Below, piece after piece: positions 1-64,000 of a stretch of 64,000 bases of DNA. Both the position numbers and the translations under genes were made by a program. Numbering within the stretch: position 1 is the stretch's first letter; each line of letters opens with the position of its first letter. The stretch is from Bacilli bacterium. Lineage in GTDB: Bacteria; Bacillota_I; Bacilli_A; RF39; UBA660. Under the pieces are notes generated by a model that worked only from the letters and a program-made list of their open reading frames with translations, searched no databases and was not told the origin of the DNA. The stretch spans positions 12,090 through 76,089 of the forward strand of contig JAFWKJ010000002.1 of assembly GCA_017511375.1 (NCBI GenBank), read 5' to 3'.

Positions 1-1513
1 AAGTGATTTCCTCTGCAGAACGTCCTCCTAACAAACCTGTAATTTCTTCTAATAAATCAGATTTTGTAGAACACAATTTTTCTTCGGTAGGAACCATCAT
101 ATTATATCCACCTGCAGATCCACGAGGAATAATTGTTACTTTTTGAACATCACTGGCACTCTTTAATTTTAATCCGATAACAGCATGTCCTGCTTCGTGA
201 TAAGCAACCAACTTACGATCGTTTTCTGTATATTTATGACTAACTTTAGCTGGTCCCATAAGAACTCGATCGGTAGCCTCATCTATTTCACTCATAGAAA
301 TTTCATTCTTATTACGACGAACAGCAAGTAAAGCTGCTTCATTTAGTAAGTTTTCCAAATCAGCACCACTGAATCCTGGCGTACGCTTTGCTAAATTCTC
401 TAATGTGATACCTTCTGCCAAAATTTTATTTTTAGCATGAACAGCAAGTATTTCCTCACGACCTCTTACATCTGGTAAATTAACGGTAACTTGTCTATCA
501 AAACGTCCAGGTCTTAGTAAAGCAGGATCAAGAACATCTGGTCTATTGGTTGCCGCAATGATAATAATACCTTCGTTTGCTCCAAAACCATCCATTTCAG
601 TAAGTAATTGGTTTAAGGTTTGCTCTCTTTCATCGTGTCCTCCACCAATACCAGAACCTCTCTGACGTCCTACAGCATCAATTTCATCAATAAAGATTAG
701 ACAAGGGGCATTTCTTTTTGCTTCTTTAAACATGTCACGAACACGACTTGCTCCAACACCAACAAACAATTCCACAAAATCAGAACCACTGATGAAGTAG
801 AAAGGAACATCTGCTTCTCCTGCTACAGCCTTAGCAAGTAAAGTTTTACCTGTTCCAGGAGGGCCAAATAATAATACTCCCTTAGGAATTCTAGCTCCTA
901 ATTTTTGGAACTTCTTAGGATTCTTTAAGAAATCAATCAATTCCTTAACTTCTTCTTTTTCTTCTTTTAATCCAGCAACATCTTTAAATGTTACTTTATT
1001 ACTATCATTATCAAGTCTAGCTCTACTCTTACCAAAATCTAAAGAACTTTTGTTTCCAGCCATCTGTTTATTAAAGAACCAGAAAGCAAAAACAATTAAA
1101 AGCGCAATTGGCAAGAAATTAACTAAAACAATTAACCATGTATTAGCCTCAGGATCTGGATAAACAGTTAATTCAAAATCTTGTGCATCACTAGCCTCTA
1201 CGATTTTCTTCATAACTTCATCACTTAAAGGAAGACGCACTTCAAAATACTCATCTTCTTTATAGCTTTCTAATGACCCTTTTACTTCATAAACATAACT
1301 GCTACCTTTTGTAACAATTTCAATTTCTTTAATTTTATCTCCATCAAGATTTTCCATAAATTGATCATAGGTAAAGTCATGTCTGTCTGTATTATTTACA
1401 TTAAAATAATAATAAACAAACAACATAATAAGAGCTATAAACAAATATGGCAATAAACCTTTTCTAAGTATTTTTTTATCAATACCATTTGTATTATTGT
1501 TTTTCTTATTCAC
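1..1513 (-). CDS. ftsH: ATP-dependent zinc metalloprotease FtsH; the C-terminal part is cut off by the window edge and about 504 N-terminal codons are present
   Basis: Own minus-strand translation. GTG start at 1513 lies 8 nt after GAGGAGG. Two N-terminal TM segments, Walker A GPPGTGKT, Walker B FIDEID, HEAGHA zinc motif. Absent from the ORF track because there is no stop in the window. Confidence 0.92.
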
Positions 1514-1526
1514 AATCTCTTCCTCC

Positions 1527-2846
1527 TCAGTTATATCTCAATATTATATCATACTCTTCTGTAGATTTTTTATCAAATTTTGATTTTTTTATTCCAGGAA
1601 CCCAAACAACATGGCCTTGAGAATCTAAAACAATAGGCCATAGATCTCTTTCATCAGCCGATATTTTTTTATCTATAAATATATCTTTTACTTTTTTAGA
1701 TCCATTTAAACCTTTTATATAGATTCTATCTCCCATTCTACGTGTACGAATAATAAGGGGTAACATAATCTCTTTACTATTTAACCTACAAACATTATTA
1801 CTATTATTATCAACAGAATCCACTAATTCAATAGAATGTTTATTCGGTAATAAAGCATATCGATCAAATTCTATCTCATAACTAGTAATAGCATCTACAT
1901 CTTTTACAAAAGTGAAGTTATTATAAGTTTTCTTAGCAAGAACATCATTTGGTAAATTCACAAAACTATTTGCTTTTTTATTTCTAAAAAGTTGTAATAA
2001 CAATTCTATATGTTTATCATTAATTAAAATTAAATCATCTTGATAATAGTCTTTCAAAAAAGAATAAAGAATTTCTTTTTGGATAAATTCATCTTCTTTT
2101 AGAAAACAATCTACTAAAATTGTATTATCACGAACACACCTTTTCATAGCATCTTTCGTAATTTTATCTATAAAAACACTTGAATCATTTAAAGCCTTAC
2201 TAAACTTTAAAAACTTTAAATGAACATTAGAATCCTCTTCTTTAAGAAAAGGCAAAATATATTTACGATATCGATTTCTAGTATATTTATCCTTTTCATT
2301 AGACTTATCAAGAAAAAACGGAACTTTGTTTTGATAATCATACTCTATTAATTCCTGTTTTGTAAGAGAAATCAAAGGTCTTACAATTTGATAACCCTCT
2401 TTCTCTACAATTTTCTTAAATCCGCTATACCCACTAAGATTAGATCCCCTAACCATTCTCATAAGAATCGTCTCCATGAGATCATCCCCATGATGAGCTG
2501 TCATCAAATAATTTGCATTGTATTTTTTAACAGTATTATCAAAGAATTGATAACGAATGTTTCTCGCTTCATTATGAAAATTATCATCACCATATTCTTC
2601 TATTGTCATTGTCTCAAAAAAAAGATGATGCAAATTACAATAATTCTTTATAAATTCTGCTTCTTGATAGCTTTCTTTACGAACATTGTGATTTACATGG
2701 CAAATGATAATAGACAAATGATATTTATCTCGTATTTTTAATAGCATATCAACTAACGCCATAGAATCAGGCCCTGTTGAACACCCAACAACGATTTTAT
2801 CATTCTCGTGAAAAGAAAAAAATTTTTCTATAGAAATCACGATCAC
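1527..2846 (-). CDS. tilS: tRNA(Ile)-lysidine synthase
   Basis: PP-loop region VGCSTGPDSMAL, about 440 aa, immediately upstream of ftsH as in Bacillus. GTG start after GAGGTGAT. Confidence 0.85.
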   Translation of the reverse strand: MIVISIEKFFSFHENDKIVVGCSTGPDSMALVDMLLKIRDKYHLSIIICHVNHNVRKESYQEAEFIKNYCNLHHLFFETMTIEEYGDDNFHNEARNIRYQFFDNTVKKYNANYLMTAHHGDDLMETILMRMVRGSNLSGYSGFKKIVEKEGYQIVRPLISLTKQELIEYDYQNKVPFFLDKSNEKDKYTRNRYRKYILPFLKEEDSNVHLKFLKFSKALNDSSVFIDKITKDAMKRCVRDNTILVDCFLKEDEFIQKEILYSFLKDYYQDDLILINDKHIELLLQLFRNKKANSFVNLPNDVLAKKTYNNFTFVKDVDAITSYEIEFDRYALLPNKHSIELVDSVDNNSNNVCRLNSKEIMLPLIIRTRRMGDRIYIKGLNGSKKVKDIFIDKKISADERDLWPIVLDSQGHVVWVPGIKKSKFDKKSTEEYDIILRYN

Positions 2847-2902
2847 ATCACCTCGTTAAACACAAACATTATAACATAGTAAAAAACAAAAGAAAAAGAA
2901 TA

Positions 2903-3202
2903 CTATTCATCAGGAATCTGTAAAATATATTCTCCATCCTTTGAATATAAATATTTTTCTCTTGCATATCTTGCAACATAATCTGGATTTTGTAATTTAT
3001 TAGCATCTACTTGTAATTCTTCTTCTTTTTCTTTTAAAGAAGTTAATTCTTTTTCTAATTCCTGCTTTTCTTGATACTTTTCAATAATTTCCACCCAGTA
3101 TCTACCGATAGAGAATGTAACGCCAACAATGATTAAAAACGACAAAAAAACAATAGCAAGAGCACGCTTACGAGGTTTCATTCTTTTTTTGTACTTAGCC
3201 AT
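2903..3202 (-). CDS. divIC: Septum formation initiator (DivIC/FtsB family)
   Basis: 99 aa with a basic N-terminus, one TM segment and a coiled coil (QEKQELEKELTSLKEKEEEL). It follows yabP-yabQ as in B. subtilis. Confidence 0.6.
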   Translation of the reverse strand: MAKYKKRMKPRKRALAIVFLSFLIIVGVTFSIGRYWVEIIEKYQEKQELEKELTSLKEKEEELQVDANKLQNPDYVARYAREKYLYSKDGEYILQIPDE

Positions 3203-3301
3203 CTACATTCACCTACCTATACATAATATATTATACTATGAATAGCACAAAATCCGTGAAATCCATGTCGATATTTCATAAGTGTTTACATACAATTTAC
3301 G

Positions 3302-3565
3302 CTACTTTGAGGTAAAATGATAGGAGATTAAAAAGCCAAAAGCAATAAAGAGTAAAAAATAGTAATGCAGAATCCCATTATTAATGAGATTTAACCCAAA
3401 AAAATATAAAAAAGAAATAAGAAAAGTAATAATAAATTGTAGAAAGAATTTCCATCTTCCCTTCCTAAGAAAAAAAGACTGGTAATGAAACTTATAAACA
3501 AAGAACAAAGAAACCCCAAACAAAAAAGAAAATAGCAAGCAAAATATTTGTGTTTTTAAACTCAT
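3302..3565 (-). CDS. yabQ: Spore cortex biosynthesis membrane protein YabQ-like
   Basis: 87-aa polytopic membrane protein that overlaps the yabP stop by 4 nt. Call rests on conserved yabP-yabQ-divIC synteny. Confidence 0.5.
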   Translation of the reverse strand: MSLKTQIFCLLFSFLFGVSLFFVYKFHYQSFFLRKGRWKFFLQFIITFLISFLYFFGLNLINNGILHYYFLLFIAFGFLISYHFTSK

Positions 3566-3855
3566 GATTTAAATAACCTACTAAAAATACTCTCTTCACT
3601 TTTCTTACTATTTTCCACAAGATAATCTAAATTATTAATTGTCCCTTTTATAGTTACATTTCCCGCAAATGTATCCAGCTTTATAAGTTCCAACTCTTCT
3701 CCCTTAATTACCATATACCCCATGGTAGTATCTAAAATAAAATGTGTTTTATCAAAGTTATCTATTTTTTTTACCCCTGTAATCACTAATGTCTTTTTTT
3801 CTAACAAACTAATACTATGATTAAAATTATTAATGCTTGAATCACTTTTATCCAT
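3562..3855 (-). CDS. yabP: Sporulation protein YabP
   Basis: VITGVKKIDNFD...MGYMVIKGEELELIKLD...FSRLFK matches my recollection of the YabP family pattern. Synteny agrees. Confidence 0.8.
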   Translation of the reverse strand: MDKSDSSINNFNHSISLLEKKTLVITGVKKIDNFDKTHFILDTTMGYMVIKGEELELIKLDTFAGNVTIKGTINNLDYLVENSKKSEESIFSRLFKS

Positions 3856-3896
3856 ATAATCCTCCTAAAAAAGTATATGAATAAAAATTAATGATA

Positions 3897-3926
3897 GAAC
3901 AAAAAAAGATGCATAAGCATCTTTTT
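3897..3926 (-). terminator. Intrinsic terminator downstream of spoVG
   Basis: Stem AAAGATGC / GCATCTTT with loop ATAA, followed by a U-run on the minus strand. Confidence 0.7.
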
Positions 3927-3931
3927 AAAAA

Positions 3932-4213
3932 TTATTCCTCTTCTTCTGCTGGTGCATCTTCTGCATTTTCATATGCTTCTAAAATAGCTTCTTCAAACAT
4001 AGCACGAACTTCAGGATTTATTGGGTGAGCAATATCACGATAACCACCCGTAGCTGTCTTTCGGCTAGGCATTGCTATGAATAGTCCGTTGTCTCCCTCA
4101 ATAATTCTGATATCATGTACAGCAAAACTGTCATCTAGTAATACAGAAGCGATTCCTTTCATACGAGATCCTTCTTTTTCAATCTTACGTACATTTACAG
4201 ATGTAATTTTCAT
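3932..4213 (-). CDS. spoVG: Septation / stage V sporulation protein G
   Basis: [10 protein letters not shown]...[30 protein letters not shown] is the classic SpoVG N-terminus. Acidic tail present. Confidence 0.92.
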
Positions 4214-4295
4214 AAGAATTTCCTCCCTCTTAAAGTTATAACCACTTTATAAGTCAATTTTATATCAAATACAACGAAAAATCAACTATTTTCTT

Positions 4296-4508
4296 TTATC
4301 TCAATATTCTAAGAAGTTTTGTAGCAAAATCACTATAGCTAAAACTCTTAATCACATGGTTATTTGTTTCTATTAAAAAGATACGTGGATAAATCTGAAT
4401 AATCTTTCCTTCAAAAGAATCGTTTTGTCCTCTTAACCCATAATAACAAAACAAATGTTGTTGTTTTAAAAGAGATTTTAATCGTTCTCTAATTGTATAA
4501 AGATTCAT
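4296..4508 (-). CDS. veg: Veg family small protein
   Basis: 70 aa. The motif IFLIETNN...KSFSYSDF resembles Veg (SFERVSYSYADI). yabG-veg synteny, with ATGA overlap to yabG. Confidence 0.7.
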   Translation of the reverse strand: MNLYTIRERLKSLLKQQHLFCYYGLRGQNDSFEGKIIQIYPRIFLIETNNHVIKSFSYSDFATKLLRILR

Positions 4509-5272
4509 CGAGGAAACCCCACATACATCGTACCATTCGTAATTAATCCCCCAATACCATCGCTTCCATACTTAGTTTTAGAAATCATATTCATTAAATC
4601 AATTTTTTGATTCCTCTCAGAAAAAGCCAAGGAAGAGGCAATAATAGCAGGATCTAAAGCATGAATATTAATCCTTTTTGGACTAGAGGCAAAATTGGCT
4701 CCTGCACGAATTAAACTATCATAATTAGACTGACAAGCACCTGCTATAATAATCAGTTTATCTTGATTATGCTCATATTTACGTGCTTCTTTAATCGCCG
4801 AAACATAATAATGAGAGTTCTCATAATGATGATTTTTATAAGAGTCATGTCCTGTTATCACAACAATATCTGGATGATATTCTTTAAGCAAAGAAACAAT
4901 AGAAGAAGAAATATCTTTTTCTTTTAAAGTAATACCATTCGCTTTAATCCCCAAATTATGATAATAATTCATACATCGATCCAGATAATCTTTATCCCCA
5001 TCAATATGTAATATATTTCCAGGCAAATAAAAAAATTGATCCCTATCGATTTTAATATCTTTTAAACCTCGCTCAATAAACTCAGAATCATCTTCATGAA
5101 AATCAGGAACTAATTCCAAATCATCTAATTGCGCATCTGCATATAAACGATAATCAATTCCTTTTAAATAAGCAATAGAAGAATCAATATGAATGATTTT
5201 AAAAACGATATCATGCTGATGAGATTTTCTACTGACAACATCTCCTGTTTTTAAATTAATAATAAGCATCAC
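4505..5272 (-). CDS. yabG: Sporulation-specific peptidase YabG
   Basis: N-terminus GDVVSRKSHQHDIVFKIIHI and VVITGHDSY resemble B. subtilis YabG. ksgA-yabG-veg order is conserved. The start could be GTG 5272 or ATG 5269. Confidence 0.82.
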   Translation of the reverse strand: MMLIINLKTGDVVSRKSHQHDIVFKIIHIDSSIAYLKGIDYRLYADAQLDDLELVPDFHEDDSEFIERGLKDIKIDRDQFFYLPGNILHIDGDKDYLDRCMNYYHNLGIKANGITLKEKDISSSIVSLLKEYHPDIVVITGHDSYKNHHYENSHYYVSAIKEARKYEHNQDKLIIIAGACQSNYDSLIRAGANFASSPKRINIHALDPAIIASSLAFSERNQKIDLMNMISKTKYGSDGIGGLITNGTMYVGFPR

Positions 5273-5309
5273 CCATAAATTATATGTATAAAAAAAGGAA
5301 ATAGAATAC

Positions 5310-6110
5310 CTATTTCCATAAAGCGTTACTTAGTTCTACAAATACTTCTACATCTAAGTTTTCTGCTCTAACAGTCAAATCATAACCAAATTTTTCTAAA
5401 ACAGATTCCACAATTTTTAAATCATATTTCTTTAAATTATTTTTAATATTTTTTCGTTTGTACTGAAAACTATCTCTTACAATAGTTTCAAAAAAATCAA
5501 AATCCTTTAAAGGGTATTTTTCCTTTCTTTCATGAAAAGACACCACAACACTATCAACATTTGGCACAGGAACAAATTGCTTACGAGATACAAAAAATTC
5601 TTTTTTCACCTCATAAAAATAATTTAAAAGAACCGTAATAGATCCATATTCTCTACTACCAGGTCCCGTACTAAAACGATCTCCCACTTCCTTTTGTACC
5701 ATCATAACAATATTATCAAATGGGATCTTACTTTTAATGAGTTTTAATAAAATAGGTGTCGTTATGTAATAGGGAACATTGCTAACAAAATATAAATTTT
5801 TATAAGAATAATTAGAAATATCTAGAATTAAATCGGAATCTAAAAAATCTTGAAAAACAATATCTACATTATCATAGCCTTGTAGTTTATTTTCTAATTC
5901 CACAGATAGATCTGTATCAATTTCATAAGCTAAAACTTGTTTTGCGTGACTTGCTAATTCTTTTGTAAGAATGGCTCCTCCTGGTCCAACTTCAATAACA
6001 AGAGACTTTGAATCAACACCACTTACACTTACAATTCTCTTTACAATGGCACTATCCTTCAAAAAATTCTGACCAAATTTCTTTTTAAATTTTACATCAT
6101 ATTTTTCCAT
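5310..6110 (-). CDS. rsmA: 16S rRNA (adenine1518/1519-N6)-dimethyltransferase
   Basis: KKKFGQNFL and VIEVGPGGA motifs. I place the start at Met37 of the track ORF (ATG 6110, GGTGATG upstream). This removes the overlap with sipW. Confidence 0.9.
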   Translation of the reverse strand: MEKYDVKFKKKFGQNFLKDSAIVKRIVSVSGVDSKSLVIEVGPGGAILTKELASHAKQVLAYEIDTDLSVELENKLQGYDNVDIVFQDFLDSDLILDISNYSYKNLYFVSNVPYYITTPILLKLIKSKIPFDNIVMMVQKEVGDRFSTGPGSREYGSITVLLNYFYEVKKEFFVSRKQFVPVPNVDSVVVSFHERKEKYPLKDFDFFETIVRDSFQYKRKNIKNNLKKYDLKIVESVLEKFGYDLTVRAENLDVEVFVELSNALWK

Positions 6111-6165
6111 AACATCACCAATGCATTTTATTATAAACGACAAGCAAAAAAAAAGAAAGAATCTT

Positions 6166-6765
6166 TTAAGAAAAATTCTTGCTTTGGATAATTGCTTTTC
6201 GAATACGAATAATTTCATATAAGAAGATAAATCCCGCAGGCACTAATAAACATAAGGCAAAGTTTAATGGATTGGATAAAAAGTTTTGTAAATATCCAAG
6301 TTTTGGGATAATCAAAAATACCTTTCCATAGATATTAGAAGAGGAAACTCTCTTTTTATCAGGTACAGGGTTATTATCACCTTTCGTAACATAAGAATCG
6401 GTAGAATAAACTTCATTCTTTTTAATAACCCTATGAGTTATTACATTTCCCTCTGCATTATATTCTGTAGAAAAAAAACTAATAATATCTCCAATATTAT
6501 ATTGTCCTGAACCAGAACGTTTCACAACAATCGCATCATTGATATTAATCGTTGGAACCATACTAGGAGAAACAATTACATATCCTCCAAACAAAGGAGC
6601 TTTATAATTTCCTGACTTAACATTTACAAACAAATCAATTAAATAAACTGTGAATAGAAGGGCAAATATTATTAAAAAACAAAAAATAGAAATCAAGAAT
6701 GCTCTTGCTACAAAGTATGAATAATATTTAAGTTTATAGAAAAAACTATATTGAGCATCTGTCAT
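6166..6765 (-). CDS. sipW: Signal peptidase I, ER/archaeal (SipW) type
   Basis: SPSMVPT (catalytic Ser), ITHRV (His), GDNN, and N- and C-terminal TM segments. This is the S26B pattern rather than a Ser-Lys LepB type. SD is GGAGGT. Confidence 0.8.
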   Translation of the reverse strand: MTDAQYSFFYKLKYYSYFVARAFLISIFCFLIIFALLFTVYLIDLFVNVKSGNYKAPLFGGYVIVSPSMVPTININDAIVVKRSGSGQYNIGDIISFFSTEYNAEGNVITHRVIKKNEVYSTDSYVTKGDNNPVPDKKRVSSSNIYGKVFLIIPKLGYLQNFLSNPLNFALCLLVPAGFIFLYEIIRIRKAIIQSKNFS

Positions 6766-6858
6766 ACAAACTACCTCCTACTCTAAAATTATTATAATAT
6801 GAATAGGAGGAAATAAAAGAAAGAGATAAAAAAAAGAAGTAAACTTTACACTTCTTTT

Positions 6859-7458
6859 TTATTTAACAATTGCATGAATATCCACTTCAACAGAATAACT
6901 ACCCTCTTTAACTTTAGCATCCTCAGACAACCAAATTCTTAGACGATAATTTTCTGTTCGATTTTTAACGGTACTATCATTTACTAGAACCATACTACCT
7001 AAATCAGAACCAACGGTAGAATAATTTTTGGAAGGAACATATCTTCTAGGACCAAAAGCCTTTGAATATAATCCATCTTCCTCTTTCTCTAAATAAATAC
7101 GAATATCGTCGTCATCAATCGTAGAACCCTTTTCATCTTTTATGACAGATATCTCATACTCAACTTTAGGAGCCTCTAACACTTTAACATCCACAGAAAA
7201 ATCAAAATACTGACCTTCTGTCATATTTTTCATACCTTCTTCATCCTTCATAGGAGTTGCCTTTAAAAGAGTCAAAGCATTCACTTCAGAAGTATAGTTT
7301 AAAGTTACATATCCTCCCTCTTCTTCCTTTTCAACAATCTCAGGTTTTCTATTACTAAATGCAATAAAACCAATGGTAATTAAAACAAGCAATACACTGC
7401 ATATTACAATCACCATAACCCAAAAATTCTTTGATAATTTCATTCCCTTTTTACTCAT
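6859..7458 (-). CDS. N-terminally anchored or secreted beta-rich protein, paralog 2; function unknown, candidate SipW substrate
   Basis: Basic N-terminus, a hydrophobic segment ending IAFSN, and alternating beta-strand patterns. Shares FDF/YEI, IRIYL and RLRIWLSE blocks with the upstream ORF. Strong SD AGGAGG. Confidence 0.75.
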   Translation of the reverse strand: MSKKGMKLSKNFWVMVIVICSVLLVLITIGFIAFSNRKPEIVEKEEEGGYVTLNYTSEVNALTLLKATPMKDEEGMKNMTEGQYFDFSVDVKVLEAPKVEYEISVIKDEKGSTIDDDDIRIYLEKEEDGLYSKAFGPRRYVPSKNYSTVGSDLGSMVLVNDSTVKNRTENYRLRIWLSEDAKVKEGSYSVEVDIHAIVK

Positions 7459-7466
7459 AAATCCTC

Positions 7467-8045
7467 CTATACGGCTCTCGCAGCCACTTTAAATGAAAAC
7501 CCAGAAGCAGAACCATCCACCACATAAGGCTCAGAAACCCAAGCACGTAGTTTAACATGAACAATTTCATTTGGTTCAATCAATCCATAATATAAAAGTT
7601 TTGATTCTGGTTTATTGTTAAGATAAGAAAGTTGATTGAAAGAAGACAACTCTTCCCCCTCATATCCTTCAAGAGGAACGTCTCTATCATCTGTTAAATA
7701 TAATGTAACATAACTAGATTGAATTTCAATTCCATCTAATTCTTCTTTGGTTGCATAAATTTGATAAGTTCTCTTCTCATTTGTATGATTAACTACATCA
7801 AACAATAAATATCCAAAAGCTCCCGCATTATCCTCAGTAATCGTCCTTCCAAACTCAGAGGAAACAGCAACAAGTCGATTAATCGTAACAACATCTTTTG
7901 CTCCATCAAAAGTAACATCTAATGGATTAACTGGTTCTTTAGAATAATTTGCTTTTACAAGAATAATAATTCCTAAGCAAAGAACAAACAACATAATAAC
8001 AAAAACAAACAACATAATAGCATTTTTCATTGTATTATTCTTCAT
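7467..8045 (-). CDS. N-terminally anchored or secreted beta-rich protein, paralog 1; function unknown
   Basis: Start moved to ATG 8045 (GGTGGTGA, 6 nt upstream). Signal-anchor followed by the blocks YLLFDV, YVTLYL and KLRAWVSE, which align with paralog 2. Confidence 0.75.
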   Translation of the reverse strand: MKNNTMKNAIMLFVFVIMLFVLCLGIIILVKANYSKEPVNPLDVTFDGAKDVVTINRLVAVSSEFGRTITEDNAGAFGYLLFDVVNHTNEKRTYQIYATKEELDGIEIQSSYVTLYLTDDRDVPLEGYEGEELSSFNQLSYLNNKPESKLLYYGLIEPNEIVHVKLRAWVSEPYVVDGSASGFSFKVAARAV

Positions 8046-8087
8046 AGAAATCACCACCCATTATTCTCTATTAAGATATCATAAAAA

Positions 8088-8843
8088 CTACTTCAAGTCA
8101 AACAAACGATATGTGTTCTGTAGCGTAATCTTAGACACTTCCTCTATCGTTAAATCACATACTTCTGCGATACATTTCGCAATAGCAGGAATGTATTTAG
8201 AACTATTTTGTTTTCCCCTATTAGGCTCCGGAGTAAGATAGGGACTATCTGTCTCTAGTAAGACAGAAGAAATTCCAATTTGTTGAATTACAGAGAAAAG
8301 TTTACTATTTTTAAAAGTCACCACGCCTCCAATTCCAAGATAATATCCCATAGATATATACTGTTTAGCCGTTTCTAAACTACCACTAAAGCAATGTATA
8401 TCTCCTTTAACCGAAGGAAATTCTTTTAAAATATTTATGGTTTCTTCCGTTGCATCTCGACTATGAATCACAACAGGTAAATGATGTTTATCTGCTAAAA
8501 GCATTTGTTTACGGAATAATTCCTTTTGGAGAGAAGCATCTTCCTTACCATAGTGATAATCAAGACCAATTTCTCCAATTCCTATAACCTTTTTATGGGA
8601 AAGAAGTTCCTCAAACGCAAGGATATCAGCCTCGGTTGTAAGAGAGGCTTCACTTGGATGATATCCAATCGTAACATAGACATCTTCATAAAGATCTGCA
8701 TACTTCAAGGATTCTTGAATACTTTCCTTTGTACAACCAGAAATAATTATACACTTAATTCCTGCTTGTCTATTATCTTGAATCACAGAATCTATATTCT
8801 CATAATCCTCCAAAGATAAATGACAATGCGTATCAATAAACAT
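8088..8843 (-). CDS. tatD: TatD-family metal-dependent DNase/hydrolase (YabD)
   Basis: MFIDTHCHL start motif with GAGGTG 6 nt upstream. Lies downstream of metG as in Bacillus. Confidence 0.88.
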   Translation of the reverse strand: MFIDTHCHLSLEDYENIDSVIQDNRQAGIKCIIISGCTKESIQESLKYADLYEDVYVTIGYHPSEASLTTEADILAFEELLSHKKVIGIGEIGLDYHYGKEDASLQKELFRKQMLLADKHHLPVVIHSRDATEETINILKEFPSVKGDIHCFSGSLETAKQYISMGYYLGIGGVVTFKNSKLFSVIQQIGISSVLLETDSPYLTPEPNRGKQNSSKYIPAIAKCIAEVCDLTIEEVSKITLQNTYRLFDLK

Positions 8844-8905
8844 AGAAATCACCTCGAATTCACTAAGATAAAAAAATTATACTACAAAAAAAGAATAAGG
8901 AGAAC

Positions 8906-10453
8906 TTATTCTTTTGTAACATCTATTCTCATAAACAAAGGGCTTGGTTGACCCAATTCATAAGAAAAATCATCAAGATAAACAAAATCCTTACAATCCG
9001 TTTGAATTTGTTCTAATATTTTATTACTTGTTTCTGGTAAGAAAGGCTCAAGTAAAACAGCACATACACGAATAGATTCTAACAAATTATACAAAACCGT
9101 TTCTAAACGATCTTTTTGATTTTCATCTTTTGCTAAAATCCATGGAGTGGTCTCATCAATATACTTATTACTTGAACGAAGAACATTAAATATCTCCGTA
9201 ATGGCATCACTAATTTGTAACTCATCCATTTTCTCAGTAACTTTCTTTTCTAATTGATTAATAGATTGGATAAAGGAATCATCCATCGTATCCGTAATAT
9301 GTTTATTACAAATCTTACCACTAAAGTATTTATTACCCATAGAAATCGTTCTTTGAACTAAATTTCCTAAGATATTAGCAAGATCTCCATTAATTCTTTC
9401 AATTAACAAATCACGTGTAAAAACACCATCACTAGCAAATGGAATTTCATGTAAGAAGTAATATCTGACAGCGTCTACACCAAATTCATCTACTAAATCA
9501 TCTGCATAGATGACATTTCCTCTAGATTTACTCATCTTTCCATCACTCATGATTAACCAAGGATGTCCAAACACCTGTTTTGGAAGAGGAACATCTAAAC
9601 TCATTAAGAAACAAGGCCAATAAATCGTATGAAAACGAATAATATCTTTTCCTATTAAATGCAAGTCAGCTGGCCATTTATAAGCAAATTCATCGTTGCC
9701 TCCATCTACATCATAACCAATATTCGTAATATAATTTGTTAATGCATCTAACCAAACATAAACAACATGTTTAGGATCAAAATCAACAGGAATTCCCCAA
9801 CTAAAAGAAGTACGAGAAACACATAAATCTTGTAATCCAGGTTTAATGAAGTTGTTAATCATCTCATTTTTACGAGCAACAGGTTGAATAAAATCAGGAT
9901 GAGATTCAATATACTCTTCCAATTGTTTTTGATATTTACTCAACTTAAAGAAATAAGCCTCTTCACTCTTCTTTTCAACAACTCTTCCACACTCAGGGCA
10001 AACAACTTGACCTTCTTCATTCTTCACAACTTGACTATCTGTCCAGAAGGATTCATCAGGCGTGCAATACCAACCTTCATACTTATCTAAATAAATATCA
10101 CCCTTATCAAACATATACTTAAAAATATGTTGAACAACTTCTTCATGATGTTTATCTGTAGTACGCACAAAACGATCATAACTCGTATTCATAATATCCC
10201 AAATACGTTTTATATCCGCTGCTTTTTCATCCACAAACTCTTGTGGTGTAACGCCTGCCTCCTTGGCTTTTAATTCAATTTTTTCTCCATGTTCATCAGT
10301 ACCAGTTTGAAAATAAACATCAAAACCTTGTAAGCGCTTGTATCTTGCAATTGCGTCAGCCAAAACAATCTCATATGTATTACCTATATGTGGTTTCCCT
10401 GATGTATAAGCAATTGCCGTTGAAATATAATATTTTTTCTTTTCTTTTTCCAT
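8906..10453 (-). CDS. metG: Methionine--tRNA ligase (short form)
   Basis: HIGH-type PHIGNTYE, KMSKS, and a CPECG zinc knuckle. Start set at ATG 10453 (GGAGGG plus 6 nt). Confidence 0.93.
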   Translation of the reverse strand: MEKEKKKYYISTAIAYTSGKPHIGNTYEIVLADAIARYKRLQGFDVYFQTGTDEHGEKIELKAKEAGVTPQEFVDEKAADIKRIWDIMNTSYDRFVRTTDKHHEEVVQHIFKYMFDKGDIYLDKYEGWYCTPDESFWTDSQVVKNEEGQVVCPECGRVVEKKSEEAYFFKLSKYQKQLEEYIESHPDFIQPVARKNEMINNFIKPGLQDLCVSRTSFSWGIPVDFDPKHVVYVWLDALTNYITNIGYDVDGGNDEFAYKWPADLHLIGKDIIRFHTIYWPCFLMSLDVPLPKQVFGHPWLIMSDGKMSKSRGNVIYADDLVDEFGVDAVRYYFLHEIPFASDGVFTRDLLIERINGDLANILGNLVQRTISMGNKYFSGKICNKHITDTMDDSFIQSINQLEKKVTEKMDELQISDAITEIFNVLRSSNKYIDETTPWILAKDENQKDRLETVLYNLLESIRVCAVLLEPFLPETSNKILEQIQTDCKDFVYLDDFSYELGQPSPLFMRIDVTKE

Positions 10454-10461
10454 AGTCATCC

Positions 10462-10690
10462 CTCCAAAAAAAAGACTATTACAAATGTAAGGACGAATCA
10501 TCGCGGTACCACCTTACTTCATAATAATCTCTATTACACACTTTATACGTTAACGCCGCCTACGCCTATACCTACCTATCAATATAGAAGTTCAGAAGCC
10601 ATACTGCTTAATTCTGTTTATGCTTATTTCCACCAACAAAGCTCTCTCTAATAACCGTCTGAAAAAAGCGCTCTTCATCAAAACATTTCA
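10462..10690 (-). promoter_or_regulatory. T-box leader upstream of metG
   Basis: On the minus strand: TGATGAAGAGC stem I start; AGAGAGAGC...GGTGGAA box; conserved T-box AAGGTGGTACCGCGA at 10501-10515; U8 tract at 10464-10473. Candidate AUG specifier at 10600-10602. I could not resolve the terminator helix by eye. Confidence 0.85.
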
Positions 10691-10726
10691 AATATGCACA
10701 TAATATAACACAAAAGAAAGCAATAA

Positions 10727-11365
10727 TCAAGCATCCCTATCATTTAGTAATCGAGAATGTTCTAAAGTAAATAAATAACGATCCCCTTGCTCTTTAATTG
10801 CATTCATAAGCGTTGTGTCTTTCACTAAAATTTTTAATTCACAACTCTCAATCAATTGTTTTTGATAAGGTCCCTTATAATACTTCGTAAAATCTTGAAG
10901 AATATTATCATAAACTTTCTCCTCAACAGAATCGGATAAGAGTTCAGTAAAATGTCCTAATATCTCTTTCTGATAAGCCTCATTAAATCTTTCTTTTAAC
11001 TCTTTTTTGATATTTTTATTAATACTCATAAAATCCTTTTTAGTGATTTTAACAATCTCTTTATCACGTAATTTTTCCCCTTCAACGATCTTTTTTAATG
11101 GGGATATACGAATCCTTTTAATTTTTTCACAACAATCTAATAAATAGATACGATAAGAATCCAATAGTGAATCCATTTTTTCTGTATGAAATACAATTTG
11201 ATTTTTTTTAGCAAGTTCTAATAATTTCATACGTAATGAATCCATAGAATCTAATGGGGGTTTCTTTAATACCGAAACAATATCTTGATCTACTAAACAC
11301 TCCGTATTATTTTTAATAATATCCATTAGACATGTCCTATAATTATCCTCATGTTGTTTTAACAA
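10727..11365 (-). CDS. Hypothetical protein
   Basis: Long ORF between mfd and the metG leader with no motif I recognise. The start is uncertain (see finding). Confidence 0.6.
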   Translation of the reverse strand: MLKQHEDNYRTCLMDIIKNNTECLVDQDIVSVLKKPPLDSMDSLRMKLLELAKKNQIVFHTEKMDSLLDSYRIYLLDCCEKIKRIRISPLKKIVEGEKLRDKEIVKITKKDFMSINKNIKKELKERFNEAYQKEILGHFTELLSDSVEEKVYDNILQDFTKYYKGPYQKQLIESCELKILVKDTTLMNAIKEQGDRYLFTLEHSRLLNDRDA

Positions 11366-11422
11366 TTCATCTAACTCTAAATTCTTTATGTTTACACCTC
11401 CAGTATTTTAAATGTAGCAATT

Positions 11423-14400
11423 CTATTTTTTCTCGTCAAGAGAATGATTTAAATTGTCATTAATTTTACTAAGTAAATCTACCAAATAATAAATAGGATG
11501 TTTATCTAACTTAATAATATCTAAAACAATTACTAAATTAGAACCCTTACTCACAAAGCGAAACATGGTACTTATATGAAAAGCATCCATAAACAATTGT
11601 TCCGTATCCAAATTTGAAACGGCTTCAGAATTAAAGACAAGTTCAATAGAATTACGTGTTTGATGAACCTTAGTAAGATGTACTTTTTTCGCTAATTTTT
11701 CAAACCACTCTTCATACATATAAATTAGTATTTCTTCAGATAATTTACCAAACCGATCTTCTAATTCAGTTTTAACAGATTTAAAAGTTGATAAAGAATC
11801 AATCGAATTAATCTTTTTGTGAATTTCAATCTTAAGATCATCCTCAGATACATATTGATCAGAAATATGAGTTGTAACACTAATAAGGGGTTTACTTTCT
11901 TCCTCTTTTTCTTCCTCAACTTCTTCATGATTACGATTCTTGATTTCATCGTTTAAAAGTTTTAGATACAAATCAATTCCTATGGAGTCAATGAAACCAG
12001 CTTGTTCTGAACCAAGAATATCTCCCGCTCCACGAATCGATAAATCTCTCGTCGCAATTGAAAAACCACTTCCCAGTTCCGTAAACTCTTTAATAACATT
12101 TAACCTTTTCATCGCTGTTTCTGTTAAAGATTTGAATGGTTGATACATTAAATAAGCATACGCAAATTTATCACTTCGACCCACTCTTCCACGAATTTGG
12201 TATAACTGACTCAATCCAAATCGATCAGCATCCATAATGATAAGTGTATTAACATTAGGAATATCAATACCCGTTTCAATAATAGTCGTACATATTAAAA
12301 TATCATATTTATGTTTCACAAAATCATAAATCGTAGATTCTAACTTGTTTTTATTCATTTGACCATGCGCAATCGCAATTCTCGCATCAGGAGCAATCAT
12401 TTGAATACGATTAGAAAATTCATCAATCGATTGAACCCGATTATATAAGATAAAGATTTGACCATCTCTAGATAATTCCTTATAAATCGCATCTTTTAAG
12501 ATTTGTTTGTTTTCCTCCACTACATAAGTCTGAACAGGATAACGATTAACCGGAGGGGTATCTATTAAAGACAAACTTCTTATTCCTACAAGAGACATTT
12601 GTAAGGTACGAGGAATAGGCGTTGCCGTTAAAGTAAGTACATCCACATTTGTTTTATACTGTTTGATTTTTTCTTTATGAAGAACCCCAAACCTTTGTTC
12701 CTCATCTATAATTAAGAGTCCAAGATCTTTTAATTGAACATCATCACTTAATAAACGATGTGTTCCTATCAACATATCAATCGTACCATCCTTAATACCT
12801 TGAAGAATACGTTTTGTCTCTTTAGCAGTCGTAAAACGATTTAATAAAGCAATAGAAACAGGAAAATTACGAAAACGATTTAAGGCATTCTCATAATGTT
12901 GATTAGATAAAATAGTCGTTGGGCATAAAAACAAAACCTGTTTCGAATCTAGGATAGCTTTAAAAGCCGCCGTAAAAGCAACTTCTGTCTTTCCAAAGCC
13001 AACATCGCCACATAACAAACGATCCATAGGAGAAACAGACTCCATATCTTCTTTGATTTGAGAAATAGCACGAACTTGATCAGGCGTTAAATCATAGGGA
13101 AAATCCTTCTCAAAATCCAAAGATAAATCACAATCTTTAGAAAAGGAAAATCCTTTTTTCATTTCTCTTTCCGCATACAATTTAATAAGCTGATCCGCCA
13201 TGTCACTCACACGAGATTTAACCCGATTCTTTGTCTTTTGCCACTCTGTTCCACCCAATTTATTAATTTTAGGAACAACCCCTTCTCTACCAGAATACTT
13301 AGAAATTAAATCAATCTTTTCCACAGGAATATAAATCTTATCTGTTCCCTGGTATAGAATTTCCAAATAATCCTTTGTAATATCATTTAAAGAAAGCGTT
13401 TTAATACCATTATAAACACCAATTCCATGAACATTATGAACGACATAATCTCCTACATTCAATTTATTCACATCATGAATAACAGAGGCATATTTATATT
13501 TCGTTTGGTATTTTTTCTTGGTAGAAATACTATTAAATAATTCGTTCCCCGTAATAACAACATAAGAATGAAAAACAAAACCCTGATTCATAGCGCAATC
13601 TACTAAATTAACACATCCTTTTTGTAGATGTTCAAAATCAGTTTCCACTACCTTCATATTTAAATATTTATAAACCGTTCTAAATTGATATTTTTTGATA
13701 CTTAAAACAACAATCTTTTGACTATGAATAGAATCCATAATAAATTGGTTTATTCTAGATGTATCTTCATGAAAGTTCTGAATAGCTTTTATATGAAAAT
13801 GATAATTAGAAGATTCTTTCATAGAATCAAGATTATCTAAAGAATGATAATAAACAGGGTAATCACAAACGATTTCTCCAAAATCAAACATATAATTACC
13901 TTTGTAATCTATATCTTTATCTTCCTTATAAGTAATGACTTCATTCATAATATTTTGATAAGACAACTCTAATTGATTATAATCCTTAAAAAAAGTATAA
14001 CAATCACCCATATAATCAAGAATATTATTCACTTTCTCATAGACAGGAAGATACTTTTGTTTTCCAAAATGTTCCTCTAACACTTTCTTAGAAGTTAAAA
14101 ATTCAGAAAAAGGTAAAATTGATATGGATTCTAACTTTGAAATAGATTTTTGTGTATCCGGATCAAAATAACGAATAGACTCAATTTCATCATCAAAAAA
14201 CTCAATTCGAACAGGAGCTTCTTCATCAACAGGAAAAACATCTATCACAAAACCTCTTACTCCAAATTCCCCCGTTTTATTCACGATAGTATCTCTCGAA
14301 TAGCCAAGAGAAACAAGGTGTTCTGCCAACAAACTTGGCGCAATGGTTTCTCCCACTTTTAAAGATAAAATACGAGATTGGTATGTTTGATAATTAGGAA

Positions 14401-14743
14401 GATATCTTAAATATCCCATTAGGTTTGTAATAACAACACAAGGTGTATTGGTGGTTATTGTATGAATTGTCTCAAGTCTTGTAATCATTAAATCAGGAGA
14501 TATCGCAAGTGCTTCACTCGTTAAAAAATCATCCATTGGGAACAAATAAACTTGATCCATATAATTATTTAATGTGTTATAAATCTTATTTGCTTCAAAC
14601 AAACTATCTACAACCAATAAAATATTCTTCTTATTTTTTTGAAATAAGGCTTTTAAAACAACACAAAAAAACTCATCGGTCAGATTATATAGACCCATGT
14701 CTTTTTTGATTTCAAATTGTAATACATCATCCAGTAAATTCAT
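11423..14743 (-). CDS. mfd: Transcription-repair coupling factor
   Basis: 1106 aa with GDVGFGKTEVA, DEEQRFGV, a RecG-like helicase core and a TRCF C-terminal domain. pth-mfd synteny. Confidence 0.95.
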   Translation of the reverse strand: MNLLDDVLQFEIKKDMGLYNLTDEFFCVVLKALFQKNKKNILLVVDSLFEANKIYNTLNNYMDQVYLFPMDDFLTSEALAISPDLMITRLETIHTITTNTPCVVITNLMGYLRYLPNYQTYQSRILSLKVGETIAPSLLAEHLVSLGYSRDTIVNKTGEFGVRGFVIDVFPVDEEAPVRIEFFDDEIESIRYFDPDTQKSISKLESISILPFSEFLTSKKVLEEHFGKQKYLPVYEKVNNILDYMGDCYTFFKDYNQLELSYQNIMNEVITYKEDKDIDYKGNYMFDFGEIVCDYPVYYHSLDNLDSMKESSNYHFHIKAIQNFHEDTSRINQFIMDSIHSQKIVVLSIKKYQFRTVYKYLNMKVVETDFEHLQKGCVNLVDCAMNQGFVFHSYVVITGNELFNSISTKKKYQTKYKYASVIHDVNKLNVGDYVVHNVHGIGVYNGIKTLSLNDITKDYLEILYQGTDKIYIPVEKIDLISKYSGREGVVPKINKLGGTEWQKTKNRVKSRVSDMADQLIKLYAEREMKKGFSFSKDCDLSLDFEKDFPYDLTPDQVRAISQIKEDMESVSPMDRLLCGDVGFGKTEVAFTAAFKAILDSKQVLFLCPTTILSNQHYENALNRFRNFPVSIALLNRFTTAKETKRILQGIKDGTIDMLIGTHRLLSDDVQLKDLGLLIIDEEQRFGVLHKEKIKQYKTNVDVLTLTATPIPRTLQMSLVGIRSLSLIDTPPVNRYPVQTYVVEENKQILKDAIYKELSRDGQIFILYNRVQSIDEFSNRIQMIAPDARIAIAHGQMNKNKLESTIYDFVKHKYDILICTTIIETGIDIPNVNTLIIMDADRFGLSQLYQIRGRVGRSDKFAYAYLMYQPFKSLTETAMKRLNVIKEFTELGSGFSIATRDLSIRGAGDILGSEQAGFIDSIGIDLYLKLLNDEIKNRNHEEVEEEKEEESKPLISVTTHISDQYVSEDDLKIEIHKKINSIDSLSTFKSVKTELEDRFGKLSEEILIYMYEEWFEKLAKKVHLTKVHQTRNSIELVFNSEAVSNLDTEQLFMDAFHISTMFRFVSKGSNLVIVLDIIKLDKHPIYYLVDLLSKINDNLNHSLDEKK

Positions 14744-14751
14744 CTAATCAC

Positions 14752-15321
14752 CTATTTATTCTTACGATTATATTTATTCATTAACTCCTCAAATGGCATA
14801 GAAAAATAATCATCTAGCACAAAACACAATTCATGAAACAATTCATCAAATACCTTTTTATCATGAGAAGAAATGCTTCCCAAAACATAATCTTTTGTAT
14901 CTAACTCTTTATTATTAGAAATACCTATTTTTAAACGTTTAAATTGAGGTGACCCTAGTTTATTTTCAATATCTCGCAACCCATTATGTCCTCCACAAGA
15001 ACCATATAACTTCAATTTAAAATTACCCACATTCAAATCTAAATCATCAGAAATTACTAAGATATCAGACAAATCTATATGAAAGTAGTCCATCACTTTT
15101 CTAACTGAGTCCCCAGATAAGTTCATATAAGTCTGCGGTTTTAAAAAAATCACTTTTTCGTCTCCCATACTGGTTTGTAGATATTTACCATTAAACTTAG
15201 AAGCCCAAGACGGTTCAATCTTCTTATAATCTAGATAATAATCTAAAAAATTAAAACCAATATTATGTCTCGTATTAGAATACTCCTTACCAGGATTTCC
15301 CAAACCAACAATCAATTTCAT
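14752..15321 (-). CDS. pth: Peptidyl-tRNA hydrolase
   Basis: MKLIVGLGNPG...TRHNIGF. Start set at ATG 15321, which removes the overlap with rsmI. Confidence 0.93.
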   Translation of the reverse strand: MKLIVGLGNPGKEYSNTRHNIGFNFLDYYLDYKKIEPSWASKFNGKYLQTSMGDEKVIFLKPQTYMNLSGDSVRKVMDYFHIDLSDILVISDDLDLNVGNFKLKLYGSCGGHNGLRDIENKLGSPQFKRLKIGISNNKELDTKDYVLGSISSHDKKVFDELFHELCFVLDDYFSMPFEELMNKYNRKNK

Positions 15322-15325
15322 CGTA

Positions 15326-16162
15326 TCACTTCCTATTATGATATTCTTGATAAATAATAGATTTCGCAACGCCTCTTTCTTTAGCAACGGTCTTTATGGC
15401 ATCCATCTCACTCATATCATCTAAATACATTTTAACATGTTCAACCACATCTAAATTACTAAAATCTATTTTTTGAGAGTTCCCCTCTACAACAAGGACA
15501 AACTCCCCCTTCATTGATTCAACCAAAGGAAGAATCTCTTCAATCGTACCCCTAGTATACTCTTCATGAATTTTAGATAGTTCTCTACCAATAGAAATTC
15601 TTCTATTTCCAAATACAGAAAGCATATTTTCTAATGTATTTTTCAAACGATGAACCGCTTCATAAAATATAAGAGTAAAAGGATACTCTTTTAATGCATT
15701 TAATTCCTGTATTTGTTTACTATTTTTACTATTTAAAAAACCATAAAACAAGAAAGGCGATGGCTCTAAACCTGAAGATGTAAGCGCCGGAACAAAGGCA
15801 GTAGCTCCCGGCAAGCTAATAACAGGATAACCGGCTGCAATAACTCCACGGGAAACAATATAACCAGGATCACTAATAATCGGCGTCCCCTGATCCGTCA
15901 CAAGGCCTATATTTAATCCTTCTTTTAATTTAGAAAGAACATAATCAACCATTTTTTCTTCATTAAATTCATGGCAACTCACTAGTTTTTTCTTAATTTG
16001 ATAATGATTCAGTAACATGCCCGTATCTCGTGTGTCTTCACATAATACTTCATCTACCATTTTTAATACATCTAAAGATCGTACGGTTATATCATCTAAA
16101 TTTCCAATAGGAGTTGGTATTAAATATAAACTAGGAGAATCATCATAACTCTTCTGAATCAT
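15326..16162 (-). CDS. rsmI: 16S rRNA (cytidine1402-2'-O)-methyltransferase
   Basis: LYLIPTPIGNLDDIT N-terminus of the tetrapyrrole-methylase fold (YabC). Confidence 0.88.
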   Translation of the reverse strand: MIQKSYDDSPSLYLIPTPIGNLDDITVRSLDVLKMVDEVLCEDTRDTGMLLNHYQIKKKLVSCHEFNEEKMVDYVLSKLKEGLNIGLVTDQGTPIISDPGYIVSRGVIAAGYPVISLPGATAFVPALTSSGLEPSPFLFYGFLNSKNSKQIQELNALKEYPFTLIFYEAVHRLKNTLENMLSVFGNRRISIGRELSKIHEEYTRGTIEEILPLVESMKGEFVLVVEGNSQKIDFSNLDVVEHVKMYLDDMSEMDAIKTVAKERGVAKSIIYQEYHNRK

Positions 16163-16893
16163 TTTATCACTTCCGTTTGTAGTCTTTTATATTCTTCTGT
16201 CATCTCACCATCAAGATTATATAGAATAAGAGGTTTTTCTATGGAAAGACCAACCCCACCCTTTTTTTGACCCTCAACAAGAACCAAAAAAGACACATTT
16301 TCAATCGTCTCATGAACAAATTTAATGCGTTTTGGCTCAATACCATACTTCTTAAAGGATTGAATAACATCCATAAGACGATCTGTCCTATGAACCACAC
16401 ATAAATTCCCATGTTCTTTTAATATTTTATTGGCGCAATCACATAAGGTGTCTAAATCAATTAAAATCTCGTGTCTAGCTACCATTTTTTCATAAGATAA
16501 ATTTTTCGTACTCTTCTCATTATTTTTAAAATAAGGAGGATTACACAAAACCAAATCATAAGAATGAAATCGATTTTTATCATTAGAAAAATTTTTCACA
16601 TCATCTAAAAATAGTTGAATACGATCCTCTAATGAATTATATTGAACCGAATGGCAAGCAAGTTGATATAATTTTTCTTGAATTTCAACGCCTTCAATAC
16701 TTTTATCACATCTTTGTGATAAAATCAACGGAACAACAGCGTTCCCAGTACAAAAATCAACAATCTTTTTATCTCTTAAACGAATCGTTGAATAATTCGC
16801 AAGAATAATACTATCTAAAGAAAAAGAAAAAAAGAGAGGATTTTGAAATATTTTTAAATTAGGATACCCTAAAATATCATCCATTCTTTCCAT
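16159..16893 (-). CDS. SAM-dependent methyltransferase, YabB/TrmN6-like
   Basis: NPPY motif (LCNPPYF) and a DFCTGN SAM-binding loop. Occupies the position of B. subtilis yabB. Start probably ATG 16893. Confidence 0.75.
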   Translation of the reverse strand: MERMDDILGYPNLKIFQNPLFFSFSLDSIILANYSTIRLRDKKIVDFCTGNAVVPLILSQRCDKSIEGVEIQEKLYQLACHSVQYNSLEDRIQLFLDDVKNFSNDKNRFHSYDLVLCNPPYFKNNEKSTKNLSYEKMVARHEILIDLDTLCDCANKILKEHGNLCVVHRTDRLMDVIQSFKKYGIEPKRIKFVHETIENVSFLVLVEGQKKGGVGLSIEKPLILYNLDGEMTEEYKRLQTEVIK

Positions 16894-17680
16894 TTCTCTT
16901 TTCCCCAGGAAATTTAACAATTCCCTTATCCCCTAAATCAACTGAATACGTATTACCAAATACATCAATATCTACAACTTTACCCATTCCTTCAGGAGTA
17001 TCCATCATCAAACCAAGCTTTGGTAAGGACTTTTTCAACTCAGAATAATTATCATTTTCATATCCCAAACAACATAATAATCTTCCGCAAATACCATTAA
17101 TTTTAGAAGGATTTAACGCTAACATCTGATTTTTTGCCATATTAATTGAAACGCTATCAAAATCAGTTAGGAAGGAATTACAGCATAAAAATAATCCACA
17201 AGGTCCTAATCCACCTATTTTTTTAGCTTTATCTCTTACACCAATTTGTCTAAGTTCAATACGAATCTTATACTTCTGAGCCATTTTCTTAACTAAATCT
17301 CGAAAATCAACACGATTATCAGACATAAAAGAAAGAAACATTTGAGAACCATCAAAATTAAGATAAGCATCTACAAAATTCATTTCCAAATCCAAACTTT
17401 TACTAAACTTTTTAGCATCCTCTAAAGCTTTATTTGCCAAAGTACTATTCTTTTTGATAGTTTTTTTATCAGTTTCCCCTACAAGACGCAAAACTTTTTT
17501 TAATGGTAAAATTAAATTTTTCTTTTTTTCAGGAAAAGTTTCCTTACAAACAACTCCAGAAAAAATACCGTTCTCCGTTTCAAATAAAACTTCATCCCCT
17601 TTTTTAAGTTCTAAAGAATTAGGAGAAACATAAAAAATATTATTAGTTTCTTTACTCGCAACAACGACAACATCAATCAT
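16877..17680 (-). CDS. ricT: PSP1-domain protein RicT (YaaT)
   Basis: Cys-rich GPCGLFLCC...CGRLLCC PSP1 signature. holB-yaaT synteny. Confidence 0.88.
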   Translation of the reverse strand: MIDVVVVASKETNNIFYVSPNSLELKKGDEVLFETENGIFSGVVCKETFPEKKKNLILPLKKVLRLVGETDKKTIKKNSTLANKALEDAKKFSKSLDLEMNFVDAYLNFDGSQMFLSFMSDNRVDFRDLVKKMAQKYKIRIELRQIGVRDKAKKIGGLGPCGLFLCCNSFLTDFDSVSINMAKNQMLALNPSKINGICGRLLCCLGYENDNYSELKKSLPKLGLMMDTPEGMGKVVDIDVFGNTYSVDLGDKGIVKFPGEKRNGKNG

Positions 17681-17683
17681 AAT

Positions 17684-18520
17684 TTAACCTCCAATTAATC
17701 TAGAATAAAAGGAATCACACCATAATTTTAAGTTAACATTAAATTTAAGTTTAGGTAGTTCTTCTTCCATTATAGACAAAATATGAATAAGTTCTTTATC
17801 CTTTTTACAAGACAATATATTTATAACATCTTTATGCAATGATTTATTATTTTCTAAATAACTAAGAATAACATTTTCAACCTCTAATAAATGCTTTAAA
17901 ATAACATTTTTATCAACATAAACATCTTTCATATAAGAATTATATTTAATAAAAAAGTTATTAGGGTGAATAATACAATCTAGAAAGTCAAAAAATTGAT
18001 CATCTAAATCCCATAACAAAGAATCTTCTTTCAAAGACAAAACCTGACATCTAGATAAAATAGTATCTAAAACATGATATCGATTATCAGTAACTAAAAT
18101 AGCTATAATATCTTCTTCAGGTTCTTCTAGAAACTTCAAAATAGTATTCGCAGAATAACCATTCAACTTCTCCGCTTCTTTTATCACATAAATTCTCTTT
18201 CCATCCAACATAGATTTATTCATAAAATCTTTTTGTAAATCTGTCAAAAGAGATTTATTGATAACATTGGTATCACTTGAAATAACACTTATATCAGGAT
18301 AATTATGATGATCAATCTGTTCTATAATAGGATTATTAGAAAGATCTACTTCTGAATATGATAAATTACAAATAATCATTTTAATAAAATGAAAAACATA
18401 AGACAAATCATCTTCATAGTTATCTACCTCAACTAAATAAGCATGAGATACCTTATTATTTTGAATAATTTGATCAACATATTTTATAAAATTATTTTTA
18501 ATAATAGACTTATCATTCAT
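17684..18520 (-). CDS. holB: DNA polymerase III delta' subunit
   Basis: HAYL box, FLEEP, and TILSRCQ (SRC motif). Synteny agrees. Confidence 0.82.
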   Translation of the reverse strand: MNDKSIIKNNFIKYVDQIIQNNKVSHAYLVEVDNYEDDLSYVFHFIKMIICNLSYSEVDLSNNPIIEQIDHHNYPDISVISSDTNVINKSLLTDLQKDFMNKSMLDGKRIYVIKEAEKLNGYSANTILKFLEEPEEDIIAILVTDNRYHVLDTILSRCQVLSLKEDSLLWDLDDQFFDFLDCIIHPNNFFIKYNSYMKDVYVDKNVILKHLLEVENVILSYLENNKSLHKDVINILSCKKDKELIHILSIMEEELPKLKFNVNLKLWCDSFYSRLIGG

Positions 18521-18527
18521 AGAACCC

Positions 18528-18725
18528 TCACAAAAAGAAATATTTAAAAAATACTAAACCAACTAATCCAAATAAATCAAACATAGAAACAATGGTTAGC
18601 GTTATCCAATTAATAGGAACACTCATATGAAAATAAATGGCAAAATAATCATAAATATAAAGGACAAAGGCACTAATCGTAATTTTCTTAATACACTTAA
18701 ATAAAAATTTCATAATATCACCCAA
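18528..18725 (-). CDS. bofA: BofA-family small membrane protein (pro-sigma-K processing inhibitor-like)
   Basis: SVPINWITLTIVSMFDLFGLVGLVFFK resembles the BofA sequence HVPINLVTTAISGFLGIPGIAALVVIK. It lies downstream of recR as in Bacillus. Confidence 0.6.
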   Translation of the reverse strand: MGDIMKFLFKCIKKITISAFVLYIYDYFAIYFHMSVPINWITLTIVSMFDLFGLVGLVFFKYFFL

Positions 18726-18750
18726 TAATATTTATGAATAAATGATGAAA

Positions 18751-19347
18751 CTATGAAATTTCTTTACGATCACTCAAAGCCCTTTCTAAAGTAAGACTAT
18801 CAATATACTCCATATCAGCACCAATAGGTAAACCATTGGCAAGTTTAGTAATCTTTATACTCATTCCTTCTAAAATCTTCTTAATATATAAAGCCGTAGT
18901 TTCCCCTTCAATGCTCGGTTTAAAAGCAAAGATAATTTCCTCAAAATTTTCATTATGAAGACGATCTAACAATTTATCAATACCAATATCTTCAGGATTA
19001 ATACCCTCTAGAGGAGAAATCAAACCATTCAAAACATGGTATTTTCCTTTAAATAAACCAATCTTCTCAAACAAGAATACACTTTTTACATCTTCCACAA
19101 CGCAAAGAGTCTTATCATTTCTACTTGAATCAGAACAAATAGAACAAAGATCATCCTCTGTTAAAACATTACAACGAGAACAAGGATGAATTTTATTACG
19201 AACATCCTCTAAACTTTCTTTAAACAACTCAATCTGCATTTCATCCAAGTCAAAAACAGAAAAAGCAAACCTTTCTGCTGTTTTTTCCCCAACACTAGGA
19301 AGATACTTAAAAGCTTCAATTAGATTTTTTAAACTTTCAGGATACAT
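18751..19347 (-). CDS. recR: Recombination protein RecR
   Basis: N-terminal LPSVGEKTAERF helix-hairpin-helix, a C4 zinc finger (CSRCN...CSIC) and a Toprim domain. Confidence 0.93.
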   Translation of the reverse strand: MYPESLKNLIEAFKYLPSVGEKTAERFAFSVFDLDEMQIELFKESLEDVRNKIHPCSRCNVLTEDDLCSICSDSSRNDKTLCVVEDVKSVFLFEKIGLFKGKYHVLNGLISPLEGINPEDIGIDKLLDRLHNENFEEIIFAFKPSIEGETTALYIKKILEGMSIKITKLANGLPIGADMEYIDSLTLERALSDRKEIS

Positions 19348-19643
19348 TAAAACAACCCTGGAATATTACCAAATTTACTCATTTTTTGTTCAGTCACTTT
19401 ATCAATTTTCTTGTTAGCATCATTGATAGCAACAACAATCATATCCTCTAACATTTCAATATCATCTTTATCTAAACTATCTTGAGAATTAATTTCAACT
19501 TTAGTAACTTCCTTTGACCCTTTCATAGTAATTTTAACTAAAGAACTTTCCCCAACAAATTCAGTGGAATCAATCTCTTCCTTCGCTTTCATCATATCTT
19601 TTTGTAAAGCTTGAGCTTGCTTTAACATAGCTTGCATATTCAT
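19347..19643 (-). CDS. ybaB: Nucleoid-associated protein YbaB/EbfC
   Basis: MNMQAMLKQAQALQKDM... family signature. Start set at ATG 19643 (AAGGAG plus 8 nt). dnaX-ybaB-recR order. Confidence 0.9.
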   Translation of the reverse strand: MNMQAMLKQAQALQKDMMKAKEEIDSTEFVGESSLVKITMKGSKEVTKVEINSQDSLDKDDIEMLEDMIVVAINDANKKIDKVTEQKMSKFGNIPGLF

Positions 19644-19657
19644 AATCATTTCTCCTT

Positions 19658-21340
19658 TTACTCAATTTCAACAATATCATCACCAAATAGTGATATTGCA
19701 CTATTTGATATTATATCATCATTCTTTATTTCTTCCAAGAGTATGTCCGGTTCTTTCAACAACTCATATTTTTCATTATTTTTAATCTTTGAAATATACT
19801 CATTTTTTAAGACATCCCATTGCTGATCAGAAACAATTGCAATATTCTTATTAGATTTCGTTATTTGATTATAAACATCTTGTAGTTTAAGAATATTAAC
19901 AAGATTTTGAGCAACAATAGCATCAGAATCATAACTAATTATCATAGAATCAGTTCCAACAACTCTAATTTTAGAATCCAACAACTCATTAACTAGATAA
20001 CCAATTTCCTGATCAAATGAATAATCTTTAAGAAGTTCAAAATTAGAAGATTCTTCCTTTAATAACTTCTTATCAGCTGTAGCAAAAGTATTATTAATTC
20101 TAACAGAAAGGATTTCGTCAATATTTATTATTTTAGGGACATGATAATTATAATCCATTACATCTTCAGAAGAATGATTGACCACATCCGTTTCACTGTA
20201 AAAGTCGTTATTGTTTAATTTAGGCTTACTATCGATATTTTTTTCTGATTTGATTTCTGATTTATCTTTTTCCACAGGGTTCTTTTCGATATTATCATTA
20301 GAAGAAATATAATCATTTATAAATTTTAATAAAAACATTTCAATAAATACTTTTGTATTACTACTTCTTTTAATATCATTCATTTTTTCGTTTAATTCAT
20401 TCACAAAAACCTGTAATAAATCTATAGACAAATCTGTATTCTTCTTTTCTAAATAATAATCCACAATAATATCACGAGTATAATTAACAACTTGAATCAT
20501 AATTTGAATTAAATTTTTACCTTTAATATTAAACTGGGAAATAATTTCAAGAGTGTTTTTAATATCACCCGACATAATACTTTGAATCAATTCAAATAAA
20601 TCTTGATCAGATACAATACCATTTACCTCATTAAAGTCATCTATCGTAATTTTTTCATCTGTATAAGAAACCATTTTATCTAATAAACCAATAGCATCCC
20701 TTAGTCCTCCATCAGATAATAAGGCAATCTTATCTAAGACAGCATCCTCAATTTTTATTTTTTCTTTCTTACAAATAAATGCAAGTCTCTCACGAATTGT
20801 TTCATTTGAAATACGTTTAAAAGAAAAGCATTGGCAACGAGAAACAATTGTATCAGGAACTTTTTCAGGATCTGTAGTAGCTAAAATAAATATTACATGT
20901 GCAGGAGGTTCTTCTAGTGTTTTCAATAACGCGTTAAAAGCAGCGTCAGAAAGCATATGAACTTCATCTACAATATATACTTTATATTTTAATTCAGAAG
21001 GAACCAAAGCAACGTTATTACGCAATTCTCTAATTTCATTTACACCATTGTTAGATGCAGCATCAATTTCAATAATATCAACACATTCATTAGAAAAAGA
21101 AAATTGACACGCATCACATTTTTTACAAGCTAAACCATTTTTAGGAGACAAACAATTAACATTTCTAGCAAAGATTTTTGAAACAGAAGTTTTTCCAGTA
21201 CCCCTAGGTCCAAAGAACATATAAGCATGTGAAAAATTTTGATTAACAATAGAATTTTGTAATGTTTTAATAATAGACTCTTGCCCTACTACCGAATCAA
21301 AATCTGTAGGTCGATATTTACGATATAAAGCGCGATACAT
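19658..21340 (-). CDS. dnaX: DNA polymerase III gamma/tau subunit
   Basis: MYRALYRKYRP, GPRGTGKTS, DEVHML, SRCQ and a zinc module CKKCDAC. Start at ATG 21340 after GGGAGG. Confidence 0.94.
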   Translation of the reverse strand: MYRALYRKYRPTDFDSVVGQESIIKTLQNSIVNQNFSHAYMFFGPRGTGKTSVSKIFARNVNCLSPKNGLACKKCDACQFSFSNECVDIIEIDAASNNGVNEIRELRNNVALVPSELKYKVYIVDEVHMLSDAAFNALLKTLEEPPAHVIFILATTDPEKVPDTIVSRCQCFSFKRISNETIRERLAFICKKEKIKIEDAVLDKIALLSDGGLRDAIGLLDKMVSYTDEKITIDDFNEVNGIVSDQDLFELIQSIMSGDIKNTLEIISQFNIKGKNLIQIMIQVVNYTRDIIVDYYLEKKNTDLSIDLLQVFVNELNEKMNDIKRSSNTKVFIEMFLLKFINDYISSNDNIEKNPVEKDKSEIKSEKNIDSKPKLNNNDFYSETDVVNHSSEDVMDYNYHVPKIINIDEILSVRINNTFATADKKLLKEESSNFELLKDYSFDQEIGYLVNELLDSKIRVVGTDSMIISYDSDAIVAQNLVNILKLQDVYNQITKSNKNIAIVSDQQWDVLKNEYISKIKNNEKYELLKEPDILLEEIKNDDIISNSAISLFGDDIVEIE

Positions 21341-21387
21341 AATTAACCTCCCATCAAGGTTATTATAACACAATAAAAGCAAAGAAC

Positions 21388-21837
21388 TTAAGAATTTCTT
21401 TGCTTTTTAAAGAAAGAATTTAATATTTCTTTTGAAGACACAATATCCAGATTTGATTCAAAAATCACTTCAGGATTTATTTTGTCTTTATGAAAGATTT
21501 TTTGAATAATTTTAATATTATTTTCATCTAGATTATTTAAAGCCGAATAAACACATTTTATACGAGATTGTTTAATAGCGCTCGCACACATAGGACACGG
21601 ATCAAGTGTTACGTATAATTCACAGCCATCTAATCTCCAATTATTCAGTTTACGTGTGGCTTTTTGAATAACTTGAATTTCCGCATGATAAATACTACAA
21701 TTTTTCTTTTCTTTCATATTATGTGCTTTAGCAAGTATCTTTCCATCTTTTACGATCACCGCACCTACAGGAACCTCATTTAATTCAAATGCTTTTTGTG
21801 CCTCTTTAAAAGCTATATCAAAAAATCTATTATTCAT
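21388..21837 (-). CDS. tadA: tRNA adenosine(34) deaminase
   Basis: HAE...PCPMC deaminase zinc motifs, 149 aa. Confidence 0.92.
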   Translation of the reverse strand: MNNRFFDIAFKEAQKAFELNEVPVGAVIVKDGKILAKAHNMKEKKNCSIYHAEIQVIQKATRKLNNWRLDGCELYVTLDPCPMCASAIKQSRIKCVYSALNNLDENNIKIIQKIFHKDKINPEVIFESNLDIVSSKEILNSFFKKQRNS

Positions 21838-21849
21838 ATTTTCCTCCTA

Positions 21850-21936
21850 AAAAAGAAAAAGTGCACATGGAAGGAGGACTTTAAGGCTGCTACCTTCCGA
21901 TCCTGACCTGGTTCAGTCACTTCCATTGCACGTTCT
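21850..21936 (-). ncRNA. ffs: Signal recognition particle RNA, minimal 4.5S-like form
   Basis: The minus strand reads GUGCAAUGGAAG...CCAGGUCAGGAUCGGAAGGUAGCAGCC...CUUCCAUGUGCAC followed by a U-tract. This is the conserved domain IV (AGGUCAGG, GGAA tetraloop, AGCAGCC) closed by a 12-bp helix. Confidence 0.85.
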
Positions 21937-21942
21937 TATTGT

Positions 21943-21969
21943 ATTATAAAGAAATAAAAAAGTAAACAA
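21943..21969 (-). promoter_or_regulatory. Probable sigma-A promoter of ffs
   Basis: On the minus strand, TATAAT at 21948-21943 and TTGTTT at 21969-21964 (15-nt spacer, suboptimal). The predicted transcription start is about 7 nt upstream of the SRP closing helix. Confidence 0.5.
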
Positions 21970-21987
21970 TAAAAGCAACATTTTACT

Positions 21988-22003
21988 CGTTTCACGTGAA
22001 ACT
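21988..22003. promoter_or_regulatory. parS-like site (ParB/Spo0J loading site), 14/16 match
   Basis: CGTTTCACGTGAAACT compared with the palindromic parS TGTTTCACGTGAAACA. The central 14 bp are a perfect palindrome. Confidence 0.75.
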
Positions 22004-22047
22004 TAATAAAAATGTACTGTTTTTATTTCCCAAATAGCATTAAAAAT

Positions 22048-22063
22048 TATTTCCCGGGAAATA
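22048..22063. promoter_or_regulatory. Noc-binding site (NBS), 16/16 match
   Basis: TATTTCCCGGGAAATA matches, from memory, the published B. subtilis NBS consensus (core ATTTCCCGGGAAAT). It sits inside an 18-bp perfect palindrome at 22047-22064. Confidence 0.75.
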
Positions 22064-22084
22064 ATTTGATAAAAAACAAAGAAA

Positions 22085-22100
22085 TATTTCCCGGAAAATA
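22085..22100. promoter_or_regulatory. Noc-binding site (NBS), 15/16 match
   Basis: TATTTCCCGGAAAATA has a single G-to-A change relative to TATTTCCCGGGAAATA. Confidence 0.65.
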
Positions 22101-22102
22101 CA

Positions 22103-22118
22103 TGTTTCACGTGGAACA
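22103..22118. promoter_or_regulatory. parS site, 16/16 match
   Basis: TGTTTCACGTGGAACA is the reverse complement of TGTTCCACGTGAAACA, the B. subtilis parS consensus. Confidence 0.85.
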
Positions 22119-22142
22119 AAAAAAGAGACATAATAGTCTCTT
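22117..22142 (-). terminator. Intrinsic terminator of gyrA
   Basis: Stem AGAGAC / GTCTCT with a 6-nt loop, then U7 on the minus strand, starting 7 nt after the gyrA stop. Confidence 0.75.
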
Positions 22143-22148
22143 TCTAAA

Positions 22149-24617
22149 TTATTCACTAATTTCACTTGTTTCAACAAGTTCTTCAGAACTTTCTTCTTCT
22201 TGTTTTTCTTTTTCAACAAGAGCTACAGTAGATAATCTTTGTTCATCTTTTAAATTCATTAAGCGAACACCTTGTGTTGCTCTTTTTAAGGTAGATACCT
22301 GATCTAATGGAAGTTTAATAATCATACCACTATCCGTCATCATAATTAAATCAAGTTCTTCATCAGCATTAAAGCATTTAAGAGAAACTAAAGCACCATT
22401 TTTATCGGTAACATTATATGCTTTAACACCCTTACTACCTCTATGTGTTAAACGATATTCATCAATCAAAGATTTTTTACCATAACCATTAGCGGTAACA
22501 ATTAAAACCATTTCTCCAGGAACAACAGCATCTGCCCCCACGACGATAGCTCCATCTAATTCTATACCTTTAACTCCAGAACTACTACGTCCCATAGCAC
22601 GAATCTCATTTTCATCAAAACGAACCATACGGCCATTACTTGCTCCAATAACAATTTCATTTTTTCCACAAGTCTTTTTAACACTAATTAGCTCATCATC
22701 TTCACGCAAAACAATTGCAATCTTACCACTTTTACGAATATTATCAAATTCTTCTATAGCCGTACGTTTAACAATACCATTCTTAGTTGCGAACATTAAA
22801 TATTTCGTATTATCATCACTAGGACTAACACTAAGTATCGAACTAATGTTCTCTTCTTTTTCAAGCGGTAATAAGTTAATAATAGGTAATCCTTTAGATT
22901 GTCTAGAAAATTCAGGAACTTCATATCCTTTCATTCGATAGACTCTACCACGATTAGAGAAGAATAGTAAATAATCATGTGTACTCATTGATAATATTTT
23001 TTCCACAAAGTCTTCTTCGTTAGTAGACATACCTTTTATACCTACTCCACCACGATTTTGCGTCTTGTAAGTATCTGTTCTTAAACGTTTAATATAACCA
23101 TTCTTCGTTAAGTTAATAATAATATTTTCTTCAGGGATTAAAGACTCATCTTCAATATATTCAATGGCTGTCATATCAATATTGGTACGTCTTTCATCAC
23201 CATATTTTTGTTTAATTTCAAGCAATTCATCTTTAATAACACCAAGGATTCTTTGATCACTTGCTAAAATAGCCTTTAATTCTTCAATAAGTTTTAATAA
23301 ATCAGATAATTCACTTTCAATCTTATCACGCTCTAATCCAGTTAAACGACGTAATTTCATTTCAAGAATTGCGTTTGCTTGAACATCTGTAAGACCAAAA
23401 CTACTCATTAAGCCATTTCTAGCTTCTTCATCGTCTCCTGCACCACGTATAATTTTAATAACCTCATCAATATGATCAAGAGCAATTTTTAAACCTTCTA
23501 AGATATGAACTCTTTTTTCTGCTCCATCTAGTTCAAAGCGAGTTCTACGAATAATAATTTCTTTTTGATATTCAATGTATTTAACAATAATATCTTTTAA
23601 ACCAAGTGTTTTAGGAACACCTTGATCTAGCATCAAGAAGATGATTCCATACGTTGTTTGAAACTGTGTATGTTTAAATAATTTATTTAAAACAACTTGA
23701 GCATTCGCATCTTTCTTTAAAGTAATAGTTATTTTGATACCATCTTTTAAATCAGAATGATAATCAGCAATACCATCAATAATCTTATTATGAACAAGTT
23801 CAGCAACCTTATTCTTTAGTTCTAATGTATTAACACCATAAGGAACTTCATCAATAACAATATATTGTTTTCCATTTTCCTCTTGAATCGTTGCTTTACT
23901 ACGAATCGTGATAGATCCTCTACCAGTTTCATAAGCTTGACGAATACCACTATTTCCTAAAATAGTAGCTCCAGTAGGAAAGTCCGGTCCTTTAATATAT
24001 TGCATCAAACCATCAAGTTCAATATCCGGATTATCAATGTAAGCAACACATCCATCAATTACTTCCCCTAAGTTGTGAGGAGGAATATTGGTTGCCATAC
24101 CAACAGCAATACCCGTAGTACCATTTACTAAGATATTTGGAAATCTAGAAGGTAATACTTCCGGTTCTCTTTCACTCTCATCAAAGTTAGGAGTAAAATT
24201 AACCGTATCTTTATTAATATTTCGAAGTAATTCCAATGAAATCTTAGATAAACGAGACTCTGTATAACGCATAGCAGCAGCTCCATAACCTTCAATGTTA
24301 CCAAAGTTACCATGTCCATCTACTAACATATAACGGTAACTAAAGTCTTGTGCCATACGTACCATAGCTTCATAAATAGAAGAATCACCATGTGGGTGAT
24401 ATTTACCCATAACATCACCAACGATTTTAGCACTCTTCTTATGAGGTTTATCAGGCGTATAACCTGATTCATACATTGAATACAAAATACGTCTGTGAAC
24501 AGGTTTTAAACCATCTCTAAGGTCAGGTAAAGCACGAGCAACAATAACACTCATGGAATACTCTAAAAATGAATCTTCTACTTCTTTAACAATATTATTT
24601 TTTTCTAATCGATCCAT
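22149..24617 (-). CDS. gyrA: DNA gyrase subunit A
   Basis: [37 protein letters not shown] (catalytic Tyr), and a C-terminal beta-pinwheel plus acidic tail. Confidence 0.96.
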
Positions 24618-24626
24618 AAAACCCTC

Positions 24627-26555
24627 CTAAATATCAAGATTCTCAACATGAGGAGCATTCGTTTCAATAAATTCACGCCTAGGTTCAACTTCTTCACCCA
24701 TTAATTTAGAGAAAACTTCATCAGCGGCAATTGCATCCTCAACTGTAATCTGTCTCAAAATACGTTTATGAATATCCATAGTCGTTTCATTTAACTCTTC
24801 AGCATCCATCTCTCCTAAACCTTTCATACGAGAAATATCATACTTTGTATTAGGAGATAAACTGGCAAGATATTCATCTCTTTCTTCTTCGTTTAAAACA
24901 TATTTAATCGTTTTTCCATGTTTAATACAGAATAATGGAGGTTGGGCAGCATACACATGTCCAGCTTCAACAATTGGTCGAAAGAAACGATAAAATAACG
25001 TTAATAATAAAACACGAATATGACTACCATCTACATAAGCATCAGTCATAATAATAATCTGATGATAACGTAGTTTAGATAAATCAAATTCTTCCCCGAT
25101 TCCAGTACCAAAAGCAGTAATAATAGTTCGAATTTCTTCATTACCTAAAGCTCTATCAAGTCTTGCTTTTTCTACATTTAGTATTTTACCTCTTAAAGGA
25201 AGAATAGCTTGTGTCATAGAATCTCTACCTTTGATAGCAGATCCTCCAGCAGAATCACCCTCGACTAAGAAAATTTCAGAAATCGTAGCATCCTTACTTT
25301 TACAATCAGATAGCTTACCATAAAAATTAGTAACATCTAAATCTCCTTTTCTACGAGTTAATTCTCTTGCTTTTTTAGCAGCAACTCTTGCCCTACTAGC
25401 AGTCATAGACTTATCAATAATTACACGAGCTTGATCAGGATTTTCCATTAAAAATCTCTCAAAAGATTCAGAAAATATTTTATCCACAATCCCACGAACT
25501 TCACTATTTCCTAATTTTGTCTTAGTTTGACCTTCAAATTGAGGATTTGGATGTTTCACAGAAATAATCATCGTTAATCCTTCTCTACAGTCTTCACCAG
25601 TAAGTGGATCATCTTTTTCTTTTAAAATACCGTTCGTTGTTGCATATTTATTCATAATTCTTGTTAACGCTCTTTTAGCACCATCTTCATGAGTTCCACC
25701 CTCAGGAGTCGTAATATTATTAACAAAAGAATAAACACTTTCATTATAAGATTCATTATATTGAAGAGCTACTTCTACTTTAATATCTTTATCAGCACCT
25801 TCAATATCTACAATTGTTTCATGAATAGGATTCTTGTTTTTATTAAGCATTTCAACATATTCGACAATTCCACCTTCATAGTAGAAAGAGTCTTTTTTTT
25901 CGGCTTCTCTTTCATCATATAAAGAAATTCTTAAGCCTTTATTTAAGAAAGCTAACTCTTTTAATCTTGTTTTTAAAATATCATAATCAAATACTGTTGT
26001 TTCCGTAAATATTTCATCATCAGGTAAAAAATGTACAGTCGTACCTGTTCTATCCTTATCACAATGATCTATAATTTTTAATTCATCATCAGGATGTCCC
26101 CCATGACTAAATCTTTGATAATAAATATTACCATCACGATATACTTTTACTTCTACCCAGTCAGATAAAGCATTAACAACACTAGCACCAACTCCATGAA
26201 GTCCACCAGATACTTTATATCCTCCACCACCAAATTTTCCACCAGCATGCAATACTGTATACACAGTTTCTACAGTACTTTTTCCTGTTTTTGGATGAAT
26301 ATCAGTAGGAATACCACGTCCATCATCTTTTACAATAATACTATTATCCTTACAAACTGTAACTTCAATATGTTTACAATAACCAGCTAAAGCTTCATCA
26401 ATAGAATTATCAACAATTTCCCAAACTAAATGATGTAATCCTCTAGAACTTGTTGTTCCTATATACATTCCTGGACGTTTTCTTACTGCTTCTAATCCTT
26501 CTAATACTTGAATTGATGAGGAATCATACTCTTTATTTACTCTTTCATCTTCCAT
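24627..26555 (-). CDS. gyrB: DNA gyrase subunit B
   Basis: GHKL ATPase region ([17 protein letters not shown]), QTKTKLGN, and Toprim EGDSAGG. The acidic triad reads DAYVDG instead of DADVDG (see finding). Confidence 0.95.
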
Positions 26556-26558
26556 TAT

Positions 26559-27671
26559 TTACCTTCTCTCTACATTTCCGTTTTTAACAATAAATATATC
26601 TGCCTCTTCAATATATTTTTTATTAATATTTCTTAAATCTGTTGTTGTAATAATACTTTGAATATCATAACCTTGAATCATTTTTAATAATTTATTTCTC
26701 TTTTTCACATCTAATTCACTAAAAATATCATCTAATAATAAAACAGGATATGTACCTGTAATATCTTTAAAAATAGGTATTTCAGACATTTTAAAAGATA
26801 ATACAGCAACTTTCTGTTGACCTTGAGATCCATAATATTTTAAATCATTCCCTTTATAATCAAAGTAAAAATCATCACGATGTGGACCATAAATAGTCAT
26901 TCCATAATTAAGTTCTTTTAAATAATTCTTTTTAAAAGTATGTTTTAATTTTTTTCGAATGGTTTCATATTCATAATTATCAAATATTACATTTGTTATA
27001 TAATGAATACTTAAATCATTATCACCAGAAATATTATTAAAATTAGAATTGATATGACAATTAATTAAATCAATAAATTCTTTTCTCTTTTGATAAATTT
27101 TAATAGCCTTATCTATCAATTTATCAGTAATAACATCTAAATAATTCACATCTGCAATACTATTATTAAATAATACTTTTAAATACTCATTTCTCGTCTT
27201 TAATAATTTATTGTACTCATTATAAATAAGTAGATATTCTTTAGATAATTGACATAATTCTATATTTAATAAATTTCTTCGAATACTAGGAGATCCCTTA
27301 AGTATTTCTAAGTCGTCTGGTGTAAAGATAATAACATTCAAATTAGAAATATAATCTGCTACTTTCTTAATACTAGAACTATTAACACTTAATTTTTTTG
27401 TATCTTCATCTATCTCCACACTAAGTTTAGTTAATACTCTATTCTTTTTAATAGATCCAGCAATCTTACACTTTTTCTGATCAAACATAATAATATTAGG
27501 ATTAACACCAATTCTATGAGATTTAGTTAAAGCTAAAATCGTGATAGCTTCTAAGATATTTGTCTTTCCTTGTGCATTATCTCCAACAAAAATATTCATC
27601 TTTTGACCAAAGGTAAGATTTAATTTTAAATAATTTCTAAAATGAACTAAGTTTAAATTACCAATTTTCAT
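26559..27671 (-). CDS. recF: DNA replication and repair protein RecF
   Basis: GDNAQGKTNILEAI Walker A, an SMC-like signature, and a LLLDDIFSELD Walker B region. Confidence 0.93.
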   Translation of the reverse strand: MKIGNLNLVHFRNYLKLNLTFGQKMNIFVGDNAQGKTNILEAITILALTKSHRIGVNPNIIMFDQKKCKIAGSIKKNRVLTKLSVEIDEDTKKLSVNSSSIKKVADYISNLNVIIFTPDDLEILKGSPSIRRNLLNIELCQLSKEYLLIYNEYNKLLKTRNEYLKVLFNNSIADVNYLDVITDKLIDKAIKIYQKRKEFIDLINCHINSNFNNISGDNDLSIHYITNVIFDNYEYETIRKKLKHTFKKNYLKELNYGMTIYGPHRDDFYFDYKGNDLKYYGSQGQQKVAVLSFKMSEIPIFKDITGTYPVLLLDDIFSELDVKKRNKLLKMIQGYDIQSIITTTDLRNINKKYIEEADIFIVKNGNVERR

Positions 27672-27783
27672 TTAAAACCTATTAAAAGACACATACGCCT
27701 CACCTATCCCTAATGTGGTATAACTATACATACAAATATATTATAGCATATATGAGCCTTAAAAACACAAAAAAATAGTTATT

Positions 27784-28236
27784 TTAACTATTTTTTCTAT
27801 TATTTAAAACAAGATCTAATCGAGAAGCACGAGACATTTGATTTTCAATTGATCTAAAAGAACAAGGTATAATTATTTCTTCTTGATTATCAAAAATAAT
27901 TTTCGTGTTATAATTATCTACTTTATAAATATTATAAACTCTTTTCAAAGAAATCCAAATACAATCATCTGCATAAGGTGACGTAGTAGGAAAAGCAATT
28001 AAATTAGAAGAATCCTCAACCACAATAGGTACTTTATATTCAGCACCTAAGATAGATTTAGAACCTTCTTTTCTTCCTTCATAAGAACTACCAAAATATC
28101 TACAACTATCCTCCATGATTTGAAATGGTTTTACGGAAATAATATATTTATCATTATCCTCTAATACTAAACTAGTATTCCCATCATTAGGAACAATCGC
28201 TAAAGTTCCTTTACTAAATTCATATTTATTAATCAT
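27784..28236 (-). CDS. comK: ComK-family competence transcription factor (short, 150 aa)
   Basis: VKPFQIMEDSCRYFGSSYEGRKEGS aligns with B. subtilis MKPLQIVDRSCRFFGSSYAGRKAGT. Also PIVVEDSSNLIAFPT, CIWIS and SIENQ align with B. subtilis ComK. Confidence 0.85.
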   Translation of the reverse strand: MINKYEFSKGTLAIVPNDGNTSLVLEDNDKYIISVKPFQIMEDSCRYFGSSYEGRKEGSKSILGAEYKVPIVVEDSSNLIAFPTTSPYADDCIWISLKRVYNIYKVDNYNTKIIFDNQEEIIIPCSFRSIENQMSRASRLDLVLNNRKNS

Positions 28237-28359
28237 AATAATCCCCCTTAGACCTATTAAGGTCTTGCTTAGTAAAATAACATAATTATTTGTCGATTTT
28301 ACTCAATATATGTCGATTCATAAATATTATTCAAAAAAAAAGAGAAAATCCTCTCTTTT

Positions 28360-29487
28360 TTAATAAGTTCTAATTGGTAATACTAATTGTGTTAAAGTAG
28401 TATCTTCTTCAGATTTAATTAAAATAGGTTTTATTTCTCCTACAAAATGTAATTCCACAGTATCTGTTGAAAAACTCTTTAATGCATCCATCATATATTT
28501 AGCACTAAATGAAATTTTAATATTTTCATCATTATTTTTACTAATAATCATTTTTTCTTCTACTCTACCAATTTCCACAGAACTACTCTTAAGTATTAAA
28601 GTATTTCCTTGTGTTTCTAAAGTAACAATATTTTTTTCTTTATCACTAGTTAAAATACTAACACGATCAATTACATTATAGAAATCATTTAAATTTGTAC
28701 TTACAACTAACATAGAATCTTCAGGTAATAAATTAGCTGTATTAGGATATGCTCCATTTATAAGTCTTGATTCAAATTTTAAATTACCATTCTTAAATAG
28801 AATTTTATTATTAAAAATATGTAATTCAACAACATCATCATCATCCCCAATGATTTTAGTAAACTCAATTAAATTATGACTAGGAATAACAATATTATAA
28901 TTTTCATCACTGGTTTTATCTAATTTAACAACTTTTCTTGCTAAACGATAAGAATCAGTAGCATTACATTCTAGAATATCCCCTACTATATTAAAGTTAA
29001 TACCAGTTAATACAGGTTTACTTTCTTCATTAGAAGTAGCAAAAGCAGTTTGATTCACAATAGATTTAAATATTCCAACATTCATATCAATTTTCTTTTT
29101 ACTTTCTTCTAATCCAATATTAGGATATTCACTTTCACTAATACCATTTAAATTAAATTCACTATTTTCTGTATAAATAAGAATTTTTAAATCATCAACA
29201 ACCTCTATATTAATATATTCATCAGGTAATTTTCTTACTATATCTAATATATATTTACCTGAAATAATGATACTTCCCTCACTATCTATTTTAAATTCAT
29301 CATCAGAAGTACTTTCTATAACTGTTTGAATTGTAATATCATTATCACTTGCTGTTAATGTAAGTTTTTTTTTCTTTAAATCAAACTTTATTCCTCCAAG
29401 TACAGGGATAAGATTCTTAGTTGAAATAGCTTTTGATACTTTTATTAAAGCATCTAATAATAATTCCTTTTTAATCGTAAATTTCAT
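28360..29487 (-). CDS. dnaN: DNA polymerase III beta sliding clamp
   Basis: MKFTIKKELL..., 375 aa, three-domain clamp pattern, immediately downstream of dnaA. Confidence 0.95.
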   Translation of the reverse strand: MKFTIKKELLLDALIKVSKAISTKNLIPVLGGIKFDLKKKKLTLTASDNDITIQTVIESTSDDEFKIDSEGSIIISGKYILDIVRKLPDEYINIEVVDDLKILIYTENSEFNLNGISESEYPNIGLEESKKKIDMNVGIFKSIVNQTAFATSNEESKPVLTGINFNIVGDILECNATDSYRLARKVVKLDKTSDENYNIVIPSHNLIEFTKIIGDDDDVVELHIFNNKILFKNGNLKFESRLINGAYPNTANLLPEDSMLVVSTNLNDFYNVIDRVSILTSDKEKNIVTLETQGNTLILKSSSVEIGRVEEKMIISKNNDENIKISFSAKYMMDALKSFSTDTVELHFVGEIKPILIKSEEDTTLTQLVLPIRTY

Positions 29488-29616
29488 TTATATTCCTTCT
29501 TTCTAATTTTATTTTTATTATTACTGTGGAAAAAGTGTATAACCTCTTTTTTTTCTTTTAAAATAACAATTATAATTAAAAATTACCTGTTGAAAAAACT
29601 GTAATTATTCAAAATT
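29488..29616. other. oriC part II: dnaA-dnaN spacer with tandem DnaA boxes and an AT-rich tract
   Basis: TGTGGAAAA at 29525-29533 (rc TTTTCCACA, 8/9) abuts AGTGTATAA at 29534-29542 (rc TTATACACT, 7/9). Both are flanked by nearly pure A/T sequence. Confidence 0.6.
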
Positions 29617-31002
29617 TTAAACAACCCCAATATCTTTTTTTAATTTTTCTATAATATTATATAAATCTTTATTATCTTTCATTTCTTTTTCAATCTTTTC
29701 AACCGAATGCATTACAGTAGAATGATCTTTTCCACCAAATTCAATTCCTATTTTAGGAAAAGACTCATTTGTCATATTTCTACATAAGTACATAGCAATT
29801 TGTCTTGGAAATGAAATATTAGAACTTCTTTTTTTACTTCTGATATCATCAACTGATATTTGGAAATGTTCTGATACTATCTTTTGAATTCGATAGATAT
29901 CATTTTTTTCTCCCATACCTTTACTATTAAAGTCTTTCAAAGCTTCTATTGCTAACTCTAAGGTAATTTCTTCTCCTCCCATAATGGTGGAGTAAGCAAC
30001 CAATCGAGTAATAGCACCTTCTAAATGTCTAACATCAGGACCAATATTAGAAGCAATATATTCAATCACATCATCCGGTATATCTTTTTCAAAATTATTC
30101 GCAATAATTTTCTTCTTTATAATATCACGTCTAAGATTATAATCAGGAGGAGAAATATTAACTCCTAAACCAAAACTAAATCGAGTTCTAAGTCTTTCCT
30201 CTAATTGTTTTAAATCATCAGGACTTCTATCAGAAGAAACAATAATTTGTTTACTATCATTATATAAGTTATTAAATGTATGAAAGAATTCTTGTTGTGA
30301 TTGTTGAGCACCACCTAAATATTGAATATCATCAATAATTAAAACATCAATATTTCTATATTTATTTTTAAAAAATTCAACGTAGTTAAAGTTAGTACCA
30401 TTTTCATCTTTTCTATTTGTTTTAACAAATTCATCTACAAATTGTTCTGAAGTAACATATAAGACCCTCTTATTAGAATGTTCTCCTATATAATTACCAA
30501 TAGCATGCATTAAATGAGTTTTCCCTACCCCACTATTTCCATATAAAAATAATGGATTATATATTTTCCCAGGATTTTCCGCAACAGATAAAGCTGCTGC
30601 CTGTGCAAATTTATTAGAATTTCCAACAATAAAGTTTTCAAAAGTATAATTTTTATTTAAGTTTGAATTTGCTTTGTAAGAAAAATCTTCCTGTTTTTCT
30701 TCAATTTTTTCTTCCACAATTTCAATTTTATTATTATTTTCTTCTTCTTCTTCAATATCTTCTTTTAAACAAAAAATAAGTTCATAATTAGAATTTGTAA
30801 TTTCATATAATAAAGAAGATATTAAATCTGAATATTGCCCCCCTAAATTTCTTTTATGGATAAGCATAGGTACGATTATAATTGCTTTACCATCTTGTAA
30901 TTTATATAATTCCGTTTCAGAAAACCAAGTATTAAAAGATAGTGTTGAAAGTTTATCTTTTAGTTTACTTAGCAATTTAGACCATACGATATCTACATTC
31001 AA
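29617..31002 (-). CDS. dnaA: Chromosomal replication initiator DnaA
   Basis: GNSGVGKTHL, LIIDDIQ, DVRHLEGA, and the C-terminal DNA-binding region PRQIAMYL...GGKDHSTV. I favour the TTG start at 31002 (GGGGAG 8 nt upstream) over the track start TTG 31020, which has no SD. Confidence 0.95.
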   Translation of the reverse strand: MNVDIVWSKLLSKLKDKLSTLSFNTWFSETELYKLQDGKAIIIVPMLIHKRNLGGQYSDLISSLLYEITNSNYELIFCLKEDIEEEEENNNKIEIVEEKIEEKQEDFSYKANSNLNKNYTFENFIVGNSNKFAQAAALSVAENPGKIYNPLFLYGNSGVGKTHLMHAIGNYIGEHSNKRVLYVTSEQFVDEFVKTNRKDENGTNFNYVEFFKNKYRNIDVLIIDDIQYLGGAQQSQQEFFHTFNNLYNDSKQIIVSSDRSPDDLKQLEERLRTRFSFGLGVNISPPDYNLRRDIIKKKIIANNFEKDIPDDVIEYIASNIGPDVRHLEGAITRLVAYSTIMGGEEITLELAIEALKDFNSKGMGEKNDIYRIQKIVSEHFQISVDDIRSKKRSSNISFPRQIAMYLCRNMTNESFPKIGIEFGGKDHSTVMHSVEKIEKEMKDNKDLYNIIEKLKKDIGVV

Positions 31003-31020
31003 ACTACCATCTCCCCACAA

Positions 31021-31250
31021 GATTCATTTATACGTATTATTCTACAAGATATTGTGAAAAAAATAAACCACTTTTTATAAAAAAAAATATGCACAACCAA
31101 ACCACATATTTATACACAAAAAAATAGTGGATAAAATAAACAAATTCGACATTTTTCCACATTTTCCACAAATTTTTATAAACAATGTGAAGAAAAGATT
31201 TCCACAAACCTGTGGAAAGTGTGGATAAATAGAAAAATAGAAAGTTTTAT
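31021..31250. other. oriC part I: DnaA-box cluster between dnaA and rpmH
   Basis: Boxes: 31110-31118 TTATACACA; 31126-31134 rc TTATCCACT; 31153-31161 and 31162-31170 TTTTCCACA (tandem); 31198-31206 ATTTCCACA; 31211-31219 rc CTTTCCACA; 31220-31228 rc TTATCCACA (perfect). Confidence 0.85.
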
Positions 31251-31280
31251 TTGACAAATAAAGGATTCTATTATTATAAT
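31251..31280 (+). promoter_or_regulatory. Sigma-A promoter of the rpmH-rnpA operon
   Basis: TTGACA at 31251-31256, 18-nt spacer, TATAAT at 31275-31280, about 30 nt upstream of rpmH. Confidence 0.7.
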
Positions 31281-31309
31281 AATGTAGATTTATGACTGGA
31301 GGTGGAAGA

Positions 31310-31432
31310 ATGAAAAGAACATATCAACCAAACAATCGTAAAAAATCAAAAAGACTAGGATTTTTTGCACGTAAAAAAACAAATGTATTAAATCGTCGTC
31401 GTCGTAAAGGTCGTAAAAGATTATGTAAATAA
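31310..31432 (+). CDS. rpmH: 50S ribosomal protein L34 (40 aa; missed by the ORF track)
   Basis: Own translation: MKRTYQPNNRKKSKRLGFFARKKTNVLNRRRRKGRKRLCK. SD is GGAGGTGGA. Classic position beside oriC and upstream of rnpA. Confidence 0.93.
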   Translation: MKRTYQPNNRKKSKRLGFFARKKTNVLNRRRRKGRKRLCK

Positions 31433-31480
31433 TTACCGCTGCATGAACAGTGGTTTTTTACTATAAGGGGTGATAAAATC

Positions 31481-31795
31481 ATGAGAAAACTATATATTGT
31501 AAGACATGCAAGAGATTTTGATAGAATCATGAAAGAAAATCATTGCGTTAAAAATACATGTTTTGTAGTTTATTATCAAGAAAACCAACTTCCTTATAAC
31601 CGTTATGGAATATCTGTTAGTAAAAAGTTAGGAAATGCTGTTTTTAGAAATAGTTATAAGAGAAAGATAAGATCAATCATTGATAATTATAAAAAAGACT
31701 ATATAAAAGGAAAAGATTATATTATAATATTAAGAAGAGGTGCTCTAGAGAAGGAGTATCAAGAACTAGAAAAACAACTAACTTGTTTACTATAA
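31481..31795 (+). CDS. rnpA: RNase P protein component
   Basis: GISVSKKLGNAVFRNSYKRKIR is the RnpA RNR-type basic motif. Lies downstream of rpmH. Confidence 0.9.
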   Translation: MRKLYIVRHARDFDRIMKENHCVKNTCFVVYYQENQLPYNRYGISVSKKLGNAVFRNSYKRKIRSIIDNYKKDYIKGKDYIIILRRGALEKEYQELEKQLTCLL

Positions 31796-31816
31796 GATAA
31801 TGAGAAAGGAAATACT

Positions 31817-32752
31817 ATGAAGAATAAGAAATTAAAAATATTGGTTATTATCATTCTATTATTACTAACAACAGGTTGTACTAAAACATTAGTAGGAACA
31901 GATAAGAAACCTGTTGAATATAAAAAGACAGGACAAAAACTAACAAAAAACATTCTTTGTCAGCCAGAAAACAAAGAAATTAGAAAATTATATGAAGATA
32001 ATAAAGTAAATATAGATAAATTACCTACATGTAAAAATTTTAAAATTACTTCTGGAGGATATGAAGGATTATGGACAAGTATCTTTGTGAAACCATTAGC
32101 CTATGTTTTAATCAAACTAGGAGGGTTGATTGGGGATTATGGAGTTTCTGTTATTATTATTAGTTTACTAATTAGATTGGCAGCTTATCCCATTACAAAG
32201 AAAACAGCTATGCAGTCAGAAATCATGAAAAAAGCTCAACCAGAATTAAATAGAATTCAAAAGAAATATGAAGGAAAACAAGATCAAGAATCCATGATGA
32301 AACAAAATCAAGAAATGATGGCTATTTATAAAAAATATAATATTAGTCCCGTATCAGGATGCTTGTTTGCTATGTTACAATTACCAATTTTTATTGCTTT
32401 CTTTGAAGCAGTACAAAGAACACCTGTTATTTTTGAAGATAATTTGTTAGGAATTGGATTACACTTAGGAACAACTCCATCTGTGGGAATTAGTTCTTCA
32501 ACATTCTATGTTTATATTATATTAATGTTATTGATTGCAGGAACAACCTTCTTTGCATTCAAAATGAATTCCACTGCTAATATGGAAGATCCAACAATGA
32601 AAATGATGCCAATTATGATGTCAGGAATGATTATTATAACTGCATTGTTTATGCCATCAGGCTTAGGAATCTACTGGGTAACATCTAATTTGTTCACCAT
32701 AGTTCAAAATAAATTAGTGAAAAGGAGTAAAGAATTAAATGGAAAAGCATAA
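31817..32752 (+). CDS. yidC: Membrane protein insertase YidC/SpoIIIJ (lipoprotein type)
   Basis: Lipobox LLTTGC, 5-TM 60-kDa-IMP core, basic C-terminus, synteny. Confidence 0.9.
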   Translation: MKNKKLKILVIIILLLLTTGCTKTLVGTDKKPVEYKKTGQKLTKNILCQPENKEIRKLYEDNKVNIDKLPTCKNFKITSGGYEGLWTSIFVKPLAYVLIKLGGLIGDYGVSVIIISLLIRLAAYPITKKTAMQSEIMKKAQPELNRIQKKYEGKQDQESMMKQNQEMMAIYKKYNISPVSGCLFAMLQLPIFIAFFEAVQRTPVIFEDNLLGIGLHLGTTPSVGISSSTFYVYIILMLLIAGTTFFAFKMNSTANMEDPTMKMMPIMMSGMIIITALFMPSGLGIYWVTSNLFTIVQNKLVKRSKELNGKA

Positions 32753-33356
32753 ATATACAGGAAAAACAAAAGAAGAAGCAATTCAAGCAGCAAAAGAAGA
32801 ATTACAAGAAGTAGAAGAAAACTTATTCATTAAAGAATTAGGGGAATCAAAAGGTGGTTTATTTAAGAGTAAAAAGGTAGAAATAGAAGTGGTTGAAAAA
32901 CGTGAAGTAGTAAAACACATTAAAGAGTATTTACTAAATATATTAAAAAACATGGGATTCAATGTTAATATTGAAGTAAAAAATAAAGAAGAAGTACCAA
33001 AATATGTTATTTTTTCAGATAATGATGCTTTACTAATTGGAAAAAATGGAAAGAACTTAAAAGCATTATCTATGATTGTAAGTCAACACTTAAATACAGA
33101 ATTAGGAAAGAATTATAAATTTACTTTAGATGTAAATGAATATAAAGAAAAACATGAGAAATCACTAGAGAGACTAGCAAAAAGAATAGCTAGAGAAGTT
33201 AAAACAACAAAGGTAGAAGCAAAATTAGATTCAATGAATTCTTATGAAAGAAGAATAATTCATAACACTTTAACAAACTACAAAGGAGTTTATACAGAAA
33301 GTGAAGGAGAAGAACCTAATCGTTATGTAGTAGTGAAACCAAAAGAAGAGGAATAA
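32739..33356 (+). CDS. jag: Jag/KhpB RNA-binding protein (Jag_N, KH, R3H)
   Basis: N-terminal YTGKTKEEAIQAAKEEL and C-terminal R3H motif (SYERRIIHNTL). Lies downstream of yidC. Confidence 0.88.
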   Translation: MEKHKYTGKTKEEAIQAAKEELQEVEENLFIKELGESKGGLFKSKKVEIEVVEKREVVKHIKEYLLNILKNMGFNVNIEVKNKEEVPKYVIFSDNDALLIGKNGKNLKALSMIVSQHLNTELGKNYKFTLDVNEYKEKHEKSLERLAKRIAREVKTTKVEAKLDSMNSYERRIIHNTLTNYKGVYTESEGEEPNRYVVVKPKEEE

Positions 33357-33392
33357 TCTTCTTTTTTTGCTATAATAATTTTAGGTGATTTT

Positions 33393-33776
33393 ATGAACAA
33401 AGAATATATGCATGCCTATTTAGATGGAATAATGAATATGGCATCCTCTCTATCAAAAAATATGGGACCATCCTACATATTAGTAGACTGTTATAATAAA
33501 GAAGAATTTGATAAGTATTTCAAAATAAAATACACTTCTACTACCCTATCCTTTGAAGAAAAATTAAAAGAATGGTTTATGAATGATCAAAAAACAATAG
33601 ATAGTATTCTCCATTGGACTCATAGATATATAAAAGAAATAAAAAAAATATATACAATTTCTGAGAAAGAACTAGAAAAATTGGAAAAGACTACCCTATT
33701 CTATACTGTGGAAGACATGTTTATATTAGAAACAAAGGATTATATGATTACTTATATACTAGGAAATAACGAATAA
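33393..33776 (+). CDS. Hypothetical protein (127 aa)
   Basis: ORF with its own terminator, inserted between jag and mnmE. No motif recognised. Confidence 0.55.
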   Translation: MNKEYMHAYLDGIMNMASSLSKNMGPSYILVDCYNKEEFDKYFKIKYTSTTLSFEEKLKEWFMNDQKTIDSILHWTHRYIKEIKKIYTISEKELEKLEKTTLFYTVEDMFILETKDYMITYILGNNE

Positions 33777-33801
33777 AGATATCATAGGATATCTTTTTTT
33801 T
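33776..33801 (+). terminator. Intrinsic terminator
   Basis: Stem AAGATATC / GATATCTT with loop ATAG, followed by T8. Confidence 0.8.
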
Positions 33802-33949
33802 ACAAAATTGACACCCTACTCCTTAAGAAAACAAACCAATATTTCTCCATAAATGATAAAATTAAGATAATATGGGATATTCCAAAGAAAAATATTCCTA
33901 TTAATATGGATATATGCTATAATAGGAAAGTCAAAAAAGGAGGGATACT

Positions 33950-35311
33950 ATGAATGATACAATTTGTGCTATCGCAACTTCACAAGGGGTGGGAGCCATC
34001 TCTATTATCAGAGTAAGTGGAACGGAAGCTTTTGAAATAGTAAACAAGTTTTTCAAAGAGAAAGATTTAACAGAAGTAGAATCACACACAATTCACTATG
34101 GTCATATAGTAGATCATGAAGAAGTAATAGATGAAGTTCTTGTATCAGTTATGAAATCTCCTCGTACCTTCACTACAGAAGATGTTGTAGAAATTAATAC
34201 CCATGGAGGAATAGCTCCAACCAATAGAGTATTAGAACTTTTATTAGAAAATGGATGTCGTCTTGCAGAACCAGGAGAATTCACAAAAAGAGCTTTTCTA
34301 AATGGAAGAATTGACCTTTTAGAGGCAGAAGCTGTTATGGATATGATTGATGCTAAAACAGAAACTCAAAGAAAAATGGCAGCCAACCAAATAGATGGTA
34401 AAACCTCAAATCTAATCAATGAATTAAGAGATGATATGGTACAAATAATTTCAAACATTAATGTGAATATAGATTATCCAGAATATGATGATGTTGAAAT
34501 TATTACAGATGATGTATTAATTCCAAAAATAAAGAAATTAAAAGAAAAAATACAAAAAGTATTAAAAGAATCAGAAAATGGAAAAATTATAAAAAATGGA
34601 ATTAAAACTGCTATTATAGGTAGGCCTAATGTTGGAAAAAGTTCCCTTCTAAACGCCTTATTACAAGAAGATAAAGCGATTGTAACAAATATTGCTGGAA
34701 CAACAAGAGATATTGTAGAAGGGCAAGTAATGATTAACGGAATTCTTCTTAATATGATAGATACCGCAGGAATAAGAAATACAGAAGATACAATAGAAGC
34801 AATAGGCGTTGAAAAAAGTATAAAAATGATGGAAGAAGCAGATCTTATCCTATTTATGCTTAATAATAATGAACCGCTTACAGAAGATGTAAAAGAATTA
34901 TTAGAACAAATAAAAAACAAAAAATACTTAATCTTAATTAATAAAATAGACTTAGATAACAAATTAGAAAGAGAAAACCTAAATATAGAAGAGGATAGAA
35001 TCATTGAATTAAGTATTATAGAAGATAAAGGAATCGATGAATTAAAAGAAAAAATAATAGAACTATTTAATATTAATGAAATAGAAACAAAAGATCCAAC
35101 GTATTTAAGTAATGCCAGAAGTATAAGTATCTTAAAAAGATGTTTAAAAAGTGTAGAAGATATAGAAAAATCTCTAAAAGATAATATGCCAATCGATATG
35201 ATTGAATTAGATATTAAAAACATATGGGAAGAACTAGGAACAATCAATGGGTCAACCTATGAAGAAGAATTATTAGATGAAATGTTCTCTAGATTCTGTT
35301 TAGGTAAATAA
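33950..35311 (+). CDS. mnmE: tRNA modification GTPase MnmE
   Basis: GRPNVGKSSLLN G1 motif, DTAG, NKID, and C-terminal FCLGK. Confidence 0.95.
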   Translation: MNDTICAIATSQGVGAISIIRVSGTEAFEIVNKFFKEKDLTEVESHTIHYGHIVDHEEVIDEVLVSVMKSPRTFTTEDVVEINTHGGIAPTNRVLELLLENGCRLAEPGEFTKRAFLNGRIDLLEAEAVMDMIDAKTETQRKMAANQIDGKTSNLINELRDDMVQIISNINVNIDYPEYDDVEIITDDVLIPKIKKLKEKIQKVLKESENGKIIKNGIKTAIIGRPNVGKSSLLNALLQEDKAIVTNIAGTTRDIVEGQVMINGILLNMIDTAGIRNTEDTIEAIGVEKSIKMMEEADLILFMLNNNEPLTEDVKELLEQIKNKKYLILINKIDLDNKLERENLNIEEDRIIELSIIEDKGIDELKEKIIELFNINEIETKDPTYLSNARSISILKRCLKSVEDIEKSLKDNMPIDMIELDIKNIWEELGTINGSTYEEELLDEMFSRFCLGK

Positions 35312-35421
35312 AAAAAGAAGTGCCCACTTCCAGAGTCCAATTCTCTGAGGGAATCACTTCTTCTGCCAATAATATACCACAAAATAATAAAAAATCCAAA
35401 TAAATGAAAGAAGGTGAGAAA

Positions 35422-37290
35422 ATGGTAGAAATAATAGTTGTTGGAGGAGGACATGCAGGATGTGAAGCAGCCTATGCATGTGCTAGAAAAGGACATAAAA
35501 CACTATTAATTACAAGTAATTTAAAAAATATTGCAGATATGCCATGTAATCCCCATATAGGAGGATCCGCAAAAGGCATCGTAGTGCGTGAAATAGATGC
35601 ACTAGGCGGAATTATGGGAAAAATTGCTGATAAAACACACCTTCAAATCAAAATGCTAAATAGTGCCAAAGGACCTGCGGTACAGTCTTTAAGAGCACAA
35701 GGGGATAAAGTAACTTATCCACAAGAAATGTTAAAAACATTAGAATCTTTAGAAAATCTAGAAATTAAAGAAGCAATGGTAGAAGATTTAATTGTTAAAA
35801 ATAACAAAGTAGAGGGAGTAATCCTTGATAATAATAAAAAAAATGAATCTAAAATAGTTATTTTAACAACAGGTACTTATTTAAAAGCAGACATTTTAGT
35901 AGGAAGTACAAGAACAAGACAAGGACCACACGGAGAAAAGCCATCCCTACATTTAAGTGATAAATTAAAAGAATATGGATTTAAAATCATACGATTAAAA
36001 ACAGGAACTCCTCAAAGAATAGATAAAAACACTATTGATTTTTCAAAAACAAGAGAAGAACCAGGAGATAACAAATACCTAACATTTAGTTTTGATTTAG
36101 AACCACAATATAAAATAGAAGATCAAGTTCCATGTCATTTAACTTATACAACAGAAGAAACCCATAGAATTATAAGAGAAAATCTAAATAAATCTTCCAT
36201 GTATGGAGCCTTAGATGATATAGAAGGAATTGGTCCAAGATATTGTCCATCTATTGAAGACAAAGTAGTAAGATTTAGCGATAAAGAAAGACATCAATTA
36301 TTTATTGAACCAGAAAGTAGATATTATGACGATATGTATCTACAAGGTTTTTCTACAAGTATGCCACCAGAAGTACAGGAATTAATGGTACACTCACTTC
36401 CTGGTTTTGAACATGCCAAAATATTAAAGTATGGTTATGCAATTGAGTATGATGCCATTTATCCTACACAATTAAAAGCATCCTTAGAAACAAAAGTATT
36501 AGAAAATTTATATACAGCAGGTCAAATCAATGGAACCAGTGGTTACGAAGAGGCAGCGTGCCAGGGATTAATGGCAGGAATCAATGCGTCTTTAAAACTA
36601 GAAGGAAAAGAACCATTAGTATTAAAGAGAAATGAAGCCTATATTGGTGTTCTTATAGATGACCTTATAACAAAAGGAATAAGAGATCCATATAGATTAC
36701 TAACAAGTAGAGCAGAATTTAGATTATTACTAAGAAGCGATAACGCAGATCAACGGTTAAGAAGACATGGTTATGAAGTTGGACTAATTGATGAAGAGCA
36801 AATAAATCGATTGAATCAAAAAGAAAAAGAAATCAATAGTTGTCTAGAATGGTGTATAGAACAAAAATTAAAAATAACAAAAGAAATAGCGGAAAAGTTT
36901 ATAGAAAGAAACTTCATAGTACCTAATGCAACCCTAACTTTTGAGCAATTATTAAGTAGACCAGAAATCAATATCGAATTTCTAGAACAATTTCAAGAAT
37001 TTCCATTTGATGATGAAATAAAAGAGCAAGTAGAAATCTTTCTAAAATATAGAGGATATATAGAAAAGTCCTATAAAGAAGCAGAAAAACTATTAAAACT
37101 AGAAAAAAAACAAATTCCCGAAGGAATAGATTATGACAAAATAAAAAATATAGCCAGTGAAGCAAGACAAAAATTAAAAGAAGTAAGACCAACAACCATA
37201 GCACAAGCTATAAGAATCAGTGGAGTAAATCCATCTGATATTTCTATTTTATCCGTGTACTTAAAAAAGGAGTATGGTAAAAATGAATGA
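35422..37290 (+). CDS. mnmG: tRNA uridine 5-carboxymethylaminomethyl modification enzyme MnmG
   Basis: VVGGGHAGCEA FAD-binding motif, about 620 aa. Start set at ATG 35422 after AAGGTGAG. Confidence 0.95.
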   Translation: MVEIIVVGGGHAGCEAAYACARKGHKTLLITSNLKNIADMPCNPHIGGSAKGIVVREIDALGGIMGKIADKTHLQIKMLNSAKGPAVQSLRAQGDKVTYPQEMLKTLESLENLEIKEAMVEDLIVKNNKVEGVILDNNKKNESKIVILTTGTYLKADILVGSTRTRQGPHGEKPSLHLSDKLKEYGFKIIRLKTGTPQRIDKNTIDFSKTREEPGDNKYLTFSFDLEPQYKIEDQVPCHLTYTTEETHRIIRENLNKSSMYGALDDIEGIGPRYCPSIEDKVVRFSDKERHQLFIEPESRYYDDMYLQGFSTSMPPEVQELMVHSLPGFEHAKILKYGYAIEYDAIYPTQLKASLETKVLENLYTAGQINGTSGYEEAACQGLMAGINASLKLEGKEPLVLKRNEAYIGVLIDDLITKGIRDPYRLLTSRAEFRLLLRSDNADQRLRRHGYEVGLIDEEQINRLNQKEKEINSCLEWCIEQKLKITKEIAEKFIERNFIVPNATLTFEQLLSRPEINIEFLEQFQEFPFDDEIKEQVEIFLKYRGYIEKSYKEAEKLLKLEKKQIPEGIDYDKIKNIASEARQKLKEVRPTTIAQAIRISGVNPSDISILSVYLKKEYGKNE

Positions 37291-37918
37291 AAAGGAATTT
37301 GTAGAAGCGTGTAAAAAAATTAATATTGAAATTACAAACGAACAGTTAAAACAACTAGATCAGTTCTATCATTTAATGATTGAGTGGAATGAAAGAATAA
37401 ATCTAACAAGAATTACAGAAGAACAGGATGTTTACCTAAAACATTATTATGATTCTCTCACATTAAATAAAGTAGTAGATTTAAAAGAGGTAAAAACATT
37501 ATGTGATGTAGGAACGGGAGCCGGATTTCCTGGGATAGTACTAAAAATAGTATTTCCTAACTTAAAAGTAACACTAATTGATTCTCTACAAAAAAGAGTA
37601 AATTATCTAAACGAAGTAATAAAAGAATTAGAATTAAAAGATATAGAAGCAATTCACGCAAGAGGAGAAGATTATAAGGGTCAATTTGATGTAGTAACTT
37701 CTCGAGCAGTGGCAAATATTGAAAAATTAGTAGGATATACAATGCACTTAGTATCAAAAGAAGGTGTTTTTGCTGCCATGAAAGGAAATATAGAGGAAGA
37801 ATTATCACCAATTGTAGAGAAGAAACTAAGTAGAAAGTACAAAATTATAAAAATAGAAAGATTTTCATTACCAATAGAAAATAGTACTAGAACAATCATA
37901 TTAATAAAAAATGTGTAA
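37283..37918 (+). CDS. rsmG: 16S rRNA (guanine527-N7)-methyltransferase
   Basis: DVGTGAGFPG SAM-binding motif. Lies downstream of mnmG. Start probably ATG 37283. Confidence 0.92.
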   Translation: MNEKEFVEACKKINIEITNEQLKQLDQFYHLMIEWNERINLTRITEEQDVYLKHYYDSLTLNKVVDLKEVKTLCDVGTGAGFPGIVLKIVFPNLKVTLIDSLQKRVNYLNEVIKELELKDIEAIHARGEDYKGQFDVVTSRAVANIEKLVGYTMHLVSKEGVFAAMKGNIEEELSPIVEKKLSRKYKIIKIERFSLPIENSTRTIILIKNV

Positions 37919-38011
37919 AATATATGTAAATAGAAATATTTTTTTCCCATTTCCGAGATTAAGAACTAATAAAATGTTAAAATAAGGGTATAAAAAGGAG
38001 AGGAAGGAAAA

Positions 38012-38800
38012 ATGGGAAAAGAAAAGAAAGAAAAAACAACAGACAAAAAAATAATTGCTAGTGAATCATCAATTATTAGAATTACAATACTTGTAAGTTT
38101 GTTAATTTGTACAGCAGCCCTTGGAGGGTATTTGGCAGGTTCTTCAAAAACAATAGATAAAATTGTATTCAACCATGAAACCGGAGAAAAGAACAAAAAC
38201 TTTTTCAAATCTTCAGAACAACCAAGTAACGAAATTGGAGAAACAAATCAAAACGCAATTAACCCACTAGATTTGACAAAGAGTTTAAATACAACAGGAA
38301 AAGCATATAGTAATGCCAAAGAAACACAAGAAGATATTGGATTAACAATTAAAGTTTCTGGAAATAGTGCCGTATTAATTACAGATCCTAAGTTTTGTAA
38401 TCTTGCTGCCATCGTATGTGGACCAGAGCCATATGAGACAGAAATCAGAAACTTCAATGGTAAGATTGCATCAGGATTTGTTGGAGAAGTTGGACAAAGT
38501 ATTCAAGGAACTAGATTATTCTATTTAATGGAAGATGGAACTGTTGAATATACAAGAGTATTTGCTAAAGCAGAAGACTCAAATGGTAACTTCTATTATG
38601 TAATGAATTATGCCCAAGAAACTGAAAACGGACAAGTAACTTCTACGTATTTCTCAAGCCAAGGAAAAGTTCCTGGAGTAAAAGATGTATATAAAATCTA
38701 TTTAGCTGATGTTTCTGTTGAAAACGGTGGTGGTTATAGAACTACAATCGCTGCAACAAAAGATGGAAGCTTCTATGATTTAGGAGAAATCGTAAAATAG
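38012..38800 (+). CDS. Hypothetical membrane-anchored extracytoplasmic protein (262 aa)
   Basis: Basic N-terminus, one TM segment (ITILVSLLICTAALGGYLAG), then a soluble domain with no recognisable motif. Strong SD AAAGGAGAGGAAGG and its own terminator. Confidence 0.7.
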   Translation: MGKEKKEKTTDKKIIASESSIIRITILVSLLICTAALGGYLAGSSKTIDKIVFNHETGEKNKNFFKSSEQPSNEIGETNQNAINPLDLTKSLNTTGKAYSNAKETQEDIGLTIKVSGNSAVLITDPKFCNLAAIVCGPEPYETEIRNFNGKIASGFVGEVGQSIQGTRLFYLMEDGTVEYTRVFAKAEDSNGNFYYVMNYAQETENGQVTSTYFSSQGKVPGVKDVYKIYLADVSVENGGGYRTTIAATKDGSFYDLGEIVK

Positions 38801-38815
38801 TTAGAATTAAAAGTG

Positions 38816-38845
38816 AACTATCAACTTTTGTTGATAGTTTTTTTG
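38816..38845 (+). terminator. Intrinsic terminator
   Basis: Stem AACTATCAAC / GTTGATAGTT with loop TTTT, followed by T7. Confidence 0.85.
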
Positions 38846-38878
38846 TGCAAAAATATCGAGTTTTATAGATAAAATTTA

Positions 38879-38907
38879 TTGAAAGAAACCTAAAAATACT
38901 ATATAAT
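38879..38907 (+). promoter_or_regulatory. Sigma-A promoter of the noc-like gene
   Basis: TTGAAA at 38879-38884, 17-nt spacer, TATAAT at 38902-38907. Confidence 0.7.
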
Positions 38908-38951
38908 GATAACATAGGGAAACTAAGAGAAGAATGAAATGAGGGATTGTC

Positions 38952-40262
38952 ATGTATGAAGGCTATGAAAATAAAGACGAAGTTGTTCAATTATATTTAG
39001 ACGACATCATTCCAAATAGATTTCAACCACGTGAAGTGTTTGATGAAAAAGCATTAAAAGAACTAGCTGTTTCTATTAAAGAACATGGTGTAATTCAACC
39101 AATTATCGTTCGTAACGTAAATGGAAAATATGAAATCATAGCAGGAGAAAGAAGATACAAAGCTTCTGCTTTAGCAGGGCTAACAAAGATTCCTGCCATC
39201 ATAAGAAACTTGGATGATAAGGAAAGTTCAAAAGTAGCACTACTTGAAAATTTACAAAGAAAGAATCTAAATCCAATTGAAGAAGCAAGAACTTATCAAA
39301 AAATATTAGAATTAGATCAAATGACACAAGAGGAACTTGCTAAGACAATGGGAAAAAGTCAGTCCGCTGTTGCTAATAAAATAAGATTATTATCATTATC
39401 AGATGATATTCAAGAATCTATTTTAAAAGAAAGAATTTCAGAAAGACACGCAAGAGCCCTATTAAATGTAAAAGATTCAAAAATTCAAAGAGAACTTATG
39501 GACCAAGTAATTGCAGACAAAATGAGTGTAAGAGCCTTAGAAGAAAAAATTGAGCAAATGTTTCCAAAAGGAAAAACGGGAGATGATATTCCGATTGATA
39601 ATAATGCTTCCACAGGCGAATTCTTAAATGCAACACCACTAAAACCAACAGCAAATGCTATTCAAGAAGAAGTATCTAATTATGGAAAAGTGGTAATTGC
39701 CCCTCCTAAAGAGACGACAGATGAGCCTAAAGAAGAAACAAAGAATGAGGAGGAGATTTCTACGAATAAATTCATAAACTTTGGAGACAATGGAAAAGGA
39801 CCAAATAGTGGATTAGAGGAACAACCTCTTTCTCCAGTTAGCAGACATATTGATATGGATGAAGTAAGAAAAAATGCAACCGATATCAAACCATCCTCAG
39901 GAGCAGCCTTAGATAATTTGTTAAATATTAATACTTCATCAACAGTCCCATTAAGTAAAGAAGAGCAAATGCAAAAAGAAGACTATTTTTCACCGCCAGA
40001 AATCCCATCTATTAAACTAGATGAGGAAGAGGACGAAAAAAAGGATGATTCTATTGAAAACCCTTTAATACCAAATACAGTAGGGGAGTCTTCTGTTCTT
40101 CCATCTCTTGATATGGGAGGGGATACTTACACAGTAGAAGAATCCAAGAAAAAAATAGTAGATTTAGTAGAGGACCTAAAACAACACGGAGTAAAAGTAC
40201 ATTCTGATGAGATGGATTTTCCTAAATCTTATCAGATAATCATTAAAATTGATAAAGAATAA
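38952..40262 (+). CDS. noc: ParB-family protein, Noc-like (nucleoid occlusion paralog) with a long low-complexity linker
   Basis: ParB N-domain (IPNRFQPR, IIAGERRYKAS). HTH region GKSQSAVANKIRLL...ISERHARAL resembles B. subtilis Noc (GQSTIANKLRLL...ITERHARAL). The C-terminal end HGVKVHSDEMDFPKSYQIIIKIDKE resembles the Noc C-terminus. Position after rsmG. 436 aa against about 283 aa. Confidence 0.75.
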   Translation: MYEGYENKDEVVQLYLDDIIPNRFQPREVFDEKALKELAVSIKEHGVIQPIIVRNVNGKYEIIAGERRYKASALAGLTKIPAIIRNLDDKESSKVALLENLQRKNLNPIEEARTYQKILELDQMTQEELAKTMGKSQSAVANKIRLLSLSDDIQESILKERISERHARALLNVKDSKIQRELMDQVIADKMSVRALEEKIEQMFPKGKTGDDIPIDNNASTGEFLNATPLKPTANAIQEEVSNYGKVVIAPPKETTDEPKEETKNEEEISTNKFINFGDNGKGPNSGLEEQPLSPVSRHIDMDEVRKNATDIKPSSGAALDNLLNINTSSTVPLSKEEQMQKEDYFSPPEIPSIKLDEEEDEKKDDSIENPLIPNTVGESSVLPSLDMGGDTYTVEESKKKIVDLVEDLKQHGVKVHSDEMDFPKSYQIIIKIDKE

Positions 40263-40264
40263 AA

Positions 40265-40291
40265 AGTAGATTGAAAAATCTACTTTTTTTT
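40265..40291 (+). terminator. Intrinsic terminator
   Basis: Stem AGTAGATT / AATCTACT with loop GAAA, followed by T7. Confidence 0.85.
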
Positions 40292-40359
40292 GTAAAAACA
40301 TTTCAAAAAAACAGTTTATTTGGTAGAATAATATATGTAATATGAAAATGGGTGATTAG

Positions 40360-41154
40360 ATGGGAAAGGTTATATCATTAGTGAATCAAAAAGGTGGAGT
40401 AGGAAAGACAACAACAAGTATCAATCTTTCTGCATCATTAGGAGTATTAGGAAAGAGAGTATTATTAATAGACTTAGATCCACAAGGAAACACAACTACT
40501 GGTGTAGGAATTAATAAGGGAGAAATAGATAAGAGTATCTATGATGTTTTAATTGAGGAATGTAATATTAAAGATACTGTAATTAAAACAAAATATAATA
40601 ATCTATATGTAATCCCAGCAACGATTAATTTAGCAGGTTTAAATGCAGAGTTGCTTGAAAAAAGTAGAACGCAAGCTGGATACAGAAAAGGAGAAAAATT
40701 AAAAGAGTGTTTAGCAGAAATAAAGGACGATTTTAACTATATTATTATTGATTGTCCTCCATCTCTAGATTTAATAACAATCAACGCTTTGACTGCTTCA
40801 AACTCAGTAATTATCCCTGTTCAATGTGAGTTCTTTGCTCTAGAAGGAATTACACAATTACTAAGAACTATTATGCAAGCTCAAAAGACATTAAATCCAA
40901 CACTTGATATTGAAGGAGTTCTATTAACAATGCTTGATTCTAGAACCAATTTAGGTTTTGAAGTCGTAGAAGACATTCGTAGTTTCTTTAAAGAAAAAGT
41001 ATATAATACGATCATACCAAGATTAGTTAAATTAACAGAAGCTCCCTCACATGGAGAACCTATAATAGTTTATGATCCAAAGAGTAGAGGATCAGAAGCT
41101 TATATCAATCTAGCAAAGGAAGTGATTGAAAGAAATGGAAACGAACAATATTAA
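40360..41154 (+). CDS. soj: Chromosome partitioning ATPase ParA/Soj
   Basis: Deviant Walker A NQKGGVGKTT, IIIDCPP, 264 aa. Lies upstream of parB. Confidence 0.94.
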   Translation: MGKVISLVNQKGGVGKTTTSINLSASLGVLGKRVLLIDLDPQGNTTTGVGINKGEIDKSIYDVLIEECNIKDTVIKTKYNNLYVIPATINLAGLNAELLEKSRTQAGYRKGEKLKECLAEIKDDFNYIIIDCPPSLDLITINALTASNSVIIPVQCEFFALEGITQLLRTIMQAQKTLNPTLDIEGVLLTMLDSRTNLGFEVVEDIRSFFKEKVYNTIIPRLVKLTEAPSHGEPIIVYDPKSRGSEAYINLAKEVIERNGNEQY

Positions 41155-42043
41155 TGAAAGTGGAATTCCTAGAAGAAGAGCTCTAGGGAAAGGACTAGAA
41201 GAACTATTTAATAGTGAAATTATTGATTATAGTACCGTAGAAGAACAAATAGTAAATGAAACACCAAAAGAAGCCATTACAAATATAAAGTTGAAAGATT
41301 TGAGACCAAATCCATATCAGCCAAGAAAAGTATTTGATGAAAAATCTTTAAATGAACTAGCTGAATCCATCAAAGAACATGGTGTATTTCAACCAATTAT
41401 CGTAAAAAATTCAATAAAAGGTTATGAAATCATTGCGGGTGAAAGAAGAGTAAAAGCATCAGAAATGGCTGGTTTAGAAGAAATTCCTGCAATTATTAGA
41501 GATTTTAGTGATACGCAAATGATGGAAATTGCATTGCTAGAGAATTTACAAAGAGAAAACCTAACTGCAATTGAAGAAGCAAATGCATATAAAAAATTAC
41601 AAGAAACACTTGTAGTAACACAAGAAGAATTAGCAAATCGACTAGGAAAAAGTAGAAGTCATATTACAAATATGTTAGGATTATTATCCTTACCAGAAGA
41701 TATTCAAAATGATATTAATAACAAAAAAATAACAATGGGACATGCCCGTGTATTAAGTAAATTAGATAATGTGGTGCAACAAAGAGAACTAGAAAAGAAA
41801 ATCATTGAAGAAGGAATGAGCGTTAGAGAATTAGAAAAAATAACGCAAGAATCTGAAATTACAAAAACAAATCCACAAAAGAAGCGTAAACAACAAAATG
41901 AATATGCTTATTTAGAAGATGAATTAAGTGAAAAATTAGGAACAAGAGTAAAATTTAAGAAAAATAAAGTTGAAATTTACTTTGTGAATAATAATGATTT
42001 AAATAGAATTTTAGAATTATTAAATATAGAAGTAGATAAATAG
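41126..42043 (+). CDS. spo0J: Chromosome partitioning protein ParB/Spo0J
   Basis: [24 protein letters not shown] region [14 protein letters not shown]...TMGHARVL (parS type), and a C-terminal dimerisation domain. The start may be 41126 or 41135. Confidence 0.93.
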
Positions 42044-42069
42044 AATGCAAGCACGAAGTGAGGTGCAAA

Positions 42070-42255
42070 ATGGAACAAAATAATTATGGACTTGGAACAA
42101 TTGTTGTGATGAAAAAACAACATCCATGTGGTACAAACGAATGGGAAATTGTTCGCGTAGGAGCCGATATTAAAATAAAATGCTTGGGATGCGGAAGAAC
42201 GGTTTTAATTCCACGAGTAGAATTCAATAGAAAGTTGAAAAAAATAAAGGAATAA
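42070..42255 (+). CDS. DUF951 (YyzM-like) small protein
   Basis: [46 protein letters not shown] closely resembles B. subtilis YyzM. ATG 42070 follows GTGAGGTG. Confidence 0.85.
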
Positions 42256-42266
42256 GGGAGAATTAT

Positions 42267-43862
42267 ATGCGCGAAAGAGGAAAATTAAAACTAAGAAAAT
42301 TTTATTTTCATCCAGTAACAATGTTTATTGTGATGTTATTTGTTACGATGTTAGCAAGTTGGATTTTGTCTTTATTTGAGACACAAGCAACTTATAATTC
42401 TATAAATGTGAATACAAAAGAACTTGAACCCGTATTGATTACAATTGAGAATATGTTATCTTTTGATGGTTTAAAGTTTATTATAAGTGATGCAGCAAAG
42501 AACTTTTTAAGTTTTGCTCCATTAGGATCACTATTAATATCACTTATTGGATTAACTGTTGCCGAAGGAACAGGATTAATAGAAACAGTAACAAGAAGAC
42601 ATTTAAGCAAAATGCCAAAATTTTTACTTACATTCATTGTGATTTTTCTATCAACCATTTCATCTTTAATCAATGAAGTAGGATATACCATTTTAATTCC
42701 TTTAATTGCTCTAGTTTATTTTATGAACAATAGAAACCCAATCTTAGGAATTGTAACGGCCTTTTGTGGAGTATCTTTTGGATATGGAGTATCCATATTT
42801 GTAGGATCTATGGAGATATCTTTATTAACATATACCAAAAATGCTGCTTTATTAATTGATGATACAGTACATGTTGCTTTAACATCAAATTTATTCTTTA
42901 TTATCGCAGCCTCTATTATTTTATCTATTGTAGGAACCGTTATTATTGAAAAAATCATTGCTCCTAAGATAGGAAAGTATAAAAAAGAAGATGATTTATC
43001 TCCAACGGAAAAATATCATTCTTTTGATTTAGAGGACGAAGAACAACGTCAAATTGAGCAAGATAAATATGAAAAACGAGGATTAAGACATGCGTTAGTT
43101 GTATCCATCTTATTTGGATTATTCTTTATCTATGCTTTAATACCAGGTCTACCATCTTCAGGAATGTTATTAGACTTAAAAGAAACAGCTTATGTGAATC
43201 AATTATTTGGAGCCAATGCATACTTCCAAGATGGTTTTACTTATTTAGTATCTTTATTCTTTATCATTACAGGAATCGCTTATGGAATTGGAAGTAAATC
43301 TATTAAGAACGACAAGAATATCATTGAAAATGCAAATAAAAACTTTAATAACATAGGAAGCGTCTTTATTCTAATCTTTGCAGCTGCTCAATTCATTGCC
43401 GTATTTAGAAAAAGTAATATTGGACCTGTTGTAACCTCTTGGTTAGCAACAGCTCTAGAACATACTGGATTTAGTGGAATCCCACTTATTATTACAGCAT
43501 TAATTATGATTTCTCTTGCAAACTTTGTTTTGACATCCGCTGCCAATAAATGGTTAATCTTTTCACCAGTGGTAGTACCAATGTTTATGCAATCAAATAT
43601 ATCTCCACAGTTTGCACAAATTATCATGAGAGCGGGAGATTCTATGACAAAAGGATTTACTCCATTACTTGCGTCATTTGTTATTTTTATAGGATATCTA
43701 AATGCTTATAATTTAAATAAAAACAAACCATATACAATAAAAGGGGCACTAGCACTTATTACCCCATATTTCTTAATCATATTTGTAGCATGGATCTTAT
43801 TAGTTGTATTATGGTATCTAATTGGTTTACCAATTGGACCAGGTGTTTTACCAACGATTTAA
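42267..43862 (+). CDS. AbgT-family transporter (p-aminobenzoyl-glutamate/antimetabolite efflux family)
   Basis: 531-aa polytopic protein. FAPLGSLLISLIGLTVAEGTGLIE matches the AbgT signature FAPLG..L....GVGVAE.SGLI as I recall it. Confidence 0.7.
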   Translation: MRERGKLKLRKFYFHPVTMFIVMLFVTMLASWILSLFETQATYNSINVNTKELEPVLITIENMLSFDGLKFIISDAAKNFLSFAPLGSLLISLIGLTVAEGTGLIETVTRRHLSKMPKFLLTFIVIFLSTISSLINEVGYTILIPLIALVYFMNNRNPILGIVTAFCGVSFGYGVSIFVGSMEISLLTYTKNAALLIDDTVHVALTSNLFFIIAASIILSIVGTVIIEKIIAPKIGKYKKEDDLSPTEKYHSFDLEDEEQRQIEQDKYEKRGLRHALVVSILFGLFFIYALIPGLPSSGMLLDLKETAYVNQLFGANAYFQDGFTYLVSLFFIITGIAYGIGSKSIKNDKNIIENANKNFNNIGSVFILIFAAAQFIAVFRKSNIGPVVTSWLATALEHTGFSGIPLIITALIMISLANFVLTSAANKWLIFSPVVVPMFMQSNISPQFAQIIMRAGDSMTKGFTPLLASFVIFIGYLNAYNLNKNKPYTIKGALALITPYFLIIFVAWILLVVLWYLIGLPIGPGVLPTI

Positions 43863-43887
43863 TCATATCGAAAGATATGATTTTTTC
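43862..43887 (+). terminator. Intrinsic terminator
   Basis: Stem ATCATATC / GATATGAT with loop GAAA, followed by T6. Confidence 0.8.
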
Positions 43888-43942
43888 TATAATATATTTA
43901 GATTGTATGTTATAATAAACAAGAGACAAAAGAGGTGTAAAA

Positions 43943-45043
43943 ATGAGTTTAACAGCGGGAATTGTAGGCCTACCAAATGTAGGAAAATCAACACTATTTA
44001 ACGCAATTACAAATCAAAAAATATTAGCAGAAAATTATCCATTCGCAACAATAGAACCTAATGTCGGAGTTGTAACTGTACCAGACAAAAGAATGGATAA
44101 ATTAAAGGAAATGTATGACCCTAATCGTTTTATTCCAACCGCTTATGAATTTACAGATATTGCGGGATTAGTAAAAGGTGCTAGTAAAGGGGAAGGGTTA
44201 GGAAATAAGTTTTTATCTCATATACGTGAAGTGGATGCTATTGTGGAAGTAGTAAGATGTTTTGATGATGGCAAAATCATTCATGTAGAGGGAGAGATTG
44301 ACCCCATAAGAGATATAGAAACCATTAATTTAGAATTAGCAATATCAGATTTAGATATTATTAATAATAGACTAGAAAAGGTTGCAAAAAAGGCAAAGAC
44401 AACAAAAGATAAAAACGATTTGCTAGAAGTAGAAATCTTAGAAAAATGTAAGAAAGCATTAGAGGAAAATAAACCAATCCGACAAATAGATTTAACGACA
44501 GAAGAAAAGAAACTAATAAAAACTTATAGTTTTTTAACAGCTAAACCAATTATCTATCTTGCAAACATCAAAGAAAGTGAACTAGGAAATCCTGATAATG
44601 AATATGTACAAAAAGTAAAAGAATATGCAGATCAAGAAAATGCAAAAGTAGTAAGTTTATGTGCTAAAGTAGAAGAAGAATTATCAGAAATGTCAGAAGA
44701 AGATAAAAAAGAAATGCTTGAGGCATTAGGAGTAGAAGAATCGGGATTAAACAAGTTGATAACAGCAACCTATGATATTTTAGGACTTGCAACTTATTTC
44801 ACCGTAGGAAAAGATGAAGTAAGAGCCTGGACCTTTAGAAAAGGAATGAACGCCAAAGAATGTGCCGGAATTATTCATACAGATTTTGAAAAAGGATTTA
44901 TTCGCGCAGAAGTAATGTCTTATGAAGATTTAATCGAATGTGGAAGTGAATTAAAGGTAAAAGAGGCAGGAAAGGCAAGACTAGAAGGAAAAGATTATTT
45001 AATGCAAGACGGGGATATCTGTCACTTTAGATTTAATGTATAA
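43943..45043 (+). CDS. ychF: Ribosome-binding ATPase YchF
   Basis: GIVGLPNVGKSTLFNA, 366 aa, C-terminal TGS-like domain ending DGDICHFRFNV. Confidence 0.95.
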   Translation: MSLTAGIVGLPNVGKSTLFNAITNQKILAENYPFATIEPNVGVVTVPDKRMDKLKEMYDPNRFIPTAYEFTDIAGLVKGASKGEGLGNKFLSHIREVDAIVEVVRCFDDGKIIHVEGEIDPIRDIETINLELAISDLDIINNRLEKVAKKAKTTKDKNDLLEVEILEKCKKALEENKPIRQIDLTTEEKKLIKTYSFLTAKPIIYLANIKESELGNPDNEYVQKVKEYADQENAKVVSLCAKVEEELSEMSEEDKKEMLEALGVEESGLNKLITATYDILGLATYFTVGKDEVRAWTFRKGMNAKECAGIIHTDFEKGFIRAEVMSYEDLIECGSELKVKEAGKARLEGKDYLMQDGDICHFRFNV

Positions 45044-45052
45044 GGAGAAAAA

Positions 45053-45661
45053 ATGAAATTACTAAGTATTATAACCCCTTACTATAATACCTATGAATAT
45101 TTAAAAAAAATTAGTGATGTATTACGCCCTCAATTAACAGATGAAGTAGAGTGGATTATTATAGATGATGGTTGTCATGATAGAAGAATTAATGAATTTG
45201 CTACAATCCCAATTCACCTACTATATAATAGTGGGAATGCTTCTCGTCCAAGAAATTTTGGACTAGATTTAGCAACAGGAGAATATATTGTGTTCATAGA
45301 TTCAGATGACATGATAGCCCCAAACTATGTTGAAACGATATTAAATAAAATAAAAGCAGAGGATTTCGACTATTGTTATTTTGGTTGGAAGACAAAGAAA
45401 AAAGAATTTATGATAGAAAGAGAGCCAGAAGAATGGAACTGTTCTGTATGTAATTGTATCTATAAGAAAAGCCTAATTGGAGAAACTCGTTTCGATGAAA
45501 ATAGAAATATAGGAGAAGATAGAGATTTTAATGAAAGGGTTAGAAAAGGAAAAAGAAGTAATATTAAAGAAATCCTATATCAATATTTCTATAGAGAAAG
45601 AGAAGGAAGCTTATCTAAACAATATAGAGATAAAATAATAAAAGCGAAAAAAGAAGGATAA
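45053..45661 (+). CDS. Glycosyltransferase family 2 (short, 202 aa)
   Basis: IITPYYNT, IIIDDG and FIDSDD (DxD) motifs of GT-A fold GT2 enzymes. Confidence 0.78.
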   Translation: MKLLSIITPYYNTYEYLKKISDVLRPQLTDEVEWIIIDDGCHDRRINEFATIPIHLLYNSGNASRPRNFGLDLATGEYIVFIDSDDMIAPNYVETILNKIKAEDFDYCYFGWKTKKKEFMIEREPEEWNCSVCNCIYKKSLIGETRFDENRNIGEDRDFNERVRKGKRSNIKEILYQYFYREREGSLSKQYRDKIIKAKKEG

Positions 45662-45673
45662 AAGGAGGGTAAT

Positions 45674-46762
45674 ATGAAATCAAAACACATGACAATCATA
45701 GGAATCATTATTTTAGTGATAGCCTTTGTTATGATTGAAATAGGTTTTGTAGTAGCATCAAAACAGGAAGAGCCAAAGGGAGAAAAATCCCCAACAAAAA
45801 CCAATATATCAAAGGATAAAATGGTTCTTTCTAAGGAAGAAAGATATAGTAATAATAAACTAATAGAACGGATTAGTTATTCCTATGATTCTAAAGGAAA
45901 CGTTAAATCTGCAAAACTAAAATATGACTGCAAAGATTATGAACATTGTACTTATATGGAAACGGCTGCTAGAGGATTATATAAATACAAATATAAACAT
46001 AAAAATGGGAAGTTACATAATCTTGTAAAAATAGACTTATATACAAAGGATGGCGTATCAACTTACTATGAGGATGATGACTTAAACCCAATCAAAAAGT
46101 ATGGATATGATGCTGTCCTTATGAATAGAGAAGAAAAAGACATTATTGTGACGTATGAGTATGATAGTCAAAAAAGAATTAGTAAAAGAATTGGCTCTCA
46201 ATATGGCAAAGAAAGATCAACGGTTACTTTTGAATATGATGAAAACAATAACATAATTAATCAAAACTTTCATATTAAAGGAGGAACAGAATATCATAAT
46301 CAATATACTTATGATGAACAAAATAATGTAACTAGTTTTAGCGTAGATTATATCATTAAAGAAGAAGATGAAATTATTTATGATTCAGACGGATTTGAAG
46401 GACTTGGGAATGAAGGTAAACTAGTCATTAACTATAACTATGACTATAAAGAAGATCTTATAAAGAATATAAAGGTAAATGTAAATTTTAATAATACATA
46501 TCAAGAAGAATATATAGTAAATAGAGAATATGATGAAAATAAAAATCTTGTTTTAGAAAAAATCGTTAGAACAGACAGTGAAAGGCCAGGGGAAAGAACT
46601 ACATATCTGAGAAAACTATATTATGAAGAAAGTCCTTGGAACAAAAACACATCAGAATACACAATAAAAAAATATCAATTAGAAACTCAATCTGATTCTC
46701 TAGTTGAGTATTTATATAAAGAAGACAATTGGCTAGCTTGTTATCACTTCTTTATGTATTAA
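45674..46762 (+). CDS. Membrane-anchored YD/RHS-repeat-like protein (362 aa)
   Basis: An N-terminal TM segment, then at least 6 units of the form xYxYDxxxN: ISYSYDSKGNV, VTYEYDSQKRI, VTFEYDENNNI, YTYDEQNNV, INYNYDYKEDL, VNREYDENKNL. Confidence 0.65.
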   Translation: MKSKHMTIIGIIILVIAFVMIEIGFVVASKQEEPKGEKSPTKTNISKDKMVLSKEERYSNNKLIERISYSYDSKGNVKSAKLKYDCKDYEHCTYMETAARGLYKYKYKHKNGKLHNLVKIDLYTKDGVSTYYEDDDLNPIKKYGYDAVLMNREEKDIIVTYEYDSQKRISKRIGSQYGKERSTVTFEYDENNNIINQNFHIKGGTEYHNQYTYDEQNNVTSFSVDYIIKEEDEIIYDSDGFEGLGNEGKLVINYNYDYKEDLIKNIKVNVNFNNTYQEEYIVNREYDENKNLVLEKIVRTDSERPGERTTYLRKLYYEESPWNKNTSEYTIKKYQLETQSDSLVEYLYKEDNWLACYHFFMY

Positions 46763-46794
46763 AAAAATAGACCAGTTTTTTGGTCTATTTTTTA
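46761..46794. terminator. Bidirectional terminator between convergent genes
   Basis: Stem AATAGACCA / TGGTCTATT, flanked by an A-run and a T-run. Confidence 0.8.
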
Positions 46795-47094
46795 ATAATC
46801 CATACGAGTATTTATAATAGGGTTCACAAGCGTCTTATTATGACGAAAGTAAATAGTATATATCTTATAAGAACCATATATGATAAGAAAGATAGCTAAA
46901 AATAAAACAATAATATCTACAATCGTCAAGATTTTATCAGCTTTCTGTTCAACCAAACTATATTCATCAGAATCATCGGATTCTCTTTCAATTTCAAAGC
47001 CTCTCTTACAATACTGACACTTGCAACTTTTGTCATTTTCACTAAACTCTAAACTAGCTCCGCAATTTGGGCATTTCTTTTCAATTAATTTCAT
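46792..47094 (-). CDS. Zinc-ribbon plus single-TM small protein
   Basis: CPNCGASLEF...CKCQYCKRGF C4 ribbon, then one TM segment. The ribbon resembles the N-terminus of the ORF at 55359-56978. Confidence 0.65.
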   Translation of the reverse strand: MKLIEKKCPNCGASLEFSENDKSCKCQYCKRGFEIERESDDSDEYSLVEQKADKILTIVDIIVLFLAIFLIIYGSYKIYTIYFRHNKTLVNPIINTRMDY

Positions 47095-47140
47095 ATCTAA
47101 TCACCATAGGAAGATTATATCATAAAAATAAGAAAACACC

Positions 47141-47169
47141 TAGACAGAAAAACATATATTTGTTATAAT
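47141..47169 (+). promoter_or_regulatory. Sigma-A promoter of rpsF-ssb-rpsR
   Basis: TAGACA at 47141-47146, 17-nt spacer containing TG, TATAAT at 47164-47169. The ~65-nt leader carries two hairpins (47176-47192 and 47196-47212). Confidence 0.65.
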
Positions 47170-47238
47170 ACCATCGAGTATTTTAAATACTCCTTACTGT
47201 TTAAAAAACAGTCTTATGTCCAAAAGGAGGTGGAAACA

Positions 47239-47526
47239 ATGAATAAGTATGAAATCATGTTCGTTGTTAGACCAGATATGGAAGAAGCTGAAATAAGAAA
47301 AACAGCTGACGCTATGAAAAAGGTTCTAACAGATGCTAAAGCAAATATCTTAGAAGACAAACCAATGGGTCAAAGAGAATTAGCTTATGAAGTAAGAAAG
47401 TTTAATACAGGATATTATTTCTTACTAGTGGTGGAAGCAACACCAGCAGCAGAAGAAGAATTTAAACGTGTTGCTAGAATTAATGAAAGTTTATTACGTC
47501 ATATTGTTGTAAAAGTAGAAGACTAA
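47239..47526 (+). CDS. rpsF: 30S ribosomal protein S6
   Basis: MNKYEIMFVVRPD... Start at ATG 47239 after AAAGGAGGTG. Confidence 0.95.
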   Translation: MNKYEIMFVVRPDMEEAEIRKTADAMKKVLTDAKANILEDKPMGQRELAYEVRKFNTGYYFLLVVEATPAAEEEFKRVARINESLLRHIVVKVED

Positions 47527-47545
47527 TAAATAAAGAGGTAAAGTT

Positions 47546-48031
47546 ATGAATAAAGTATTTTTAATAGGAAGATTAACTCGTGATCCAGAACTAAGATATA
47601 CAGGAAGTAATACAGCTGTTGCAACATTTTCTTTAGCCGTTAATAGAAATTTTTCTAATCAAAACGGAGAAAGAGAAACAGATTTTATTAATATTGTAGT
47701 TTGGAGAAAACAAGCTGAAAATGTTAAAAACTTTCTTTCACAAGGAAGTCAAGTTGCTATAGACGGAAGAATCCAAACAAGAAGTTATGATGATCAAAAC
47801 GGTCAAAAGAGATATGTAACAGAAGTAGTTGCTGATAATGTTGAGTTTTTAGGATCAAAGAATTCCTCAAACAATTCTAATAATGGAAATAGTTCAGCAG
47901 ATAATCACGCTGAACCAACCCCATATGATTTTGGAGATGCTCCAGAACCAAAGGGAACCGATATTGATAGTAATCCATTTGCTGATTTTGGTTCAAGTAT
48001 CGAAATAAGCGACGATGAATTACCATTCTAA
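47546..48031 (+). CDS. ssb: Single-stranded DNA-binding protein
   Basis: [21 protein letters not shown] fold, low-complexity linker, and C-terminal DDELPF tip. Confidence 0.95.
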
Positions 48032-48056
48032 TTTTTAAGAAAAAGGAGGAGTAAAC

Positions 48057-48272
48057 ATGGCAGAATTCAATCGTAGAAAGAAAAAAGTATGTTTTATGTG
48101 TACTGGAAAAACTGTTGATTGGAAAGATCCAGAACAATTAAAGAAATATATCAATGAAAAAGGTAAAATATTACCAAGACGTGTAACAGGCAACTGTGCT
48201 GAACATCAAAGATTTATATCAAAACAAATTAAAAGAGCACGTGCAATTGCTTTGATACCTTATACAAAATAA
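48057..48272 (+). CDS. rpsR: 30S ribosomal protein S18
   Basis: [10 protein letters not shown]...ILPRRVTG...HQR...IKRAR signature. Confidence 0.95.
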
Positions 48273-48297
48273 AAATGTAGATTTCTACATTTTTTTT
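48272..48297 (+). terminator. Intrinsic terminator after rpsR
   Basis: Stem ATGTAGA / TCTACAT followed by T7. Confidence 0.7.
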
Positions 48298-48376
48298 GTG
48301 GTTTTCAGGCCCTCTTTTTATTAGACAAACCTTGCCATTTATTATATAATAAAAATGGGACTTTATAGGAGGAAAT

Positions 48377-49363
48377 ATGGGAATTATTAAAGAACGTAGA
48401 AAACTCAATAAAGCAATTCGCAGTGCAAAGACCGTCTTTTTAATGGCACATAAAAACCTAGATTTAGATGCCTTAGGAAGTCAAATCGGTATGTACATGT
48501 TATTAAAAAAGAAAAAGAAGAAAAGTTTTATTGTAATTGATGATAAAACACATGAGGTTGGAGTAGAAAAAGTATTAAGAGAACTAGAAGGATGTATTGA
48601 TTTAATTCACGGAGATGAAATCGAAGAACATTTATACCCTAGAGCTTCTAAAAACTTGCTAATTATCTTAGATACAAACAAGAAAGAATTGGTACAAAGT
48701 GAAGAAGCGTTATCAAAAATAAAGAATAAATTAGTAATAGATCATCACGATATTGGTAAGACAACGATTAAAGATGCCAATCTAATTATTGATAATAAAA
48801 CATCTAGTGCTTGTGAAATGGTGGCAAATCTTATAGAATATTATGATATAGAGATTGAGCCATATTATGCCACAATCATCTTATCTGGAATTGTGCTAGA
48901 TACCAATAACTATACTTTAAATACGAATGCGGAAACATATTATACATCTTATTATTTAGCAAGTTTAGGAGCAAGCGCTAAAAAGGTACAATACCTATTG
49001 AAACAGAATATTGAAGAGTATGCAGAAAGACAAAAACTATTGTCATCTATTGAAACAATCAATGACAACGTTGCTTTTACAAAGGCAACACAATATACAC
49101 AATATAGAAGAGAAGAACTTGCTAAAGTAGCCGATACCCTTTTGTTCTTTAACAATATAGAGGCGTCTTTCGTAGTAGGAAAAATTGCAAAAGACACAAT
49201 CGGCGTAAGTGCAAGAAGTTTAGGAAATTATGACATCAGTTCCATTTTAGAAAAACTAGGTGGAGGGGGAGATGCAACAAGTGGAGCCGCAACTTTTGAA
49301 AAATCAACGATCAGCAAAGTAGAACAGGAAATAAAAAAACTAATCAAAGAAGAAGGAGAATAG
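48377..49363 (+). CDS. Stand-alone DHH/DHHA1 phosphoesterase at the gdpP (yybT) locus
   Basis: DHH motifs HKNLDLDALGS, ILDTN, VIDHHD and VLDTNNYT. The DHHA1 motif reads GGGGDATSGA. 328 aa, with no TM, PAS or GGDEF region. Lies upstream of rplI-dnaB as gdpP does in Bacillus. Confidence 0.75.
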   Translation: MGIIKERRKLNKAIRSAKTVFLMAHKNLDLDALGSQIGMYMLLKKKKKKSFIVIDDKTHEVGVEKVLRELEGCIDLIHGDEIEEHLYPRASKNLLIILDTNKKELVQSEEALSKIKNKLVIDHHDIGKTTIKDANLIIDNKTSSACEMVANLIEYYDIEIEPYYATIILSGIVLDTNNYTLNTNAETYYTSYYLASLGASAKKVQYLLKQNIEEYAERQKLLSSIETINDNVAFTKATQYTQYRREELAKVADTLLFFNNIEASFVVGKIAKDTIGVSARSLGNYDISSILEKLGGGGDATSGAATFEKSTISKVEQEIKKLIKEEGE

Positions 49364-49364
49364 A

Positions 49365-49805
49365 ATGGAAGTTATTTTTATCAAGGATTTAAAAAACCAA
49401 GGTAAAAAGGGGCAGATTAAAACGGTTAAAGATGGATATGCCGAAAACTATTTAATTAAGAATGGTTATGCGGTAAAAAAGACAAAAGAAAATCTATCAA
49501 AATTAAACCATGAAATAGCCAAAAAAGAGAAACAAGATGAAGAAAACAAACAGAACGCAATCAAATTAAAAGAAAAGTTGGCAAAAGAGACACTAGAATT
49601 TAAAGTAAAGACAGGAGAAGGGGACAAAGTTTTTGGAAGCATCAGTGTTAAACAGATCAAAGATGCGTTACAGAAAAAAGGGTATGAGATTGAAAAAAGC
49701 AAAATAGAAATCAAAAATACGATTCAATCCCTTGGCTTTCATAATGTAACAATCAATCTATATCTAGAAATAGAAGCAGAAATAAAAGTACACGTTATAA
49801 AATAG
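49365..49805 (+). CDS. rplI: 50S ribosomal protein L9
   Basis: MEVIFIKDLKNQGKKGQIKTVKDGYAENYLI is the L9 N-domain. Confidence 0.94.
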   Translation: MEVIFIKDLKNQGKKGQIKTVKDGYAENYLIKNGYAVKKTKENLSKLNHEIAKKEKQDEENKQNAIKLKEKLAKETLEFKVKTGEGDKVFGSISVKQIKDALQKKGYEIEKSKIEIKNTIQSLGFHNVTINLYLEIEAEIKVHVIK

Positions 49806-49815
49806 AGGTGATAAA

Positions 49816-51177
49816 ATGCCAACCAGAGCATTACCAAACAATTTAGAAGCCGAAGAATCCGTATTAGGATCATGCTTTTTATCTAAATATGCACTTCAAA
49901 AAGCAGCAGAGACACTTACACCAGAAGCATTCTATAGCGAGAAGAATGCCAAGATTTTTGCAGCCATGATTGCCTTACAAGAAGGAGCAACCCCAATCGA
50001 TATAACAACCGTAACAAGCTATTTGAAAAATAAGAATATGCTTTCTGAAGTAGGGGGAGTTGAGTACTTAACAGAGGTATTAAACTATGTGCCTACCGCA
50101 AGCAATGTAGATTATTATATAAAAAGTGTAGAAGATTCAAGCGTATTAAGAGGATTAATTACTACGGCAGAAGATATTGCCCAAGAGGGATATAATCAAG
50201 AAGAAACAATCAACGAAATTTTAGATAATTCTGAAAAGAAGATTCTAAATATAGTTAAAAGAAGAACCTCATCAGAATTTAGAACGATTAAAGACATTGT
50301 TTCTAAAACAAAATCAGATTTAGAGAGACTGTCAGAAAGAGATGGAGAAATCACGGGACTAGAAACTGGATGGATGGATTTTGATAGAATTACAACAGGT
50401 CTACATCCAAATGAACTTATTATTATTGCAGCACGACCTGCCATGGGAAAAACAGCGTTTGCGCTAAATTTGGCAACCCATGTTGCCATGACGCAAGATA
50501 AAGCAGTTGCCTTATTTAACTTAGAAATGAGTGCTGAGCAGTTGGCTATGCGTATCTTTTCATCTCTAGGCCAAATTGATGGATTTAAACTAAGAACAGG
50601 AAAGTTGTTAAACCCAGATTGGAAAAGAATTAATGAAGCGGCTTCTCAATTATCAAATACAAATCTTGTAATGGATGATACACCAGGAATTACCATAGGA
50701 GAATTAAGAGCTAAATGTAGACGACTTGCAAGTAGTGAAAAAGGCCTAGCTCTTATCGTAATCGACTATCTACAATTACTTTCAGGAGGAAGAAACTATG
50801 GGGCCAATAGACAACAAGAAGTATCGGACATATCAAGAAGTTTAAAAACACTAGCTATGGAATTAGGAGTACCTGTAATAGCTCTTTCTCAGTTATCACG
50901 TAGTGTCGAATCACGAGATGACAAGAGACCATTAATGAGTGATTTACGTGAGTCTGGATCCATTGAGCAAGATGCCGATATTGTTGCTTTCCTATATAGA
51001 GAAGACTATTACAATAAAGAATTAAGATCAGAAGATAATAATAGTATTAGTGAATTGATCATAGGAAAACATCGTAATGGACCAACCGCAACCATAGAAT
51101 TATTATTTAAAAAGAACACATCAACCTTTTTAAGTTTAAGAAAGAATAAGAATGAGGAGGGAAAACCTAGTGCATAA
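49816..51177 (+). CDS. dnaB: Replicative DNA helicase (DnaB family; called DnaC in B. subtilis)
   Basis: LPNNLEAEESVLGS N-terminus, ARPAMGKTAF Walker A, VIDYLQL, and an ALSQLSR arginine-finger region. Confidence 0.95.
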   Translation: MPTRALPNNLEAEESVLGSCFLSKYALQKAAETLTPEAFYSEKNAKIFAAMIALQEGATPIDITTVTSYLKNKNMLSEVGGVEYLTEVLNYVPTASNVDYYIKSVEDSSVLRGLITTAEDIAQEGYNQEETINEILDNSEKKILNIVKRRTSSEFRTIKDIVSKTKSDLERLSERDGEITGLETGWMDFDRITTGLHPNELIIIAARPAMGKTAFALNLATHVAMTQDKAVALFNLEMSAEQLAMRIFSSLGQIDGFKLRTGKLLNPDWKRINEAASQLSNTNLVMDDTPGITIGELRAKCRRLASSEKGLALIVIDYLQLLSGGRNYGANRQQEVSDISRSLKTLAMELGVPVIALSQLSRSVESRDDKRPLMSDLRESGSIEQDADIVAFLYREDYYNKELRSEDNNSISELIIGKHRNGPTATIELLFKKNTSTFLSLRKNKNEEGKPSA

Positions 51178-52675
51178 AAATATAAAAGTATTATTAGGAA
51201 TAATATGTATATATGTTTTTACTACAGGTTTTACTAGTTTTTCAAACAAACCACACGATCTCTATAGAGTATATTTAAAAGGACAATCTCTTGGATTAAT
51301 TGAATCTAAAAAAGAGTTAGAAAACTATATCGACCAAGAACAACAAGAAATAAAAAAAAGATATAACGTTCAAAAAGTATATGTCCCAACAGATCTTGAT
51401 ATTGTGAAAGAAACAACGTTTGATAAAAAAGTAAAATCAGTAGAAGAAATATATGAAGAAATCAAAGATACTTCTCCTTTTACAATTAGTGGATATGTCG
51501 TTAAGATTAGGGGATTAGATACCGTAGGAGAAGACGGAAAAAAAATAAAAGGAAAAACACAAAAAATTTATGTAATTGAAAAGAAAATTTTCACAAACTC
51601 CATAGAAAAGGCAGTAAAATCATTTATTCCAGAAGAAGACTACAAAAATTATGAAAATGATACACAACAAGAAATAGAGGATGTTGGAAAGTACATTGAA
51701 AACATTTATATTAAGAACAAAATAACGATAAAAAAAGATCTAATTCCTGTGGATAAAAAGATCTATCAAACAGAAGAAGAATTAAGTCAATACTTATTGT
51801 TTGGAACAACAGAACAACAGCAAAAGTACACAATTCAAGCAGGAGATACAATTCAAGATGTCGCTTTTGCTAATAAGATATCTACACAAGAATTCTTAAT
51901 CGCCAACCCAGAATTACAAAATGAAAACAGTTTATTAACACCAGGACAAGAAGTAACTCTAGGATTATTAAAACCACAATTCAGTGTAGTAGAACAAGAC
52001 AGAGTCGTATTTAAAGAAGAAAAAAATTTCTCCACCGAAACAAGATATGATAATGATAAATATGTTGGTTGGAGTGAAGTAATTCAAGCAGGAATCAAGG
52101 GAGAAAACAAAGTAACCCAAGTGGTATATAAAGTAAACGGCGTAGTAGAAAGTAGAACACCAATCAATACAGAAACCTTAAAAGAACCCGTAAATGAAAT
52201 TATTATAAAGGGTGGAAAACAATCCCTATACTATGGATATGGTTCACCACTTCCATATGCTGGAGAATGGGGCTGGCCTGCAACTTGTGCTTCTATTTCA
52301 AGTCCATTTGGATGGCGTTGGGGATCTCTACACGATGGAACCGATATTGCTGGTTGTGGATATGGATCTAATATTTTCGCTGCGCAAGCAGGAACGGTTG
52401 TTTTCTCTGGTATGAAATCTGGATGGTATGCAGGAGGATATGGTGATAATGGAGAATACATTATTATCGATCATCACAATGGATACTATTCAATGTATGC
52501 ACATCTATGCCCAGGTTGTCGTTCTGTAAAAGAAGGAGATTACGTAGAAAAAGGACAACCAATTGGAGGAATGGGTATGACAGGAGCCGCAACAGGAGTA
52601 CACTTACACTTTGCAATTTGGTATGGATATCCTTATATGGGAGGAACTCCTTTAAACGCAATGCAGTTCTATTAA
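51170..52675 (+). CDS. Secreted or anchored M23 metallopeptidase with LysM and G5 domains
   Basis: Signal anchor. LysM (YTIQAGDTIQDVAFANKISTQEFLIANP). G5-like region (ETRYDNDK...IKGENKVTQVVYKVNG...EIIIKG). M23 motifs HDGTDIA and HLHF. Likely GTG start at 51170 (GAGGAGGG 8 nt upstream), overlapping the dnaB stop. Confidence 0.82.
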   Translation: MHKNIKVLLGIICIYVFTTGFTSFSNKPHDLYRVYLKGQSLGLIESKKELENYIDQEQQEIKKRYNVQKVYVPTDLDIVKETTFDKKVKSVEEIYEEIKDTSPFTISGYVVKIRGLDTVGEDGKKIKGKTQKIYVIEKKIFTNSIEKAVKSFIPEEDYKNYENDTQQEIEDVGKYIENIYIKNKITIKKDLIPVDKKIYQTEEELSQYLLFGTTEQQQKYTIQAGDTIQDVAFANKISTQEFLIANPELQNENSLLTPGQEVTLGLLKPQFSVVEQDRVVFKEEKNFSTETRYDNDKYVGWSEVIQAGIKGENKVTQVVYKVNGVVESRTPINTETLKEPVNEIIIKGGKQSLYYGYGSPLPYAGEWGWPATCASISSPFGWRWGSLHDGTDIAGCGYGSNIFAAQAGTVVFSGMKSGWYAGGYGDNGEYIIIDHHNGYYSMYAHLCPGCRSVKEGDYVEKGQPIGGMGMTGAATGVHLHFAIWYGYPYMGGTPLNAMQFY

Positions 52676-52676
52676 A

Positions 52677-53432
52677 ATGAAGATTAAAACCATTGCTAGT
52701 GGATCAAAGGGAAATTGTACAATTGTGTTATGCAACGAAACAAATTTAATCATTGATATGGGAATTTCCTTTTTAACGTTGAAAAAGACATTAGAAGAAA
52801 ATTCCCTTTCTTTTGAAGATTTTTCAGGAATCTTAGTAACACATTGTCATAAAGATCACACGAAAGGCTTAGCAACCCTCCTTAATAAAACAAAATTAAA
52901 TGTATATATTCCAGAAGGAATGTATGAAAGTTTAAAAGAGTTTATTCCATACCCAAAATGTATTTTTATAGAAGATCAATTTAATATCAATGATGTAGAA
53001 ATAGAATTAATTCATACATCACATGACGCTCCTTCCTCTGTTGGATATATCATGAGTCAAGAAGAAAAAAGTCTAGTGTATGTGACAGACACAGGTTATA
53101 TCAATAGAAAATATTTAGAAAAAATGAAAAATAAAGATTGTTATTTAATAGAAAGCAATCACGATGAAGTGATGTTAATGGATGGACCTTATCCAAGGTT
53201 CCTAAAAGAAAGAGTCATAAGCGATAGTGGACATCTTTCAAACAAAACAACTTCATCCTATCTAAACAAAATAATAGGTCCTAAAACCAAAACAATTATT
53301 TTAGCGCATCTAAGTGAAACAAATAATACAAAAGAAAAAGCAATGGAAGCGATTCAAGAATTAAATCTTTCCAAAGAAATAAAAGTCTATATTGCAGACC
53401 AGTATGTAGAAGGACCTATGATAGAGGTATAA
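52677..53432 (+). CDS. yycJ: MBL-fold metallo-hydrolase, YycJ/WalJ-like
   Basis: HCHKDH (HxHxDH) motif, about 250 aa. Lies upstream of rlmH as yycJ does in Bacilli. Confidence 0.75.
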   Translation: MKIKTIASGSKGNCTIVLCNETNLIIDMGISFLTLKKTLEENSLSFEDFSGILVTHCHKDHTKGLATLLNKTKLNVYIPEGMYESLKEFIPYPKCIFIEDQFNINDVEIELIHTSHDAPSSVGYIMSQEEKSLVYVTDTGYINRKYLEKMKNKDCYLIESNHDEVMLMDGPYPRFLKERVISDSGHLSNKTTSSYLNKIIGPKTKTIILAHLSETNNTKEKAMEAIQELNLSKEIKVYIADQYVEGPMIEV

Positions 53433-53433
53433 T

Positions 53434-53889
53434 ATGATTAAAATTATTACAGTAGGACAAATCAAAGAAGCCTATTTAAAAGACGCCATAGAAGAATATA
53501 AAAAAAGATTGAGTAAATATACCAATCTAGAATTAATAGAAGTAAAAGACGAAGGCATTGTAGAAGAAGAAAAAGCCTTAAAATTAGAAGCAGAGAAAAT
53601 AGAGAAATACCTAAACCCAAAAGAATATGTAATTACACTAGAAATTGAAGGAAAAGGGTATACCTCTATAGAGTTTGCGGAAGCAATAAGAAAAATTCAA
53701 ATGGAAAATAGTAATATTACTTTTATTATAGGAGGAAGCTATGGTTTAGCAGAATCAATCAAACAAAAGGCAAATATGCACCTATCTTTTTCAAAGATGA
53801 CCTTTCCTCATCAATTATTTAGAGTACTATTACTAGAACAAATCTATCGAGCATTTAAAATAAACCATAACGAAAGTTATCATAAATAG
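53434..53889 (+). CDS. rlmH: 23S rRNA (pseudouridine1915-N3)-methyltransferase
   Basis: SPOUT fold (IIGGSYGL, HQL.R..L.EQIYRA), 151 aa. Confidence 0.9.
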   Translation: MIKIITVGQIKEAYLKDAIEEYKKRLSKYTNLELIEVKDEGIVEEEKALKLEAEKIEKYLNPKEYVITLEIEGKGYTSIEFAEAIRKIQMENSNITFIIGGSYGLAESIKQKANMHLSFSKMTFPHQLFRVLLLEQIYRAFKINHNESYHK

Positions 53890-53902
53890 AAGAAGGGATA
53901 CA

Positions 53903-54565
53903 ATGATTGGTAATAATTGGGACACCTTACTAAAAGAGGAATATCAAAAAGAGTATTTTAAAAATTTATTGGATTTTGTCAAAGAGGAGTATAAAAGCAA
54001 AACTATCTATCCAAAACAAAATGAAGTTTTTAACGCTTTTCGATATACGGACTATCAAAATGTAAAGGTAGTTATCCTAGGACAAGATCCTTATCATGGA
54101 CCTAATCAAGCGGAAGGATTATCCTTTTCTGTGAAAAATGAGGTCCTAAAACCCCCTTCTTTACAAAACATTTTTAAGGAACTAGAAAGTGATTTGAAAA
54201 TACCATTTCCGGAAGCAAACTCACTTAAACCCTGGGCAAAACAAGGAGTATTACTACTAAATGCAGTCTTAACGGTAGAAGAACATAAACCGACATCTCA
54301 CAAAGAAAAGGGTTGGGAAACCTTTACAGATGACGTTATAAAAATCATGAATGAAAGAGACGAACCAGTTGTATTTATTCTATGGGGATCTTATGCGAGG
54401 TCCAAGAAGTCACTGATTACGAATCCAAAACATCTTGTGATAGAGTCAGCACATCCTTCTCCTTTTTCGGCACGAAACGGATTTTTTGGAAGTAAACCCT
54501 TTTCCAAAACGAATGCCTTTTTAAAGAAAAATGGAATTAAGGAAATTGATTGGAGAATTGAATAA
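53903..54565 (+). CDS. ung: Uracil-DNA glycosylase
   Basis: VVILGQDPYH, GVLLLN and HPSPFS motifs. Confidence 0.94.
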   Translation: MIGNNWDTLLKEEYQKEYFKNLLDFVKEEYKSKTIYPKQNEVFNAFRYTDYQNVKVVILGQDPYHGPNQAEGLSFSVKNEVLKPPSLQNIFKELESDLKIPFPEANSLKPWAKQGVLLLNAVLTVEEHKPTSHKEKGWETFTDDVIKIMNERDEPVVFILWGSYARSKKSLITNPKHLVIESAHPSPFSARNGFFGSKPFSKTNAFLKKNGIKEIDWRIE

Positions 54566-54626
54566 AAAAATCCACAACACCTGTGGATAAAAAATCCTAA
54601 GTCTTATCGATTTAGGATTTTTTTAT
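54564..54626. terminator. Pair of hairpins between the convergent ung and TPM genes
   Basis: ATCCACA-acacc-TGTGGAT at 54570-54588 gives a U-run on the minus strand. AATCCTAA-N11-TTAGGATT at 54593-54619 is followed by T7 on the plus strand. Confidence 0.7.
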
Positions 54627-54634
54627 AATGGTTT

Positions 54635-55366
54635 CTAATAACGATGATTATAGGGATAAGGCCCATCATCATGACGTGTTCCTGTTTTGTTGACAGTAAC
54701 CTTTCCTTGCGTATGATGAAAATCATATAGTTCTTCCTGATTGATATTAGTTTTATTCTTATACTTAAATAGTAAGAATAAAAAACTTAATAGGAAGGAT
54801 AAGGTTAAAGCAATAAATACACTACTAGCATATCGTAAAGGCTCTAACACAATTCCACCAGATAACAGGGTATTGAATTTTGAAAAAGCATGGGATGCAC
54901 AACCATAATAATTTTTTTGGGACATATAAGAAGAAAGACTCTTATCAATAGAATATACTTTATAATTTGTAATGATTTGTTTGTTTTTCCCTTCTGAAAA
55001 AATAGAAGTTTTATTATGTTCTGCATCGATCATAAACAAACTACCAGTACTTGTTCCATAAAATGATTGATATACGTGAATCGCATAGTATTCTTCCGTA
55101 GTAGCATCTGTAGAGAAAAACAAAATATTACCATAATCGGTAAGAGGAATCATTTCCTTCAATAGTTTTTCTTTTTCGTTTTGTGTTAACAAATTTGCAT
55201 GATCGACAATTCTAGCTTCATAAGAATTATTACTATTTTTATAAAGCATATCCTCTTCTTCAAGATTCACAGGGGTTTCGTTATGTGGATTGTCTTCTAA
55301 TGCAAATACAAAAGATACAGATAAAAAGGCAATCATTATTAAGAATAACAATAATTTTTTACTCAT
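54635..55366 (-). CDS. TPM-domain membrane protein (YdjH/YgcG-like)
   Basis: Signal peptide MSKKLLLFLIMIAFLSVSFVFA. ARIVDHANLLTQNEKEKLLKEM is typical of a TPM-domain N-terminus. C-terminal TM segment. Start set at ATG 55366. Confidence 0.7.
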   Translation of the reverse strand: MSKKLLLFLIMIAFLSVSFVFALEDNPHNETPVNLEEEDMLYKNSNNSYEARIVDHANLLTQNEKEKLLKEMIPLTDYGNILFFSTDATTEEYYAIHVYQSFYGTSTGSLFMIDAEHNKTSIFSEGKNKQIITNYKVYSIDKSLSSYMSQKNYYGCASHAFSKFNTLLSGGIVLEPLRYASSVFIALTLSFLLSFLFLLFKYKNKTNINQEELYDFHHTQGKVTVNKTGTRHDDGPYPYNHRY

Positions 55367-56978
55367 GTTCATCACCCCCACGTTTTTCTAACTGAGGAAT
55401 TGGTCTAGAGGCCAATTTGTTCTGTAGTTTTACTAAATCATAAAAGGATAATAGTATTAAAGATAAACTAATAACGGAAGAAATATAATAGTAATAATCA
55501 CTAATAGGATTTAGGATAACTATAATAGTAGGAATAATGACGGATGGAATAATTTTGACTAGGAAACTATTATCAAAAATTTGAAAATCAGGTTGAACTC
55601 TTCCTTTTATATTTGCAAAAAAGTTAAAGAGAAAAAACCATAATAATAATACAACCATAACAAAGGAAGCTACATAATGAAAACCAGTAAGACCATACAA
55701 TTTGATGAATGCTTTACCACTGATAACTAAAACACCCGTTAAAATAAGCATGCTGATTATACCAAAATTAGCAAGGAATATGATTCCTTTTGCTTGTTTC
55801 GTTTTTTCAGTTTTTTCCTTACTTGTTTTTTCATCTTTTTTATGAGAATAATATCCAATATCCTTATCTCTTTTTTCTTTCTCATTACATTTAATTAATT
55901 GTTTAAGAAAAATAGCAGTACCTGCAATGGCAGCAAAAAGAGCAAATCCATTGATAATAGAAGGAAAAATAATTCCCAAAGAATTTACAAAAAAGAAAAG
56001 CGGAATGGCAAAAAGAATAGAGAAAAGTAAATATTTTTTAAAATCAACAGGTAGATCTGCACACACTTTCCCCGTTTGCCCATTAATAATCGCATAATGT
56101 AAATGTTTGTTATCCTTATCTCTTATGGCAGTAAAATAGACAGGACACAATCCTGTTTTTCTCTCTGTAATTTGATAAGGTACTTTTGGATCTTGACAAT
56201 TGTAATTCATATAAACAGGATTGTGCATTAAATGTCTTCTAGATATATTTTCAGCAATCTTGATAGCTTTCTCATCATAAACACTCTCATCTAAATCCTT
56301 ACAATCTGCATAAAAACCAGGTAAATAATTAGAATTAAATGGTTTTGCTTCTTTGTAATCAAAAGGAATAGATTGACTATATTCATCATAATATTTTGAT
56401 AATAAATCAAAGGAGATTCCATTACAAGTAGAATCTACTTCAGAATGTAAATCATATTGGTCATAATAAATAAAGTCATCTTTAAAATCAGCATACTTTT
56501 CTCCTTTATTAACACAGTCACCAGAAAAATGAAGATTATATAGTTCATAAGGCATATAGATACCTCTAAATCGATTAACTACAAGATCTGATTTCATATA
56601 ATTTGGGCAAAACCAAGCATTTGTGATTGCTTCCTTGTAATTAGCAATACACTCTTCTTGTGTCTTAGAAAATGGGATAATAAAATCAGGTGCCGTTTGA
56701 ACAACAAGTTTATCTTCTAAAACATTTTGGGAACCACAGTAACTACAAAAAGTAACAGCCGTTTCATCAAAAGATAAAAGGGTAGCCCCACATTGACTAC
56801 ATAAATAGGATTTTCCTGAAAGCGTTTCTTTTTGGGAAAGATCTTCTACTTTTTTAGCTTTTTTAGTATCTTGCACTAGTTCCGAAGCATCAAAATCGGC
56901 TCCACAGTAATTACAATGTACTTTTTGTTTTTCTACAGAAAACTGTATTTCACCACCACAATGAGGGCATTTACTCAT
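55359..56978 (-). CDS. Double zinc-ribbon polytopic membrane protein (YdjG-like architecture)
   Basis: CPHCGGEIQF...CNYCGADF and CSQCGATLL...CSYCGS ribbons, a ~230-aa soluble region, then about 6 TM segments. Confidence 0.7.
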   Translation of the reverse strand: MSKCPHCGGEIQFSVEKQKVHCNYCGADFDASELVQDTKKAKKVEDLSQKETLSGKSYLCSQCGATLLSFDETAVTFCSYCGSQNVLEDKLVVQTAPDFIIPFSKTQEECIANYKEAITNAWFCPNYMKSDLVVNRFRGIYMPYELYNLHFSGDCVNKGEKYADFKDDFIYYDQYDLHSEVDSTCNGISFDLLSKYYDEYSQSIPFDYKEAKPFNSNYLPGFYADCKDLDESVYDEKAIKIAENISRRHLMHNPVYMNYNCQDPKVPYQITERKTGLCPVYFTAIRDKDNKHLHYAIINGQTGKVCADLPVDFKKYLLFSILFAIPLFFFVNSLGIIFPSIINGFALFAAIAGTAIFLKQLIKCNEKEKRDKDIGYYSHKKDEKTSKEKTEKTKQAKGIIFLANFGIISMLILTGVLVISGKAFIKLYGLTGFHYVASFVMVVLLLWFFLFNFFANIKGRVQPDFQIFDNSFLVKIIPSVIIPTIIVILNPISDYYYYISSVISLSLILLSFYDLVKLQNKLASRPIPQLEKRGGDEHE

Positions 56979-56990
56979 AGTATCACATCC

Positions 56991-57971
56991 TTATTTATTC
57001 TGAGCTTGAACTGCTGTAATAGCAATAACACCCACAATATCTTCTGCAGAACAACCTCTAGAAAGATCGTTTATAGGAGCAGCAATTCCTTGGGTAATAG
57101 GACCATAAGCTTCTGCTTTAGCAAGTCTTTGAACAAGTTTATATCCAATATTTCCTGCATCTAAATCAGGGAATACTAAGACATTGGCATGACCTGCCAC
57201 ATCACTATCAGGTGATTTTGATTTTGCCACTTCAGGAATAATGGCTGCATCTAGTTGTAGCTCTCCATCCATTCTATATTCAATATATTGTTCTTTCGCA
57301 ATTTTTACAGCTTCTACTACTTTATCAACATCGGCGTGAGAGGCACTTCCTTTTGTAGAGTGAGATAAGAATGCTACTACTGGTTCTTTTTCTACTAATA
57401 ACTGAAAACTTTCAGCACTACTTGCTGCAATAGCAGCCAACTTTTCAGGAGTAGGATTTTGTTCTAGACCAGCATCAGCAAAAATAAAGGTTCCATTAGA
57501 CCCATATTCACAGTCAGGAACAACCATTAAGAAAAAGGCAGAAACAAGCAAAACGCCAGGTTTTGTTTTTATGATTTGTAGAGCAGGTCTTAATGTATTA
57601 GAACTTGAGTGGCAAGCTCCTGAAACAACACCATCTGCACGACCAGTTTTGACAAGCATACAAGAAAAATACATATAGTCTTCTAATAATAATCTTTTTG
57701 CCTCTTCAAGAGTCATTCCTTTGTCCTTACGTAATTCATAAAGTTGATTTGTTAGTTCTTCTGTTAATTCAGAAGTAGCAGGGTCCATAATAGTAGCCTT
57801 ACTTAAATCAAACTTATCACTCACTGGATGACCAATTAAAATGATATTTGCAAGATCTTCTTTCATGGCAATACTAGCTGCTTCTAACACTCTTTCATCC
57901 ATTGTTTCTGGAAGAACAATGGTCATTTTTTTGCTTTTAGCACGATTTTTAATACTTTCAATAAAATTCAT
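56991..57971 (-). CDS. pta: Phosphate acetyltransferase
   Basis: 326 aa. MTIVLPE.MDERVLEAA, HSSSNTLRPALQIIKT and STKGSA match short-form Pta. Confidence 0.9.
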   Translation of the reverse strand: MNFIESIKNRAKSKKMTIVLPETMDERVLEAASIAMKEDLANIILIGHPVSDKFDLSKATIMDPATSELTEELTNQLYELRKDKGMTLEEAKRLLLEDYMYFSCMLVKTGRADGVVSGACHSSSNTLRPALQIIKTKPGVLLVSAFFLMVVPDCEYGSNGTFIFADAGLEQNPTPEKLAAIAASSAESFQLLVEKEPVVAFLSHSTKGSASHADVDKVVEAVKIAKEQYIEYRMDGELQLDAAIIPEVAKSKSPDSDVAGHANVLVFPDLDAGNIGYKLVQRLAKAEAYGPITQGIAAPINDLSRGCSAEDIVGVIAITAVQAQNK

Positions 57972-57980
57972 ATTCTATCC

Positions 57981-58511
57981 TCACTTTTCATTGATTACAT
58001 CAAATATTTCTCTTTTTTCATTATTATAAAAACTCTTTTTCTTATATCGTTTAAAGAAACCAATAATATTAGAAGGAAAGGAAACAACCAAATTATTATA
58101 AGAAACTACCGTATCATTATAAAATTTAATAGCTCCCACTATGTTTTCTTCATTTTCATTTAAACCAATAAGAATATTTCCTAAGGTTTCACTTTTTAAT
58201 AGTTTTTCGTTATCATCAATTAATTTAAACAAATCATTATAACATTTCTTTAAAATATCATTTTCATCAAAATTACTAATCTCTTGGAAATTTTGTTCTA
58301 ATTCAGGTAAAAAATCTTCTAGTTTTAACTCTTTAGAAACAACAGGTCTTGTACGATCTAATAATTCTCTCTTTTTTTCTAAATAAATGTCGATATCTTC
58401 CTCAGCTTTTTCAATCTTAATAATTGCTATTTGAAAACGATTATTGATAACAGTACAAACAAGTAGAATAAAGCTTACAATAGCAATTCCACCTACAATA
58501 TACATCCACAT
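57981..58511 (-). CDS. lemA: LemA family protein
   Basis: N-terminal TM segment and C-terminal FYNDTVVSYNNLVVSFPSNIIGFF, which matches the LemA YN..v..yN..i..FP.n signature. Confidence 0.8.
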   Translation of the reverse strand: MWMYIVGGIAIVSFILLVCTVINNRFQIAIIKIEKAEEDIDIYLEKKRELLDRTRPVVSKELKLEDFLPELEQNFQEISNFDENDILKKCYNDLFKLIDDNEKLLKSETLGNILIGLNENEENIVGAIKFYNDTVVSYNNLVVSFPSNIIGFFKRYKKKSFYNNEKREIFDVINEK

Positions 58512-58582
58512 TAAAATCCCTCCATATCATCTAAATTATAGCAAACTCTAACCAATTATACAATAAAACAAAAATAGAGAAA

Positions 58583-60541
58583 TCAATTTTTCTCTATTTC
58601 ATCAAACACGGGTTCATCACCTCTTGGTTCAGATCCTTTTAAATAATACATGAGTTTAATATTTTGGTCTTGATCGCTTGCAGGTCTTCCTGATATAGGT
58701 TCTACAAGGACGCCCACAACATTATTGGGTTTTTCATACCACCCATCTTGCTCATCTACATTTTCTTCATAGCCTTCCACCGTTCTATACCAAATGTTTT
58801 GGGCATATTTATAATCACTTTTCACGAGCTCTTGATTATCATCATATCCAACCCATACGGCACATAACACATCTTTATTAAATCCAATATTCCAGTTATC
58901 TCCACTCGTTGTTCCACTTTTTAAAGCATAAGTGTGCTTTAGTTTTCCAGACAAACTAATAGCCGTAGGATAGTTATAATCTATATAGGCAGGATCATAA
59001 GGTGCTGTAAGCATTTGATTTAAGATATAGACTAAACTAGGATTTAAAACATAATCTTTCGATTCTTTTCTTTCATATAAAACATGCCCATCTTTATCTA
59101 CCACCTTACGGATTGTATGGCCGTCCACTTTATACCCCAGGTTCGCAAAAGTAGAATATCCTTCCGCCATACTAATGATATTGATTTCACTCGTTCCTAA
59201 AGGAAGAGAAGGAACCTCATCTAATTCTTCTTCAATTCCTACACGTTTAGCCATTTGTATTAGGGTATCCGTTCCTAAAAACAAATGAGTTTTAACGGCA
59301 TAGATATTATCACTATAAGCAATAGCAGTAGCCATAGAAATCGCTTTATCCCCATAGACATCATTATAGTTATGAGGAGAATAGGTTTTTCCTTTTTCAA
59401 GAGGAAAGGTAGTCCGTTCACTAATAAAAGCTGTACTAGGAGTAAATCCATTTTCCAAAGCAGCATAGTATAGATAAGGTTTCATAGTAGAACCAACCTG
59501 TCTCTTAGAATAAAGAGCGCGATTATAACTAGAAGATTGGTAGTTTCTACCACCCATCAACGCCATGATTCCCCCGTCATTTGGATCCATTACAACAACA
59601 GCTGTTTGTAAAGAACTTTCTTCTGGAAAAGTATCTTTAATAATATCCTCTAAATTTTTTTGTAAATCATAGTGAAAAGAAGTATATATTTTTAAACCTC
59701 CCAGCTTACTATAATCAGTAGGAATAGAGGGCAGTTCTTTTAATTCCTCCATGACAGCGTCCTGATAATAATTGATACTAGTAAGAACTTCTTCTTGTTC
59801 TTCTCCCACAAAAACAAGTCCTTCCTGATAGGCTTTCTTTTTTTCTTGTTTAGAAATAATTCCATTTTTCTCTAACTGATTCAAAACAATTTTTTGTCTT
59901 TTCTTAGCCGCCTCTTCATCAATAAAAGGAGAATAATTTCCAGGAGCTTTTGGTAATCCTGCAAGCAAAGAAGCTTCTGCTAAATCCAATTCCTTACAAC
60001 TTTTATGAAAATAGTACTGACTTGCATTTTCAATTCCATATTGTCCATGCCCGTAATTAATGGTATTTAAATAACCCTCTAAGATTTCATCTTTCGTATA
60101 ATTAGCTTCTATTCTCATTGTATATAATGCTTCTTCCCATTTTCTTTTCCAAGTTCTATCAAAATCCAAAAATAAATTTTTAGCATACTGTTGCGTAATC
60201 GTAGAAGCTCCCTGAGAATGATTGTTAGTAGTTAAATTATTAAGAAAAGCCTTTCCAATTCTCAAAAAATCAAAACCAAAATGTTGATAAAAATGCTTAT
60301 CTTCTGTATAAATAGTAGCATTTATAATATAAGGAGACATATCAGAAAGAGGAATCCACTCTTGATTATCACTTCCATTAAAAAACACCTGGTCTTCTGC
60401 ATCTAACATAGTAATATTATTAGCGCTATTAATATATATTTTAGGAGAAAATTTTGCATAGAGGAAGAAACCTCCTCCTATAAGGATTATGGATAAAAGA
60501 ATAAAAAGAAAGAAACGAACAAGTTTTTTAAAATGTTTCAT
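58583..60541 (-). CDS. Class A penicillin-binding protein (transglycosylase/transpeptidase)
   Basis: GT51 motifs EDKHFYQHFGFD and GASTITQQ. Transpeptidase motifs STMKP (SxxK), SDN and KSGTT. Start set at ATG 60541. Confidence 0.9.
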   Translation of the reverse strand: MKHFKKLVRFFLFILLSIILIGGGFFLYAKFSPKIYINSANNITMLDAEDQVFFNGSDNQEWIPLSDMSPYIINATIYTEDKHFYQHFGFDFLRIGKAFLNNLTTNNHSQGASTITQQYAKNLFLDFDRTWKRKWEEALYTMRIEANYTKDEILEGYLNTINYGHGQYGIENASQYYFHKSCKELDLAEASLLAGLPKAPGNYSPFIDEEAAKKRQKIVLNQLEKNGIISKQEKKKAYQEGLVFVGEEQEEVLTSINYYQDAVMEELKELPSIPTDYSKLGGLKIYTSFHYDLQKNLEDIIKDTFPEESSLQTAVVVMDPNDGGIMALMGGRNYQSSSYNRALYSKRQVGSTMKPYLYYAALENGFTPSTAFISERTTFPLEKGKTYSPHNYNDVYGDKAISMATAIAYSDNIYAVKTHLFLGTDTLIQMAKRVGIEEELDEVPSLPLGTSEINIISMAEGYSTFANLGYKVDGHTIRKVVDKDGHVLYERKESKDYVLNPSLVYILNQMLTAPYDPAYIDYNYPTAISLSGKLKHTYALKSGTTSGDNWNIGFNKDVLCAVWVGYDDNQELVKSDYKYAQNIWYRTVEGYEENVDEQDGWYEKPNNVVGVLVEPISGRPASDQDQNIKLMYYLKGSEPRGDEPVFDEIEKN

Positions 60542-60652
60542 ACCCATCACCAATATTAGTATGGAAGTTGCTAAGAAAAATATGTATGAAAAATATGGAA
60601 AAAAATTAAAATTATGATATAATCAATACTGAAATTTGAAGTAGGTGATTTA

Positions 60653-61003
60653 ATGCCTAAAATGAATATAAAAGTCTCTATAAAAAATGAGGCTGAAAAT
60701 CAAAATTATAGTGTGCCTGCCATCATAAAAGAGGAAAAGATTCACTATAGAGAAAATCAAGATACGAAAGTTCAATTTGATTATCGGGAAAACACCTTGT
60801 TTCGGGAAAACAAAGACTTTAAAATGACGTATCGGTTTGATTTAAAAAAGGATACAACAGGAATTATCTCTATGAAAGAGTTAAATAAAAGTATTGAATT
60901 AGTGATAAAAACAAAAAAGATAGAAAGAAATAATCTTAATATAGAAATAGAGTTCCAAGTAGAAGGAAAAGAATTTCTATATAGGATAGAGGAAGTAAAA
61001 TGA
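60653..61003 (+). CDS. DUF1934 (YwiB-like) beta-barrel protein
   Basis: 116 aa, overlapping the argS start by 4 nt. This is the conserved Firmicute ywiB-argS pairing. Confidence 0.6.
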   Translation: MPKMNIKVSIKNEAENQNYSVPAIIKEEKIHYRENQDTKVQFDYRENTLFRENKDFKMTYRFDLKKDTTGIISMKELNKSIELVIKTKKIERNNLNIEIEFQVEGKEFLYRIEEVK

Positions 61004-62748
61004 GTTTATTAAAAGAATTAGAAAAAGATTTAAAAGAAATTGTAAAAAAAGCCGGTTATGAAGTAGAAAATCTTGCGATAGAACCTTCTAATAGAAGAGA
61101 TTTAGGAGAATATCAATTAAATGATGCCATGCAGCTTGCAAGAACCTATCATGAAAACCCAAGAGAAATTGCTACGAAAATAGTTAAAGAATTGGAACAA
61201 GATGATAGATTTGAGAATATTAATATTGCAGGCCCAGGTTTTATTAATATTAGTTTAAGTGAAAAATATACAGTAGATTTTCTTAATAAAATGAATGAGG
61301 ATTTATATAATAATATAGATAAAAGAGATAAGAAAAAAGTTATATTAGATTACGGGGGAGCTAATGTTGCTAAGGCATTACATGTAGGACACTTAAGAAG
61401 TGCAAATATTGGAGAGGCCATTAAAAGATTAGCAAGAACGCTAGGATATGAAGTTCTAGGAGATGCTCATTTAGGAGATTATGGAAGACCCTTAGGTTTT
61501 GTCGTATTAGAAATTCAAAAAATGTATCCAGAACTACCATATTTTGATCCATCTTATACAGGTAACTTTGAAGAATTAACACTACCAATCACAAATGCAG
61601 ATTTAGAAAAAATATATCCTTTAGCATCCCAAAAAGCCAAGGAAGATGAAACATATCTAGAAGAAGGAAGACAAGTAACTGCTAAAATTCAAAATCATGA
61701 AAGAGGATACTATGATTTGTGGAAAAAAGTAGTAGAAATATCAAAAGAGGATATTAAACAAGTTTATGATGAATTAAATACAGAGTTTGATTTATGGTTA
61801 GGAGAAAGTGATGGAGCAGAATACTTTGAAGAATTAAAAAATATTTATGAAGAAAAAGGCCTATTACAAGAAAGCCAAGGAGCATTAATTATAGATGTAT
61901 CTGAGGAAAAGGATATTTCTCCTATGCCCCCATTATTGTTTGTTAAATCCAATGGAACTATATCTTATGAGACAACAGATTTAGCAACCATTCTACAAAG
62001 AAAAAAAGATTTTGATCCAGATGAAATATGGTATTGTGTAGACAATAGACAAGCCTTACGTTTTGAACAAATCTTTAGAGCCGTAAGAAAAGTTCAATTA
62101 GTAAGAGACGATGTAGTATTAGAACACATTGGTTTTGGAACGATGAATGGAAAAGATGGGAAACCATTTAAAACCAGGGATGGAGGAGTTATGTCCTTAA
62201 AAGGATTAATCTCTCTTGTGACAGATGAAACCAGAAAAAGAATTAATCCTGAAACAGTTCCTGAAGAAGAAAGGGAAGAAGTAGCAAAAAAGGTTGCTAT
62301 AGCAGCATTAAAATATGCAGACTTCTTACCATATAGAGAAACAGATTATGTGTTTGAAGTAGAAAAATTTGCAGATTTAGAAGGAAAAACAGGACCATAC
62401 TTATTATATTCAACCATTCGTATGAAATCCTTATTAAATAAAGCAAAAGAGATACCAGCAAAAGAGATAAAAAAGATTCAAGGAAAAACAGAAAAAGATA
62501 TAGCACTTGTGTTATTAGAATTACCAAATGTATTAAACAAAGCCCTAGAAGTAAGATCTTTAAATGACATCGCAGAATACTTATTTAATTTAACATCTCT
62601 TTATAATAAGTTTTATGCAGAACACAAAATAATTACAGAAGAAAAATCTGAATTACGTGAATCTTGGATTGTCTTAACAAACCTTGTATATCAAGTAAAT
62701 TCATTACTTTTAGATCTATTAGGAATAGATGTCCCAGAAAAAATGTAA
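61000..62748 (+). CDS. argS: Arginine--tRNA ligase
   Basis: ANVAKALHVGHLRS (HIGH), about 580 aa, DALR anticodon-binding C-terminus. Confidence 0.94.
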   Translation: MSLLKELEKDLKEIVKKAGYEVENLAIEPSNRRDLGEYQLNDAMQLARTYHENPREIATKIVKELEQDDRFENINIAGPGFINISLSEKYTVDFLNKMNEDLYNNIDKRDKKKVILDYGGANVAKALHVGHLRSANIGEAIKRLARTLGYEVLGDAHLGDYGRPLGFVVLEIQKMYPELPYFDPSYTGNFEELTLPITNADLEKIYPLASQKAKEDETYLEEGRQVTAKIQNHERGYYDLWKKVVEISKEDIKQVYDELNTEFDLWLGESDGAEYFEELKNIYEEKGLLQESQGALIIDVSEEKDISPMPPLLFVKSNGTISYETTDLATILQRKKDFDPDEIWYCVDNRQALRFEQIFRAVRKVQLVRDDVVLEHIGFGTMNGKDGKPFKTRDGGVMSLKGLISLVTDETRKRINPETVPEEEREEVAKKVAIAALKYADFLPYRETDYVFEVEKFADLEGKTGPYLLYSTIRMKSLLNKAKEIPAKEIKKIQGKTEKDIALVLLELPNVLNKALEVRSLNDIAEYLFNLTSLYNKFYAEHKIITEEKSELRESWIVLTNLVYQVNSLLLDLLGIDVPEKM

Positions 62749-62755
62749 AAAATTC

Positions 62756-62784
62756 TTGCTATTAAAATATTTCTATGATATAAA
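62756..62784 (+). promoter_or_regulatory. Sigma-A promoter of rpoE
   Basis: TTGCTA at 62756-62761, 17-nt spacer with TG at -15/-14, TATAAA at 62779-62784. Confidence 0.65.
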
Positions 62785-62849
62785 ATTATTTAGATTTTAT
62801 TTGTAAGCAAATTTTTAAGGAAAAAAACAGTTAAGTAGGAGGGCTTTTT

Positions 62850-63299
62850 ATGAGTCTAAAAATCAAGAAAGAAGAGCTAGAATTATTATCAAATAAAGAT
62901 ATAGCTGAATTAATATTACAAAATAGCAAAAGAACACTAAATACAGCAGATCTTTTTAGAAAAATTATGAAATTATTAGATTTACCAGAATCAACATTTG
63001 AAAAAAAGATCGCAGATTTCTATACATCTTTAGCAACAGATAAAAGATTCATTTTATTAGATAATGGAAAATGGGATTTAAGAGTAAATCATACCTCTGA
63101 TAAAGTAATTAAAGTAAGTTCAGAAGATGATGAAGAAGAGGATGAATCTGAAGAAGAAAAAGAAGAAGAAATCCAAGAAGATGAAATGGAAGAAGATAGT
63201 TACGATGATAAAGATGATGAAGTGTATGATGAAGATGCAAATGATGAATTAAAAGACTTAGTCGTAATTGATGAAGATGAATTAGAACTAGAGCAATAA
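62850..63299 (+). CDS. rpoE: DNA-directed RNA polymerase delta subunit
   Basis: HARE-HTH N-domain (DIAELILQ..., FYTSLATDKRFILLDNGKWDLR) plus a long Asp/Glu-rich tail. Confidence 0.85.
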   Translation: MSLKIKKEELELLSNKDIAELILQNSKRTLNTADLFRKIMKLLDLPESTFEKKIADFYTSLATDKRFILLDNGKWDLRVNHTSDKVIKVSSEDDEEEDESEEEKEEEIQEDEMEEDSYDDKDDEVYDEDANDELKDLVVIDEDELELEQ

Positions 63300-63363
63300 T
63301 CTAGTTTTTTTCTTCATAAACTATGGTATAATAAGACTGAATTGGGAAAGAATAGGTGATAAT

Positions 63364-64000
63364 ATGATAGATAGATTAGAAGCAACCCTAAAAAGATATG
63401 AAGATTTAGAACAAGAACTAACGAAACCAGAGATTTTATCTGACATTAATAAGACAAAACAATATTCGAAAGAAATGGCAGAATTAGAAGAAATCGTTGT
63501 TTGCTATAAGAAGTATAAAAAGATTTTAGAAAGTATAGAAGAAACAAAAGAGATGACAAAAGATCCAGAACTTTCTGAAATGGCTAAAGAAGAATTAAAA
63601 GACCTAGAAAATGAAAAAGAAAAAATAGATGGTGAGTTAGAAGTTTTATTAATTCCAAAAGATCCTAATGATTCAAAAAATGTCATTATGGAAATAAGAG
63701 GCGCTGCCGGTGGAGATGAAGCTAATATCTTCGCAGGAGATCTATTTAGAATGTATACGAGATATGCTGAAAAACAAGGTTTTTCTTATCAAGTATATAA
63801 TTCAGTAGATGGTACCGCAGGAGGCTTTAGTCAAATAGAATTGATTATCAAAGGAAAAGGAGCTTATTCTAAATTAAAATATGAAAGTGGATCTCATAGA
63901 GTACAAAGAGTACCTGTAACAGAATCCAATGGAAGACTTCAAACTTCTACCGCAACGGTATTAGTAATGCCAGAAGCAGATGAAGATGTAGAAGTAGAAA
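63364..64000 (+). CDS. prfA: Peptide chain release factor 1 (3' end beyond the window)
   Basis: Own translation: MIDRLEATLKRYEDLEQEL...EIRGAAGGDEA...SGSHRVQRVPVTESNGRLQTSTATV. The PVT tripeptide indicates RF1. No upstream frameshift site as in prfB. Confidence 0.9.
   Translation, partial: MIDRLEATLKRYEDLEQELTKPEILSDINKTKQYSKEMAELEEIVVCYKKYKKILESIEETKEMTKDPELSEMAKEELKDLENEKEKIDGELEVLLIPKDPNDSKNVIMEIRGAAGGDEANIFAGDLFRMYTRYAEKQGFSYQVYNSVDGTAGGFSQIELIIKGKGAYSKLKYESGSHRVQRVPVTESNGRLQTSTATVLVMPEADEDVEVE

Follow-up and report, generated by a model that had tools for sequence, protein, structure and literature searches.

Results and Discussion

The gyrA–ffs Spacer Carries Sites of Two Types

The window analyzed here (the whole stretch of DNA, 64 kb in length) contains, between the terminator of gyrA and the promoter of ffs, a 131-bp spacer with two parS (one perfect, one 14/16), two NBS (one perfect, one 15/16), and an NBS half-site. 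This is the setting described in the original prediction, and inspection of the window letters placed all five motifs at the coordinates claimed there. The features of the spacer and of the genes relevant to it are as follows.

21847–21940, minus strand: ffs, the small SRP RNA (Rfam RF00169, 64.1 bits)
21938–21969, minus strand: predicted ffs promoter region, with a −10 TATAAT at 21943–21948 and a −35-like TTGTTT/TTTACT (assigned from consensus match and conservation only)
21988–22003: parS-L, CGTTTCACGTGAAACT, 14/16 to the palindromic parS; the inner 14 bp are perfect and both mismatches are outermost
22024–22036: NBS half-site, TATTTCCCAAATA, i.e., TATTTCCC followed by AAATA; start-to-start distance from parS-L, 36 bp
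22048–22063: NBS-1, TATTTCCCGGGAAATA, 16/16 to the NBS consensus
22085–22100: NBS-2, TATTTCCCGGAAAATA, 15/16; 2 bp from parS-R
22103–22118: parS-R, TGTTTCACGTGGAACA, read on the minus strand as TGTTCCACGTGAAACA, 0 mismatches to the B. subtilis-type parS; adjoins the U-tract of the gyrA terminator
22119–22145, minus strand: gyrA intrinsic terminator from RNA folding, with a 10-bp stem, a 6-nt loop and a U-tract (dG −12 kcal/mol, z −4.8)
22149–24617, minus strand: gyrA (NF004043, 1147.8 bits), which anchors the array syntenically on its upstream side
38952–40262, plus strand: Noc-type ParB paralogue, 436 aa
40360–41154, plus strand: soj/parA ATPase
41126–42043, plus strand: parB/spo0J, with an LGKGL ParA-binding motif and GERR; likely start ATG at 41135

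The consensus sequences were taken as printed in PMC7383237 (TGTTTCAC-GTGAAACA and TATTTCCC-GGGAAATA). Measured against the 16-bp parS palindrome TGTTNCACGTGAAACA, the window has 0 mismatches at 22103–22118 and 2 at 21988–22003, and the NBS palindrome found at 22048–22063 and, with one mismatch, at 22085–22100 is the same as the experimentally defined NBS. The gyrA terminator was missed by a simple consensus terminator scan and found by RNA folding.

DnaA boxes are clustered at 31–32 kb, in keeping with the predicted distance of ~9 kb between the spacer and oriC. The parS sites are thus origin-proximal, and their cognate ParB, of the R-M-S-G type, is encoded adjacent to Soj, in an rsmG-(noc)-soj-spo0J operon present in the window. 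As had also been claimed, parB has no internal parS, and we found no further parS (≤2 mismatches) or NBS (≤1 mismatch) anywhere in the 64 kb. The composite arrangement (parS and NBS cores no more than 30 bp apart) was found a single time in the window and never in 100 dinucleotide-preserving shuffles. The octamer TATTTCCC occurs five times in the window, counting both strands, four of them within the cluster, including both halves of NBS-1. Window NBS sites are confined to one 77-bp stretch, with zero in the remaining 63.9 kb, unlike the usual picture of single NBS spread across the chromosome with the terminus region spared.

The element at 22024–22036 had been described as an NBS with its central GGG deleted. 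Its position was correct; its description fits an NBS half-site better, and such half-sites recur in the spacers of relatives (12 in 44.5 kb of spacer vs 3 in 373 kb outside). NBS-1 is surrounded by the extended flanks typical of the lineage (AAAT...ATTT, 22044–22067), and NBS-2 lacks the consensus ATTT flank on its parS-R side. In spacer alignments, parS-L is the counterpart of a promoter-proximal parS kept in four relatives. The parS/NBS distances in the window (18, 37, and 60 bp) lie off the modal phase described below, making its geometry atypical. Four assemblies of the species, independent of one another, have the same spacer sequence.

Two ParB-Family Proteins with Different Specificity Residues

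Four residue positions switch specificity between parS and NBS, with Q173, K179 and R201 conferring NBS preference and a single lysine at 179 or 184 being enough (PMC7383237). At these four positions, the 41126 ParB has R-M-S-G, the parS type, and the 38952 paralogue has Q-K-S-R, the NBS type. The CTP motif GERR is retained in both. Judging from these residues, the window encodes one predicted cognate paralogue for each site type. The NBS-type signature is general in the family, since Q-K-[STAN]-R was found in 119/119 Noc-type homologues with a readable motif (120 homologues in all).

Other properties of the 436-aa protein also point to Noc. It contains the Pfam domains ParB_N and HTH_ParB and a Noc-like C-terminal domain (residues 395–434, confidently modeled by AF2), and in a PDB sequence search its best solved-structure match was Noc 7nfu (2.7e-61), with ParB 4umk at 2.3e-52. 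Against NCBIfam TIGR04285 (nucleoid_noc) it scored 284.7 bits, below the cut-off of 315; the ParB of the window scored 243.2. It has the domain make-up of the Noc family (ParB N-terminal CTPase fold, HTH, and C-terminal dimerization domain), and its gene lies in the soj-spo0J neighborhood.

The protein is Noc-type in its specificity residues but is not a canonical Noc, which depends for its function on a highly conserved, membrane-targeting amphipathic helix at the N-terminus (PMC4331003, PMC8429893). We found neither an N-terminal amphipathic helix nor a ParA-binding motif in the 38952 protein, whose N-terminus is MYEGYENKDEVVQ. A PNRFQPR motif begins at a 0-based N-terminal offset of 14–20 residues in 120/120 homologues, and only 9–15 acidic residues precede the ParB fold in the Noc-type family; in alignment, Geobacillus Noc has ~17 extra N-terminal residues relative to the 38952 protein. 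A membrane protein encoded immediately upstream of the Noc-type gene (38012–38800) was considered as a general substitute for the helix and rejected, because in a CAG:877-like genus rsmG directly precedes the Noc-type gene.

The Noc-type protein also has a linker of ~190 aa, which is disordered, yet contains conserved short motifs, including NYGKVVIAPP, KFINFGD, ALDNLLNI, and DYF; the AlphaFold2 model shows no folded domain within it. By eye only, linker KFINFGDNGKG resembles the Noc N-terminal FSRFFGLGEK, and GAALDNLLN resembles GKGLEELFN of ParB.

In a second species (L206), the Noc-type protein has 441 aa and the residues QKAR, and the ParB is of the RMTG type. The DNA of L206 is 99% identical to that of L144, whose 1.7-kb spacer holds 4 NBS and 6 parS, so that this species, too, ties both proteins to an array.

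Co-clustering Is Conserved in Related Bacilli

Our scan covered 185,579 species genomes and asked for parS and NBS cores separated by 0–30 bp. Among at least 120 matches, at least 111 were low-GC uncultured Bacilli genomes, and nearly all the matches listed fell within the gyrA-ffs-tadA-dnaX interval, some arrays being located between tadA and dnaX. Among the matches listed, at least 99 had GyrA in the same 8-kb block, the others being truncated toward tadA; the gyrA-tadA spacers, 63 kb in total, had 308 parS and 162 NBS, compared with 40 and 69, respectively, in 531 kb outside; and the largest arrays reached 13 NBS plus 12 parS. The NCBI labels of these loci are inconsistent (Bacilli, Erysipelotrichaceae, Tenericutes, Mycoplasma, Clostridium sp. 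CAG, Muribaculaceae), and all are uncultured MAGs; the CAG genomes among them we take to be RF39/RFN20-type Bacilli.

The same picture emerged from a motif-blind sample of 80 metagenomic relatives, picked by GyrA homology and counted as non-redundant spacers. Both site types were present in 16/16 spacers at ≥80% GyrA identity. At 70–80% identity the proportion was 18/26, and at 60–70% both types were found in 4/14 and parS only in 7/14. In this sample, site density was 7.3 per kb in the spacers vs 0.12 per kb outside, a 60-fold difference.

Co-clustering is therefore kept at one and the same place in the gene order in well over 100 related species. More than 150 related uncultured gut bacteria have interleaved arrays there, many of them much larger than the cluster of the window, which is a small example of a feature of the whole lineage. 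This bears out the proposal of a shared locus near oriC, and conservation at one syntenic position indicates that a shared nucleation locus there is a selected feature. The noc gene lies ~17 kb from the spacer. In the flanks of relatives, which extended to a 10-kb limit, dispersed NBS occurred beyond the arrays at ~1 per 12 kb, meaning that the Noc-type paralogue may still act genome-wide.

The Sites Are Conserved, Alternating, and Phased

When related spacers were aligned, as the original prediction had proposed, the sites proved to be kept and the intervening DNA to have turned over. Information content returned to background 1–4 bp beyond the 16-mers, and the lineage consensus extends by 1 bp past parS and by 4 bp past NBS on each side. 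The arrangement of sites varies even among relatives with 87–93% GyrA identity. Such site-restricted conservation, combined with spacer turnover, argues for selection on the sites themselves. About one-third of the arrays are recent tandem duplications, and in 57/95 the inter-site DNA is unique; the latter figure, with the identical window spacer in four assemblies, led us to reject the idea that the arrays are merely recent tandem repeats or assembly artifacts.

The two site types are sharply separated. In 1.35 Mb we counted 343 perfect parS and 441 perfect NBS vs 0–1 exact hybrid or intermediate 16-mers, and on this ground we rejected heterodimer or dual-specificity sites.

Along the arrays, the site types alternate. 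Heterotypic adjacencies amounted to 190/274, against 145 ± 7 with shuffled labels, and distances between neighboring parS and NBS peaked at 26, 36–37, 46, 58–59, and 69 bp and avoided ~40–41 and 51–54 bp, with R = 0.36 for a period of 10.5 bp (0.27 being the null's 99.9th percentile); for these alternation and phasing statistics, loci were de-duplicated and clustered, without phylogenetic correction. The parS-parS and NBS-NBS distances showed no periodicity. An NBS flanked by parS on both sides is a recurrent motif of the arrays. To the extent that spacing between predicted sites can speak to occupancy, the phased 26/36-bp arrangement is more suggestive of co-occupancy by design than of competition.

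A Probable Composite Centromere and Its Alternatives

We consider it likely that this short non-coding spacer serves as a composite centromere close to the origin, loading two paralogous CTP-gated clamps, each on its own 16-bp palindrome. In this mechanism, ParB/Spo0J (41126–42043) would load at the two parS sites, and the Noc-type paralogue (38952–40262) on both complete NBS, with weak loading on the half-site as a further possibility. Each clamp would presumably bind as a homodimer, then close and slide onto flanking DNA. Because both would nucleate in the same spacer and then slide, overlapping ParB and Noc-type nucleoprotein domains would form ~9 kb from oriC. Neighboring sites would be occupied simultaneously; where they are the common 26 or 36 bp apart, the two clamps would probably sit on opposite sides of the helix.

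The original prediction had held that two dimers could hardly occupy the adjoining parS and NBS at once, and had named competition, hand-off, or a common loading hub as what the shared locus implies. In a competition, one paralogue would gate or limit the loading of the other. The 2-bp gap between NBS-2 and parS-R does suggest that this particular pair might exclude each other, all the more so as their extended lineage footprints (4 bp and 1 bp, respectively) overlap in the window. However, that 18-bp start-to-start spacing is rare (4 of ~190 loci), while the common spacings of 26 and 36 bp, phased at ~10.5 bp for heterotypic neighbors only, leave room for both dimers; even in the window, NBS-1 (22048) is well apart from parS-R (39 bp) and parS-L (44 bp). 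Competition or hand-off as the purpose of the arrangement thus appears unlikely. We regard as quite unlikely a role as a roadblock, insulator, or promoter regulator, in which the NBS-bound Noc-type protein would stop sliding ParB (or the reverse), confining the partition complex or shielding or tuning ffs and gyrA. Such a role would suit the position of the array, which has a terminator on one side and, on the other, the promoter of an RNA gene with high expression. It would also suit the conservation, in the window and in four relatives, of a parS immediately upstream of the ffs −35, and the recurrence of NBS with parS on both sides. Against it, other arrays occupy the tadA-dnaX gap, at a distance from the ffs promoter, and arrays of at least 20 sites over 1–2.5 kb far exceed what a roadblock or operator needs; in any case, a roadblock would be compatible with a composite centromere.

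Two further alternatives question the NBS themselves. The CCCGGG-core palindromes might be bound by another factor, or by a ParB of relaxed specificity, instead of the 436-aa paralogue. That position 184 is S/T/A in the Noc-type family, vs the K typical of Noc, and that the protein falls below the NCBIfam Noc cut-off would agree with this. Yet the three residues of NBS preference and the one lysine that suffices are in place, Q-K-x-R is kept in every readable family member, the window site matches the NBS defined by experiment letter for letter (PMC7383237), and RxxG ParBs prefer parS, so this option seems to us very improbable. The NBS-like sites could, finally, be functionless by-products of mutation and duplication in fast-evolving parS arrays, given that NBS differs from parS at only two positions per half-site, that about a third of the arrays are recent duplications, and that more distant relatives have parS-only arrays. 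This neutral explanation is strongly disfavored, to the point of being hardly credible, by 441 perfect 16/16 NBS with essentially zero intermediates, by the extended flank consensus peculiar to NBS, by the retention of both site types in all 16 close relatives despite spacer turnover, and by the alternation and helical phasing of the two types.

Returning to the composite centromere, the absence of the membrane helix and the location of the densest sites inside the centromere suggest that the Noc-type protein may have moved from genome-wide nucleoid occlusion toward a role centered on the origin and centromere, such as organizing the partition complex, bridging, or anchoring via the motifs of its long linker. 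A stronger version, which we put forward tentatively as possible rather than probable, is that the Noc paralogue has been repurposed as a second centromere protein and that ParB and the Noc-type protein form a single heterotypic partition complex on alternating, phased parS/NBS, through direct contact or through partners shared via the linker motifs.

Comparison with Known Systems

The locus shares with the Spo0J/Soj ParABS system of B. subtilis the same 16-bp parS, the origin-proximal place, the rsmG-(noc)-soj-spo0J operon, and the ParB features LGKGL, GERR, and R-x-x-G. Here, however, parS is concentrated in one post-gyrA spacer instead of being scattered singly over the origin region, the parB gene lacks an internal parS, and the spacers of relatives grow to as many as ~12 parS, interleaved with the predicted sites of a second paralogue. 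With the Noc-NBS systems of B. subtilis and S. aureus it has in common the NBS, the Noc-type residues, a gene upstream of soj, the Noc-like C-terminal domain, and the CTP motif. In contrast to those systems, NBS are here clustered and interleaved with parS, and the lineage family, with its ~190-aa linker, lacks canonical Noc's N-terminal amphipathic helix (PMC4331003).

Plasmid and phage centromeres are arrays of many close, sometimes phased, ParB-binding repeats that form one partition complex. As far as is known, they use one site type and one protein, whereas here there are two alternating types and two paralogues, on a chromosome.

The view, adopted in the original prediction, that parS and NBS are separate sets in textbook systems agrees with the literature; our literature search, which covered few subscription journals, returned no description of natural interleaved parS/NBS arrays. 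In fact, ParB-parS and Noc-NBS are the standard example of how the copies of a duplicated DNA-binding protein came to have separate sites, genomic distributions, and jobs. A large uncultured lineage instead puts both site types together, alternating and rotationally phased, at one locus near oriC, and its Noc copy is without the membrane helix that defines the known Noc mechanism. The alternating arrays might be usable as compact dual-color DNA tags.

If both proteins load at this locus, the arrays would raise the questions of how two sliding clamps share a loading zone, whether paralogous ParB-family proteins physically cooperate, and what Noc does without membrane binding. Should the Noc paralogue indeed have been repurposed, the origin in these bacteria would be organized by two paralogous CTP switches together.

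A mixed parS/NBS cluster between gyrA and ffs

Direct reading of 21700-22500, with the parS and NBS reference sequences as printed in the methods of PMC7383237, recovered every motif of the original prediction, a 131-bp cluster of sites for both ParB (parS) and Noc (NBS). The sites and the features around them are listed here.

Cluster and neighbouring features (window coordinates)
21847-21940, minus strand: ffs (Rfam RF00169)
21943-21948: TATAAT of the predicted ffs promoter, -35-like hexamers upstream
21988-22003: parS-L, CGTTTCACGTGAAACT
22024-22036: NBS half-site, TATTTCCCAAATA
22048-22063: NBS-1, TATTTCCCGGGAAATA, 16/16
22085-22100: NBS-2, TATTTCCCGGAAAATA, 15/16
22103-22118: parS-R, reverse complement TGTTCCACGTGAAACA, a perfect B. 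subtilis-type parS
22119-22145: gyrA terminator, hairpin and U-tract, dG -12 kcal/mol, z -4.8
22149-24617, minus strand: gyrA
24627-26555, minus strand: gyrB
29617-31020: dnaA
38952-40262: 436-aa ParB-family protein
39565-40130: linker of that protein, residues about 205-390
41126-42043: parB

The minus-strand order is gyrB, gyrA, cluster, ffs, tadA, dnaX, ybaB, recR. The first base of parS-R is the last T of the gyrA terminator U-tract, and TATAAT with its upstream hexamers is likely to be the ffs promoter. DnaA-box-like sites (at most one mismatch) are densest at 31-32 kb, which places oriC about 9 kb from the cluster, as originally predicted. Beyond oriC lie rsmG, a membrane protein without assignment, the 436-aa Noc-type protein, soj and parB. 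The membrane protein (262 aa; 38012-38800, plus strand) has an N-terminal transmembrane-like segment and matches nothing in Pfam or NCBIfam; in a CAG:877-like genus the Noc-type gene directly follows rsmG, without this ORF there.

A mismatch-tolerant scan of the 64-kb window found no further parS with up to two mismatches and no further NBS with up to one. The pairing of an NBS core with a parS core no more than 30 bp away occurred once in the window and in 0 of 100 shuffles. For this species, four metagenome assemblies, independent of one another, have an identical gyrA-ffs spacer, so the cluster is no assembly artefact.

Inside dnaX we also observed an exact NBS half-site with consensus flank (20536-20546, GGGAAATAATT) and a degenerate palindrome three mismatches from parS (20798-20813, TGTTTCATTTGAAATA); in several relatives a perfect NBS lies 2.2-3.2 kb downstream of gyrA, within dnaX or close to it. 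The cluster and the 3' end of gyrA are overlapped by a 96-aa ORF on the plus strand, opposite to gyrA (22012-22302), which has no family match and is probably spurious.

Mixed arrays across the lineage

The pattern TTTCCCGGNAAA-N(0-30)-GTTNCACGTGNAAC, for which roughly one chance match would be expected in a 596-Gb genome collection, matched there at least 120 times. Among the 120 matches listed, 111 were low-GC MAGs (23-37% G+C) from rumen, rabbit, chicken, mouse and human gut, with the labels Bacilli, Erysipelotrichaceae, Tenericutes/Mollicutes, Mycoplasma sp. or Clostridium sp. CAG; the other nine, high-GC single matches, are consistent with chance. Some arrays are large (L numbers denote relatives' loci): L083 alternates 13 NBS with 12 parS at ~40-bp intervals (repeat unit, 79 bp), and L061 has 11 of each over 2.5 kb, L082 nine of each and L019 eight of each. 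Site maps show that perfect sites also compose many irregular arrays.

The location is shared as well. By tblastn with the window proteins, GyrA lay within the array's 8-kb block in 99 of the 111 matches listed, and the blocks without it were cut on the tadA side. The 77 blocks with gyrA and tadA/dnaX held 308 parS and 162 NBS in 63 kb of spacer, against 40 and 69 in 531 kb outside it. The order array-ffs-tadA held in 16 of 18 loci tested, the exceptions being L016, with its array downstream of tadA, and a locus without an ffs match; in L016, L040, L052, L077, L123 and L140 a mixed array, or a second one, lies between tadA and dnaX. The window cluster is thus one small case of a lineage-wide structure.

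Because this set had been selected for the motif, we drew a motif-blind sample of 80 metagenomic loci, for which homology to the C-terminal domain of GyrA was the only criterion. At GyrA identities of at least 80%, both site types occurred in 16/16 non-redundant complete spacers. Between 70 and 80%, 18 spacers had both, five parS only, two NBS only and one neither; between 60 and 70%, the figures were four with both, seven with parS only and three with neither. In total, 207 parS and 120 NBS fell in 44.5 kb of spacer, and 13 and 32 in 373 kb outside. The parS array after gyrA is likely to be ancestral, with NBS intercalated later in the clade of the window organism. Isolated NBS persist in the flanks of parS-only relatives, which therefore presumably have a Noc-type protein too.

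Exact DnaA boxes (TTATCCACA) were seen within the parS/NBS arrays of 12 relatives, including the gyrA-tadA spacers of L125, L126, L167, L168, L170, L155, L196 and L197; there were 27 in the 44.5 kb of spacer versus 50 in the 373 kb outside, and none in the window's own spacer.

Conservation of sites, and their order and spacing

Information content, calculated on unique-flank contexts, was high over the 16-mers and reached background 1 bp beyond the parS edge and 4 bp beyond that of NBS, with AAAT-TATTTCCCGGGAAATA-ATTT as the NBS consensus in the lineage. Inter-site DNA was unique in 57 of 95 multi-site arrays; 30 of the arrays were mostly recent tandem duplications. Relatives at 87-93% GyrA identity to the window differ considerably in site order and spacer length, yet in every one of them both site types are retained, as is a parS close upstream of the ffs promoter. 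Perfect parS (n = 343) and NBS (n = 441) abound, whereas hybrids of half a parS and half an NBS, and intermediates at a single position, gave only 0-1 exact occurrences; this speaks for two distinct specificities, each homodimeric.

In 44 non-redundant arrays of the motif-blind set, 190 of 274 adjacencies were heterotypic, versus 145 ± 7 with shuffled labels. Start-to-start distances between a parS and an adjacent NBS have maxima at 26, 36-37, 46, 58-59 and 69 bp, with 40-41 and 51-54 bp nearly empty. Their 10.5-bp Fourier amplitude was 0.36 (n = 100, similar spacers collapsed; 99.9th percentile of the jitter null, 0.27), and periodicity was not significant for parS-parS or NBS-NBS neighbours. 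The phase, ~5 bp modulo 10.5, corresponds to half-integral turns and would place adjacent dimers on opposite faces. Alternation and phasing, whose statistics carry no phylogenetic correction, are best taken as a strong lead.

The window cluster is compact and of unusual geometry for the lineage: start-to-start distances are 18 bp for NBS-2/parS-R, 37 bp for NBS-1/NBS-2 and 60 bp for parS-L/NBS-1, and only the parS-L/half-site pair (36 bp) shows a modal spacing.

The two ParB-family paralogues

Binding preference is switched by four positions (Caulobacter ParB numbering 173, 179, 184, 201), R-T-A-G preferring parS and Q-K-K-R preferring NBS; the A and the C by which NBS differs from parS are read by Q173 and R201, respectively, and a single lysine, at 179 or 184, suffices for NBS preference (PMC7383237). 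The 436-aa protein has Q-K-S-R and the 302/305-aa ParB has R-M-S-G, so that by these residues the two paralogues match the two site types. They share 55% identity over the N-terminal and HTH domains as well as a GERR motif for CTP binding; the ParA-binding motif, [LFI]G[KR]G[LFI] (PMC12704722), is confined to ParB. Among solved structures, Noc (7nfu, 2.7e-61; 7ng0; 7ol9) matches the 436-aa sequence best, ahead of ParB/Spo0J (4umk, 2.3e-52).

Nevertheless, this protein is no canonical Noc, scoring 284.7 bits with the NCBIfam Noc model (cut-off 315). In Noc, an amphipathic helix and helix alpha-2 precede the fold, the former being described as extremely conserved and needed for function (PMC4331003; PMC8429893), and the N-terminus MYEGYENKDEVVQ is too short to contain them. 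The best 120 database homologues (400-520 aa) have a short acidic N-terminus in 120/120 cases, and Q-K-[STAN]-R is legible in 119. An AlphaFold2 model built on a 46-sequence alignment is confident over residues 10-203 (N-terminal and HTH domains) and 395-434 (C-terminal domain), with residues 205-390 disordered for the most part. Across 46-120 homologues this linker holds short, strongly conserved motifs, NYGKVVIAPP, KFINFGD, ALDNLLNI and DYF. By eye, two linker motifs look like FSRFFGLGEK of the Noc N-terminus and GKGLEELFN of ParB.

A second species, from human gut and called Mycoplasma sp. CAG:877 by one source, has both proteins. Its loci, obtained around RnpA homologues, run gyrA...dnaA...rsmG, a 441-aa Noc-type protein (QKAR), soj and ParB (RMTG). 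At the DNA level the species shares 99% identity with L144, whose complete 1683-bp spacer contains 4 NBS and 6 parS; no other parS or NBS was found in the 20-kb gyrA-parB interval.

Other features of the window

A ComK-family protein (27784-28236, minus; Pfam PF06338, 1.6e-43) lies between dnaN and recF, and at the same position in L205-L212, L028 and L015. A T-box leader (10486-10690, minus; RF00230, 97.5 bits) precedes the gene for methionyl-tRNA synthetase (8906-10501). A class A penicillin-binding protein (58583-60553, minus) and a LysM/G5/M23 peptidase (51152-52675, plus) imply a peptidoglycan wall, although some relatives are labelled Tenericutes/Mycoplasma. A 539-aa ORF (55359-56978, minus) has no Pfam match, and a 362-aa ORF (45674-46762, plus) only a sub-threshold RHS-repeat match.

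Interpretation

As CTP-dependent clamps, ParB and Noc nucleate at parS or NBS and slide afterwards (PMC8429893). It is established that parS sites are origin-proximal and that NBS are scattered across the chromosome's origin-proximal portion. The literature on Noc, NBS and parS includes dual-tag systems (PMC11109969), which are synthetic, unlike the natural, interleaved arrays found here. Within the full-text literature, a scope that leaves out most subscription journals, we found no description of natural interleaved parS/NBS arrays or of a helix-less long-linker Noc family.

The shuffles and the four assemblies, together with the lineage-wide scan, the motif-blind sample and the signs of selection on the sites, rule out chance and assembly artefact and strongly disfavour a neutral by-product. 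Competition or hand-off may occur at the abutting NBS-2/parS-R pair of the window, but is not a general design in the lineage. Roadblock or promoter-regulation roles are possible as additions to a composite centromere.

Our findings are all computational and concern uncultured organisms; from them we infer binding, loading, co-occupancy and function. Most likely, the gyrA-ffs spacer would act as a composite centromere, a loading zone of both paralogues, with both dimers accommodated at once at the common parS-NBS spacings. The Noc-type protein lacks the membrane helix and has its densest sites inside the centromere; instead of nucleoid occlusion in the classical sense, its role is therefore probably centred on the origin or centromere and mediated by the motifs of its linker.
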